From Haliotis cracherodii (Eukaryota), in the NCBI RefSeq assembly GCF_022045235.1, contig NW_027266268.1, positions 4,278,001-4,342,000 on the forward strand: DNA of 64,000 bases, given 5' to 3'. Positions 1-64,000 of this stretch are shown one piece after another. Position numbers and translations under genes: made by a program. Below the pieces are notes generated by a model. It worked only from the letters and a program-made list of their open reading frames with translations, ran no database searches and was not told where the DNA came from. Numbering within the stretch: the first letter of the stretch is position 1; each line of letters opens with the position of its first letter.

Positions 1-3000
1 CACAAATTAAATCCTTTCAGACCAACTCTAATCCTATGGCAGCATGGCCCTTACAAAGTTTGACATTTTAGATTAGATTCTGAAAGAAATACATACAGAT
101 ATAGTAAGGGAGAGTGCATTCTGTTGTGTCGGCATTCCGTTAGATGTGTGACCTGAATGCTCTGGCTAAAGTGCAATTAGTTTTACTGATGCAAGAATGC
201 AATGAATGTTCTTCCATGCAATAGTATGGAGAGAGGAAAGTTGAAGTAGTTTTTCTCTTCTTTGTTTAAAACTTTTCTTACAAGCTGTCCTTTTCAATGG
301 CATTCGTATCAACTACCCCATAATAATTCAGCTAAAGAAATGAAAACAATACCATCAGGGTAAAAAACATAACAATAAGGATAGCAGTTAAATATGAGAT
401 CAGAGAAGCTTGTTTATGTATCACAGCAACTAACAGCACCACCTGATACAATACTGAATAAAAATCAACTCAACTACCCTTTAGGTGACTTTCCAAGAAT
501 TGAAATAGAAAACAGGTCATTTTGAGATGAATTATTAAATCGTCACGCGGATAGCAGTACATGTGGAAATGTCATATTTACAAGTGGTCATCTGTTGGTG
601 GTTTGCTTCATAAATATTAGATTTTATAGAGATTTATATCATGAAGTTTATATTAACAAATTTTAAATCTTAGAACAAAACAGTAAACCAACATAAGGTA
701 AAACATTGTTCAAAAGTCAGCATGAAAGTTAAGGGGTCATAATGTTTGCTGAAAATTGTGGTGGTTCCCAGAGTCAGACACCAAAACAACAAACCTCAAC
801 ATCCCCAGGAACCCATAATTTCAAACACTGTAAAACACTGCATAAAAAGATGAAAATAATCTGCAATATTTCAGATACTATTGATTAACGGTCAATACAA
901 TATGATCTATTTAGATGATAACAGGAATATTTATATATCTATTTTGAGATGAGGAATATGCCAACAATATATTGAGGTTGAGCTTCAACAACCGACTGTC
1001 AGAACAACACCACTATGAGCAAAATCTATTTATAGGAAGGAGTTAGTCATGGTAGGTTCTGTGGTTAGGTGTTTTATTCCCATGGCTTGTGATACCCATT
1101 TGGGAAAAGACAATGGGACCTCACTAACAAAATCTGTAGCACCAGTTCATAAAATAGTTTTGATTTTAAACCATGTGTAGGTGTATAAAAATACTGTGGA
1201 ATACACATCCATCTATCAAAATTTAGAGTACATGTGTGGATTAGATTTTCTTTGTATAAGAATGATGATTTATCATTATCGTCACTCTTCACGTGTTTGT
1301 ATACATTTGTATGGAGTAGCAGTCATCTGACTTTCACGAGGTATACACTGCCTCATTTCCCTGCCTGACTATATATAGACACACGTCACTACTACGAGCA
1401 TGTATTTATGGGTCACTGTGACCCAGTCCTCCAACCCCTGTGTACACATGTCCACCTACCACTACCTGACATTGAAGCAATGTGTCAAGTACATGGCTAC
1501 AGAGCTATGGCACATAGTATTCCCTATGCATACTGAGGGCTCACAGCTCCGAGCACTTATCTAGAACTAGACAATGTCTTGATTCGTTGGTTAAAACTAG
1601 TGACTAAGCTGTATGTATTCACAGGATTTGGAGGAATTTAATGTAAACAAACCCGTGAAGTACTGACAATGATGTTAGATTGACAATGTCATTATGGATT
1701 GATAAGGGTTTGATGGTGTTTATGTCCAGGTGAGATCTACCACACAAATGTCAGACACAGACGCAGCTTGACTCACACCATATACGGCAACTTGAACAAC
1801 AGCAACTTCATGCATAAACACATGGCCACATCAAATGTGTCAAGCTGATTTTGTCAGAAGAAATTTCTGCTTCTAGGAAACACTGCTATTAGAGCACATG
1901 TTTTAAGGCTCTACTCCCTAACAGGGTACCTTCAAAGTTAAATGAGGAAAACAACATTTATTCTAAGTGAGCAACAGTTTAAAGGAACATGCCATTGTCA
2001 GGTCAAAAAGATTGTAATTAGGTAGGGGGAAAAATCCTTGTTTATACAATCATAACAAAAATGGTTAATATAAGTTACTGGTGCCCACATCTTCATGAGT
2101 GCCCAGCAGCACATTTACTAACTCTGTTGTGTAAAACTTCAAGATGCGATGAATGTATTCATAAACCTCCAGCAATGTCATCCCATCGTATCTTATAACC
2201 CCTTCTCCACCAAACCCCCCACCCCCCCATACTTCCTATGACACACAGAACATACTGTCAATGTTAAATATTTCAGTGGAACTTGCTACCTTTGTATCTG
2301 TAGGTGTGAACCACTAGGCTACAGGGAAGCTGAAAAATGACAATGCTTTTAAGAATAGTTTTCAGCTACATGTATGTGAGCAAGAGATATTTTACGTCTG
2401 TTTCCAAATGGAAAGTATGTTTGAAACATATAATTGTTGATACATATTTGTCCAGATTTTTCTTTCAGTTGATTACTTATATTACTAAGGTAAAACTGTT
2501 CTCCTTGGATTTTTTGAAAATTAAAAGTAATAATACCCTAGGATGTGGGTATAAAATCTCACAAAAACCATCACACATGTTTTATCCTACACACAAACTG
2601 TGTTATTATTCAAGTAATTACTAAAGTTCACCATCAACTGTTTTTCAATACTTTCTTCCAATAGTTTTGGATTAAGCAGCTTGTATTCACATTAAGGACT
2701 ATTCAGTGGGTACATCATCTCATTCGTTATGAAGCTCTATCATGTGTTGATGTTGTTGCAAGAAGCCGCTTAGTCAAGACAATGGCCCCCTGTTGATGTC
2801 TGTTGTGTCTTAGCAACCTCAAATAATTTGATAACATATAGTTACCGGTATCACCCTTAACAGGATACCATCAACAAAATGTATAACTGTTGTAGAAAAT
2901 ATAAATAAGAAAAAAACATATTTTGAACAAGCTCTAAATTATGAAGGCAATATGACGACAAAACCTTTGTGACCTAACTATGGCATGACTTTGCATTTCC

Positions 3001-3043
3001 TAGAAGCACCATTGTAACACAAACTGACAGAACACTCTACAAC
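1..3043 (-). other. Probable long 3' UTR of EVI5 (3' end not determined)
   Basis: Lies downstream of the stop, is AT-rich and lacks the SINE/MITE copies that fill the introns. Minus-strand AATAAA at 1957-1962 and 1073-1078. Confidence 0.55.
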
Positions 3044-3421
3044 CTAGACCCTACTTTCTTTGAGCACTACCACATCTTCAATAACATCGTCATACAATTC
3101 ACCTGGGACACTCTCTGAACACTCCTCTGTTGTTGACACAGCACTGCCACCATTCTTCAGCACTTCTTTTTTACTATCTAGCCCATTTCCTAGCTCCTCT
3201 CCTACTGAAATCAAAGAGTTGCCATTGGGCACACTGTCATTGTCACCGTTTTCTAGAAGCAACGGGCTCCCTTTGCCCTCAACAAGCTCTGACAGAGTTC
3301 GGTTGAGACTCTCAGAGTCCTCCAAAGCTTCACTAACATCATCAGCTGAATCATCATTGTAGATACTGTCCCCGAGCAGGCCTCCATTAGGTGGTGAGAA
3401 AGTCATCTTCAGTTGCATCAC
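3044..3421 (-). CDS. EVI5: EVI5 terminal coding exon 19 (acidic low-complexity tail ending KESRV)
   Basis: Acceptor GTCCAG|GTG, 378 nt including TAG, in frame with exon 18. Confidence 0.85.
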   Translation of the reverse strand: MMQLKMTFSPPNGGLLGDSIYNDDSADDVSEALEDSESLNRTLSELVEGKGSPLLLENGDNDSVPNGNSLISVGEELGNGLDSKKEVLKNGGSAVSTTEECSESVPGELYDDVIEDVVVLKESRV

Positions 3422-4286
3422 CTGGACATCACCAAAGGAAACAGTCAACATTCTAGTTCTGTATCTAAGCTTTATCACCATGGCCTGGAATTAATCAAGT
3501 CTGAACCAGGCAAACCAGTGACTGAAAACTTGAGCAATGATCCAAGCCATCAGGGCATGGTGATATGCAATGTGGCAAGACACAATGCCTGACCATCAGA
3601 TCCTGATACATTTCCTCTTACTACCAGCAATGGGGTGCTTGGGATCTAGTCTAAATGAACACTTATTGAGCAGTGTTGGGTTGGAAGGTGTTGTCTCTAG
3701 CACACAGAGGAAAGAAGTGAGGAGAAGTCATGGAAGAGCTGTAGAATAATGGTGCTATTATAGGAACAACTAGTTGTGTGTAGTAGACAGTGAAGAGGAC
3801 TTCTGTTGAAAATCTGAAGAGTTATTTGTTGTGCAGTTGCATCCAAATTACAGGATTTATGACAACAATGTAATAGAGGTAGAGGATTCAAAAGAATTAC
3901 AGCTATACAACAAGTGCATAAGATTCATCTTTTTCAAAATGAGAAGCAGACTCCAGGGCCCACTTGCACAAAGCGCTACGACTATTGTAAGCCTATGTTA
4001 AAGTACGATCATCTTAGAGCTAAGATCGCTTTATGCAAGTGGGTCCAGATCCATTCAGTCACCTTCATACCAGGTGTAGCAGTCTGCAGTATTCCCTACA
4101 AAAATGTCTTTGTCTCACCTCATCCTGCAGATCAAAGATCTGGTTCTCAAGGTCCTCGGTGTCCTCTTCTCCGTGTAGCTGACCCGCAGCCAACATCTCC
4201 TCCTTCTACACAGGCAACAGAGAACACTTAGTTGGGCATGCATCAGCAACATCAGCAACATTATCTTACTGGGGCTATGTTAACAC

Positions 4287-4328
<42 letters not shown>

Positions 4329-7300
4329 TCGCAGTCTGAAACATTTAGAGTCAAAATTTGTCTATTGGCAATAATTGTAACTGCTCTTAATGTTAGTATT
4401 TGGGCTATTACAGTCTGTGCCATCAACCTTTGAGTTAGACTGAAGTTGGTTATTAGCATCGTTTATGTTCATTTTGATGTCATTATTAGAATATTACTAC
4501 CTGAGGTTTCAACAAAATTTTACTAAACTAGAGCTTCAGACAAGTGGCCAAGTGTGAGCGGTGAGTGAATGAGGAGCTGTGTTTACTGACCTAGTCAACA
4601 ATTAAAAATCTTAAACAGGACTGCGGTACAACTAGGACCTTGATCGGACAAACCAATGTTGAACAGCATGACAGTGAAACAACAGTGAGCATTAGTCCCC
4701 GTAGTCACTGATAAATTACAATAACACAGATGACATTATGGCCACCAGATCCCTACTAAGTTGCCTCTGAAGACAGGCATAGCGAACTGAGATTCTATAT
4801 AGTTGCCTCTGATAATTCTATTTATCCATCGCTAAGAGGTTGATCAGGATACTCCATCAGCTTCTGAACTGACTGAAGACAAGGTAATGGATGGAGAAAT
4901 ATAAAGAATGAAGCTGTCTTTGATACTGGGAAGAAACTGGACAAATCATGCGTAAAAAGATTCAGAAAAGCCTTTAGAACATTCTCTATAGAGGTAGGAA
5001 ACTTTGGTAGAAGACAGCTAGAATATGCAGTGACTGGTCACTGAGGTTTGTTATTTGGCAGCAGTTACGCCAGCTTAATCAGCAAGCATTTACTCTTAGT
5101 ACCTAATTGTGACTGCCTTAGACCTTTCTTTTGTTTACATGTACACTGAGTGTATATGGAAAAATTAGGGGATGTTTATTTTCCTCAAACAGTTAATCAT
5201 AAATATACCATTTGTTTGTTGTTTAACGCCACAGTCAGCAATGTTCCAGCTATATGATGGCAGTCTGTAAATAATTGAGTCTGGACCAGACAATCCAGTG
5301 ATTGACATCATGGCCATCGATCCACACAATTGGGATGACATGCATCAACCAAGTCAGCAAACCTGACCACCCAAACCCGTTAGGCATAGTCGCCTTTTAC
5401 AGCAAGCATGGATTGATGAAGACCTATTCTACCCCGGGTCTTCACGGGTCTCATAAACATACAAAATCTTGACATCCGTATTGATGAAAATACAAAGCAA
5501 ACACCACTGACATCAAGCATTCACACAAAATATTTCATCACCCAAGATGTATACATATTCTTTATACTTGTTTCTTTCTGACATTTTCAAACATTTTATC
5601 ATTGTACAATCACACACATACTACAAGATGTGACATAGAAAAAAGTTTCATGTCAACACAATCTGAAAAACGTTAATTGGCAACACTGCTTGAAACTGCT
5701 GCAGTTTCAGTGGGCAAAATAAGACAATAGCAATTGACTGACAACGCTGCAACACAGACAACTGATGAATTCCAGTTGCTAGGCAACTGATAGTGGAGTT
5801 ATGGCTCACCTGAATTTCAATACTTGCTATTTTCTGTTTAAGTTCAGCTATCATAGAAGTATTTTCTGCCTCTTTAATACGAGCCATCATAGACTCTTCC
5901 TTTTTCTGAAAGACATTTGTTGGGTTTTGTACAACGTCAAGAATTACTTACATGTCTCAATATTTCTTTTCTTAAACATAGTTAAATGATCCAACACAGA
6001 CATCAAAATAAGAATACATATCTGTAAGTCACTAAACTATCAAAAATTACATTTGTGGTGTTCATACTATTAAACTGGTTTAATTGTTGTTTAATGCCGT
6101 ACTCAGTAATATTCCAGCTACATGACAGCAATCTGTAAATAATCAAGTCTGGACCAGATATTCAAGTGATTGACATCATGAGCATCAATCTACACAATTG
6201 GGACACGCTGACATGCATGAACCAAGTCTTTTAGCCCGACCACCCAATTCCGTTGCCTCTTACAGCAAGCACAGGGTCTGAAGGCCATTTCCAACCAGGT
6301 CATTATAACAGGTTCTTATTAATACTAACATGTTACATAGGAATATTTAAATAACCAGTATCTTAAAAACACACCTAAATTTCAAGTTCACAGAAATAAT
6401 TCCATAAATCAAGTTACATAATTGATAAACCTCATATGATTTCAAAACAGTTAAAAGTCAAACTGATTTGCTGTAGAGATGCACAACTGAAGCAATGGAA
6501 AGCTTAGCAGAAAATAAATTTCATGCACAAAAATATCACAAAGAAATTATAAAGGGCATTCCACATTATTAAATCAAAAAGTATAAGCCTTACAAGATGA
6601 CTTACCCTTGACTCCATGTCATCTATTTTACGCAAAAGCTCCTTAATAGTGGTTTTCATCTCCCGATCAGATTCTGCAGCTTCCTGAAGACGTGTTTTCA
6701 ATAATTTGCTGTCTTCGTCCATTCGGCGAATTTGATTGGTACATATGTGGTTCTATAACAGAACAGATACATACAGACACATATCTTAGCAGGAACATTT
6801 AAGCTTTGATATGCACTTGTAAAATGCTTGATAAATGACCATTACATTGTAAAAGGATATCTATTTCTCAGACTATGTTAATCAATAGTGAATGCATGAA
6901 TGAGATTTACCATTGAATTATGCCTGTAAGGGTTTTATAGGCATGAAATAATTCAAAAGTAAAAACCAATTAATCACAATAATCATGGTCCAATTTTCTC
7001 ACATGATGATAGGATTACCTCCCCTTATCTACACTTTGCTAATGAACGCAATGGCTCACTGGACACTTGTCCAAGATAATGAAAATACCAAGTGTTAGCC
7101 CTCTTTTATTTTTTTCTCAACAGATCTGCTTATGTTAAGCATAGCACAACTGAAGCAAATCAAAGTTATAAGTTATTTGTTGATATGAATGAGAACTAAT
7201 CCTTTTCCCATGTTCATGGACTACACAAAATGTACAGGAAAGGCTAAAATGAGCATAATGAAAAGGTTTTAGGGGGTTGATCTGAACTAATTTTTAGGAA

Positions 7301-10300
7301 ATAGAGAAATTATTTTGCTCATGATTTGATTTTGCTACTTTCACTCATTTTATCCAAATGTAAAATTTTATCCATACAATGATGCCAGATGATGAATTAC
7401 AAAAGGTGATAAAAACTTAAAGATGTTCCATGACCTTAAAACTGGATTTTAAAGTGGATATTCTTTTCATTTGCCAGAGGAATCCCTTTGAAGTGTTGCT
7501 TGAGGGAGTGCCTGATAATAAAGCTGGAACTGTGAACACTCACACCAGCAGTTGTGACTCACTTGTGTTTCAAGCTCCATGACCTTCTGCTTGGTCTCCT
7601 TGCTCTCTGCCAGAGCCTGGGCCTCCCTCACTTTCACTGTCATCAACTCCTCCTGCAGGTGCTTGATCTCCTGCTTGCTGCTCTTCTCCTTCGGTGACGT
7701 CACACTGTTTTGCCTCTCCATGTACGTCTACAGCAACAACACACAGGGTCAAGTCTTGCCTGTCTTGTCTTACAGGGGAAGATTAATATGTAACTATCAA
7801 CTGGTCAGTGGAGTCCACTAATGTTGAACATCACTGGTCCAATGCAAAACTCAATATGTACAAATCAAACAGTTGGGTTGGTATAGAGATAGGTTGGTAT
7901 CTCCACACTGCTAAGGTTTGTTGCAATTGTAATTGTTCTATTAGGGTAATGAGGAGGACCTTGGCTTTCATACTTTATTTCAAACACTGCTAAATTTTCT
8001 CTCAGACATCAGCTATGATTTACCTGTATGAAATACTATGAAATCACTAATTGAGATGAGACTATGCTTGAAATATGCTCACATAACACCCTATCAAAAA
8101 CCAAAAAATAATATAATCATGCTACAAAAATCATAGTTCCAATAAAATCTCATGTTGAAAATTAAATTTTAATTACAAATAACAGCTGGGCCATCTACAA
8201 ATTATTACAAATTATAGTAAAAAAGGAGCAATCTTATCTGTTTTGATTGGATATTTTCTTTTGATCAGTTCCATTATTAAATGCAAGTGTTAATTGTGTG
8301 GTTCAAACTGGCAGGTATGTTTTCCAAAGCCTCTTTATTAGTGAAGATAAGTGTCAGCATACATCATTAGAAATACCAATATATTATGTTGTAAATATGT
8401 TCTGCACATATTGTATCCATGTTGGGAATCGAAACCAGACCTTTGGCATGACAAGCAAGTGCTTTAACTACTGACCCTCCCCCCTTGTTACACTGAAGAC
8501 ATCTAACCTCCCAATAGGTCTCAATCTCGTTGACTTTCTGGCGGAGCTCCTTCAAGGACAGGTTGGCCTCTGCTTCCCGCAGCTTCACTGCAATCAGCTC
8601 TTCCTGCAGGTGCTGTACATCATTGCTGGGCGCCCGCTGCATCTTCAGGTTCGTCTGCAATGTTCAAATGTTACTGAAACAGCTCTCCATGGACAGAATC
8701 TGACATGTACAATAAATAAAATATCAGAAAGAAAGGGGGTCAATAGTTGTTGCTATTGTGCTATGTAAAATCCTTTTCAACGGGAATATTACATTGCAGT
8801 CATGTTCTTGCAGTCATTCTTATAGTCATTGAACAGCGGCCTGTACACAATGGTGTCTGAAACCAGGCCAACACATGGTAATTTGCATTAGCCATGATCC
8901 AGTTTTAATATGATGACACAAAGTCAGGCAGATTACATTGTACCACCTGATCCTCATGTAATTTGACAAGCATGGGTCAATGAAGACCTCTTCTGCACCA
9001 GAAACTCTACCAGGATCACATAAGTAATAACATATGTAGATGGTAAAGAAATGTCTCAGCAACTGAAAAAGTGACTATTGCCGTATGGCAGCCTGATGGT
9101 TATCAAGTTTGACCAGGTAGAGCAGTGGTTGATACAGTCTGGATTACGATTTGCCACACAATCATCCAGGCCACACCTTGAGACCATGCGATGATCATTA
9201 ATCAGCTCTCAAAAGCATGGTGTGGCCCTATAGTGTCCCTGCAATTGATATTTTGTTTTGTGACATACATCCTCTAGCTCCTTGATCTTGGTCTTGAGTT
9301 CCTTGATGAGGATGTTGGTCTCTGTCTCCTTCAGCCGCACCCCGATCAGCTCCTCCTGAAGCTGCTTTATGATGGTCTTGGCACTCTCGTCGGTCAGACA
9401 CTCTGCCTCATCTATGCACTGAGTCTGAAACACACAACATACTTATACAGCACTTGCACTTTCCTGTACTACATATGGGAGAGCATTAGGTCAGTGACAC
9501 AGTCATGTCAAGTCTTAGACATATATGACAGACTACAAGTACTTGAAAAATGGATTTTGATAATTCTTTTCCATTAGAATATGTGAGTGAATGTTGTTTA
9601 ATGCCACAGTCAGCAATATTCCAGCTATACACAGTGGTCTGTAAGACAAGACAAGACAAACTAATGGTTGATATTATGAGCACCATCCCACAGCGCCAGG
9701 GTACAATGCCACACAATCAACCACAGCCTGACAACTTGATCCAATCTAGTCGACTTTTAGATGCACCAGACCTGCATGGACCTATTTTAACCCAGGTTCT
9801 CTAGGCTCTGCTATCAGCAAATGAGAATATGAGACATCTTGAATTTAAAGAAAACAAAACTGTCTGATACAAACACATACATTCTAAAGCATCCTGAGCA
9901 GGCATATTCACTGCTTCAGAGAAAGGAAGATCCTGTTTTATACCTGATATATCTCCTAGAAAGATTAATAATTTGCTTCATAAAAGAGAAAATCATTTGA
10001 CTTGAGTTACAATAGTTCAACATAATTGTTTCTTGCTCAACTTCTCATTATATTAATCTATGAACACAACATTAATTATGCCATTGAACTTCTGAAACAC
10101 AAGTGACAAAATGACCCAGTCCCATGTTAGTATGTACATGCTAGAGGGATTACGGTGCCGCCTTCACATTACTGTATGTCTGTCAAAAAGAAACATTTTA
10201 CCGAGTCCTATGGAAATAAGTAATGAGAATTCTGAACCTTTTCTTCTCATTCACCTCAAAACAGACACTACAAACCTGCTGTCATAGCCAGACATTTTAA

Positions 10301-13300
10301 ATACTGTTCTAACTGTTACATATCACATGCTTGAAACAGATACGAAATTGAGTTAATCTGCTGTACTATGATGTGGTAACTTGTGCATTATTACACTTCA
10401 CTACTGGACTCATCATTGGCGGTTAAGTGAGTGACTGAGAGAGGAGGTTTTTCGTCACTCTAAAATATTTTCTGTTATATCACGGAGTGTCAGCTTGATG
10501 TAAGTGGAAAGTGATATAGGTCACAGATGTTTACTGGTTATGGTGATGAATGAACCTAGCAACATAATAATGGCAAACCAAGATTCAAGCCCTGTTCATG
10601 ATCATAGGTTTCTGACACACCTAAGGGAGGAAACTCTGCACAGCAACTTGCTGCACCTTAGACGACTATAACACCGGTGCCCCCAGAAAACAGGTATGGT
10701 ATTATATCTTGATGCTGCACATTATAAAACCTTTTTAAAACCTGAAGTCATCAGTTTGATCTACCTCATGACAGTCCTCATACAAGAAGACTTTGAGATG
10801 GATAACACCTTGATATTTCAAAAGGGTATATTACACTAGCTGGCTTCATGTACTGATGTTGCATGTGATAACATGCTGCCTTGGTCACGGTAGCCACATT
10901 GCGTGACTCTGCAATAATCATTGACATGCTATATTGTCGGACGCAAGCAATTTCCATAACCAGTTACACATATATATGAAGGACAAGCAAATATTCCATC
11001 CAATTTCAATAATGCTACCATGGATTTGACTTCATTTGTTGTTAAAGATAAGATACATAGTCACAAACTCACTCAAAGCTCATTTGAATATTTGTCAAAT
11101 AGAATTATAGTTTGGTGTCTTTTCAGTACAAATTCAGTAATCCAATCTTAACTGTATACTGTAATATTAATATCTCATTACTATACAATACAAACATAAC
11201 AGGTTCATTATGCTCACAACATCCTCCAAAGACCTGACAGGTCAGGCTTCTGTTGGGCCGATAGCCTTAGTTCTCTGAGCATTAACCTTAAGTGTTTGGA
11301 GTTCTGTTGGACCAGTAACCCTAAGGCTTTGGGGTTCTGTTGGGCCAGTAACCTTAAGTCTTTGTGGTTCTGTTGGGCCAGTAACCTTAAGTCTTTGTGG
11401 TTCTGTTGGACCAGTAACCCTAAGTCTTTGGGGTTCTGTTGGGCCAGTAACCATAAGTCTTTGGGGTTCTGTTGGGCCAGTAACCTTAAGGCTTTGGGGT
11501 TCTGTTGGGCCAGTAACCTTAAGTCTTTGTGGTTCTGGTTGACCAGTAACCATAAGTCTTTGGGGTTCTGTTGGGCCAGTAACCTTAAGGCTTTGGGGTT
11601 CTGTTGGACCAGTAACCTGAAGTCTTTGGGGTTCTGTTGGACCAGTAACCTTAAGTCTTTGGGGTTCTGTTGGGCCAGTAACCTTAAGTCTTTGTGGCTC
11701 TGCCCGGCCAATAAACTTAGCTTTACCTAGCTGTTAATTCTATAACATGAAGAACAGCACAAACCAACATTTAGTAGTACAGTATCAGTAATCCAAGGGC
11801 ATCTTTAAAATAGTGAACCCAGCTGAATGCACAGTATGTGGTATTATGTGATGTCAGATCTAAACAGTTCAGACAGGATACAAAAACTGACAAGTCACTG
11901 GATGTACTACAATAACATCAGCAAGTTAGAGCTGTTTTTGCATGAACATGTGACTAATGACTTACATGAAATTGTTTTCCTCAGTGTAACTCTTGTAATT
12001 TCAAAACCGCTATGTATTTGGAATCACTGACTTTCCTATCCCTAAATTATATCCAAAAATCGGATCATACATTCATGCATTGATACAAAGCAATACAGTT
12101 TCGTAAAAGGAGGATACGTAAAGTGATGTGAATATGAATGTAACACATTATTTCTGAAAGGATGTAATTGGAGTTCTCAAGTTACTGTTCTTCTGAGCAA
12201 CAAAAATTAAAGGTTGGGTCTCTGAGCAGTGAACCTTAAACATTTTTTATGTATCATATCGTCTATTGTGGTGAATTTTAATACCACTGTAATCCATTTA
12301 GTATTATGCCATTGTGTATCATCACATCCCTACTGTCAGAGCTGCTGAACTCAACACTGGCTTGTCACATCTTTACTGTCTTTAGTCACTGAGAAGGCTT
12401 GCAAGTTGACTAAAGCAACAATGTTAGGACAAGTGCAAGTAGGGTGGAGATGATGACTACAGTTATACAGAAGGAAACAATATACTCATGTGGCACCACA
12501 CAGGCTCATCATTAGTGGGGAAAATGGTGGGAAAAGCTAGGTGTTACTATATATATAAAACTCTTAAAACTGAGCGAAAGTACATAACTATTAATAATAA
12601 TAGGAATAACAAATGTTTCATATAACACTCAATATAAAAATATATAATTAACTCAAATATGTTAAAAATGTGAAAATGCAATTAAAATCCAAAAGAATAT
12701 CAAATACTATTGGTGATTGGTTTGAAACAAGCAGCTCATTGAGGATAAAATCTCAGAGTGAGTGAGTATCATTTATGCCGCTTTTAGCAATATTCCAGCA
12801 ATATCACAGCAGGGGACACCAGAAATGGGCTTCACACATTGTATCCATGTGGGGGATTAGACTCGGGTCTTCTGTGTGACGAGTGAACGCTTTTAACCTC
12901 TTGGCTATGCAACCACCCCCTTAAGTAATACATACATATATATATGATTACTCAGCTCATCCTTGCATACCCAGTGCATTATATCTCCATTCTATTTCAA
13001 TAAATATGCTGGACACATTCACCAAAGTTTTTGTACCGGACGTTACGTCACTATCTCCATCTCTCCTACCATAGCATAGCAATCCTAACACTCATCAGTG
13101 ATCAGATGGCTATTTATAGCTCCGTGCCATTTGAATTTTGCTGCCAACTAGGTCCAGGATATTTATCAAAATAGAATGGAGATATAACACACTGGAACAT
13201 GGAGGATGTACACAGATGCACCCAAGACATGACCGACAAGCTATATATCTGGCGGGATATAAGGAGAAAACACTGCCACCTGGTGTTAATTGTGTCCAAT

Positions 13301-16300
13301 ACCTGCTACCCAGCAACCAGAGATGGATCACGTTGACTCTCAAACGATCAACAGTGGAACTCATCAGATTTTCTTTTCTGTTTTGACGGCAACGTGTTCA
13401 CAGTTGTGATGATTTGAGAATATTTGAAATGTCAACCATTGGCATTGTCTCTTGAAAAAATCATTTATCTAGAAAACTAAGAATGTAGAATACATGTCCG
13501 AAAATTGTCCTAAGGCCCCCTTAAAGTTTTTTTTCTTCTTCTGATATTTGCAATTTTTAATCAGGTTCGATCTGTTTCACAAACATTTAAAACAATTAAC
13601 TTTTTCATCAAATGTGACCACCAGTCCACTACACCAGGCCCTTAGTGATCCATCTCTGGTGTTTGCTTCTGAAAGGCCTGAAAAGAAGGTCCCTGTAAGC
13701 ACACTGCCCCATCAACTGTTGCTAGCAGGGTCTAGCTAGAACCCACAGAAGTAAAGTAGAACAGAAGTTCCCTAGCTTAACATACCCAGTGTCCACAATT
13801 GAGGTCTTTGAAACCATTTATGCCCTAGAAGGTTGATTAAATAAATGACAAATATAAAACAAAATTAAACATTCTACTGTAATTACACAACGGCATGCAA
13901 AAGATTAGGACATGATGTGAATTACTTCCAAATAATTCCACTGTAGATAATGTTAGAATGAATTGGAAATCTGAAATCATTTTCCTACAATAAATAAAAT
14001 ATTAAGTTTTTTGTTAGTGCCATGCATAGCATATTTTTTCAGCTTATGAGCAACATTTTATGGAATTTTATTTATTTGGCCAAAATATATCGGATTTCAA
14101 ATATCCCTACACAATACTTTAGAAATGTCAAAAAAAATAATTTAGAAGCAACACAAAAAGCTTAAAAGAAAGACACAACAATTCTTTATAGTAAAAACAA
14201 ATCAGGACAATAAGCATGTTTCAAAAACAGTTGCAAAATATACATGTTACAGTACCTTAAATGAAAGGGCCCTGTCCCACAATGTTATCTTAGGCCCACC
14301 ACTATAGCTACAATATCAGGGATAGTTTATTAAACATTTCCCAATTCATGTTGTTATCATGTGGTTATAGTTATAACTAATGACTGTAGGAGACTTGTAT
14401 TTCATGATATAACAGGACCAATAGGAGGAAGAGGCTTAAGTTTAACATTATTGCCTTTGATGCAATGTTATAACAATATTATACACCTCTGAGTTGTTTT
14501 AACCAAATAACAATTTCTCCCAATTTGTCTGTCAAGGGTACTTTGTTGGAATCCTAGATAATTCCCTCACACCTACACTTATGAAAATCATTTTGTAAGA
14601 CTTGGCCTAAGATTATCACTGTCACTGGTTCACAACTTGGGAACATCACAGTCTGTGCCCAAACTTTTGATTCAGCTATCTCGAACCTTTCACTTTACAT
14701 CATTTTCAGTAGATCTGGACCACTAAAATGTTACTGCACTCGGGCAGGGACTTGGCACTGAAGTCCCAGACTGACATCATCAACCAGCTAAAGCTTAGCT
14801 CTACAAGCTTCATTGCAATTGTTTCCGTTTCAAATGAAAAGTAGTTTGAAGTAGCACAAGGAGTATTTAATCATGCAGAAAAACATTTCATGAAAGTTTC
14901 TACTACTACAATTTGCACACCCAACCTAGAGGTAACACATAATCATACTCACTCTTCTCTTAACCTCGGCAATGAGTATGTCAGCATCTTCCAGTTTCTT
15001 CTGAGCTTCATAGTGAGACTGTTTGAGAACTGAGAGCTCATTTTTCAGAGCATACATTTCCTCAGCCTCTTGGGCCCGGATCACCTGGTCTTGAATAAGT
15101 CGATCTGCCAGAGATGCAGACTCCTGAAAGGATTAGTTAATGTTAATATGGAAGATACATGACTCCATGTACCATGTCACATCAATAGATGAAAATACCA
15201 TACTACCCAGAGATACCCTCTTCGGATCACTTAAGCTCATTTATTACCCTTGTCATGAATCGAACAAAAAAACACATAGAGGGACATGTATGTGAAACAT
15301 AAGGGGTCCGAATCTTTCAGTGATTCATTAAAGCCTGATTGTTTGTTTGTTTCACGCTACATTCAGCAATATACAGCATTATGATGGTGGTCTGTAAATA
15401 AATGAGTCTGGACCAGACAATCAAGTGATTAACATTATTTGCATCAATCTACGCAGTTGGAATACGTTGACATTCATCAACCAAGTCAGTGAATCTGATC
15501 ACACGATCTCGTTAGTTGCCTCTAATGACAAGCATAGTCGGCTCTTATCAAAACCTTATTGGACTGCACAGCAGCACTATCAAAGAGTGAGGGAATTTAT
15601 GTTGCTTGATGCCACAGCCAGCAATATTACAGCTACCTGACAGTAACCACTAGGAACTCAGACCTGGACCAGTCAAGCCTATCTTGCCAGCATGATTAAA
15701 AGTGCAACACTGGGGTATGATCAGACTGGTATGACACATGAGACCAGTCATACCATCTGCTGTCCAGTATGTCTGCATTAACAAACATGATCATATGCAT
15801 TAATTCTGATCATGCCCTGGAATACCCATGTGGGCAGCCTCAACCCTTCACTTTACATCAAAGTACAATATCTGTTCTGCAGAAGGTGAGGTTAAAGGTG
15901 AAATGGGGTTGAACATCACGTCCAAGATCAGTCCACTTATATAGCCATGTGCATGCACGTGAGTGTGTGTGTGTGAGAGTGAGTGAGTTGGGTTTAAACT
16001 AAAGCAGCTTGTCAAAATATTCCAGACATATAACGGGTGTGTCAGCTTAGTGTGGCTTGTAAGCCTGAAGTGAAGCAGGTCTCAGAGACTAACCACTTTG
16101 GTGAAACCCACTGGTGTGGTGTTGACAGGCCTAGAAACATAATCGGAAAACTACTTGAACCCTGGAACGTGAACATTTTTTACATACCTTTTCAAGATTA
16201 TCAATTCTTTGCCTGAGTAATCTATTTTCTGTTCTCAGCCTCTGCAACAAAAGAAGATATGGTGAAATGTCTAAATCAATAGGTTCCCTCCTTTGTTGCC

Positions 16301-19300
16301 CAGGTCATCAACATATGTCACAGACTAATGAATTAGATGGAGAGTAAGAACACAAGACAGGGAACAAACTCTATTCATAGACAGGCAAACACACTGGCCA
16401 TTGGGCTCTCCACCACTTCAACCAATGCCTTGTTATATCTGCTGGTTACAAGCAACAATATATTTACAGGTACTATCTTGTAACATTGGTTCGATGGATA
16501 GTAATTCTATAGGGCTGTTTACCCGCAGTTCTATCTGTTCCTCATTTTCTTTGCTTTTCAAGGCAGTGTACTCCTTCTCCAACCTGAAAACAAAGACAAA
16601 CATAGTATAACAAAGAAAATAACATAGAATAACATAACTTCTTGAATCCATGGAAATATCAACATCAAAACAAATACTGCAGCCGAAATATTTCCCCATT
16701 TCAAAATGCAGTTTTCGAAGCATGAAAGACAAAGAGTCCTTGTCATCACCTCAATGCTACAAATTTCCATTGTATTATGGGCCGGTGGCTGAAGTACCGA
16801 ATAAATTTGTCAGTCTGTATATTCTACAAAATATTCAGGTATGTACACTTTGCAACTCATTGATACAGCAGACTCACTAGAATTATAATAGTTGCCATGG
16901 TTTCGGAATACCAAGGACCCATTTTGGATGAAGTGACTTTTCTTCAGTGTTAAACATGTTAAAAGTCTTGAAGTGCAAGCCACTTAACAAATTTAACAGC
17001 AACTAAAATGTCCACTGTGTGTCTATGGTGACGAATTAAGTTATCAGACATGTTCCATCAGACACATACCCTTGAATTAAACACTCTCTTGGCTTAAAAT
17101 CTCCCAAATCTTGCTTATTCTACATGGAAGAAACTAATCTTGATAAACAAGTCAGGGAAGTGAAAATCAACTATGTACCTGAACCAGAAGCGATTCATGT
17201 TTCAAATTGATCTGAATTATACTGTCAAACAAGATCGTGAACTAAGAACTAAGTTGGAGCATAAAACAATGTCACAGTCAACCCAATGTGATAGATGGGG
17301 CTTGAGACCAACAGTATCACAGCCATCAGGTTCACTGTCCTCATACATAGGGAACACTCTCTGAAAGCACTGTGCCCCCTATAAGACTTAGTACAGAAAC
17401 AACATACTTAACCCTAATTAAAACCCTGATCTACAGGTGTCACTTGGGAATCTGCTAATGCTTTGTTCTCAAGCACCCAAGCTAAACCTGCGACAAATGT
17501 CATTAAGGAGTACTACTCTGTAGGCACAGGTAGCTGTATTCCTTAGGTAGTACTTATCTAATTAGACATGATAGACAGAGGCTGTAATTAAAGACTGGGG
17601 ATTAGTAAAGATAACCGCCAGGTCTAGTTAGGAGGTGAATGTTTGGGTTATCTCTTTTGGGGTTATGGTATTGTCTGTAAACAAGGGACATCAGCGACAA
17701 TCAGGTGTAATGACAAAATGAGGTGTACCCTCAAACCAATTTCTGGTACAATTAAGCTGTATTGGGTATAATCTCTTTTCCCCCACTTACTAATACAATG
17801 GTGGCACAGGGGTGCCATGGGCTTTGTTAGAGGTAATTCTATTTTTTTTCTTTTCACAACATATTTTTTTCCAGGACATCCAGCAAACAATTATTGCTTC
17901 TAGAACAAATATTTTTTCAGCAAAATTACAAACTACATGGACACATTCAATTGAATTTTAAAATACATTTAAGACATATGATTTACTAGATCTTATGATG
18001 ACACAGTGTCCGTGGGTGTTAGGCAATTCATGTAATGTTGAAATATTTATGAGTGAAATGACATCAAGATGATTTATAGAAATATCTCTGCACTTTCTTA
18101 GTTTCAGGTCACCGAATCCTTTATAAATTCAACAGTGTTTGAAGAATATCATATTGTATTAATAAGTGAATTTGCTAGAGACAATTGACATAAGGGCATT
18201 GTGCATGATAACATTAACATTTTAATGGACATTCTAATTATTACTCAATTAGAACAAAACACTCTTAATGCCATTTTGACTGATAGTCTATGTGCTAGAA
18301 AATGAAACCCATTTTCATAAATCTTGGGACCCCTGAAAGATTCAGTTTTAACACTAGGTCTATGAGAAAGTCCCCATTATTGTTTTCCTTAATTTTGAAC
18401 TTTGCTCATCATTAGCATGAAAAGTAAATGGAAGATGAAACTACAGAGACTTACAGAGTCTAACAGTACTGTTGTCAGCTCAATACCATAATCTGTACAA
18501 GAGTCCAACAGGTGTAGTCAAATTTCTTTTGGTCTAATCTGAACTAATCAAAATCTATACATGAACATGAAAATCTACTGGAAATGATGTCAAGTGACAA
18601 ATTCTTGCCAGAATAATTATGTGTTAGCAGAGACATTAACAGTGCTAGGCACAGTGTATCTCCTCCCTCATAAAGAGTTTATAATATGCATTATGTGTCT
18701 CTTTAACACTGACATATGCACTTCCAATTTATGTCAAGTTGAGCGTATATAAAGCAGGCATGTCACAATACAGTACATAGCGCAATACTTCATATGTGCC
18801 CCTTTTACATGAATTTCATCATCAGGGTTAGAACTCAACTCGGAAGCTTTACTAGCCCGGGGAAAGACAAAATGCACTTGTAATGTTAACACAATGTGGA
18901 AACTTGGAAGTTTGTTCTAGCCCACAGACATTTGTAGAAGCCCTGGGCTAGCGGGCTAGCGTTAAATTCTAACCCTGATCAAGTACCAATTGCTGTCAAA
19001 TCAACACAAGGTTAATTAACCAGTTTGTGTTACATGTCTGGTTAATCTGGTCCTGTTCTAAGTCTTTAGAACTGATACATATAAGAGAGAGAATTTAAGA
19101 ATGTCCACTTCTTTATTATGAGGAACAGGGGCGGTCGCGTAGCCTAGTGGTTAAAGCGTTCGCTCGTTACACTGAAGACCTGGGTTCGATTCCGACATGG
19201 GAACAATGTGTGAACCCCATTTCTGGTGTCCCCGCTGTGAAGCGGCATAAAACCATACTCACTCACTACTATGAGGAACACGTTTTTGAGCATGTGCTTA

Positions 19301-22300
19301 CTCCTTCCCTTATACTCCGAAACCTTGTGTTCCTCATACTAAAGAAGTTGACATCCATAAATTCCAATAGTTATATGCAATCAGATATAACATTTTGTTC
19401 AGGAAATGCTATAAGATCATTTTTAACAGAATTAATACATGAATGGATACAGCAGTAGGCGTGTCGTGTATGATATTGAGTGTAAATTCTTACAGCATCA
19501 ATACAGCAATGAATTGTGAATATAAAACCTGACTAAACATGAAAAGAAATATCAGAAAATATATCACTTGTTAACTTTTAGTTATATGTGAATACCATAT
19601 AAGGATAAAGATAATATTTTTCTTCTCTGAATATATTTTCCAAAATCAAAGGGCATAGCAAGCACTTGTTTATTTGAGATAAAAATTGATAATTGTCATT
19701 CTTTTGGAACGTTGGAATATTGACAAGTGTTCATATTAATGTTAAGTGCTGACAGCTTCTGCAACCCTTGATACATGATACGTCTATAAGTATTTCCTAC
19801 CAGTAATAATGACAATACGCCATGTCACCAACAGAGGTAACAGCTGGCCTGAATGCCTGAGGATCATGTTGTTTGTGACTCAGACAGTTAAATAGTTATT
19901 ATGATTCCTAATCACCAGCTATCACACCTACTAGTAACACAGACCTCGTCAACAGTTATTTTAATACATGTATATGAACCAAAAAATCTAGACATTTGTC
20001 TCGAAACTCTCTGACCTAGAATTCCCCACAGATAATTATGAATTTACATCACGTACAATGATACTTCATGAAACCACATTCTACAACGATATGCTTCTGT
20101 TACCATGGTGACCCCTTTATACCACATGCTATGACTTGAATGAAACTCAACAGTCAAATAGTCAATCCAGTACAAGTACATATTTAGCCAAAATATTTGT
20201 AGAGCATAGAAACCTTTCAGTTTTCTTTTCATAGTTTTAATCTGTCACTTCAGATGAGGCCTGTTTGAGTATGTAATGTTGTTTGTTTGTTGATGCCAGC
20301 TATATGAAGGCAGACTAAATAATCAAGCCTTGAAAGACAATCCATTATGAGCATTGATCTACATGATTGAGATATGATAACATGCAACCAAGTGACAGGG
20401 CCTAACCACCAGATCCATTTAGTTGTTCATTTAATGGTTCAGCAGGAGACCTATTTTCTTATCCAGATTCCTCGTCTGTCTCCCAGACAGTAGAGAAAAA
20501 AATAAAGAAATGATTCCGATTCAAGTCTAGAACGGTTTGGCAAGTCTACATCAGCTCTACAGTAAGCCTAGCTCTGGGCCCCACTTGGCTCCTTGTATTT
20601 TCTGTAGATATACATTTTGAAATAAGATAACTTTATTTCTGGGACTAAATGTTAGTGTACCAGATTCCAACAAATGGAAATGTTATGCTTGAGAGAGCCA
20701 GTAATCAGAATTATATGACAGAGTACCCTCAGCTAACCTCTAGGTCAACATTAGCTATGTACCTTTATAATACCTTACAGTGAGGCAGCAATATACCCCG
20801 GAGAGGAAATTGTAATCAAGGACAAATTCTAAAGCCTACCAGTGATCAAACAGATTCTTTATTCATATCTTCATTCAGAGGGATCATCTTGTGTAGCATT
20901 CTCTACCTGTCTACCTTTACTCAATCACATGTGGTAGAAATCTTTATTTTATACCACTGGCAACTACCATATTGTCACTAGTAACCAATTAGAGACCTTC
21001 TAACATGACTGCACACATTGCTAAATGTTTCCAGGCCTACAGGAAGAGGTTTACCTTGGATTCCATACCAAGTGCCCAAACCGAAGTGGGGAAAAAGTTA
21101 TATTGTTCCAAATTGAGATTTTTAAAAATGTTCATATTTTACTAAATCCAGAGGTATTTTAACATTGCATCAATGAAATAATCTAAAATTCATATACATT
21201 CGTAGTGACGATCCGATATATCTAACTAATCCACATCTGAACTTAAAACAAGTGGTTTATGAAAAAACACCATTTGTGGAGAAAACCCTACTATCTCCAG
21301 ACTGTCACACTGTCTCACGCATAAATGGCTGTTTCTAACATCACTGCAACCAAATAAATGTGATTTAGAAGCTGACATCATTCAGTACAGGTGGGCGATG
21401 TACCTCAACATTCCTGAGTTTCCTCATATCCTGTTCAAGAACCTGTGTGTACAACTCATCATATTTCCCTAACTACAGCCACCAGAAGCATACCACTTTG
21501 TCAAAACCTGCACAATCACAAAAATAATCCACGCAGGAAACAGTGAATAAATATTTCATCAGATTGATTTTCTGGATGTGATATTTACATTTTGACTATT
21601 CAGTGCTTGCAGTGTGACCTATTTCAAGACTGGTGAGGTGACCTGTTTGCATTCAGCCTAAGAAATGTCGAATGTGGTTACTTATGAATACAAATGTCAC
21701 CGTTATCACCTGAATAATTGATATGGTATTCATCAGCTACAAAAAGTGTAATAGGTGAAAGTATCCCTTCTGTATGTTTAGTTGACAATGAGTGATCAGC
21801 GATGCAGAAAGATAACTGACACTAACAAAACAACCCTGACACTGTTTACTGCCAGGACACACAAGGAACAATAATTAAAACTTACTCATCAAACTCGACA
21901 AAATCCATTTGTAATGGTAGGATGGTTATTCATCTTGTACCCTGGTTCCAGCACCAGGAATCCCTCCTCTGGACAGGTAATGTCCCCCCACGATCATCTG
22001 TGTCTCCAATCCCGTGGAGTCATGCTCTGTCGCAGTCAGCCAAACACACGTCACCTGATTACAGTTCACTTCAAGATAATCTATAGTGAGCCACGTAACC
22101 AACTCTCTGCGATCTGGTTGGGATATGCACATAGAACATGCCATGAAACTTGCAGTGTCGAAACTTGAGAAAGTAATGTCCGAGGGTCCGACAAGTAAAC
22201 CGGTCACTCACATGCTCTGTGACCCTGAATAGCTTACAGCTACCTGTAGCTAAGCCGTGTCACCCACAAAGGTCTGGCTATACTATAGCCCAGTGAGGAT

Positions 22301-25300
22301 ATCCTTTCAAGTCCATATATTGCTCTGAACCTTTAGCTTCAGTCTTACCAGTATCTACGGTGTCAACAATCAACAGATTTCTCATTATGAACTTTTAAAA
22401 TGTACTGACAGCACTGTAAAGAGGAATGTGTTAATTTGGCTGGGCATTGGAAGTCATGTTTGAAATTACGCAAATTCAGATTTTTTTTATCCTTTCTTGA
22501 AATATATTCTTTCTATCATAATACTGTATATTAATTTGTATTACCTGATATGTTTCACACCTGTTGATCGGGAGATCTTTAAAGGATTTTAGTCCTATTT
22601 TATATTCATTTGAAAAGAATCAATGTGTTTCTGTCTTCTCTACATACATGAATAGAATGACAGTTTGTAACAGTAACCTTGCCTCACATTCACAGCGAAG
22701 TCCTATACCTTGCAATATATTTCCTGAAGTCTTAGGTAAACAGGGTAATAGTCGATACTTGTCAGCACAAGTAGTGATACTCAGAACTAGATCTTTACTT
22801 GGAAAAAACACTTCCAAAACTAACAATTAACGTCAATCCAGACATCCATTATATTAAGACAAATATTGACTTCTCATTTCCTGGTGAGATAAAGCTTGTG
22901 AAAAACACTTAACTTGAGTGCCGGGTCTCAACATTCCTAAATGAAGTGAAATTAACAAATATGGAAACACAAGACAGGAATAAAGGAACAACAATCTGTC
23001 AATGCCAGTACACACTATGTTTCAATTGCAAGGAAGTATCAGATGACTTGAACTTCTTGAATATTATATATGTGCCTTCATGAGTCAGTCTTCCCTAACC
23101 ACAAAACAAACGTAGATGATCAGGTTATGAGATTAAAGCTTTAATCAAATTAAACAAGAGCTATCCTATCGAATTCAAACTGAGATGCAATCCCTGCGTG
23201 ACTGTGGCCTTATTAAACTTTAAACTGCTGTGAAGCAGCATGAGGGTAAGCCATAAACACCCCCAGTTGGGCCACAAGGCCACACTGCTGACAGCCCTAG
23301 GCAGTCTGCCTTCCTAAGACTTCATGCTTAGACTCTCATCACAAGGTTGAGGTATCACGCCTCAATGAACACGTTCAACTCCTATCCACAGTCTATAGAG
23401 AGTGACTTTTGGTTGTTTCCCTTAACCTTGCATTTTGAAACCCTACTGAGCAAGCCCCAAGCCTTTGGTTTTGCACAAAAGGTGTTTATAGTACAAATTT
23501 CTAAACTTGCCCTTCATGTACAGATGAAGATGGTTATAGCAATGTTGAAAAACAATTAATGCAACCCTGTTGATCAAGTGCTGTCCCTTTTGTTTAGCCT
23601 ACAAAATTCCCCCTCACAACTGTAGAGAACTAGAAGGTATTTTGTATCATTGTTGAAAAATAATTAATGCACCAATAGGACTCCTTGTCATGCATAATCC
23701 TATCTGAAGGAAGTTGTGATGTGCTTTTCCTGTTGATAGACATATTAATATTCATAATCTCTTTCTTATGAATGAAGTGAAACAAGATTAATTCTTGAAG
23801 CATGCATGTGTCCTGACTTGGATAAAACCACAGTCATAATTGAAGAACCACATTTATTACAAACTCGCTTGGTGAGTGAGTGAGCAATACTTACGCGACT
23901 CAGTTAGACTGATATACTATTTTGTAAAAATGAATCTCTTTCTTTAAAAGCCCACATCAGCACTAGAATATGTCAGTTAGACAGATATACTATTTTGCAA
24001 AGATGATATATCTCTTGTGAACAGCCCATCACATCTACACTAGAATATAGACCATGTACATCTTAATCTTACTAAAATCATATTGTCAGAATGCTTCGTT
24101 TGGCTGATGTGACCTCCTGTGAAGGTGTCCTCAGATCTTCATTGAGAGAGGCATCGTATCAGAGTAAAAGATCTTGTATTAAAGGGATTGTACACATCTA
24201 TACTGTAAAACTGAATTATATACATGTATTATACAAAATATACTATGCATGCTAGTCCTACAACTTAATTATTAAATTGTATGTGTTGAAAGTACTCATA
24301 ATATTCTTTCAGTTTCCTCCAAAGTATTTTGTGTTGTACTCAGTTATCAAAGTAGAAAAAAATTATGTTTGCCTGATTGACTTCTATTCTCAAAGTGAAA
24401 TACACATCCTAAATACCTATTGCAGAATGCTGAACCTGTCTTAAAACGCTCCAAGTTGGACACTCAATACAGACCTAAACCTAACATTGGTATCCTAATG
24501 AGGTGCTGGACATTTCTTTCATAAATCCTTTACAAGGATGTGTTTAGTTGCACAGGTACACTTCAAAGCAAGGAGGTTTCACTATAAATCTCCGAACCAC
24601 TTGGCTACATGAATGTGGTCAGGCCGGACACAGGTTCACATTCCGCACTGACCAGTGAGTCCTGGCCCTGTGCTGGGGACCTGCAGATGTCAGCAGATGA
24701 CAGCAGCTGTCTCAGGCTGTCTCTGTACATGGATCTCATGTCTCAAATGCTAAAGACCATGAAGTGGAGGAATGACGTGACATGAGGTGAAGTGGGGTTT
24801 TATGGTGCATTCAAAATTATTGCACTTACAAAGTGACATGCATACACATGTGTGTATATGTGTGTCCTGTTCAAAAGTTGATGCTTTTACTTGTCCGGAC
24901 TAATGCCAGATTTGTAACGCTAGCCACTGGGATACTACCATGCCACAGTTTAACATGGATATCCAACTCAGCACAGTATATATACTCCGAGCAGACCAGT
25001 CCTTGTTTCATACCCTTATGCTTAGTGTCAGGTAGGGTAACAACTGGTCTGTCATAGAGACCCTGAAACAAATATACAGCGCTAGAAATTGGCCCCTAGT
25101 CCTGTAGTCCTTGCCAAACTGTCCAATAGTTAAGGTATCATAAGGACTAGTAGACATTTGCCATTTTTAAGGGTTTTGCTATATGTTATCATTGTAAGGA
25201 CTAGTGGACTAAAAATGTTAGTTTCTACCACTGATATATCTAAAAGAGACCATGCAAGACTCTAATAGTGAGCAAGTCTAGATTTTCTAGTGGTTTTTTT

Positions 25301-28300
25301 ATCTGCTAAAGTCTAAAGGATACACATAGCAGATATTATATTATGGACAGAATTATGAAATATATGCTCCACACCTTCACTCAAAAAAATTCATTTCTGA
25401 ATGTTTTCAGGAAAGCTAGATTTATATTTCACCTTTCAGTTTTAGGGATGAAACATGTGTGAATTTTGACCACAACAGCAACCTTATTTTCACTACAGGA
25501 AAATCCAACCAGTGGTTCAAAATGGTCACGTGAACAGTTTATCAGAGTTGAGATATAAAATAAGGTCAGTGAATTAAGTTGCGTTGACATGGTAATACCT
25601 GAGTCCAGCCACCTGATCTCTGTCAACAAGACAGGTGGACTGACAACAGGTCTCATGTTGCCAGTACGTGGGTGGGTCACCTACACTGGTAGGTAAGGGC
25701 AGTATCACCTTGCTCTGGGTGGCTTGCCTCACATATTAAGATGGCCATGACATATATGTTATATATAATTGTCTTATTTATTCAAATATTTCGAATTGGG
25801 AAGGGATAGTTCATAGTTCTTTAATATTGTGGATGGTTGCTTGACAGTTTAAGCATCTGTTCAGATAAGCATTCATTTTTTTAGATTATTATTTGTTTTT
25901 TCAAGCTGTGTGTATTATTTTATACCACAGTGAGATATTTTTAGGTCTCGAAATTGATCCATGCCCAGGTAGATCTATGGTTGATAGTTTGAGCAAAGAT
26001 CTGAGATGTTCATACAGACAATCAGCAAGCCAGATAACAAATTGTAACCACCAGATCCTCCAGATCCTCACTTTAGTCAGCTCTCTAGAAAAGAATCGGG
26101 GTACTCAGGACATATCCAACACCTGAATCACTATATAAAAATAATCTTAATCTGCTGATGGACTTTTTGAGACAATGTAATTAACACAATCTGCATGATC
26201 TAAACTATTAGTCTAAATACCAGGTATAGCAAATGTTTGTTAGGCAAGTTATTTTAATTTGATATGAATGGCCTTTATAAAAAATGGCAATTACAAGTTG
26301 TGATAAGGCAGGTTTTATATTAACTTTTCTTTTTTGCTAAGTTTCAAAGATTTCTAAGATTTCAATATACTTATCTTGTACTGTTCAACATTAAAACATG
26401 AAACTATGAATCATGAATCATCCATGAATCAGATGACTTTCATTCCTTCAAACCTGTCTCACATATCTTAACCCCTTCATCTCACAATCTTTGTAATATC
26501 ATGACACCTTTCATTGATAAAACTTGTTATCACTGAACCCACTGTCCCCCTAGGCTGGCTGGCTGGCAATCACTCACTCACCCCCTTGTTAATCCATCCA
26601 CCTACCTTCTGTTGTGCTGCCTGGGTCACAACAAGAAGAACTATGCCTTCCCCAGCTGACAGACACTGACTCCTTCCCCACCCCCTCCCTTCTGTTACCA
26701 CTACAGGAGCCATATCTGAACCAGCAGACAGACACTGACTCCCTCCCCACCCCCTCCCTTCTGTTACCACTACAGGAGCCATATCTGAACCAGCTGGCAG
26801 ACACTGACTCCCCCACCCTTAAATGTGCTGCCTGGCTCTTTCGCCTTTAACGTAGGTTCAAACACAACAGCAGATACCTTCACGTGAAACTAGATTCCAT
26901 CACATTATGTACATGCAATTAAAATCACACTAGTGTATTTTTCCAGGCTTCAAGTTCTAATCTGTAAGGCTATCTGGACATCAAAAACTGTAAACTCAAC
27001 ATCAGTCATTGAAGAAATAAAGGAAACTGAGTCTCCCTACAATTTCTTATCAGGCCAGGACCAGCAGTCAGCAGCAGTATTGGATGCTGTGTGAATAGTG
27101 ATCTGATTGGAGATAGAATTGTCTTACTTTGAACAGTTAGAACTAGGGTGCAATCTACCGGTACAAATGTCTTTGCAACTGAACTCCCAACCCCACAAGT
27201 CAGCTTTTGTGACAAGCATTAGGTATGGCAATGTCTGAAATTAAGCATGAAAGTCAAGGGGACTTGTCATAACCCTAATGTTACAGCCTGCGACCGTCTC
27301 CACAAGTCCAAAGCCTCTGTCTAGTAAAATATCGGTAAAGATAATTGTGACTTGTTTGTGGAATTGAATTCTATACGTAAATTAAAATGTCCCAGTCCCT
27401 CCACCATTATTATTTTCCCTTCTGCCCAACTCTTCCTGTAACACAAAAGTCCTAAATAAAGCAAGGGCAGCCTATGTTCCGTTGTGACTATGATAAAGAC
27501 TTACTAGTAACACAGTAATTATTTCTTTTCACTCATCTGGTGCAGGTTTTAGTGTCAAATATTTGCAATCGTGAGTTCCATGAACTTTATACAATGCACA
27601 TGATGTTCTGTTATAGGACACCTCAGGTGATTGTCTTTTTCATGTCCTCTTGTCACTACAACCACAAGCTTCAAGAAGGAGACAATTGCCCAAATGCATA
27701 TTTTATCAGTTATCTCACTGGGTCTTCTTTTCAATTTAAAAGGAGATATTTGTTTCAATCAAAATTATTTATTTTCAGAATTTTCAGAAACTAAGCGTTA
27801 GTCTAAGACTGATGTTAAAAGTTAAAACTTGGATGTTTTCTGGATTACAGTTGAAAACCTCAATTACCCGAAGACCCCCCTTTATCTTGAACATTTTATT
27901 TGGTAGCATTCTCCTAAGACTCCCAAAAGGGTTGGGAAGATATTTTCCTGCTCTCCCAAGCCAGGTCCTGTAGCAGGGTATCCCATGTTCAGATTGTAAT
28001 GGCTGCATTGTGTAATCAACTGTTGCCTGGAGCTAGGAGAGGAAGATGAAAGTCCAGCAGGGAGGAGTCAGGAATGACTGCCATCCATCACACTGCACAA
28101 CAAGTGCCCTTCACAGGGAAATGGGACCTAAATATCCCTGACCAGGGCTTACAATGGAAACTGTCACACCCTGAATAAGAACAACAAATCAATGAACCTA
28201 TTCCACTGAGCTTGATACTAATACATGTACATATATATCACCATTGTTACAAACATAACTGTCAAATTTCATTAAAAGAATAAAATTTAATATCAAGTTT

Positions 28301-31300
28301 TTTCAATCTTTGACAGACTTTAAAATGACAAAGACTCATCATCTACTTCTTTGATGCCAGTGAGTCATCAACATTCCCCTGTTATAAAGAAAGTATCCAT
28401 TATCAGCAGCATCTAAATGTCGACTTTGAATTGTTTAATCAGTCCAAAGTCTTCGTAAAGTGACAACATCTTGCTTAAAAATGTTAAGGAAGCGGGGTAT
28501 GTGGCAGGCTCTGATCAACACTCTTGCAGCACGTAATCAAGGTTCAGTCCGACCTGGCTCCTGTCTGCGGGGCCACACCTACCTTCACAATGTCTTTCAG
28601 CATTAACTGCATCATATTTTCTCCAATAAACCCTGGGCCTTATTCAATTCTAAGTCTGAGTTATCTTTTATTGAAATTTGGGTCAGGCCTTTAAAAATGG
28701 TCAGTCAATTATACCCTGTTCAAATATTATAGTGTAACAAGACTAATTTATGCTTTATAGTGTTAACCAATCTTCATTATTGAACTGCCTGTTGTCATGA
28801 ATTTCCATGAGTTCATGTAAAACTCTAAATAATGGTAGATTTGTGCTGTAGTTGAAACAAATAGCACATGAGTATTAATCGGTGAAAATATGGCACATCT
28901 TTTCTAATTATTGTATATGCAACAAGTATGGGATTCCTCTTGGTAGAAATGATTCATCATTCAAAACACCAGAGTGCTAACCATGGTTACCGAGTCAAAT
29001 AAAGTGATGTGAGTTTAGTTTAAGCCACTGATACAAATTTCAGTTATATCACTTGTCTCTGCTTGATGTGAGAAGAAAGCCTGAAGTGATGAATGTCAGA
29101 CATTTACCTATTGGAGAACACATGAGTATGTTATGGTGCTAATTAACCTAAAAACATTATCAGGGTGATACTAGAATTCAAACTCATGATCATCATGATC
29201 ATAGGTTTCTGGCACACCTAAGGAACACAACTCTGCGCAGCAAATTATGGTGCCTTAGAAAAAAAGGCCATGCAAGACCCAATCAAATAAATAGTTAAAT
29301 AGAAATATAATTAACAAAGTGCATTGTTCAGGTTAGTATGTTCATAAAATGACAGTAAAGAACTAAACTTGAACAAACAAAAAAACAGTGTGTCATCAAC
29401 ATGGTCATTGTACCCAGACTATTCATGCTATTGGGAATGGTACTCTTGTATTCAAAATGTCTGTCCCAGAGTCGTTCACTTACTCATAACCTCTTTGGCC
29501 TATAACTCCATAGTTAAACTATAAACCATATCATTTCACCACATAACATAGCCATATGCAGAATTAAAAAAAAAAATTCCCAAAAGCACTCTTGAAATGC
29601 ACATTGCATACTGGGGTCAACTTCATGTATTTATAACCACTGTTCGTCTACAGACAGTCATGGATGTTGTCAGGCCTGCAGAATACAGTGGTACGCCTGG
29701 ACACTTGAGCCCCTTGACCACTGACCCAGCAAATCAGATGGCGACACCAGCTCAGTAAAATGAGCATTCTTTTCAAATGAGGGGAACAAAGCACAGTTTA
29801 CATTTCCTGCAGTCAAGTGTAAAAGGACAGACCTATACTAATACAACCGAAACAAATATTTGAGCAATCCTGATATTTGTAGTTACCCAATGATCACTAA
29901 TTCATGTTGAATACCCATGCCCATGCAACCATCAACATACTGATTAGCTACACAGTCTGTTTTGACAATCATGAGAGACTGTAGACAGTGTACAGGGGTA
30001 TATTTGTATTTCGAGCCATGAGGTATGTCTTCATGTAGGGTTGTAAGTAGCCATCACCAATAATAATTTTGTGACCTTAGCGACTTGTCAAAATTATCTT
30101 GCTCTTTCTTATATATATAATACCAGTATGAAGACTATGACTACAGCTCAGGACGAGTGTCTAAAGTCACAAACTGAAGATTCATGTCCATATATTCATC
30201 ATGCAAACCACCCTGCTTTAGACAACAAAAATGCTTTTAGAAAGAGAAACAAAGTCAAAGTCCTGAATGTTTGCTTACATGGCATAGACCACTGAGTCAT
30301 CCCTTGAGAGTGATCAATGTGTAATTATATGTAAATATAGCAAGCAAGCATGACTTCTGTGCTAGTTGTCAGTGTAAACATGGGAAAGTGGTCAAACAGC
30401 TGTACAGACAGTATCTCTTCTTCCTTGTAGTGACAGCATGTAGACATCTTAATGGCCAAACCCTGGGGCAGTTTTAACAGAGATATTGACAAGGTATTGT
30501 ACCACACAAAAGCAGGCTTGATTCCTTGACCTACTGGTCCAGATAGACAACATAAACATCCACAGACACCTTCCTGCACTTACTGACAGGGCACCTGAGA
30601 CAAATACTGACAGGTTACAGTGTAATGGGTTACAATGCAAACAATAGTTTTAAGAGTTTTAGTGTCTCAATTTCAGCCTATATACCACATGGGGGGTAGT
30701 GGAGTGATTGTTGTTTTACGCCCAAGTCAGCAACATTACAGCTATATCACAGCTGCAGTTACTGACTTAATCCACTAGTCTGAAGTTCAATTCTGTGTAA
30801 AATTCTGTTCAGTGTTCAGCTAATAGTCCACATCACTAAAATCTACTGATGATGACGCCAACTTCAACTTCAAAAAGAGCTGAGTTTAGGCAAGTAGACT
30901 CAGCAGAGACTGCAACTGCCTGTTAACACTAATGTCTTGGCCAGGGAAACCAATGGTTGGCAGCCTCAGCAAATATCCCCTGTTGGGATATGGTAACACA
31001 CAATCAGCCAGGTGCCCACCTGATACTGACTTAGTCACCTCTTATGACAAGCTTGGGATGTTGGTGACAAGAGAATCCATGTGAGTCATACCACATGGCA
31101 TCAAATGCGTACTCATGTACTCATGTATCTATGCTACTCCTAGACTAACATTTAGTCTCTGAAATCTTATATTACACAATATCCTTCTTGACTCTAAAAA
31201 AAATTAAAAAATTCCCTATTCTGATTTCAGAATAGAGTGAAATAGGGCTAGCTTGAGCTGGCTAGACTTGCTTTGAATGCATTTCTAGATTATGTTTTTT

Positions 31301-32749
31301 TCATGAAATAAATATATTCCACGGTCATGGTGCAGGACTATGCTACTCCCAGTGTTCCAAATTAAGCATGAAAGCCGAGAGGTCCTTGTCACAAGCGTAA
31401 TGTTAAAATGTAGAGATTTAGGGGGTCTCTAGATTCAAATACCACAGTAGAAGACCTGAAGTATTCCAGGACACCCCATTCATTTCGACACTGTACTCCC
31501 CTATTGCTAACAATTATCATGTTAGAGCCCTTTTGGAAATAATAACAACAACAATAATAAAAGTAAAAAAATAATCAATTCATATGGCGCTGTACTCCAT
31601 GCATAAGCATGCTCTAAGCGCTTAGACATTTATTACCCTGGTCAATGGATCAGTGTGCACTCAACAATCATTCTCAGCTCCCTGGGAGTATACAACCCAA
31701 GCATCATTTCCTGATAGTTTTTTTGTCCATAAACAAAGGAATCTTTACACTATGTCTGAGTCACATCATCTACATGACAGAATACTTAATTGATAAATGT
31801 GCATTGCCTTCCAAAAGTGGCAGGAGATTATTGGGTCATTTGCGTCAGCTCTGCAAGAACATATCTAGTGCAGAAAGAAATTATATACTGCATATTGCCA
31901 ATCACTTACTTTTTCATTTTCTTGGAACTATATCGGACTTGATATGCTGTTTTGAGAAGGAGCTCAGTGTCATTTTCATATTTTGCGCGAACATCTTTTT
32001 GAAAGTACTGGAAAGAAAAATATAATCACATCATTCACTACATTGTAGCATGTAGAAACCAATGCCACTGTCAACCTGATACGGACAATAGTTCAGTGAC
32101 AACTTCATTGATATACTCTCAATAATAAGCTACTTCTCTCCCTACTCACGGACAGGAAATAGCCAGCTTCCTGTTGCCTGTAGAGTTGATCAGGGAAATA
32201 TTGAGCACTCTTCAACATCACTGTGACTTATATCGATGATATTCCACAGGCACAGTGTGATAAGTTTAATGCTGCTTGGAACAGCATTTCACATGTTATG
32301 TCAGCTTATTGTAGATGGGAAGCGTTGTTGTTGTTTGTTGGTTTGTTGTTTAACGCTGTGCTCAGCAATAATCCAGCTCTATAACAGTGGTCTGTAAATA
32401 ATCATGTCTGGACCAGACAATCCAGTGATTGACATCATGAGCATCGATCTACGCAGTTGGGAAACGATGACATGCATCAACCAAATCATTGAGCTTGACC
32501 ACCCAATCCCGTTTGTCGCCTCTTACGACAAACTTAGTCGCCTTTTACGGTAAGCATGGGTTGAAAAGCTTTAAGTGACACAGGTCAAAGATGTTAACTA
32601 CTATGGTGAAACAGGGATGGAGCTGAAAAAGCAGTGATCATAATCATAGAGATTTAAGAACTCAAGCCAATGATCACTGGATCCTGGCATATCTAAGGGG
32701 TGTCACTCTGCAAACTGTGACTCCTCAGACCACACCATGCCACCTAAGA

Positions 32750-32780
<31 letters not shown>

Positions 32781-35700
32781 ATGAATAGCAGTAAGATTAC
32801 CTTAAGCATGCCCTCCATGTCGAGAGACATCAGGTCCTCGTGACTAGTCTGTAGAATGGCCATCCCCACTCGGAATATCATCTCCATCCCCTGCACACAG
32901 AAGGCAAATGAGTTCAGTCCATAATGTGGGCTTTCCAGATTAATGGGGCTTTCAGTGAATATACATCAGTTTCCACCCACATAATCAATGTTTGAAATTA
33001 AGCAGGAAAGTCCAGGTGCCCTTGTTATAACCCTAATGTTCAAAGTTAAGATTTAGGGGTTCCTTAGATTTAAACACCATAGAAGACCTCAAGGACACCA
33101 GCACCCACTGCATAAAGTGTGTAATCAGTAATTTAATCAAAATTGTAAAAGAGTACATTCATAGTAAACCATACACTTGTCGTAACCCTTCACAATCACT
33201 ATCTCTTTGATGCAAAAGACAAGTTTAGAAAACATAAACATTTTAAACCAAAGGAGGTAATTCACAGGAACCACTAGACATAAGTAAATATGGTTTCATT
33301 GTGCATTCATCTTCCCTTGCTTCTATCTAAATCAAACTTGAAAAAAATATCAGGAAAGAATAGATCCTAGATGCTTTTAGCACTGCATATGAAATGACAT
33401 TTCCCATGAGGTGCAATGGATTTGGATTATACTACATCTTTCCGTTTTGGCAGAAATGATTCTCATTTAGGACAATGGACTTTAGGACAATGGATGCATG
33501 TATTAGCTGACTCTTATTCAGTGATGTAAGAATTTTCAGTTTTCCCCCCCAAGAAAACAAAAAAACAAAAACAATTATCTCCCAGAGATGCCAAGCCAAA
33601 TTTGAGACAAATAGGAGAATCTTAGATACTTTGGATACCCTTGATCAACAAAAAAAAATAGTTGTCATCATTGGCATGATTGACTGAATTCCTCAAAAAT
33701 ACATCATCTTCAACACTACATAAACCAAATTCCTAAAACTATGTAAACATGACAAGATAAATATATATGTCAATACCTTGTATAATTTACATACATCACA
33801 CACTAGAATGAACATAATCAGTTTTGACAAATGTTTCATAGAACTAGATTACACATAGTCATATCAACAAGCTGTTCATGGTTTTTTTAAATCATGCTTT
33901 TTACATTCGTTACAACCACTGTGATAGTGAAATCAGTGTCTAATATAAATCACTGGTGCAACGTTTCGCCAAAATTATCAGTATATTTCCTTTGACCTTA
34001 TTGGCTGAAATATTGTGCAGATATCGTAATGATTCCATCAAAATGTCAATGATCTGCATCTCTGGTTGCTGTGTACTGGTGTGTGAGCCAAGAGCTACTT
34101 CACCAAGTGGGCTGATGTTTTGTGCTCACCTCTGATATGAATATATCCATGATACGGCAGGCAAGAGACAGTGGAAGTGACGTGGTAAAGAGCGTCAGGA
34201 ACCACGAGGATGCGTACATGGAGGTGTGGAAGTTCTGAGTCTGAAAGTGCAGGTACAAGTCCGGCAGGAGTTCCTGGAACAATGTATAATCACAAGTCAG
34301 CAAACAACACGCATGTTGAAATTTGCAGCACACTTAACAGTTGCCACTGATCATCTGCAACTGCAGAAATTGTTTATATACAGACTGGATATATAGTAAT
34401 ATAACTTTATCTCTGGGACTAGATGTTTGTCTGTAAGCCATACAGCAGCATGCAGTGTGTGACTGACCTGGATGAGGCACTCCAGCTTGTACATGCACAG
34501 CCCCAGTTCCGCCATGCTGGGCTTGAACATCTCCCTCATGCGGAACTCCTGCATCAGGCGGACTAGGACAGCAAATGCTTCCTCCTCTGGCATCTGGGGA
34601 CACAAACATAGTTTCAGAACACCATATGTGAAAGTGGACAGCAGCATGTGTATTTGTTGGCTTAGCTGATTTGGGCAGGGGAATATGGGCCTTTCATGAA
34701 CATTACAGTGTTTGACACTGACCAGAATTTGCCAGTGGTCCAAAGGACCAGCACATGGAAAAATCTACTGCTCCTATTGAATCTCTACTGGCCACAATGG
34801 TGATGACCAAAAAAGGTCTTAAATTGCAGATACTTTATCATGTTCATACAAGAAGTGAGTGTGCACAAATAGAATGAGAAACCTTTATACCACACAGGGT
34901 TGTTTGGTATAAACAAGTCTGTTTAGGTTGTAGGTTTTGCTTAAGAGCTTAGAGTCAGTCTGTCACCAATTTCAAAAGTCATGTAAACTTATTTAAACTT
35001 CCTTTGTTTCGTCCCCAAAATAACACTAAATCACCAGACCATGCTGACCAGCATCTATTTAATTTTACTGGTCCTTTTGGAAATATACCATACTAGACAT
35101 GGAACAGCAAACCTGTGTTGATATCAAACACTGCATTATGGTCATGAATATCAAATGCATGTAACATTCAATACTGGGCTATTGCAACATTCAATAACTT
35201 CATACAAATATTTCCTGTCCACTGTATTTGCCCCCTTTATCCTTAGGTTGAATTCTGTTGCATTTTAACTTGCAAAACACAATAAAAGCCACAAAAGGCA
35301 TCCTTATTACATTATCTACAGAATGAAGTGCAGGTCTGTTAAGAAGGAAGGCATCTATTCACATTTCTATAACACAACATTTCACACTGACATAATGATT
35401 AACGCATGACCATTTGAAACCCCTGATTGTAGAACAGACAGACTCGCAAGCAAGAGTTTAAAATAACTAATCATTCAATGATACAGAGCATTCTTATACC
35501 TTTTGGCAAAATACAGGGTAGGCCCTTCCATAAACAGACATAAACGTTTTTGAATAACTTGAGTTTTGGGTTGAAGATGAAGATATCAGCTTACAGGACT
35601 GCATAGCATTGAGAATTGAGACATTAACCATTGCGATGAACAGAGCTGAGTAATGCTGTAGACTTGTCAGTACACCAAATGACAGCTGCTGCTAGTAACA

Positions 35701-38700
35701 TGAGTATAGCAGGGCAAGTTTACTCAACACCTGGTGCCTGATTCCAGCTATACATCATGGTGGTCAGTAAATAGTCAAGTGAAGACCAGACAAACCAGAA
35801 ACTGATATTATGAGCACCACCCTATGCCATCAGGGCACAATGACACTCAAATTACCTGGCCTCACCCACCAATCCACAACCAACCCACTTTGGTATTCCA
35901 ACCAAGAATGTCACTGCAATGAATCTTTATATTAAACACATACTTTGTGTGAGAGAGACAGGAGCTTGAATACCACTATAGCATCAATGCTTAAATTTAC
36001 CTGCATAAGTAGAAGTCCCACGATGAAGCCGCTGCCCTGACAGTACCCAACCTCCCGGTCGTGGAGAGAGTACGCCTGCAACACAAAACTAGGATCAGAG
36101 GAAGCAGGACTACCAGCAACAGTGCAGTCAACTAAAGCCAAGTACACCAATGCCATCAAGCATCAACAGTGCAGTCAACTAAAGCCAGGTACACCAATGC
36201 CATCAAGCATCAACAGTGCAGTCAACTAATGCCATGTACACCAATGCCATCAAGCATCAACAGTCCAGTCAACTAAAGCCAGGTACACCAATGCCATCAA
36301 GCATCAACAGTGCAGTCAACTAAAGCCATGTACACCAATGCCATCAAGCAACAATAGTGCAGCAATTGATACCATGAGCAACATCCCACTGGCAGGGGTA
36401 TGATGGCATGTTAATGCAACTGATCCATCTCGTCACCTAATACGACAAGAATAGGGGACCTATTCTAGCCCGGAACCCCCACAGAGTGTGAGTGATTTAG
36501 CATCCAGCAAATTATTTGACATCAGTCAAATGAATATAAGAATACATACAGGTAAATTAATGACAACTGAGAAAATTCTCTAAGATTCATGAGCCAATGA
36601 ATCATGACCTTATTCATGTGTTGTATTTTATCATTGAGGTAACAATACTATAGTCCTATCAATCATAGCATCAACATTTAATGAATCATTACAGTTTTAG
36701 TTTGTCATAGAAATAGTTCACAGAAATTTACTACCAGTCATTATACTGTCATGCACATAACAAATATGTCCATCTTCTCACCTTCATGACATTGAAAAGA
36801 CTTTCTTGTCCTAATCCATCCTTCTCCTTGAAGAAATCGTGATCAGGGAAAGTCCTTGCAATATCTCGGCGAATAAGCTTCTCACACGGTGAGGTTTTCT
36901 TGAGATATTCTGCGTACAGCTGTTTGAACTGAGAGTCGTTCACACCCAGTAACAGCTGCCAGGCTAGACCACGGAAATGGTGAGGAATCCCTTTCCGAAC
37001 CAATTCCTGAGAAAGAAGAAACAAGTTCGTGAATGAAGTATGGTCTGTAAATCATTGAATCTGGACCAGATAAACCAACAGTTGAAATCTGGAGCTACAA
37101 TGCTTTACTTCATTTCCATGAATTTTACTGATATCATCTTGTTGCACATAATCAGAAGCCTGAAGCCTATTGTAGATGGGGATTTCAAAGTCAGATTGCA
37201 GAAATCAACCACCGACACACTGAACATTGAGTTCTGGTGATTAGAATATGTCAGTTATATGTAACATGTAATCTACAATTAATATAAATTGTAATGATTA
37301 AAACTGCCATACTTTTTGTGTTCCCCAGGACTTTCAATATAAATTATAGGCATCCATTCTCAGCTTGTATACATATATATTGTAATATTTTGTATCTGGT
37401 ACAACTCTTCAAGTCACACATTGTAACAACTTGATTTCCACATATCGGTAATCAGTTCTTCAAAAAAGCAGGATCAAGTCTGCCTCCATGAGGGAAAGTG
37501 GGAATAAATCATTACTTCCATGTTTACAGATACCTAAATGGTCGTGTGAAGTATCTTAAGAGTTATCTCCCCTTAGATCACTAGCCTATCAATACAACAC
37601 AATCTCATTAAAATCAGACCTTATAATCTGATACAATACCTCCCTGTATTAACATCTTGGGACACCTGCATAGACGGTTGCATCAGGTGAATCCTGAACG
37701 ATCTTTGACCACCAAATCTAAATGAAGCCTGCATGGGTTCTTGAGCCAAATAACCATCAGCTTTCAAAAACGACTCAGAATTATATTTTCCACCTCCAAT
37801 GTTCCACAGAAAACCACAGAGAACACAAATATTACTTTGATGGTACTTGCATTTGGGTGTACATATCCACAACAATATAATGAGGCTGTTATACTATCTT
37901 CTTTTAGAATTTGCCGTTTGAGTTCGTTTGTGAGATACAGAAATGCAGCTTTGCTGGTTTGAACACTCGTACTGAGAATTTAGATGCCTTTAGATGATAT
38001 ATTGATATATTGTGATACTTTTGAGTCAATATATATTCCTACTAAAATTTCCAATCAATGCCATCCCCAGCAGAGATATGATTGAACATCAATGTGATTA
38101 TGTGATTGCTATACAAGTAATACATTATGAAGATCATGACACAAATCCTATGACAAGATAAACCAAATCTTAATATTTGAGTATTCACGAACAACTAAAG
38201 CATATTACTAGATGCAAGATTTTTCTTACGAGATTTTCCCAGGAGTTAATACATGTTTCAAGAGGAACCCTATAATTCAAGGCTTCTTCAAGCCTGTATG
38301 AATCCTGTCACCACAGGAAAGGACGGCCCTGAAAGTGTTCCTACCTTGATGTAGCCTGTTTTCTTCTTGATACTGTCCCACTCGTTGACGAGACGCCCCC
38401 ATGTCTCCCATAAGTTTTCAGATGGATTGGCAGCTGAAATACAATAAATGAAATAGAACTCTAGCTGCATAATATATGGTCACAGCCTGTTCAATATGAA
38501 CCCTGATACCCAAGTTTACTGTTAATATTTGGTTATATTGATAACCCAAAAATATGCTTTTGATAATGATGGACCACATGTTTCAAATCTTACTGAGCAA
38601 ACATAATCTAATGAGGGCTATGAAACATCCGTGTTGTACTTTTCTCTTTGTCAATAAGTAAAAGAGTATGCGCTTTCTTAAACCTTTTTCAGCTATATTC

Positions 38701-41700
38701 TAGCCATATTGTGTTGAGGATATCATGAATGTGCTTCAATCATGCAGGAAATCAAACCCATGTTTTTGACAAAATGAGCCAAAGCTTTATCCGCTATCCC
38801 ATCCATCTCATCTCAAATACAACAATGGCTAGGCACACAATACCCTGATGTCTGTACTTCCAGCCATTACAATGCAAAAGCAGTTACATTTATGTTTTCA
38901 CACTAAGTGACCAAATAATAACTCATCCAAGTCGATAGCTGAAATCCAGTTCACTCCCTTGTGAACATAAATTCATGAAAATGCTGGAAAATACATTTAT
39001 AAGCAAGCTGTCAGCTCAAGATCCCGGAAACATGCTCCATGACAGACAGCACCATTACAGGCAGGGAGGTGAGGGAAAGTAAAGACCGGTCATAATGACT
39101 CGAGAAGGGTCAAAACACCACTATGGTCAACAGTTGACATCAGAGGCCACGGAAAGAATCAGGACAGGACAATCAAGTGATTGATATTATGAACAACATT
39201 CCACACAATGACTCGCCATCAACCAAGCCCCCTGACTCTGACCACACAATCCATTAAGTCACTTGTACGGCCAGCATAGATTGCTAAGGACCTATTCTGG
39301 AATTCTCACGGGGTACCTGAGATAAATACTGAATGTCTGAACCTTTATTTTTCTCAATGGGGTTCATTTGAGGGGAGAAATCTTAAGCTTAAGATCACAT
39401 TGATATTTCATTAGTGAATGGCAAAGACTTCTCAAAGGACAAATGCAATCCTAGACTAACATATTCAGTCCCTGAAAAAAAGTTATGTATAAAATTAAAC
39501 AAAATCATTCTACAAGTACTACAGCATCCTTTAAGTCTCATAATTTCAGGTGAAAGGGGGATGAGAGTAGAATGGGGAGCAAATATTTTATTATAGAAAC
39601 GGAGTATGGATTGTGTATGTGACAAATCCAGTCCAAACAGTCTTCTGACTAATTTATCAAGTGAGGTTTATCATGTTTACCTATTCCACATAAGCATACA
39701 GAGACTGATTCAGACAAATAGCCTTTAATAATCTGCTGATGTTCAACATAGTAAAATAGACCAATAACCTTTGGAAGCTAAAGTTTCAGGGATCACATTA
39801 CAGTGGGTGAAGGGACACCATCGGTTGTGTTATCTGGTGCTTAATATGAGAGTTGGAAAACATTTCAAATCCATATCCCAACACTGGACTGTCAACAAGT
39901 GCCAAGACACAAGACAACTGTTTTGTCTTTAATCCATATAGCAATATTTTAAACTGGCAATTTCCAAACCAGGGATGCACCACATTACACAAGGCTGCCC
40001 ATATCATTCATATGTATATGAAGAATCACTACATCCTGTGGCAATATTTACCTACTATCACAGTCTGTGACTTTAAAGTCAGAATTCTTTGGTCTTGTAA
40101 GCTAGTAAGCTCAGATAATCATGTTAAAGATAGTATGTTCAATCCGTAGGTTCAATCCAGATTATAAATGTCTGAGGAATGACTCTAGACAGACTGACTG
40201 TAACAGTCTACCTGTACCTCTGTCATTATGCTGAACAAAGCTGATGAATATTGAGGATGAATAATACGAATGAATGAACAATGCTACAATGCTGATGAAC
40301 AATGTGGATGAACAATGCAATGCTGATGTGGGTGAATATATGATCTACATATACTTAAGATGGTGAATATGGTTTAACACTGCTTTTAGCAGTATTCCAG
40401 CAATAATGGCTTTACACATTGTACCTATGTGTAAATTCCAACCAGCGTGGCGAGCAATGCTTTAACCACAAGGCCACCCTATAGCCCCGATGACATCATA
40501 GACAGTATGAAAGAAATAAAACCATTGTAGAAGTGCCTACCAAAAGTAAATGTACACAAGCACTTATTGACCATGATGAACATAATAAACACATTTCAGG
40601 TGCAGAAAGTAGTTATTGCCATCTTTTGGGGCTATCAATCAGAACAGACCTCAAATTACAGCAAGGCTGCCAAACGTGTCAACATAACAACATTAGTAGC
40701 AATGATCACCATCAGCTACTGGGTGGTTGTAAAGCATCTTCCTGACTATAAAAGTCCAGTTTCTACCCTTGCCAGACCAGGCAGGAATTTCTGGGCTCGA
40801 TCATAGCGCCACCAGTGACTATTATGAGTTATGCCCCTTCTGTCTCCCTTCTATTGACTAATCAGATTCCATCTCTCATATTATTCACATTTGCTTCAAA
40901 CAAAATGGCGGCGCCTAGCTGAAACGATCTGATCGATAATCAAGATCTATATTGTAATAAAACGGGTCTTTCCCCCGTGAAGTGCATCTGATCACTTGAG
41001 CACCTTGATTACAACATGAATAGATTTGCAAAATATCTGTCGATGCCCAGTTGACGGTATGCATGCTTTGCAAATCATGTAATCGACCGAAACCTGTACG
41101 TTGAAATCCATGTAGTTTATGAACCGGATGTCTAGTTTGATACGCGATTTTGACTGATCTATGCATGACCCGTTAATCAAGCTAAAATGTAGCTCCGGAA
41201 TCCTAGCCTAGTTCGGCAAGGGTGGAAACTTGACTTTTTTTGGTCAGTTAACGCCCTTGCCTCAAGAGGATGGTTGTAAAGTAACCTGATTGTTAATAAA
41301 CAAAACTGCAATTAAACATTTTCCAACCCCAAAGATTATGTCCTCTCAAAAATCCATGTGTTAGTGTTATGACTACACAGAAAACTTCATTCCCCTCTAT
41401 TGTTTGCCTACATATCTTTCAGTTTAGTCCACAGTTTAGTTCATGTGGCATTCATTCAGCTGACACAAAACCAGAGACACATATCTTCCATATCAAATTT
41501 ACACAGCCTCGGTTGAAACGAAGCAGTAAGGACCTAATCATTATCCTGATGTTAAAACTTAGAAGACTTAGGTCATCTAGATTCATTACCATAGGTAAGA
41601 AACAAGATCCCAAGGACCCATCCCCCACTGCACGCACGCATACACGCACGCGCAATCCCCGTACATAGTCAAAATATTGTGGATGAATGTTTTACACTAC

Positions 41701-44700
41701 ATTGGCACAGCCTATCAAACTCATTGCATATATACTTAATTGACTCATCCTCATCATCCTTCTAAATTTCATATTAAAAGTTTATCAAATGGAAATGTGA
41801 TACGATTAGACAAAATCAGTGTTAAATGGGTTTAAAAGCCTAAAATTCGAATGTACCAGTTCCTCATTGATAAGCATGAAAATTTGCAATTCAAAATATA
41901 TACATTTTTGTACATTTACAGCCTCCAACCAACACTTTCCTAGGTATGACTGGCACCACAGGTCAACACCATATGGTAACCAAAAAACTTACTACTTATT
42001 TGTGTAACATGGCACCCTTCAATATTCTAGCTATATGACGGCAGACCTGTAATTACCATTCTGGGCCAGACAAACCAGTGATTGATACTGCGAGCAATGA
42101 TCCTTGTCATCAGGGCACTTTGGACACTCCATGAACTCTACACTCAAGCACCAAGCCTGTTGACCCGGTAGATTAAGTCTCCTTATAAGACAAGCATTTA
42201 TTGCTTAGGAGCAATTCGAACCCGGAATCCCCATGGGGAAAACCTTACTAAATGATCATTCCAGATCCCAATACATAAACATAAACCCAAAGTCCAGTCA
42301 GTCCCATGTATTCACAGACTCCTTTTTAATGAAACGCAACTGAAACTCAAACTAACTTCAACTTTTCTGTAATTGTTTTTCATGCGAGCAAAACAATGCA
42401 AAGCAACTGCAACACCAGAAAATACAAAAATGACATGCATCAACAAATAGAATCAAGAAAACTAAACACACGATTTGATTCTAGGACAACTGTAACCAAC
42501 TTCACAAGAATGGGAAATGATGTACTCATTCACAGAACTCAATAGAACGTGATGTCCGACATACCTTCTTCCATCTTAGTGGGACGGCCGAAAAAACTTT
42601 TTCTCATCATCACTTCACTGACGCAGCATTTTCAGAATAAAACACAATTCAAAACATTCCATTCCTATTCATAGTGTCATATCTTAAAAATCTATGGTTA
42701 TTTGTGAACAATGCATTTGCTGCAAATGCTCGCAAAATATTTATCTTTTTAAATTTGCTATCATGGTTAAATTTCTGACACGGAAACAACAGTCCGACCT
42801 TAATTTTCATGATTATAGCGCCTTGCTCGAGCATGGGATTCAAGGAAGTAATAGTGTTTCAATATTGATTACCAAATAATTAAAAAACACTGAAATAGGA
42901 CAGGGTGTCCTTCTTTGATAAAAAGGAGGGAAAACATTTTATTGTATTTCATTTCAGTCTTAAATTGGTATGGATGTATTGTGCATAATTGTTAACATCT
43001 GTTTGAAATTTGTTACATTGTTTGAATTCTGAATAGGAAGAAATAGTTGTTTTGTCTACTTATTCTAAATGTTCCATATTATGTACATGTTAACCTCATA
43101 TGTTTGGTTTGAAAGTATTTACCAGTATGTATGGACAGATGCCATGAAGATAATATACACACATGTCTATCAAGGTAAAAAGAGAGAAACAGGATCTGTA
43201 GCTCACCTGGCTCTAACTTAAGTTGCATATCCATAAAAGAATCACTTAACTAGTGACAAATGTGATTGAATACTGGGTAAATACAGTATGTTGTCTGTGT
43301 TATCTGCATATCATGTATCATGTAGCTTTACATAAAGGATTTTGTTAAAATCAATATCGTGGAAATTGAAAACAAGCCTAAGTGAGATTGTTGGCATTCT
43401 TGCTCATGCACAGTTTCAGCTTCATAGGTCCTACAGTCTTAGACAAAGCAAATTTATATAGTAGTAGACACGTCTTGGAAACATTAACCAAAAGTTTACT
43501 TAATAAAACAGTTGAAGGTATCAAAGTTAATTCTCTTCTTGTTTTATCACAATTTTGAAGTACATTCAGCATCACAGCTCTAGCATGGGACGACTGTCAA
43601 AAGAATTTTAAACATGAGAGAAGTTATTGGTGTGAAAATCCATGCAAAATCTGATACTCTATTCCATAAAAACATAGCTATATCTAACACAAGATCATGC
43701 ATAAAATTAGATAGACCTATTATTTCCCTGAACACTCTCAGAGGCTCAAGACACAACTGAAGAGCGCTTTGACACAAAAATATGACTTACTCTGTATTGA
43801 CCATAACTGACTCGTTCCAATAGCATGCACTTGGACAGGAAAGTTGTAGACTTACCATGCTTACTCATCTTAAAAGAACCTGATTTCCTCGTCATATTTG
43901 CTTGCACCCAGTCCGAACAGAGTTACAAGTGTACAACCAGCACAGAAATAGCAGTTACCTCCTACTGTTAGGGTATGATAGCCAATATTTCCATTCATGC
44001 TATGTGGATCAAGCAATGTGCTTCCACAAAAACATCACCCCACTGCATGACCCACATTTAGCCACAATACTGCCCATCACTTTCTAGTTCCTGTTTCCTG
44101 CTTGTTGGAGGACATATGAACGACTATCTTGACATATGAACAACTATGTTGACACTGTAACAAGGTCCCTGTGGAAGTGAGAGGTAAAAGACTATTACTG
44201 TTGACCATACACCATTAGGGGCATTAAATGGCATATCATGATATCATAAGTAATATATCAACCAGTAATTATTGTTATCAGGGAAGTAAAAAAAGACACA
44301 AACTACGCTCATGAAACTTAGTCATACACGCCATTATTATTAGAACTTCCTTAAATATTTTACAAGTGAAGGTCTTAAGGGCATTATATCTTTATCAGGT
44401 TTTGTAAACTTATGGTGTTTTTCGAACGAAAAATGCCTTATTAATTTTTATCATGAAAATAATTCTTTAATATTGACCAATACAACCAATCCGATAATTG
44501 CTCAATATTTGTTTGCATGCGTTTGACTGAACTTGTGTAGTGACTTGTATCATGGACACTAATACATTTAGCATCCATGCTTGTATCTCAACAAGTACAA
44601 GGGAGGCAACTCTGTTGCCACTTTGCATTTTCAGGCCTCACAATTATTTTATGCTGGGAGCCAATCACCTCATGCTTAAATACATGCAGGGGGCATTTGT

Positions 44701-47700
44701 GATAATTTCAGATGCTAAAATGCATGACCCAATTCAAAACCTTTTCCATCAAAGAACCTTTTCACCAAAACTTGTCATGACTTAAGGTTGCAGGTACAGC
44801 ATACGTACACATTGATGGGCAAAAATCGGTGTTTTCTATCCATCAAATGTTCCAGATACATAGCAAAATGATTCAGTTTGTATGAAACCTATACTGAAAC
44901 TAAACAAGTTTGGTTGCTAGATTGAAATGTGGTTTTCTTGGAGGTAATTAATATATATAGTGAGTTAGCTGAAGTCGTTGTAGATCTGAGAAATCTGCCC
45001 AGTGATAAAGGATTTATGTGTCTTGCCAGTGAGCAAGAAAGTCTTTCCTTTGTTTATTTTGCTTTATCATTATATTAAGATAGTCATCGAGTCACACTAA
45101 AAGACTGGAAGACCTGAAGTAACACATGTCCTAAATATGTCACATTGAAATTACAAGCCTGCCCACATCAGCAGTGCAATGTTTGTTTACACATATCTTC
45201 CAAAACAAATCAGATACTTGATTAAATTTTGTACAGTGTTTTTGTTACATAAAGCTATATCCATACTGTTTCTGAAATGGTCACTCGACGGCAGCCCTTC
45301 AACACATGCTTAAATACTGTGTTGCTTTCCTTGATCCAAAGACTCATGTCAGGAGTTAAAGTTTTGACTGCAGTCTCCATCTCTAAGTACCATCCATTCT
45401 CAGTAGCTGTGACATATTTAACATCAGCCACTTTTCTAACATCCATATAAAAGGGTTAGATGAAGGTGGCATCAGTGATGTTGTTTGTTTGTTTGTTTGT
45501 TGTTAAAGGACGCACTCAGCAATATTCCAGCTCTGTAAATAATCGGGTTGGCTCAGACAATCCAGTGACTGGCATCATCAGTGATCATGAACATCGATCT
45601 ACACAATTGGGATACGATGACATATGTATCAGCTAAGTCGGACAGCCTGACCACCCGATCTCGTTGGCCGCCTCTTACGACAAGCATAGTCACCCGTTAC
45701 GGCAAATAATGGGTTGCTGAAGACCTATTCTAACCGTGATCTTCACGGGTACATCAATGATGTGATACACTTGTCCATCATATGTCTGATCGTCGTCAGC
45801 ACTTCACAGGTTTCCCCTCCACACGTCTCTATCCCCTGTGAATACGAACAGCCACTACCAAAGTTACAATTTTTGATAAGCGAAACAAGATAAGGCCTGG
45901 TTCTCACTTGCAAGTGACTTGAAGCCATCTATTCTATACACTGCTTGATTGTCATGTGATGGAAGGTTTCAGTGTTCATATATGGGTTAAGGCTCATTTG
46001 ACTTCCATGCTTCATTTTACTGTATTTCCAGGTGATGGAGGATTGTTGTGTATACAAACTTGTGAAGTATTGATGATGATGTCTGACTTAATTTGAAACA
46101 TTTGGTCAATAAATGCAATATAGTTGGGAAGCAATCATTCAAACTTTCTTGAATAATTACCGGCTGAGTGAAAATAACGGCTGAAAAACTTAGAACCCAT
46201 TCATAAGGTTGTTATTTGCCAACAAGAAAGCATATACTTAAGAAAATGGTGAAAAGTATATACATATGTTGATAGAGCCAATGACGCTTGGTATCTTGGG
46301 GCAATCCTTCATAACAAGCAAGGGGTATATGCTTTATCCTACATGATCAGTGACAAAAATCTCATGCTTTGAAATATCCTATCACTAAGTGCTACAGCAA
46401 GAAGAGACCATTGATAAATATGTTTATGACCAATACTGTTCATGAACGATTGAACATGAAAGCAAAAAAACGAAATCATAACATACCTCATTCTTGCAAA
46501 CAACCATACGTGCTGTATGATATGTAAATAGATTTGACAACTGGCTCCAACATGACACATGACACATGAGTTCTGCATGCTTCAATGCCATGAATATTGT
46601 AAAGATGAATACATAAAGATAGATAACCAAATGTCAGATCACATAATGACAATTCTCAGATTAATTACAGTCTGTGCCTAAACCTTCTGTAAATTCACTA
46701 TCAGGCAATAGCATTATCTTATCTATTTTATCTCCAAATCCAACATGATGCCCAGCATCAATTTCAACAGATATTACTCTTTCACAAAATCAGCTTCCTG
46801 TATTAAAATGAAACTTTAATTACCCAGAAATTATTTATTATTTTTACAAGTCTGCAAAAATGATCTGCTTGTCATTTATCTAATACAGTGTTGGGGGGTC
46901 CGGGGGTCCTGGAGGTCTTAACCCATATCTACACATAATGATCTGGGGATCCCCCACATCTTGAACATTAGGGTTAAGATAAGGACCCCTTGACTTGCAT
47001 GCTTAATTTCTAACATTGTAATATGTAGGAAAAGTGATGGTCAAGAAGGAACTGTCACAAGTCTCACACTAGCAGGTTTATGCTAATTTCGAACAGCCAG
47101 AAGAAACAATACTAGTCTAGGATTGGGTAAAGACACAGACTGATTGATGAACAGTAATACCTCACACAGAACATGCAGTTGTACAGCGAGAGACTGCTGC
47201 ATCACACTCACCTGCCTCCTCCTCGTAGGAGACTTGAGCGCTGTAGTGGCTGTTTGAGGAAGTGGTAGAGATCACACTAGAGCCAGAGCCTTTCCTTGAA
47301 TGCCCAGGGGTGGGGGAGCGAGCTACCAGGGCGTTGCAAGACTTCTCATCAGCTTCCAGTTTCCTGCAACATCAGTTCTAGCCAATTTATTATCTTAAGA
47401 AGTGAGGCCACAGTTTATAAAGTTTTCATGACTTTTGAATAATTTTACTTGAGAGGTGGTTAAGTATTGTAATTGCATCCAGAGTGACACAGTTTGTTAA
47501 TAGATTTAGCATTACACAGCTGCCGGTGGTCAAATGCAGTAAACTGACTCATGCTTTCAGAAGAGAGTGTCACACTATGTTGTAGTGTGTCTGTGAAAAC
47601 AAATACCACAAACTCATTACTGAGCAAATACCACCATCAACAGATACACTGAGGCCCCCAGATAGAGTGTAACCTTAATGAGTTGATTGGTTTGAACTCA

Positions 47701-50700
47701 AAAAGGTTGAAGTTAAAAATTCAAACATGACAAATCATTAATGAAATTAATTTAAGCTATTTAAGAAAATTACATATGTTTTCTGAAACATACCTAAAAT
47801 AAATATTTAACTAAAATTAAAGCCAAATTGTAAAGGCAGTCTTTGCCAAAAACTCTTAAGTCTACCAGCCCGAACTTGTATCTTTCATTTTTGTCAGTTG
47901 ATTTTAGGGTAATAAAATAGACTACATGTAGCAGCTTGACCCAGGTTTCAGACTAGTGGCTAAAGTCCCAGGCTGCAAATTGGAAGAGGACGGCTGAAAT
48001 GTGTCACTGAACTTTTTCACCAAGAAATGAATTTACACAAATAACTGTCCCTAAGCCTAATAGGCAAAACCAATGAATTTCATATTGACACATAGTCATA
48101 GCGTTACAGACAAATTGATTATTTCATCATTGATCATTGTAGAAGGAAAACCTAATATGAGCTGTCAAGTTAAGAATTACAAGACCACACTCCTTATAGG
48201 AAAATAAAATAGATACTGTTAATTATTTAGATACATTATCATCACTCCATGTCAGAATGATCTTGATGAAATACTACGAATCCCCCCGGGAGGGAAATAA
48301 ATTTCTGAGCGGGAGAATAAATCCCTTATACCCCGCCATGAAGAAGACAGGCTACACATGGATTTCTTAACTGGAGAATAAATCTCTGATACCCCACCTC
48401 TGAGTAAAAAAGCTGCATGCTTTTTCCGAGTCAATGAAAGCCATGTGACAGAGCACAAGTTAACCTCAGCTCAATCGAACAGCTGTTTTCTATCAATTTT
48501 TAATTTGTTTTATTTCTCTTACAAAGGCTGATTAAAACATGTCGGTAAGATAGATTTGTTGTAGCAGTATCACTCAGGGTACATACAGCTTTTATGGGTC
48601 TCTCCAGTTCATGGAACACAGGACTCATAAAACCACATGTACTCCACATGGTACTGCTACAACTTATAATGTCTACCTGATTTTGACACCACATCCGCCA
48701 AATTCAAAGAAGTATTTTCACACACTTTAAACACCAACTTCCATGTAGATAATAATAATCCTAGACAACATATTTACAAAGCACAGAAAGTAAGTGTTTA
48801 TTCTCTGGCTGTTCACCACTGCAAACAGTGATATTTTACAATTAGGCCAGTTACAGCTTCTGTGTGTCCAAACCAAACAGATTCTCAATCTCCCAATCTC
48901 TCTGTTCACCTGTGACCATGTCTAACACAGGCAAATATACCTATGGGTGGATGTCACAATCCCTTATTGGGTTACTCTCACAAACAGTATATGAATTGAA
49001 ACCAAATATTAACAAAGTAATATAACCACATGTCAATATGGTCAAGAGGTTGGAACATGTGGAAAATATGATGTGATATCATATCTGTTGACATTGTCTT
49101 TGGGACAAATAAATGAAAGCAGTGAACCAACACAGTGCAGATATTGTAATAAATATTCCCCAAAATAAATAATATCTACCAGTATATACTAGAATAAAAA
49201 GAGAAATATGTCACAAAAATAATCAGTGGCACCATTCATATGAGAAAAACATAAATTCAAGGTAATTATAGATAAATGCAAAAAATGTTCACTCTACAAC
49301 TGTACAAAATCTGGTATGAAATACAATTACCATCCTGAATAGGAAATTACATAGGTATTACTATTTGGACAGAATGATGAACTTTTGGGCAGCTAGAACC
49401 AGCGTTTTAGGATAATTCCTTGAAGCATTAACTTTTTAAGCTATATACACATAGTCTAATCCATAATTGGTAAAGTTTGTTTACAACACCAAACATTTTC
49501 TAGAACTGAGCCTCTGACTAGTTGTTGAGCCTGTTGAGTTGGAATTCTGAATTTCACACAAGTGTATTCATTTCTGTCATCTTTTACATCTACTTGGGGC
49601 GGTCGGGTAGCCTAATGGTTAAAGCATTGGCTCGTCATTAATTACCAATAAAATATTAAATGCAATTAAGCATGAGCATAGACAATATAGACAGACAAAA
49701 CGGGGCAATGACATAAAAAAATAGCAGACACCTATCTTTGGTCCAATTCATCAAAACATTATGCTCATAGAAACTATAACATGTACAACATGTACAATGG
49801 TCAGTAAGTCTTCTGAAATGTCATGTAAGCAAAAAGCAGTAAAACCGTTTCATCACACAGTGGCCTGGCAAATCAGAAAAGTAAAAGCATGTATTTATCT
49901 GTCCCAAACTCCTGCATACTTAGAAGTGTTGTTAAGCATATTTTAAGTCCTCTTCGACATGTGTAAATGATTGCAGAATGAAAATTCCAGGAGACATTGA
50001 ATTTACTTTGACATCAAAGGTATGGAAGAGTTTTATGGAAAAACAAAAAGCCATGTGTTGGTGATGCTTAGGGACAGTGTCAAAAACATAAGGACATATT
50101 TTCGATTTCAAAACTGATTTTGCATGACAAAAATAATATCATTTAAACTATCCTATTAATTCATCGAACACAGCTATTTTCAATACTTACATGTTATAGA
50201 GAACTGTTTATTTATTTTCTAGTATAGCATAGAAGACACACTTATATAACTATTCAAAGTATACCATGTATTAAGAAATGATATGTGATACTTCAGAGGT
50301 AGACACCATTGGTCGCATCCAACTAGTTCGCAGCTCATCTTGGACTAGTGGTTTTCGTAAATTAAATACATATCCTGCTTATTATGATCCTTGGTGTCTC
50401 AGCTTATCACCTGTGACTATGTGTTTCACAAAAGTAGCATTCAAAAATTCAAATACTTGATATTAAACTATCAAATACCTGGCATATATACAAACACATG
50501 TTCATGTTTTCACTGATAGTTGAGAAAGCCTTTGAAAATCTTGAACGGTTATTCCACATGGCAGAATATTTTCAAGGCAGAAAAGTTTAGGCTGATGTAT
50601 ACGTTGGTTTTGGTCGTTTGACTGTCTTATACAAGTTCAGCTATAGATTTTTCTAAAATAGTTACAAGGCAGTCATATACCCCTTCTAAGCTTCAGTTTC

Positions 50701-51382
50701 CTGTAACAAAATCTGTAAAATAAACAAGAAAATATGGACTGTCACGTAAATTCTTGGTCTCAGTGGGGAGCACTTACAAAGATTAGTTACAGATTTCTCT
50801 AGGTTGGTCAGGGGTGCTTATTGAGCAGGGCGCTTAGTCATGTAATTGCGGCAGATATGGCACATTAAGTTATATCCACCACATGTTCTTCATACTTCTC
50901 CAATAGGATAAGATACAGGCCTACAGATATGCCTTTCAGACTCTCAACAGACCTTGTGCATTGCAATGTAAAGATCTAAATATGACACCTCCTCCAAAAC
51001 AGGATTGTGTACATCATGTATAGACAATCATCTGTAGTTTCAAAACCAGGATTCTTGGCACTTAGGAAAATTTGCTATCTTTCCTTAATTACAAAGCAAA
51101 ACTGGACATTGTAAACTTGAATGTACTTTACCATAGGCTACTTAAAAATGCCTTGACACAATCCCTCACACATTCAAAGAATTCTTTCAGCTGACTGTTA
51201 CACAAATTGATTTACTGCTAACTTGTGGAGCTTTATACTTGTGGAAGTGTGGAGATTCCTTCTGGTCAAACAAACCTGTTTGCTTCTTCGAGTTTTGCTA
51301 ACAACTCCAGTTCAGGGCTTCCCGGGCCCTCGGGATTCCCTTCTTCAGAAGGGATGGGATCACTCGTTGATGTTGTCTCCAT
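3044..51382 (-). CDS. EVI5: EVI5-family TBC-domain Rab GTPase-activating protein, 19 coding exons, ~855 aa (spliced CDS span)
   Basis: Exons join in frame with GT-AG sites. N-terminal ELLAKLEEANR motif; TBC motifs ELVRKGIPHHFRGLAW, IRRDIARTF (R finger), YCQG (Q finger), YASSWFLTLF; then LEKEY..RLRTENRLLRQRIDNLEKESASLADRLIQ and LQEEL-type coiled coils typical of EVI5/EVI5L. Confidence 0.95.
3957..4045. mobile_element. 89-bp MITE, PIF/Harbinger-like
   Basis: 19-bp TIR GGCCCACTTGCACAAAGCG / CGCTTTATGCAAGTGGGTC (2 mismatches), flanked by 3-bp CAG TSD. Confidence 0.75.
4119..4205 (-). CDS. EVI5: EVI5 coding exon 18
   Basis: 87 nt, phase 0-0; KEEMLAAGQLHGEEDTEDLENQIFDLQDE; donor GAG|GTGAG. Confidence 0.88.
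4289..4327. repeat. (CA)n microsatellite
   Basis: Pure dinucleotide run. Confidence 0.97.
5211..5450 (-). mobile_element. SINE-like family A, near full-length copy (~240 bp)
   Basis: Sense 5' end GACCCGTGAAGACCCGGG; body GTCTGGTCCAGACTCAATTATTTACAGAC; 3' tail GCTGGAACATTGCTGA..GGCGTTAAAC(AAAC)n; imperfect TSD TCATAAA(T/C)ATAC. Other copies near 6077, 8830, 9590, 15338, 15595, 20270, 30700, 35720, 36370, 37035, 39150 and 41995. Confidence 0.85.
5810..5905 (-). CDS. EVI5: EVI5 coding exon 17
   Basis: 96 nt, phase 0-0; KKEESMMARIKEAENTSMIAELKQKIASIEIQ. Confidence 0.9.
6606..6752 (-). CDS. EVI5: EVI5 coding exon 16
   Basis: 147 nt, phase 0-0; NHICTNQIRRMDEDSK...MESR; donor GG|GTAAGT. Confidence 0.9.
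7563..7727 (-). CDS. EVI5: EVI5 coding exon 15 (coiled coil)
   Basis: 165 nt, phase 0-0; ...IKHLQEELMTVKVREAQALAESKETKQKVMELETQ. Confidence 0.92.
8508..8654 (-). CDS. EVI5: EVI5 coding exon 14 (coiled coil)
   Basis: 147 nt, phase 0-0; ...VQHLQEELIAVKLREAEANLSLKELRQKV... Confidence 0.92.
9269..9424 (-). CDS. EVI5: EVI5 coding exon 13 (coiled coil)
   Basis: 156 nt, phase 0-0; ...IKQLQEELIGVRLKETE... Confidence 0.9.
10425..10685 (-). mobile_element. Older SINE family C with degenerate tRNA-like head
   Basis: Shared block GATCATAGGTTTCTG(A/G)CACACCTAAGG..AACTCTGC.CAGCAA recurs near 29190, 32680 and 56410; same tail type as families A and B; further partial copy near 15980. Confidence 0.65.
11265..11710. 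repeat. 33-bp minisatellite, ~13 copies (CCAGTAACCTTAAGTCTTTGGGGTTCTGTTGGG)
   Basis: Direct tandem units with substitutions but no indels; explains three overlapping repetitive ORFs. Confidence 0.97.
12757..12920 (-). mobile_element. tRNA-derived SINE family B
   Basis: Clear similarity to the 58848 copy; more degenerate copies near 8350, 38665, 40360 and 60220 (the last with an expanded (GTGA)n tail). Confidence 0.88.
14953..15123 (-). CDS. EVI5: EVI5 coding exon 12
   Basis: 171 nt, phase 0-0; ESASLADRLIQDQVIRAQEAEEMYALKNEL...; donor GA|GTGAGT. Confidence 0.92.
16188..16241 (-). CDS. EVI5: EVI5 coding exon 11
   Basis: 54 nt, phase 0-0; RLRTENRLLRQRIDNLEK. Confidence 0.93.
16523..16583 (-). 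CDS. EVI5: EVI5 coding exon 10
   Basis: 61 nt, phase 2 to 0; LEKEYTALKSKENEEQIELR; follows a 15.3-kb intron. Confidence 0.92.
18823..18977. mobile_element. MITE with CAGGGTTAGAA TIRs
   Basis: Perfect 11-bp TIR; related elements at 62888-63094, ~63486-63689 and 25077-25233. Confidence 0.8.
19128..19269 (+). mobile_element. tRNA-derived SINE family B, plus orientation
   Basis: A box TAGCCTAGTGG, B box GGTTCGATTCC, (ACTC)n tail, perfect 11-bp TSD TATGAGGAACA (19117-19127 and 19270-19280). Confidence 0.9.
21886..21908 (-). CDS. Candidate internal first coding exon (MDFVEFDE), phase 2 into exon 10
   Basis: 23 nt from ATG to donor GA|GTAAGT; upstream in-frame TGA; locally CpG-rich upstream region. 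Confidence 0.45.
23900..24050. repeat. Imperfect ~73-bp tandem duplication
   Basis: CAGTTAGAC(T/A)GATATACTATTTTG...AGCCCA...CACTAGAATAT occurs twice. Confidence 0.8.
26653..26817. repeat. 69-bp tandem repeat, ~2.4 copies
   Basis: Units begin CAGC(T/A)G(A/G)CAGACACTGACTCC at 26653, 26722 and 26791. Confidence 0.9.
31351..31493. mobile_element. MITE with CAGTGTT-type TIRs (family with AATTAAGCATGAAAG..CCTTGTCATAACCCTAATGTT)
   Basis: Related copies at 32986-33110, 46886-47018, ~51945-52074, 60922-61055 and a fragment near 27229. Confidence 0.75.
31910..32007 (-). CDS. EVI5: EVI5 coding exon 9
   Basis: 98 nt, phase 0 to 2; YFQKDVRAKYENDTELLLKTAYQVRYSSKKMKK; donor AA|GTAAGT. Confidence 0.92.
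32325..32565 (-). mobile_element. SINE-like family A copy nested in a family C element
   Basis: High similarity to the 5211 and 45480 copies; family C sequence on both sides (about 32260-32320 and 32570-32745). Confidence 0.8.
32749..32777. repeat. (GAT)n microsatellite
   Basis: Pure trinucleotide run close to the exon 8 donor. Confidence 0.95.
32801..32890 (-). CDS. EVI5: EVI5 coding exon 8
   Basis: 90 nt, phase 0-0; GMEMIFRVGMAILQTSHEDLMSLDMEGMLK. Confidence 0.93.
34130..34273 (-). CDS. EVI5: EVI5 coding exon 7
   Basis: 144 nt, phase 0-0; ELLPDLYLHFQTQNFHTSMYASSWFLTLF...RIMDIFISE. Confidence 0.95.
34468..34593 (-). CDS. EVI5: EVI5 coding exon 6
   Basis: 126 nt, phase 0-0; MPEEEAFAVLVRLMQEFRMREMFKPSMAELGLCMYKLECLIQ. 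Confidence 0.95.
34706..35133. mobile_element. Non-autonomous DNA transposon, TIR CAGTGTTTGA / TCAAACACTG
   Basis: Perfect 10-bp TIR, 5-bp TSD CATTA, subterminal GACCAG/CTGGTC motifs. Confidence 0.75.
36001..36075 (-). CDS. EVI5: EVI5 coding exon 5, glutamine finger
   Basis: 75 nt, phase 0-0; AYSLHDREVGYCQGSGFIVGLLLMQ. Confidence 0.96.
36117..36365. repeat. 47-bp minisatellite, ~5.2 copies
   Basis: Unit CAACAGTGCAGTCAACTAAAGCCAGGTACACCAATGCCATCAAGCAT starting at 36117, 36164, 36211, 36258 and 36305. Confidence 0.95.
36782..37006 (-). CDS. EVI5: EVI5 coding exon 4, TBC start with arginine finger
   Basis: 225 nt, phase 0-0; ELVRKGIPHHFRGLAW...IRRDIARTFPDHDFF. Confidence 0.96.
38345..38433 (-). 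CDS. EVI5: EVI5 coding exon 3 (ANPSENLWETWGRLVNEWDSIKKKTGYIK)
   Basis: 89 nt, phase 1 to 0; WxxWGxxVNEW motif preceding the TBC domain. Confidence 0.93.
42565..42610 (-). CDS. Candidate alternative first coding exon (MMRKSFFGRPTKMEE), phase 1 into exon 3
   Basis: 46 nt from ATG to donor AAG|GTATGT; in frame with exon 3. Confidence 0.5.
43207..43234 (-). CDS. Candidate alternative first coding exon (MDMQLKLEP), phase 1 into exon 3
   Basis: 28 nt from ATG to donor CAG|GTGAGC; in frame with exon 3. Confidence 0.45.
43856..43895 (-). CDS. Candidate alternative first coding exon (MTRKSGSFKMSKH), phase 1 into exon 3
   Basis: 40 nt from ATG (A at -3) to donor TG|GTAAGT; a second donor 9 nt upstream (GA|GTAAGC) is also phase 1. 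Confidence 0.5.
43959..43998 (-). CDS. Candidate alternative first coding exon (MNGNIGYHTLTVG), phase 1 into exon 3
   Basis: 40 nt from ATG (A at -3) to donor GAG|GTAACT. Confidence 0.35.
45480..45750 (-). mobile_element. SINE-like family A, full-length copy
   Basis: Same head, body and tail; imperfect TSD CATCA(G/A)TGATGT. Confidence 0.85.
47212..47363 (-). CDS. EVI5: EVI5 coding exon 2 (KLEADEKSCNALVARSPTPGHSRKGSGSSVISTTSS...)
   Basis: 152 nt, phase 2 to 1, CAG| acceptor and G|GTGAG donor; Ser-rich RxxSGSS segment as in EVI5 N-termini. Confidence 0.9.
51276..51382 (-). CDS. EVI5: EVI5 coding exon 1 (METTSTSDPIPSEEGNPEGPGSPELELLAKLEEANR); exon extends as 5' UTR to acceptor at 51443
   Basis: ATG follows an in-frame TAA; donor AG|GTTTG, phase 2; acceptor TTTTCATTTTTAG at 51444. 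Absent from the ORF track. Confidence 0.85.
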
Positions 51383-54300
51383 GGAAACCAATAGGTAGAC
51401 TCCTCTTTAATGCGATTTCAGCCATTTACTGTCATTTATGATCCTAAAAATGAAAATATGTGAGCATTAATATAATAACAAGAATTTATCTAAACAGGTC
51501 AAATGTTCATTGCAAGATTGTAATTTATGCCAATCACACTGCATGTGTGACCACATTCACCCATTTTGCCAAGAAACAGTTTCAGCACAGTATGCTATGG
51601 GCCAAATGTCTTGTCTTTTAAGGTTTAGGAGATTTCACCAGTCCTTCCTAAATTTTATTAGCCTCAGACTAACATGTTAATGTCTAACACTATTTTATCC
51701 CTTTAAATGACTCTTATTTCTTCGAACACTGCATGTTATAAATAGTATTCTCCTTCCCAGCTCCTGCCAGTTGCATAGTTTGTTGGCATCCATACAAACT
51801 AATAAATGTCATTAAGAGTTCATGGAGGAAGGGAGGTAACTCTAACTGTTAATTCTCCAGTACTGTTTACTGATGCTGAAAGGAACACTATGTTCTACAC
51901 ATTTGTTTATGTTATATATCTGTACACCGTGTTCTAACTTACAAGAGTGCTGGGGTCGTTGAGGTTTGCTGCTTAGTATTTGAATCTAGTGATCCCTAAA
52001 TGTTCAACATTCAACATTCAACATTAGGGTAATGACAGGGATCCCTTGAATTTCATTCTTAATTTCAAACACTGTGTACACATGACAAAACATTTCATGC
52101 ACACCTTCAGATACTCAATTTGGCAAATGTCAGGCCTTTTCAGCATATTCAAGCTAAATTACAACTTAGGCCCAAACATGAAACCTCTCTCTGCATACAC
52201 AACTGGTGCCTGGTCTTGTAAGCTGGCTATTCCAACATCCCCACAGACAAGAGTACTAATACTAATAGGATCCATTCTGCCCTTAGTTAGATTCCTACTT
52301 CAGACAAGCTTCCAACTTACCAATACATCCTGATGGTGTATCAAGGACATTTCTTTTTCCATAAAGTAGTTGCTATGATACATAATGCTGACTTCCCATT
52401 ACTATGATTACTTAACACTGAATGACACTGCAAACATTTAGCTAGATTGTGTGGTCATGGTGGTAAGGTCATTTCCTTCATCAAGATAATGTTCAAGATA
52501 ATCTATACCATGTATTCTTGGTACAACTGTGTCAGCCTATCAGTGCAATGATGAAACTGTATGTCCTTGGAATGCACTGTAACAGGTCATTGAACTTCCT
52601 ATGATTATCAATCACCATTACCCAGTTACTTGAGAGTCTGATCAGATTAATCAGACCATATCAGCTACCTTTCCAGTGAAGGAAACTAAACAGGGACCTT
52701 GAGGTTTACTGCTAAGGTATTTGCATCTAGGAACCCCTAAATCTTTTACTGTTAACAAGAATATGACAAGAACTCTTTGTGATAACGAACATGAATATGA
52801 AAGCATTACCTATCATGCCTATAGATGTGACATCCCTGGAAGAGGTACGATGAATGTCCTTTTGGGAAATGTTAAACTTTAAAGTTAAGAAAAACTATAA
52901 AATATTGCTTTGGAAATGATCAAACATATTCAAATGGCTGACAACTAGCCTCTTTTCTTTCTTACAGTAATCATGGTGATACACTTGCAAGTTTTGGACT
53001 TCTGGCATGGTCAAATATACCAATATGGTAGATATTTGTTTGTAATGTTTAATGTACCAGTACATACATCTCCTATGAAAATCAGTTTCTTGGGACAAAT
53101 ATTTGTTCAAATATAGGAAAAAGACCTCATGAAAAAATATAATATCAGCCTTTTCCACTTTGATATAAATTATAGAGAGATAATCTCTAACTCACTATCG
53201 ATCAATAATCAATAAATATTGGAAAAGTAACTTCACACAATTATGCGGGAAAGTCTCAAAAGAGATCAACATATTTCTCACCACTGGTGAGTGACACATT
53301 TATACATAGATTGTGTTTTGTACAATGTTGTAGATATTTGAGATATAACAAAAAAAGTTGCTTTCTGTCATCGACAATTGACATTATTAATAATAACAAT
53401 TTTATCACAATAGTTTATGTAAGTTATTATCGATGACAACAATTTCATATCAATAATCGTTAATAGTTTTTCCCATCAATGATAATTCCGATTTTTAATC
53501 AGTTTAGCCAGCCCTAATAATTTCTAACCCTGATACTGTAATCATGTTAATTATCCAGATCCTGTGGGCCAAAGAACGTCCTTATCCTACTGTTTCCTTT
53601 GGATAAACATTGTATCATTTTACCACTGATACTGCATGTGGCAGCAAGGTCATATCATACGTTCACCTCTGAACCATCTTTCAACTGCAGACTATTATAT
53701 AGATGCATTTGTCTGTGAGATGTCAACATGTTGCAAGTAGGGCTGTGTAATGGGAAAAAAAAAAAATCGATATTGCAAAATACTGCAATACAAGTACTGT
53801 ATAACATTATTTGTGAATGAATTTCAGTGTAGATGTTTGGTTAATTGATACAAATAATAAGGAAACTTATTATGTATTATTTACCCAATTTACTGGAACA
53901 CAGAAAATATATTGCAATGTGTATTGTTAAAAAGCCTACTTCAGTATACAGGTAATACCATGCAGTCCAAGTTGAAAGCAGGTTTAATCAATAATGTGAT
54001 GATCATAGGTAAAACAGGTACAATCATTGATAATGAAATACAAAATAAAATGAATAATTGCTGTCAGTTTATCCAATTTCCAGTGAATAATTTAATATCC
54101 ACTGTGTCACCTGATTTACAGAATGTCAGTGATCAGAGTAGAGATAGTAAGTGCGTGCACAGATACATTATACAATGACCGTACTATCAAGCTCTCAACC
54201 CTCCTCTGACATGCTACAATACAACCTACTGGTTAGCTGTGAGCAGCAGTATTACAGAGACCTACATCCCATCAGTCTGCCATGTTAGCAGAGCTCCAGA

Positions 54301-55099
54301 TGAGCTGCGTATTTGTGTAAAATACACACAATAAATCACAATTACCCAATTAATGTTGAGTTGTTTGCATACAAATATGCATGAACATTTCTAAAATGCA
54401 ACAGTATTACAAGACTCTGGGTGTAAAACGATACACCGATGCATCATGAGTTTTCATACGACAACACAATACATAATACGCTTTTTTCTGTATCGATAAA
54501 AGACAATATACTTGCAAAAATAACTTACTTACTTCTCTGACTGCAGCCCTCTCATTTCTGTCAGTCAAATATCACAAAATGTATTGTAATTAGTGTTTCA
54601 AGGTAACTACAACCAATACCTACATCAAACATGTCTACATGCTTTTCCCTTGGATCCTGCTCTGAAATATTCATCGTGAAGAAGATTCCACACGACTTGA
54701 CATGAATAACCGTATCACAATAGGCATCGTATGGAGACCTTGCTGTATTATTTCACCCTTCAACAGTCTGCATAGAAATACCCATGAGACTGGACCCAAA
54801 GGAGTAAAAATATACTAAATACCCAAAGAAAACAATCAATATCCAATGTGAAAGATAACTTGTGAGTAAATACTCAATGACTCAAAACATCTCCAGCCTG
54901 TCAACAATATTACAGAGGCCGTATCCCACCAGTCTGCCATACTAGTCAACAAAGAAACTTCATCTCACATCAAGGCAAGCTTTCTGATGGCTTATATTGT
55001 GTGCATCAATCTGTGCAGTGATGAGCTAAGGTCCCTACTGTCCATGTCTTCAAAGTTGTCCACTACCATGCAAGAACTATCCATCGTCAGCAGACTCTT

Positions 55100-55220
55100 G
55101 CGTGGATAGAAGCTCTTGATATCAATAACTGGATTGTCTGATCCAGACTCGATTATTTACCGACTGCCGCCATATAGCTGGAACATTGCGGAGTGTGGCG
55201 TAAAACAACAAACAAACTCT
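55100..55220 (+). mobile_element. SINE-like family A, 5'-truncated, plus orientation
   Basis: GGATTGTCTGATCCAGACTCGATTATTTAC...GCTGGAACATTGCGGAGTGTGGCGTAAAACAACAAACAAAC. Confidence 0.8.
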
Positions 55221-56577
55221 AACCAACCAGACACCTGTGATCCACAGTTGTTCTACATTCTTTACATGACCATCATGTAGTACTGGGGACCTGTCCCTAC
55301 GATACAACCAAACAGGCAGCCTTCAAGTAGGGCTTTCCTCCTACCAACAATATTTTGAAAGAGTTTATATCAGGTTCCGGCTGTATTTTCAGAGAGGCTT
55401 CAAACTCTAGTTGAAGGGCTATCACTGAGCATAAGATGACTGCAAAGGTTCTGCACCACAATCAACCAACCCATCACAATTAACCTAATCATTATGCTCA
55501 AACCAACTGCACTGAAAACAAATACTTATGAGATGAATTTTAGAACAGCAGGACATAAATACTCTATTCCTAAAGCACATTACCCCAAGATTACAAAAAG
55601 ACAACAGCCAGAATTCCTGACAGAATGCCTGATAACATGCTAGTCCACACCTGCACCTCAAGCTATTGAAAACACATCATTAACTAGTATAGAAATTGGG
55701 GCCAGGTTCAAAGTAAAAGCCAAACTGCCTAGCTATCAGAATGTCAATGGAACTAGCAGAAATTCCTCTTTCATGGAGTTTACTTTTATGCTGCTAACTC
55801 ATTATCTCAATCAACACATTTGTAAAAAATCACTTCTCAACTACTTACTAATAGAATGCATGCTAATTTTCTGTACTTTCAGTTGCGCTGAGCTTTTGAG
55901 CTTACACTGTAAAGAGAGCCAGACCTAAAAATCAAGTATCAACACAATGGCAGTTTGTGCTTAGCAGGTAAATATTGCGAATGAAGTCTATTTCTTGAAG
56001 GCTTCCAAATACTTTGAAAAGGAAAGATTCAACAGCAATAAAATCTGTGTATTTAGATCCAGCCACATATTCAAAACAAACAGCCTTTGTTTACTGATTG
56101 TCGTTCATACCAGTATTTGTTTAAATTACAATTTTGAATTGTGCTTGAGATTTGCAGATCCTGGAGTTTTAAATCTTTAAACTAATCCTGGCTTGTTTTA
56201 AGTTCTTTACCCATTTAAGTTCAATACTGGACTTTGGTGGAAGGATTATCACAAACCGTCCTGAAATATTCTTTGGTGTGGCAGACTCCTACTTTACTTT
56301 TTATTCTTTAAATCAACATTATTATCGTGAGTAACTAGGGGGGAAACGATACAGCAAGACCACGATACGATATGTATCATGATACATAGGTCACAACATG
56401 ATACAAAGGGATGCAACTCTGCACAGAAAATGGCAGCACCCTAGACCATGGAACCACCCAGCAACCTTGTATATATATTACAAATAAAAAACTTTAAAAA
56501 GGCAGAGACATACATATATGTCTATGCTTTAGTCGTAGTATCTATGTGCTGAGGGCTCTTTATGCAATATACATTAC

Positions 56578-56747
56578 ATATGACCATGAAGTAAGACGAG
56601 TTCTATGCGTCACTTGCTTGATAAAGGTGTTAGGATCTACACCGAAACGTCGCACTAATTGTAATAAAGAAGTTGTTCATCCATAGAACTCGTCTTACTT
56701 CATCACACCAACTTCTAAATGCCACTCAAAGAAGATATGACCATGAA
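56578..56747 (+). mobile_element. Short insertion resembling a Penelope-like-element terminus with a hammerhead-like motif
   Basis: 13-bp direct repeat ATATGACCATGAA at 56578-56590 and 56735-56747; perfect 22-bp inverted repeat at 56586-56607 and 56682-56703; core CTTGATAAA-GGTGT..ACACC-GAAACGTC followed by AATAAA. Confidence 0.7.
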
Positions 56748-58847
56748 ATCATGAAATTTTACAGCAACTGACTGAATAACAGACAAACTGGCTTTAGGCC
56801 TGTCCGGTACATGCACAAACACAAGTTCTGTGAAGCACCAGTCAGATGACACTGGAGCCGCGCGGAGAGAAGTGCACTTTATTGCTGTAACCACCTACAT
56901 GATGCAGTCTTGACTTCAAAATTTTGTCATCAGGAGAGTCCCATATATAACCCAGTCACCAGTCCGAAGCCAGTAACTATTTAATCGCCTTGTACTTGTC
57001 CACATACTACCTAGGATAAAAATATAATGCACAAAACATTATGTCAAAATCTAAGCACAGATTTTTCAGGAAGTCATCCAAAATGTCCAGGATAATTGTT
57101 TTTAAAATTTTGTAATGATATGGAAGAATGTCCAATCAAATGTTGATAAATGATTTGTCTCTTGTAAAATCCCTGCTCCATCTGTCTTGACTAACTTTTC
57201 TTTTTTTTTACTAAGTAGAGAGAGAGTTAACTGACCATGCTGACTAGTTTTCACACACGCTAGAAATTACTAGCGAAACATTATTTTGCCAGGGAACAAA
57301 TTTATCACTTGCCCACTCAACAAAAGCTACCTCCCTATATCTTTCAGGTCAGTTGCAATTTCCTATTAACAGTTCACCTCTTTTCTGTCATCTTTTGACG
57401 ACTGCTGAAACAAATAAGTTTTTTCTCTGTCACAATAGTAAACTACCCAAACTCAGGAAACTGTTACCACCCTCAGGATTGGTAACAATTACTGTTCACT
57501 GTTCAGAAGCTTGATGTCGATCAATACGTTTCGTTCCCTCCCTGCACAGGCCGACCACACCAACAGCTAAGCCAGACTAATTCCAGCTCCTGACCACCAT
57601 CTCAGTAATCTTACATCTTAGTTCTAATTACAGCAATATTTCCTCTTGTGCTCCTCCCTAGATTTGTTTGCACTGGGATTCTCCGGTCGCTCACACTGAC
57701 TCCAGGCCAAGACTTTCATCCCACCTTCCCTCCAACACCCAGCATTGTGTTTCACTGTCCAAGTTTACCTCTTGACCATGTTGACCAGCACATTGTCCTT
57801 GCCTCTTCACAATTTGATAACACAACTCCTGGTAGTGGTGTTTGTTATTTCCTTAACACTGAGTACAAAGCCAAATTCTTCAGCAATCAGTCTCAGATAT
57901 CTATAACACACATCGAAAAAGATCAAGATTTGTCTTGCTCCATTGCAGCTGTTAAGAGTATCAGTTTCATAAAAAGTAAGACTTGCAGTGTAAATTTGTT
58001 TTTTCAAATTTCAAGTCATTGTACAAATTTCAACCATCGAGAAAAGTTTGAGATAGGCCATGTTTCCTAATGAATCCAGTGATTTTGCTGGAAGCAAATG
58101 GCATCTGTACTTTGGCTGATGCATTCTCATTGATTGTCAACTTACTGCAAGTTGCCATGATTACACAGCAGTGTTCTGCACCCTACCTGGCATTCTGCCT
58201 CAAACTGTTCTGAAGTCAGCCTGAAACCAACTCGTTATGTACTTTTGTAGTAACACTTATTATAGGTTTATTACTTAATTGAATATGTATTCATGTTTGA
58301 TAATCTTAACATTTTCATGGACAGTGATTACTATAGGCATGATAGGGGTGTAATGAAATGTTATGTGATCTATCAATAACGTCATGATTAATATGTTACA
58401 CTATTGACAGTTTCGACTGATGTAATAAAATAAACACAACAATACTAGCAGTAATAGCAATTAATATTTAGTATTTTAACATTGATTTTTATCCAAGTAC
58501 ACCTGGTTTGTGGACAAATAATATAACCTTAATCTGACGATATATTCGGACTTACTCGCTACCTCCCTTAAACATGTTAAAACTTCCCCAGTATAACAGG
58601 GCTCCAAGTTCATATTTCTACTTACTTGTTTACTAAGTAAATATTTTAATTCACTAGCCAAAATGAAATTTAAGTGGCCATGCAAATTCACACTACCTCT
58701 TTTCCACACTTGCCAAGAGACAAGTGTTCTAAAATGTTTTGTTGGTTTCCCAAAATTTCACTCACAAATGCAACCAATTTACTCTCAACTTGGAGCTTTG
58801 GTATATCATTATATGTCATGCTTTGACTTGACATCTGGAATAAAGAC

Positions 58848-59014
58848 TGGAGTGAATGAGTTTGCTTTTACGCCGCTTTTAGCAATATTCCAGCAATATC
58901 ATGGCGGGGGACACCATAAATGGGCTTCACACATTGTACCCATGTCGGGATTCAATACCGGGTCTACAGCGTGACGAGCGAATGCTTTAACCACTTGGCT
59001 ACCCGACTGCCCTC
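58848..59014 (-). mobile_element. tRNA-derived SINE family B, full-length
   Basis: Reverse complement of the 19128 element with the complete tail; 9-bp TSD AATAAAGAC. Confidence 0.9.
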
Positions 59015-62000
59015 AATAAAGACCCGGGAACCTGCACTGCAATAAGTTATACACAGTATGGTGCTCATCATGATCCGATTGACTAATATTGGCAGTTGTA
59101 CTGGAATAGCCAATATGGGGACAGTGGGACAATATAGTTCCCCAGTATCACATGATTGTTGTAAGAGCCAAGTGATGAAGATTGGCTTGTTACATTGTGT
59201 GATCTGGATGGTTGTGTATTTATCATGCTCATGCTGTCAACCACTAGTTTGTCTGGCCCGGACTCTTTTACATGACACAACTGGAATACTTCAGACTTCA
59301 GTGTTCAACTATAGCAATATCATAATACAAACACACATTTAAATTACAGCTGGCATTTCAATGTCACAATGTGTGTCAAACGCTTTTGGATCTAACATTG
59401 TCTAATACACCAAACTTGTGCATCACATTCATCAGAATTTTATGTTAGAATTATTCATATGGACAATTACTAGTTGAGCTCATTAGACTGGACAGAATGT
59501 TACCAGACGTGGGCTTCAGACTATTGGATAAGTTGCAGAATGTGTTTAGGTTTTCAACAACAAAAACTGTTTAAGATCTTAAAGCTGTCAATGGCCAGTG
59601 TCACCTCCACTTTTCACACATTGGAACAGAAGGAACCAATTACTAATTTACTAATTATACAGCACTAGTGACGCTCTAACATTCACAGTGATGCCCTGTC
59701 ATTCAATACTTCCATGGCAGGTACTGACCCCTAATTCAGAAGCACTGCTGAAGTCCCATTTATACATATAATGCTAATCCTAGCACTGTCACAAGTAGGC
59801 TTTGTTTGTTTTCTGGCCTGAACTGTAGCAGGTCTTACTTGGATTTCACACAACTTCTACTGATCCTACAGATGTATGGCTGGGCTCACGACTGGGCATG
59901 TTCACATACCTTATGAATAATGAAGTTCTCATTGTAACAACCTGAAAATAATGAGTCCAAGTAAATACCCACTACTATTCAAGAATAAATAGGTCAGGAA
60001 TCACAGCACTAATGCTACACAAGTTAGTCCAGTAATGCATGTACAAATGTATTTTGTAAATAGTTGGCATGCCTATCTGTTATTATTACTCAGACAAAAT
60101 TTAAAGGTAAGGTTTCACCTCAAGCCAATATTGTTGAAAAGAGCTATATTCAAGATATTACAGGAGCTATTTGTAGTAACAAAAAATGAAATGAGTGATG
60201 TTGTAAATTATTGGTGGTCCATGAGTGAGTGAGTGAGTGAGTGAGTGAGTGAGTGAGTGATGGTGGGTGAAACATAAAGCTTTACACTGTTTTTAGCCAT
60301 AATCCTGCTATATCACAGAAGAGACACCAGAGATTAATTGGCTTCACACATTATACCAAAGAAGGAATCAACCCTGGCCTTCAAATGAGCTAACACTTTA
60401 ACCACAAAACTACCCCACCTCTATAAAATAATAATGAGATATGCTCATGACAGCACACGCAAGGTAAATTCATTAATTGGAAAAAATATGTAAATGAAAT
60501 CACAGGAAATGTACCTGTGTACACACAAGTTAAACAGATCCGATTTCAAGGCCTAATGCTGTTGCATTGTTTGCTGATGTGTGTCGTTGATGTGTTTGTG
60601 TTACAGAGTATAGTCAAATAATTGCTATTCTGTTCATTGGTATCTACAGGATTGATCATGTTGATACAGAGAAAGGGTACAGAAATTTTAAACAGTTCCC
60701 AAAACTAATATCCACTAACCAATGATCAAGCTTGAAAACCTTATAAACGGATGACTAGAATTTCCTTCTAAACTATCCCTGCTTTATACACACATCATGG
60801 ACAGATGCACAGGAAACATCTTTGTAGGAAAGGCACATTTCTAATATCCTAAGGAAGGATTAGTAAGTTTAATGATGAGCCAAGGTTAGAGACAAAAGTA
60901 CTGTACTTTTTGGCACATTTGCAGTGTTCGATATTAAGAATGAAAAATCATTGGGTTCTTGTCATAACCCTGATGTTAAAGTTTAATAATTGAGGGGATG
61001 CCTAGATGCAAACACAGCGTGAGCAACACAGGTCCCACCTTAATTTCTAACACTGACATGCATCTATTTTATGATAAAGAGACTATGAAATAAATCTTGT
61101 ATTGTGAGATCCTGACCAGTAGGACCAGATTCTGACCAGCCACATCAATGCAAGGATAGTCAATACCTCAGCAATTACTCAAGTTAATAGCACTTACTAA
61201 TGACAACTGACAAGACTAGACAAAACTAGGAAGGGCATCACAGGCTGCATAGGGCCATGAGGGGCAGATAAATGTGAAAATACTAAAATCATAATATCAA
61301 TAGGTTCAATATGTCCCCTCTGAGAATACATCCAGCTATGTTTAGGTTCAAGGCATCATTTTAGTACTCATTACATATGGGCTTTCATAAGCTAACCATA
61401 TTTGATTGACAGAAAGTTTTGTCTATGCAACTTAATCATGTTAATCCACTACTCCAAAGCCTGAGCCAAGTAAAATTCTATTTGGTTTTGCAAGCACGGA
61501 ATGCTCATCTAAGATTATTAAAACAATGTCTTCTAAAGGTGATGCCAACTGCTGCTGCACCATCTTATAACTGCATGTAACTGTATGCTCTACTGGTCTA
61601 GGACCTAAATCTTTACCGTTTAAGGAGCCCGGACTTTCATGCTTACCCCCGGTAGGTAAATTTGAGCACTGTGTACAATCATAAGACACCTGCTCCTTAA
61701 AATATTTTTAGGTATGCAATCACAGTATTCAACATGTTCAAAAGAAGTCAGTGCGGCGTTAAACAACAAACCAACAACAACCAGGTACGTCTTAAATCTT
61801 TCATTTATAACATTTTAGGACTGAATATGTACACTTTTAGAAGCAGTGCATGAAACAAACAAAAACGCCAGACTGCCATCAGGACCCAAAGACTTTAGAA
61901 GCTGCAGGCCCTGACTAAACACTTCAGGGTCTCATTTAAAGAAACTGAAGCTTATTGTGACAAATAAATAAATAAATAAATAAAAACTTACTGCAGGCCA

Positions 62001-64000
62001 TAAGGACCCATACACATATAGAACTACATGCCCACAGAAGATCTACCTGCTGCTGTCCTACGGGCGGGTGCTTGGTCCTATGGGCGGGTGCTAATTTCCA
62101 ACACTGCTCAGAAATAGTGACAGAAAAGGAACAACCCCTAACAAACTCCTCAGATATAACATAAACATGACAGAGCCCTCAGGGTGACAATTCTGAAGCA
62201 ACAAAGCTGGTATTTAACCCCTGCTCAATATAAGTTTATCTGACATGGAAAAGCTGAAGATCATTCTGATCTTCCACGATCAGAGTCAACTTCGATCCCA
62301 CTTTACGACAACATAGATGAGGCAGAGTTTACTGAGGCCATTAACTCCTGCCGACCTCCCTAGGTTGGCCGACAACATCTGACCACGGGCATGTTTTTCT
62401 GGACACCAAATGTTCTCGAGCTTCAGCACATAATCCACTTATCCTGACTCCAAGCCCTTCAGACAGGTACAACATAGGACAATGTGTTTTCCAGGTGCTA
62501 GAGCTGAGAGGTGTTAACAGTAATGGTCTAAACAAGAAGTTGGTGTTTTCCCCTCAAGTACTGATTCCCAGGAGATTCCACAAATACATGCAACTTGCTT
62601 CACTGCAATCAAGCAGTGTGTTTCCTTCATATCTATGTTACTGGGGACAAGGACCAGAAGCATCTATACTCAACTTGGAAGGGGATGAAAGCAACTTTGT
62701 CATTGGCAAAATAAATACCAGATGTCATCAGGTGTGCATGACAATAGACTAGAATGCCTGTCAACACAACCAAAATTAATACATACATCTACACAAGAAA
62801 AGACATCTCAGGCATTTATCATACAAGTTTCAGGTAGCCATTCAAGTCAAAACTGGGAGAAGGAGCATATGACTTAAACATGTTAAACAGGGTTAGAAAT
62901 TAAATTTAATATTTCACTAGTCCACAAATTATGATTTGCTACAAAGACAAGGATGATGCCTGTGAACATATGCATTGAGTTGCTGGCTTCTTAATGGTAC
63001 CTTGGCTGTCCACAAGGATGTGTCACTAGTCTGTCACTCCTACATGAAACTTACTAGCCTCGGACTAGTGGATGCAGGATTATTTTGAACCCTGCTTAAG
63101 CAGGGGGTCTTAAAACAAAGGGAAATTCCAAAAATTGTATGTATTTCCTAACAGAGAAATTGTGAGGTATTTCATTCACATGGTAGAATATGATTATCAA
63201 TACATTCATGATTCATGTACTTCCTTTTCAGTGAGATTGTTAAGATCAATCTTCATTTGACCATTGCATTACTGTGGCATTGTTGTCTTTTCAATGAGTT
63301 AGTGCTAATAGCTTGTTAAATGAAACACGTAGAAGTAATACGATGACTGCTGACAGGGCAGGAGTAAGGAGTGATACCATACATGAAATCAGATGCAGTT
63401 TTCAAATGCCCTTCAATCCAGTTTGTGAATGGTTTGAAAAGTTCTTTCTAAAAAATGAGTTCTTAATGTTGTAGTATTTGAGGTTCAGGTTAGCGTGTTA
63501 GCAGTCTGTAACTTTAGCCACTAGTCTGAAGCCTGAGACAATACATGCAGGCTAGAACTAAACTGAAAATCTTCACTAGCCCTTGTAATGTTAAAACACA
63601 GGGGAAACTGGGAAATTTGTACTTGCCTACAGGAATATTTTCTAGCCTAGGGAGCTAGGCTAGGGAGCTAGTTTTAAGTTCTAACCCTGTTATCAATAGG
63701 CGTCATATATATACTTTTGGGGTAAGTCAGGTCACCAATCATATTTTAGTCAAACCTCGACGTGCCCTAATACAGACTTGGGTTCTTCTTACCTGACAAA
63801 CTCTGACATGTGACAAAAGGTGGAATGTGTACTGATTGGGAGTACCGACACTGCCTGTCAACCCTTCAATCACCTGTCAATCAATACACTAACCATCACA
63901 CCCACTTCATCACCTGCCTGACAGTCGGCTGACCTGCACACTTACTTCTCTCTCAACTGAGGTCATATGCTTCAGTGAGGAAGTTCTTATTAACTTATTT

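What the first reader, a model, noticed from the sequence alone, without database searches (positions are those of the whole stretch)
42565..43998. Array of four tiny ATG-to-donor cassettes in intron 2: a candidate variable first-exon cluster
Seen: within 1.4 kb on the minus strand there are four short open frames. Each starts at ATG and ends at a good 5' splice site exactly one base into a codon: MNGNIGYHTLTVG (GAG|GTAACT), MTRKSGSFKMSKH (TG|GTAAGT, plus a second phase-1 donor), MDMQLKLEP (CAG|GTGAGC) and MMRKSFFGRPTKMEE (AAG|GTATGT). Phase 1 is what exon 3 needs. I recognised no SINE copies between them. Two peptides carry basic RKS motifs like SRKGS in the canonical exon 2. Inference: several promoters swap short N-termini onto a constant TBC/coiled-coil body, bypassing exons 1-2. 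Caveat: a random ATG/donor pair has about a 1 in 3 chance of the right phase, and I saw several non-matching pairs nearby.
Basis: partly seen in the sequence, partly recalled or inferred. Interest (0 to 1): 0.75.

Follow-up and report, generated by a model that had tools for sequence, protein, structure and literature searches.

The report
Stop-start exon in abalone EVI5
In the abalone gene for the membrane-trafficking regulator EVI5, a 53-base exon spliced between exons 2 and 3 ends the normal reading frame after 88 codons at a stop that overlaps a new start codon, which likely restarts the protein with a short basic head, a rare design known from the rodent Gad1 gene.

Summary
The four ATG-to-donor pairs are in the sequence as described, in intron 2 of an abalone EVI5 gene, and cluster beyond chance. 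They are not four first exons. Cassette 4 is an internal 53-nt exon (42617-42565): RNA contigs join exon 2 to it and it to exon 3 in 4 of 4 runs (3 studies). A fifth run appears to skip it. In the exon-2 frame it reads V-K-stop-stop-stop, and the stops overlap its ATG-ATG (TGATGATG), which opens the intact TBC/coiled-coil frame. Cassette 2 is spliced to exon 3 in 1 of 4 runs and looks like a true alternative first exon. RefSeq models already carry both peptides. No junction was seen for cassettes 1 and 3; cassette 1 lies inside the cassette-2 exon as an upstream ORF. Best reading (0.5): a splice-controlled stop/start switch like Gad1 exon 8A that swaps EVI5's acidic 86-residue head for a short basic one. 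Main rival (0.3): a poison exon. Translation was not testable.

The parts
42565..42617 (-). Internal 53-nt alternative exon (cassette 4). Exon-2 frame: V-K-stop-stop-stop. Minus-1 frame from ATG 42610: MMRKSFFGRPTKMEE into exon 3.
   Evidence: loose ends at 42620 match the exon-2 end and at 42565 the exon-3 start in X1, X2, X7 and X12 (checked; three letters fit both sides, so the AG puts the start at 42617). No other letters in 42565-42620 in any of the 4. RefSeq P0121 and P0130 carry the peptide.
42604..42612 (-). Three tandem TGA stops overlapping two ATGs (42610, 42607): TGATG stop/start overlap
   Evidence: Sequence; translation: the upstream ORF of 88 codons ends at 42610.
42618..42665 (-). 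3' splice-site region of the 53-nt exon: 45-nt AG-free zone and two TGC within 20 nt of the AG (eMIC/SRRM4-like signature; regulation inferred)
   Evidence: 2 TGC here against 0, 1, 0, 0, 0 at five other acceptors scored; AG-free length 45 against 12-44.
43856..44006 (-). Cassette-2 exon, likely an alternative first exon (5' end not mapped); ATG 43895 gives MTRKSGSFKMSKH into exon 3
   Evidence: X7 contig of 180 nt, depth 9.45, covers 44006-43856 and then exon 3, with no loose end upstream. RefSeq H. rufescens X4 (P0123).
43870..43998 (-). Cassette 1: no evidence as an exon. Its ATG opens a 42-codon ORF inside the cassette-2 exon that overlaps ATG 43895 out of frame (candidate uORF).
   Evidence: translation; the X7 spliced contig reads through 43959; peptide in 0 of 405 fetched proteins.
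43207..43249 (-). Cassette 3: unproven. Strongest donor of the four; an AG at 43251-43250 would make a 43-nt internal exon that also reads V-K-stop in the exon-2 frame, with ATG 43234 seven bases after the stop.
   Evidence: No junction at 43207; peptide in 0 of 405 proteins.
51276..51443 (-). Coding exon 1 (main ATG 51382). It has an AG acceptor, so it is likely internal; it carries uATGs at 51435 (5 codons) and 51425 (21 codons, overlapping the main ATG).
   Evidence: tblastn of RefSeq proteins.
47212..47363 (-). Coding exon 2 (end of the conserved helix, Ser-rich SRKGS region), phase-1 donor
   Evidence: single copy in G000.
38345..38433 (-). Exon 3, common acceptor; start of the confidently folded TBC region

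Best explanation
The 53-nt exon at 42617-42565 is spliced between exons 2 and 3, stops the normal EVI5 frame after 88 codons at a TGA that overlaps its own ATG, and likely makes ribosomes restart there, so that the mRNA would give an EVI5 with a 15-residue basic head on an intact TBC and coiled-coil body. Shown: both junctions, the frames, the stop/start overlap, identity of the exon in all runs, and the intact TBC domain in the short form. Inferred: skipping in another sample, hence regulated inclusion; likely neural control by the eMIC/SRRM3/4 system; and translation of the second frame. The ribosome would most likely reach ATG 42610 by leaky scanning and by reinitiation after the short uORFs of exon 1, with some termination-reinitiation at the overlap. 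The cassette-2 first exon would give a similar basic head from its own promoter. The swap removes a predicted helix (residues 22-43) and a disordered Ser-rich stretch.
For:: exon 2 > 53-nt exon > exon 3 in 4 of 4 runs, 3 studies. X12 holds it in one 3285-nt contig (depth 39.5). X3's 4378-nt contig fits exon-2 and exon-3 depths (7.23 expected v 7.21; 4.07 v 4.06) but leaves no depth for the 53-nt exon (2.48 observed; 3.52 if included). X1 has no substitution in 42472-42644 against about 3.5% nearby (P about 0.002); the 4 ATGs in exons 1-2 have a pyrimidine at -3; the exon's two have a purine; the short forms keep the whole Pfam TBC domain; short basic heads join the same exon in cassette 2 and in oyster and octopus gene models. 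Precedent: Gad1 exon 8A (PMC4295415, passages). Reinitiation lets PTC mRNAs escape NMD (PMC10275272 and PMC9661723, passages).
Against: No protein, ribosome-profiling or polysome data. Reinitiation after a long ORF generally needs a TURBS-like element, and the TURBS core that I recall (UGGGA) is absent within 150 nt upstream. The stop lies 264 nt into the CDS, beyond the first 150 nt where NMD escape is common, with many junctions downstream. The runs were selected for holding intron sequence, so they may be rich in nuclear RNA not yet exposed to NMD. The laid runs share most of their differences from the window, so they may be one lineage, and conservation depth is shallow. No counterpart of the peptide was found outside Haliotis. 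RefSeq peptides are predictions. Tissues are unknown, so 'neural' rests on motifs alone. The -3 pattern has about 1 in 16 odds by chance, and 5' UTR exons upstream were not seen.
Confidence: 0.5

Rival explanations
1. The 53-nt exon is a regulated poison exon: inclusion shuts off EVI5 by NMD or by yielding only the 88-residue fragment. The in-frame ATG is a by-product of the TGA repeat.
For: Frameshifting length (53), three stops within 14 nt of the acceptor, many downstream junctions, conserved flanks. An in-phase open ATG in a 53-nt exon is not rare by chance (rough estimate 1 in 5; my arithmetic, no call).
Against: It is the only assembled route from exon 2 to exon 3 in 4 of 4 runs, at depths up to 56. 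A second exon (cassette 2) encodes a similar MxRKS head, and other molluscs have short basic heads at this junction.
Confidence: 0.3
2. The exon is a hybrid first/internal exon. The short protein comes from transcripts that start in intron 2 or late in exon 2, while the form spliced from exon 2 is unproductive. This is the closest version of the first reader's idea.
For: Unspliced contigs run upstream from 42620 in X1, X2 and X7. In X2 the upstream intron is covered and the downstream one is not. Hybrid exons are widespread in human (10.1101/2021.05.27.446076, abstract start). Cassette 2 shows an apparent start region 1.3 kb upstream.
Against: In X1 the listed contigs cover most of the upstream intron up to exon 2 at depth 20-26, which fits downstream-first splicing, as reported for SRRM4 microexons (PMC10250204, passages). 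The exon-2 junction has depth 46-56 in X1 and X2.
Confidence: 0.13
3. All four cassettes are alternative first exons with their own promoters.
For: Phase-1 clustering beyond the simulations; cassette 2 spliced to exon 3 with a free 5' end; cassette 3 has a strong donor, and its ATG and donor are unchanged in X1, X2 and X7.
Against: Cassette 4 is entered from exon 2 in 4 of 4 runs. Unspliced or read-through contigs bridge 43959 in 5 of 7 runs and 43207 in 5 of 7, with no junction at either. One search's joint tables were truncated, so minor joints in X3, X4 and X6 are not excluded.
Confidence: 0.04

Closest known systems
Rodent Gad1 (GAD67) embryonic exon 8A / I-80 (PMC4295415 and PMC2629816, passages; Szabo et al. 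1994 seen only as a citation)
   Same: Alternatively spliced internal exon, length not a multiple of 3, with a TGATG stop/start that splits one ORF into an N-terminal leader and a downstream ORF holding the catalytic domain.
   Different: Here the stops are tripled and the ATGs doubled, ORF1 is 88 codons rather than about 25 kDa, and the form dominates the assemblies of several samples. Gad1's two proteins are reported; here no protein is shown.
Split-ORFs, e.g. SRSF7 (PMC9661723, passage)
   Same: A PTC plus a downstream start splits the ORF; reinitiation clears EJCs and avoids NMD.
   Different: Described for RNA-binding proteins with autoregulation. EVI5 is a Rab-GAP, and here the start overlaps the stop in the same exon and adds a new peptide.
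Alternative first exons and N-terminal isoforms of EVI5 (RefSeq XP_046376394.2, XP_046376395.2, XP_071097143.1; oyster and octopus short isoforms; C. elegans EAT-17 long and short forms, PMC11544243 passages)
   Same: Short heads on a constant body; two of the four peptides are already in RefSeq letter for letter.
   Different: The protein records do not show that the MMRKSFF exon is entered from exon 2 behind a stop. EAT-17S lacks the TBC domain; these forms keep it.
eMIC/SRRM3/4-dependent neural microexons, including the zebrafish evi5b 10-nt microexon (PMC12626424, PMC10250204, 10.1101/2021.02.24.432780; passages)
   Same: Short switch-like exon, UGC close to the 3' splice site, long AG-free zone, apparent downstream-first splicing, trafficking gene.
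   Different: 53 nt is just above the 51-nt limit used there. The zebrafish microexon lies at the 3' end and changes the C-terminus. Tissue and regulator were not tested.
Poison exons (AS-NMD)
   Same: Conserved frameshifting cassette exon with an early stop and conserved flanks.
   Different: Not visibly depleted in the runs laid, and it carries an in-frame restart.

Membership tests
Gad1-type stop/start (bicistronic) cassette exon | Internal exon spliced on both sides | tested here: met
   4 of 4 runs; loose ends match exons 2 and 3.
Gad1-type stop/start (bicistronic) cassette exon | Alternatively included | tested here: met
   Skip form in RefSeq models of four Haliotis species and inferred for X3 from depth.
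Gad1-type stop/start (bicistronic) cassette exon | In-frame stop overlapping an ATG (TGATG), second ORF open into the constant exons | tested here: met
Gad1-type stop/start (bicistronic) cassette exon | Second protein made, dependent on termination at the overlap | not testable with these tools
   No proteomic or ribosome data.
TURBS-type viral termination-reinitiation | 18S-complementary core (UGGGA, recalled) upstream of the stop/start | tested here: not met
   none within 150 nt; only TGGG about 100 nt upstream.
Poison exon (AS-NMD) | PTC more than 50 nt upstream of a later junction | tested here: met
   Stop ends at 42610; at least 14 coding exons follow.
Poison exon (AS-NMD) | Depleted at steady state, rescued by NMD inhibition | tested here: inconclusive
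   Only assembled route in 4 of 4 runs, but contigs give no true inclusion levels, the runs are intron-rich, and there is no NMD-inhibition data.
Variable first-exon cluster | Each unit has its own promoter and lacks an upstream acceptor | tested here: not met
   Cassette 4 uses an acceptor at 42617. Only cassette 2 fits, without TSS data.
Variable first-exon cluster | Units are tandem paralogues | tested here: inconclusive
   Cassette 3 v the 53-nt exon: 16 of 359 pseudo-exons scored as well. They share an acceptor-side motif found at only these 2 places on the minus strand.
eMIC/SRRM3/4-dependent microexon | UGC near the 3' splice site, long AG exclusion zone | tested here: met
   small comparison set of 6 acceptors.
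eMIC/SRRM3/4-dependent microexon | Neural-specific, eMIC-dependent inclusion | not testable with these tools
   Run tissues are coded; no perturbation data.
EVI5 family Rab-GAP | TBC domain followed by long coiled coil; best hits are EVI5 orthologues | tested here: met

The most novel reading that the evidence does not exclude
Abalone neurons use an eMIC-controlled exon to turn most EVI5 mRNA into a bicistronic message that is translated by TURBS-independent termination-reinitiation at a triple-stop/double-start signal. It releases the conserved N-terminal helix as an 88-residue peptide plus a basic-headed Rab-GAP. Cassette 3, which would also read V-K-stop before an in-phase ATG, is a second unit of an array of stop/start exons.
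Probability: 0.12. Interest if true: 0.8.

Novelty: new member of a known kind. Interest (0 to 1): 0.5.

Why it matters
Cellular exons that carry an overlapping stop/start are rarely described; Gad1 was the one clear splice-controlled TGATG case in my searches. A natural case in which this form dominates the mRNA of some samples would be a compact test of how a ribosome reaches a second ORF after an 88-codon ORF without a viral TURBS, and of how such mRNAs avoid NMD. It also warns that a short N-terminus in a gene model need not mean an alternative promoter. If the exon is a poison exon, it is an ordinary regulated off-switch.

Tried and rejected
Run search: no RNA holder was on record as RNA. 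All runs are 'RNA?' guesses; I treat them as holding spliced RNA because their joints fall on annotated exon ends. (9.2 kb, X1, X3, X4, X6) was swamped by repeat-derived contigs: 192 joints and 1569 loose ends were not shown, so it gives no direct junction evidence. X4 had no cover of exons 2 or 3, and X6 could not be resolved. Retrocopy as the source of spliced contigs: exon 2 and the 53-nt exon each match one place in G000; relatives' genomes were not available. Search of shorter proteins with the cassette-4 head: 1 candidate, no hit. Near-length search: 120 of 230 hits listed, none with a related head. Programmed -1 frameshift into the second ORF: the frame is closed by a stop in exon 2 and I saw no slippery heptamer (by eye). 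Tandem duplication of the cassettes: whole-exon alignment not significant. Cassette-3 conservation: P about 0.2, uninformative. Resemblance of RKS to exon-2 SRKGS: three letters, not taken as homology. Literature: 'Haliotis' + 'Evi5' gave 0 papers; 'Evi5 isoform alternative' gave 109, of which 25 titles and abstract starts were seen, none on mollusc N-termini. The library lacks most subscription papers, and no supplements were read; isoform tables there could list this exon. Scan notes: none near, one unrelated.

Full report
Gene. The minus-strand gene is an EVI5 orthologue. An exon query hit Haliotis EVI5 at 99% identity, and the window's exons match the H. cracherodii RefSeq proteins best among the four Haliotis species compared. 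Coding exon 1 is 51443-51276, exon 2 is 47363-47212 and exon 3 begins at 38433. Pfam finds RabGAP-TBC at residues 126-327. The AlphaFold2 model (25 sequences, mean pLDDT 68.5) has a helix at 22-43, a low-confidence stretch at 44-90, a confident fold from about residue 91 and long helices after 364.

Observation. The four ATG-to-donor frames are present and all phase 1. With a recalled, approximate donor matrix, intron 2 holds 3 cassettes scoring >=5, all phase 1 and all in this cluster. None of 300 simulated introns had 3 within 1434 nt, and 5 of 300 had 4 at the looser cut-off (thresholds set after seeing the data). The stretch is single-copy in G000.

RNA evidence. One search listed 22 runs, none on record as RNA; I laid 7 of them, X1 twice. 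In one search (42420-44200; X1, X2, X7, X12; 3 studies) every run had a loose end at 42565 equal to the start of exon 3 and a loose end at 42620 equal to the end of exon 2 (compared; one letter differs in X7). Three letters fit both sides, so the exon is 42617-42565, 53 nt, AG to GT. X12 carries it within one 3285-nt contig at depth 39.5 and X7 within a 521-nt contig. In X1 and X2 the exon-2 junction has depth 45.9 and 56.3, and the contigs leaving the exon run 1269 and 2333 nt without a break at exon 3. No skip junction was therefore assembled in these four runs; assemblers drop minor branches, so this shows dominance, not exclusivity. In one search, X3's 4378-nt contig accounts for the depth of exons 2 and 3 but leaves none for the 53-nt exon, so it likely skips it. 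X3 and X12 bear the same organism label. X4 had no exon cover and X6 could not be resolved. Cassette 2 was spliced to exon 3 in 1 of the 4 runs (X7, 44006-43856, depth 9.45, free 5' end); X1 and X2 cross it unspliced and X12 does not cover it. That X7 contig reads through the cassette-1 donor. Contigs bridge 43959 in 5 of 7 runs and 43207 in 5 of 7 with no junction; one search's tables were cut, so rare joints there are not excluded.

Gene models. RefSeq has MMRKSFFGRPTKMEE joined to exon 3 in H. rufescens X3 and H. cracherodii X5, and MTRKSGSFKMSKH in H. rufescens X4. Cassette-1 and cassette-3 peptides occur in 0 of 405 fetched proteins. So half of the finding is already annotated as predicted protein. 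The exon-2 junction was seen only in relatives about 3.5% diverged in the intron, but the acceptor and exon are letter-identical to the window in those runs.

What the 53-nt exon does to the frame. After exon 2 it reads G|TG AAG TGA TGA TGA, closing an 88-codon ORF at 42610. The last base of the first stop is the A of ATG 42610, and a second ATG follows at 42607. That frame is open through exon 3 into the whole TBC domain. The exon is unchanged in 4 of 4 runs, and X1 shows no substitution over 173 nt around it (P about 0.002). The runs share most of their differences from the window, so this may be a single lineage comparison. The head that is replaced (residues 1-86, net charge -8, 26% Ser/Thr) holds a helix motif found in 277 of 313 fetched long N-termini and an SRKGS-like motif found in 311 of 313 (the set is redundant).

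How the second ATG could be reached (inferred). All 4 ATGs in exons 1-2 have a pyrimidine at -3, and the exon's two have a purine (the purine rule is established knowledge, not tested for molluscs). A 21-codon uORF overlaps the main ATG and ends 244 nt before ATG 42610, so ribosomes that translate it would bypass the main ORF and could reinitiate in the 53-nt exon. Direct termination-reinitiation at TGATG is reported for Gad1 exon 8A (PMC4295415, PMC2629816; passages). In viruses it needs a TURBS (PMC10275272, passages), whose recalled core is absent here. Reinitiation can protect PTC mRNAs from NMD, mostly for PTCs in the first 150 nt (PMC9661723, passages); this stop is at 264 nt. Contig lengths leave about 90-130 nt of 5' UTR upstream of exon 1 that I did not map, and it may hold more ATGs.

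Regulation (inferred). The acceptor has two TGC within 20 nt and a 45-nt AG-free zone, features of eMIC/SRRM4 targets (10.1101/2021.02.24.432780, passages). The upstream intron is covered more deeply than the downstream one in X1 (26.5 v 12.7) and X2 (9.8-16.6 v none), as in downstream-first microexons (PMC10250204, passages). Zebrafish evi5b has a neural microexon at its other end (PMC12626424, passages). Tissues are unknown.

Other molluscs. The exon 2/3 boundary varies widely in gene models: short basic heads in four oyster lineages and two octopus species, in-frame inserts in oysters, and longer in-frame inserts with RKSF/RKTF-like motifs in freshwater snails. Whether these are homologous to the abalone exons, or are first or internal exons, was not testable.

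Cassettes 1 and 3. Cassette 1's ATG opens a 42-codon ORF inside the cassette-2 exon that overlaps the cassette-2 start. Cassette 3 has the strongest donor and a possible acceptor that would also give V-K-stop; the shared acceptor-side motif occurs at 2 places on the minus strand and 1 on the plus strand of the window, but the exons do not align better than chance (16 of 359). It remains open.

Verdict. What is there is one stop/start cassette exon, one probable alternative first exon, one probable uORF and one open candidate. N-terminal switch 0.5, poison exon 0.3, hybrid exon 0.13. It is a new member of a rare known kind, with membership unproven at the protein level. Searches for prior description: listings only unless stated; no supplements were read.

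Noticed in passing
window 51443-51360 (-): Coding exon 1 has an AG acceptor and two uATGs, one giving a 21-codon uORF that overlaps the main ATG. RNA contigs are about 90-130 nt longer than exons 1+2, implying an unmapped 5' UTR exon.
   Followed up: partly
window 43249-43207 (-): Cassette 3 with the AG at 43251-43250 would be a 43-nt exon reading V-K-stop in the exon-2 frame, as the 53-nt exon does; no junction seen.
   Followed up: partly
window 47211-42618 (-): In run X1 the intron upstream of the 53-nt exon is covered at depth 20-26 against 11-13 downstream, suggesting a retained or late-spliced intron.
   Followed up: partly
window 14950-9440 and 5908-5810, 3104-3047 (-): RefSeq Haliotis isoforms differ by a 13-residue exon after residue 464 (not located in the window here), a 32-residue exon at 5908-5810, and two C-termini.
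   Followed up: no
window 11200-11733: A tandem repeat of about 42-nt units that is open in several frames for 160-176 codons, inside an intron.
   Followed up: no
window 40780-41210, 45530-45750, 42060-42260, 39160-39320: High-copy repeats (depth in the thousands) in intron 2, flanking but not inside the cassette cluster.
   Followed up: no
proteins P0037, P0041, P0030, P0033, P0170, P0392, P0201, P0231, P0162, P0164: Other molluscs vary at the same exon 2/3 boundary: basic in-frame inserts in snails, short basic heads in oysters and octopus. Bivalve and cephalopod models also have alternative starts joining exon 2.
   Followed up: partly

Follow-up and report, generated by a model that had tools for sequence, protein, structure and literature searches.

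Insertions of canonical Penelope-like elements (PLEs) are heavily truncated at the 5′ end, have an inverted and truncated copy at that same end, and carry a tail of 30–40 bp at one end (Craig et al., PMC8557442). In the rotifer element Pen2a, this tail measures 31 bp, the target-site duplication (TSD) 9–10 bp, and TATATATA stands 20 bp before an Inr-like TCACT (Arkhipova et al., PMC3846280); a start of this TATA/Inr type is not universal among PLEs, because Penelope of D. virilis uses a TATA-less internal promoter (Schostak et al., PMC2377424). Regarding the mechanism, the protein of the anole element introduces nicks into both strands of AT-rich DNA, and reverse transcription (RT) starts at two internal sites, the tail being the stretch between them (Frangieh et al., PMC11167929); the anole hammerhead ribozyme cuts only with the protein present, its cutting is dispensable for insertion in vitro, and the anole RNA-seq data described in that source show no ends at the cut site.

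As for the ribozymes, Cervera and de la Pena described minimal hammerheads in which U3-A8 replaces C3-G8, with an extra nucleotide, G10.1-C11.1, and a palindromic 15.2-16.2 (PMC4209133); minimal forms were defined with relaxed descriptors, and cleavage of the U3-A8 ones in vitro is low and dimer-dependent, according to the same source. Dimer cleavage is also credited to Lunse et al. by a review (PMC6765202).

Layout of the insertion and its genomic context

The window, that is, the whole 64-kb stretch of abalone DNA that was analysed, contains a short insertion upstream of a host gene, with no second copy of the element inside the window. The features are the following:

3104–51382, minus strand: coding exons of the EVI5-like (Rab-GAP TBC) host gene, given as the best exon matches of the Haliotis asinina protein
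56578–56590, plus strand: left TSD, 13 bp, or 11 bp without counting an AT absent from organism B; its basis includes the empty-site joint from 56577 to 56737
56586–56607, minus strand: short inverted copy of the pLTR 3′ end with the tail absent (reverse complement of 56682–56703), 17–22 nt, 56586–56590 being common to the TSD
56608–56614, plus strand: inversion junction and start of the sense copy, with the Inr-like TCACT (a motif named in PMC3846280) at 56610–56614 and loose ends and joints at 56610–56613
56615–56654, plus strand: predicted minimal type I hammerhead, with stem I at 56615–56617/56652–56654, U3-A8 core at 56618–56624, and predicted cut after C56651
56663–56668, plus strand: AATAAA hexamer, its role as a poly(A) signal unsupported
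56682–56703, plus strand: pLTR 3′ end up to the putative inner reverse-transcription start (56698–56703), with inversion joints at 56692–56702
56704–56734, plus strand: one-sided tail, 31 nt (36 nt counting from 56699), closed by the family-wide 3′ end at 56734
56735–56747, plus strand: right TSD

The direct repeat ATATGACCATGAA occupies 56578–56590 and 56735–56747 with a spacing of 157, and it brackets the unit as the initial annotation had proposed. The insertion size of 157 bp given there holds as the net gain, which includes one TSD copy, whereas the inserted DNA itself is 144 bp (56591–56734). Taken alone, the TSD is weak, because about 0.5 such 13-mer direct pairs with a spacing of 50–300 are expected per random 64 kb; its value lies in bracketing the unit exactly. 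The inverted repeat had been described as perfect over 22 bp, and it is so (56586–56607 with 56682–56703, 100%), its first 5 nt (ATGAA) overlapping the left TSD. It is unique in the window among exact 22-nt pairs with arms within 200 nt, an exact 22-nt inverted repeat occurred in 0 of 30 first-order Markov sequences of 64 kb, and the long hairpin folds with a z of −4.9 on the plus strand and of −4.0 on the minus strand.

The locus has the one-sided tail of 30–40 bp typical of PLE insertions (31–36 nt beyond the end of the inverted arm) and, adjoining its 5′ end, the inverted and 5′-truncated copy. The tail is A/C-rich (25 of 36 positions) and holds the only candidate start ATG of the sense part, at 56719, with a possible M-P-L-K-E start whose backing is one common synonymous variant only (56727 C>G). 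A stop-free frame from 56637 was rejected as coding, as it has three common non-synonymous variants and no ATG. The AATAAA hexamer had been taken for a poly(A) signal; it does not set the 3′ end, for there is no poly(A), and the copies of the family described below end 66 nt further on.

Regarding the host gene, EVI5 lies on the minus strand and its exons are mostly 90–98% identical to the Haliotis asinina protein, and one exon matches it at 100% identity along 95% of its length. The first matched codon is at 51382, which places the element about 5.2 kb upstream and, as stated in the initial annotation, antisense to the gene. An acceptor-like tract precedes the first EVI5 coding exon and, judging from this tract, the element may lie in an intron of the EVI5 5′-UTR.

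Other repeats occur in the window. Just upstream of the element there is a multi-copy, short tandem-like stretch of the CATGATAC type (56328–56404, X18 depth about 6–18), followed by a multi-copy 40-bp piece (56406–56446, depth about 170–210) with consistent loose ends on both sides; from 56411 onward, these upstream repeats are present at the locus in organism B. A minisatellite with a 33-bp period and open frames on both strands lies within an EVI5 intron (11245–11724), and EVI5 introns also hold short tandem repeats at 36114–36362, 26652–26818 and 23900–24048, with periods of 47/94, 69 and 73 bp. A dispersed repeat family of 120–270 bp has at least 6 copies at 70–87% identity (5211–5449, 6078–6274, 15339–15547, 32326–32564, 45479–45750 and 55098–55217), another is found at 12756–12919, 19128–19240 and 58850–59012, and yet another at 27229–27282, 31350–31472, 32964–33104, 46961–47039 and 51947–52075.

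A multi-copy family and an empty site in a related organism

Reads and contigs of four sequencing runs, out of 20 listed, were compared with the window at a likeness of at least 82%: X18, raw reads of organism A with 1938 Mb read; X1, contigs of organism A; X7, contigs of the related organism B; and X12. Figures on variants, joints and loose ends refer to the rows listed in the run tables.

The X18 depth was 159, 239, 138 and 57 over four bins covering 56616–56743, and 0–3 on the unique flanks, so that the copy-number check suggested by the initial annotation returned a multi-copy family. The peak depth of about 239 translates into 148–234 copies for genome sizes of 1.2–1.9 Gb, the larger sizes being assumed; the H. 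asinina assembly is 1.14 Gb, and its repeat table gives 8250 Penelope fragments that amount to 1,021,439 bp, with a mean of 124 bp (PMC11393055). The copies end together at 56734, in 34 reads of X18, 44 contigs of X1 and 59 contigs of X7, and beyond this point they run, in these three runs, into AT-rich DNA that is mutually unlike; the common part of the family is 56610–56734. The left inverted arm is not amplified, with an X18 depth of about 21 in the bin 56584–56615 against the peak of 239, and at position 56609 there is A, not the G of the window, in 15 of 19 reads. Many other copies carry inversions of their own, with other inversion points: strand switches make up 9 of the 15 joint rows listed and fall at varied points, four of them having an end at 56692–56702. 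The earlier proposal of a non-autonomous element moving as a whole unit is likely wrong on these grounds, namely the extent of the family, the unamplified arm and the other inversion points.

Other copies extend beyond 56610 on the upstream side, where they have a motif in common (37 reads; 67, 107 and 32 contigs). In the loose ends of X18, TATATATA is found 22 nt before TCACT with an agreement of only 0.53, and the other three runs have a weaker, AT-rich version upstream of TCACT; depth upstream of 56610 cannot register, because the window is without that sequence. X12 was set aside as evidence on transcription, since its RNA origin is only guessed and the unique flank is covered as well.

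As for the empty site, which had also been suggested as a check, it was found in organism B: in a 2345-bp contig of X7, whose depth of 13 is on a par with the unique flank, 56577 is directly followed by 56737 and the target is present in one copy. This contig spans 56411 to 57060, skipping 56578–56736, with at least 174 letters on each side. The skip is of 159 bases and not of 157, and the single target copy is one AT shorter than that of the window; the TSD is therefore 13 bp if organism A had the AT before the insertion, and 11 bp otherwise. Both insertion junctions are spanned by contigs of organism A (X1), and X18 depth is absent on the flank beside the left junction. An empty-site joint in X12 was not counted as bridging, having just 25 letters on one side. 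The empty site in organism B, together with the perfect arms, makes it likely that the insertion is young, in agreement with the age first assigned to it. The flanks also have small indels, 9 bases after 56519 in X1 (window 56520) and 7 bases after 56485 in X7, which amount to local polymorphism.

The hammerhead motif in the abalone and in metagenome contigs

All the elements listed in the initial annotation for a hammerhead-like core, of minimal type I and with a palindromic ACGT, are present in the sequence. Stem I is formed by TGC (56615–56617) and GCA (56652–56654); the core TTGATAA (56618–56624) reads as U3 U4 G5 A6 U7 A8 A9, and it is followed by an extra A at 56625 and by stem II, GGTGT/ACACC (56626–56630/56639–56643); next come GAAA (56644–56647), which includes G12, A13 and A14, and CGTC (56648–56651), the palindrome ACGT being at 56647–56650. 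The motif has the 3-8 pair of a hammerhead core (U3-A8), G12-A13-A14, and a NUH site (GUC). The core had been called non-canonical, and it does depart from CUGAUGA, but it matches the published U3-A8 minimal variant (PMC4209133). A motif scan of the window gave 3 matches, and 56615–56654 alone has a U3-A8 or C3-G8 core with a NUH site. The proposed covariance-model check came out negative, as no Rfam hammerhead family matched the motif at E≤5 or E≤10; Rfam matches to snoRNA, sRNA and miRNA families were dismissed as chance-level. The folding energy of the hammerhead core alone is no better than that of shuffles (z 0.55).

The family variants listed inside the ribozyme are at 56625 (the extra nucleotide), 56634 and 56636 (loop II, unpaired), and 56654 (outer edge of stem I). 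The last one, A>T, is common (43 of 150 reads) and touches a stem I of only 3 bp; it may stem from the indel-rich neighbourhood. To cut after C56651, the predicted ribozyme would need either to dimerise or to be helped by protein. A dimer modelled with an intermolecular ACGU helix has −17.3 kcal/mol versus −17.8 kcal/mol for two monomers, and this energy model neither supports nor excludes dimer activity.

A hammerhead pattern scan of metagenome contigs returned eight loci (L001–L008). In four of them (L001, L003, L006 and L008) the motif is located 77–100 nt downstream of the end of a PLE-type ORF, and the others (L002, L007, L004 and L005) resemble the abalone insertion in being short stubs within unrelated DNA. 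The ORF of L003 has RVT_1 at an E of 1.3e-5 and 25.4 bits, under the cut-off of 29.6, and GIY-YIG at an E of 7.1e-5, above the cut-off; the L001 and L003 proteins are 32–33% identical to an Anolis PLE-type protein, which has a Pfam set as in other PLE proteins, while an identity of about 98% links L006 and L008 to L001 and L003. In L006 the order is ORF end, hammerhead and next ORF start, a pLTR-ORF-pLTR-like partial tandem seen only there, in an unrelated organism. In an alignment of seven sequences, from which L005 and L008 were omitted because they are cut by contig ends, 3 of 7 pairs have changes on both sides, a value reached in 6 of 500 shuffles; the changes belong to one lineage (L003/L004), and 4 of the 7 pairs are fixed by the search pattern.

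Some further observations concern these contigs. Penelope/Poseidon-type ORFs of eukaryotic kind are found at L001:303–1547 and L003:1110–2405, and in L005 (30–1172) an intron-free Kelch-repeat gene adjoins the stub. The L002 and L007 contigs each have two PLE pLTR stubs 0.9 kb apart (L002:1176–1374 and 2149–2237; L007:1026–1238 and 2013–2101); in the second stub N7 is changed and stem II is collapsed, so that it is likely a decayed copy. At their ends the two contigs carry long direct repeats, of 123 and 285 nt, so each may represent a tandem or circular unit. L001, L002 and L007 depart from the element at one point, some 75 nt downstream of the hammerhead and inside an ORF start that L006 continues; this common departure point is a shared 3′ end like that at 56734 of the window.

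The initial annotation had linked the insertion to PLEs, and both the published layout of PLE insertions and the motif downstream of PLE-type ORFs in four of the eight loci agree with this link. The partner with GIY-YIG and RT domains, whose search it had advised, did not turn up: there is no PLE ORF in the 64-kb window, and among the 137 PLE-like proteins listed there is neither a Haliotis-named protein nor an N-terminal match to the frames of the element. Because no abalone parent ORF was found, the PLE link rests on the architecture and on the motif common to unrelated organisms. Pattern scans of viral contigs gave 0 matches, whether to the general hammerhead pattern or to the family-specific stretch; the sole match in a prokaryotic genome was attributed to chance, being in GC-rich, coding-like DNA with no stem II.

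Origin of the insertion and comparison with known systems

With a probability of about 0.88, the insertion is a dead-on-arrival, 5′-truncated copy of an endonuclease-bearing Penelope-like retrotransposon, of which only the pLTR end with the predicted hammerhead remains. The observations behind this reading are the insert with its TSD, the empty orthologous site, the multi-copy family with the shared 3′ end at 56734, the short inverted copy without the last 31–36 nt, and the hammerhead-form motif that PLE pLTRs have elsewhere. The element is thus likely a young PLE end and likely not a self-standing non-autonomous element.

The steps of the mechanism can be drawn from experiments in vitro with the anole element (PMC11167929). 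The GIY-YIG domain of the parent would nick both strands of the AT-rich target, about 13 nt apart. One nick would prime RT at the outer internal start (56734), with about 125 nt copied back to 56609, and the other would prime it at the inner start (56698–56703), with only 17–22 nt copied; at the inner start the common ATGAA would give 5 nt of pairing with the target, perhaps helping priming. The two cDNAs would then be joined head to head, and filling in of the staggered nick would produce the TSD; at the head-to-head junction, the last bases of the arm would also resemble the upstream sequence of the family. The sense cDNA likely stopped at the RNA 5′ end, because in the family TATATATA precedes, by 22 nt, the TCACT where the copy begins. 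Self-priming on an antisense template has been proposed as the source of the PLE inversion (PMC3846280), and it is an alternative route that fits less well, because there is no palindrome at the inversion junction. The lone copy is probably inert, because it is without TATA box and ORF.

Different origins have to be weighed against this one. A self-standing non-autonomous PLE derivative would be a unit of about 125 nt, from the TCACT start to the end of the tail; solo pLTRs with a retained TATA box would drive its transcription, and a PLE protein would copy it in trans. Such a derivative corresponds to the reading of the initial annotation, minus the exact inverted unit as the mobile element. 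The confinement of depth to 56610–56734 would suit it, but depth cannot extend upstream in a window without that sequence, and many reads and contigs do continue there with the common motif. Non-autonomous PLEs have been described in Chlamydomonas (PMC8557442), pLTRs act in trans (PMC3846280), solo stubs exist in L002/L007, L004 and L005, and the parent ORF is missing from the window and from the PLE-like proteins listed; however, an autonomous transcript would give an equal product, and we regard such a derivative as improbable.

A dispersed monomer of a non-LTR retrozyme, that is, of tandem 150–450-bp repeats with type I hammerheads that spread via circular RNA, is more remote. Type I hammerhead and TSD of more than 4 bp are found in metazoan retrozymes (PMC7229834), whose derivation from pLTRs has been argued (bioRxiv 10.64898/2026.07.22.740005), and the hammerhead sequence is seen again in one loose-end row before 56656, but this loose end is accounted for by the indel variants at 56653–56655. 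Moreover, the locus has a single unit with no tandem repeat, the hammerhead is of the minimal PLE form and not of the canonical form with a 6-bp stem I, the tail and the head-to-head inversion are PLE marks, and the insert neither begins nor ends at the cut site. The faintest chance goes to a MITE with the 22-bp arms as terminal inverted repeats and a hammerhead look-alike that arose inside by chance: a perfect inverted repeat, small size, TSD and multiple copies would fit, yet the reading is already largely refuted, given that the right arm lies inside the unit, 31 nt short of its end, the family does not share the left arm, inversion points vary among copies, and the motif recurs in PLE pLTRs.

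Returning to the truncated PLE copy, a thin lead concerns the 5′ ends of the family, as junctions in other copies cluster at the TATA/Inr-like start (56609–56613) and near the predicted cut (56651/56652). Positions 56610–56613 are joined to 56644–56659 in 5 of the 9 strand-switch rows listed, and an end at 56651 or 56652 is found in 4 of the 12 junction-table rows listed, the table giving no joint type; clipping artefacts are possible, for the window reference itself forces clipping at 56610, and the indels at 56653–56655 force it near 56655. We hold as tentative, and on balance unlikely, that the 5′ ends of the stubs record both real 5′ ends of PLE RNA, namely the transcription start (56609–56613, with the TATATATA/TCACT core promoter) and the ribozyme cut (56651/56652). 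If true, the stubs would be "strong-stop" cDNAs, with RT starting in the upstream pLTR and running off the RNA, and the genomic junctions would be a fossil record of the minimal PLE hammerhead cutting in vivo, the cut RNA being used as template. In the literature searched, which left subscription journals outside and is thus weak evidence, no paper was found that maps 5′ ends of PLE copies to the start or the cut site.

As a single locus, the insertion matters little, being one of some hundreds of related stubs, and stubs of this kind have been described from rotifers, flies, fish and lizards. The locus makes a clean and compact example, with TSD, empty site, tail, inversion and U3-A8 hammerhead in 157 bp, and it offers a presence/absence marker between two related organisms. 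To the known stubs it adds an example from a mollusc, complete with empty site, as well as a TATA/Inr pair at the 5′ boundary and a thin hint of cut-site junctions. The whole family could be used to test whether the hammerheads of PLEs cleave in vivo and by what route inverted ends form.

Among the systems described, the abalone insertion shares with the canonical EN+ element Pen2a_Av of Adineta vaga (PMC3846280; scheme in PMC8557442) the inverted copy of the pLTR end on the 5′ side, the one-sided 31-bp tail and a TSD of about 10 bp, as well as TATATATA followed 20–22 nt on by TCACT, the TATA part of the abalone family being seen only in reads of other copies. Unlike Pen2a_Av, the abalone stub has no ORF and no complete pLTR, its arm is 17–22 nt against 181 bp, and its TSD is 11–13 bp. 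With the Poseidon of Anolis carolinensis, PAc (PMC11167929), the likeness lies in two 3′ ends about 30–40 nt apart in an A/C-rich stretch, in AT-rich targets, and in a hammerhead upstream of the region where RT starts; the ORF of PAc starts at stem II, whereas the abalone stub is without an ATG there, its only candidate being in the tail. PAc is the source of the mechanism, which for the abalone stub is borrowed by analogy.

As for the ribozyme, the U3-A8 hammerheads of Schistosoma Cercyon, of the metazoan PLE type (PMC4209133), have the same U3-A8 pair, unpaired nucleotide between 9 and 10.1, G10.1-C11.1, palindromic ACGT replacing stem III, and short stem I; stem II is 7–8 bp in Schistosoma and 5 bp in the abalone, stem I is 4–5 and 3 bp, respectively, and the abalone motif is predicted only. 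Mollusc motifs may already stand in the supplements of PMC4209133. The metazoan non-LTR retrozymes (PMC7229834; bioRxiv 10.64898/2026.07.22.740005) are likewise small and non-coding, with a type I hammerhead and a TSD of more than 4 bp, but the abalone stub is not tandem, its hammerhead is minimal and not canonical, and it has a tail and an inversion (compared with PMC7229834). Finally, the mean length of the Penelope fragments of H. asinina, 124 bp (PMC11393055), matches the sense part of 125–127 nt found here.
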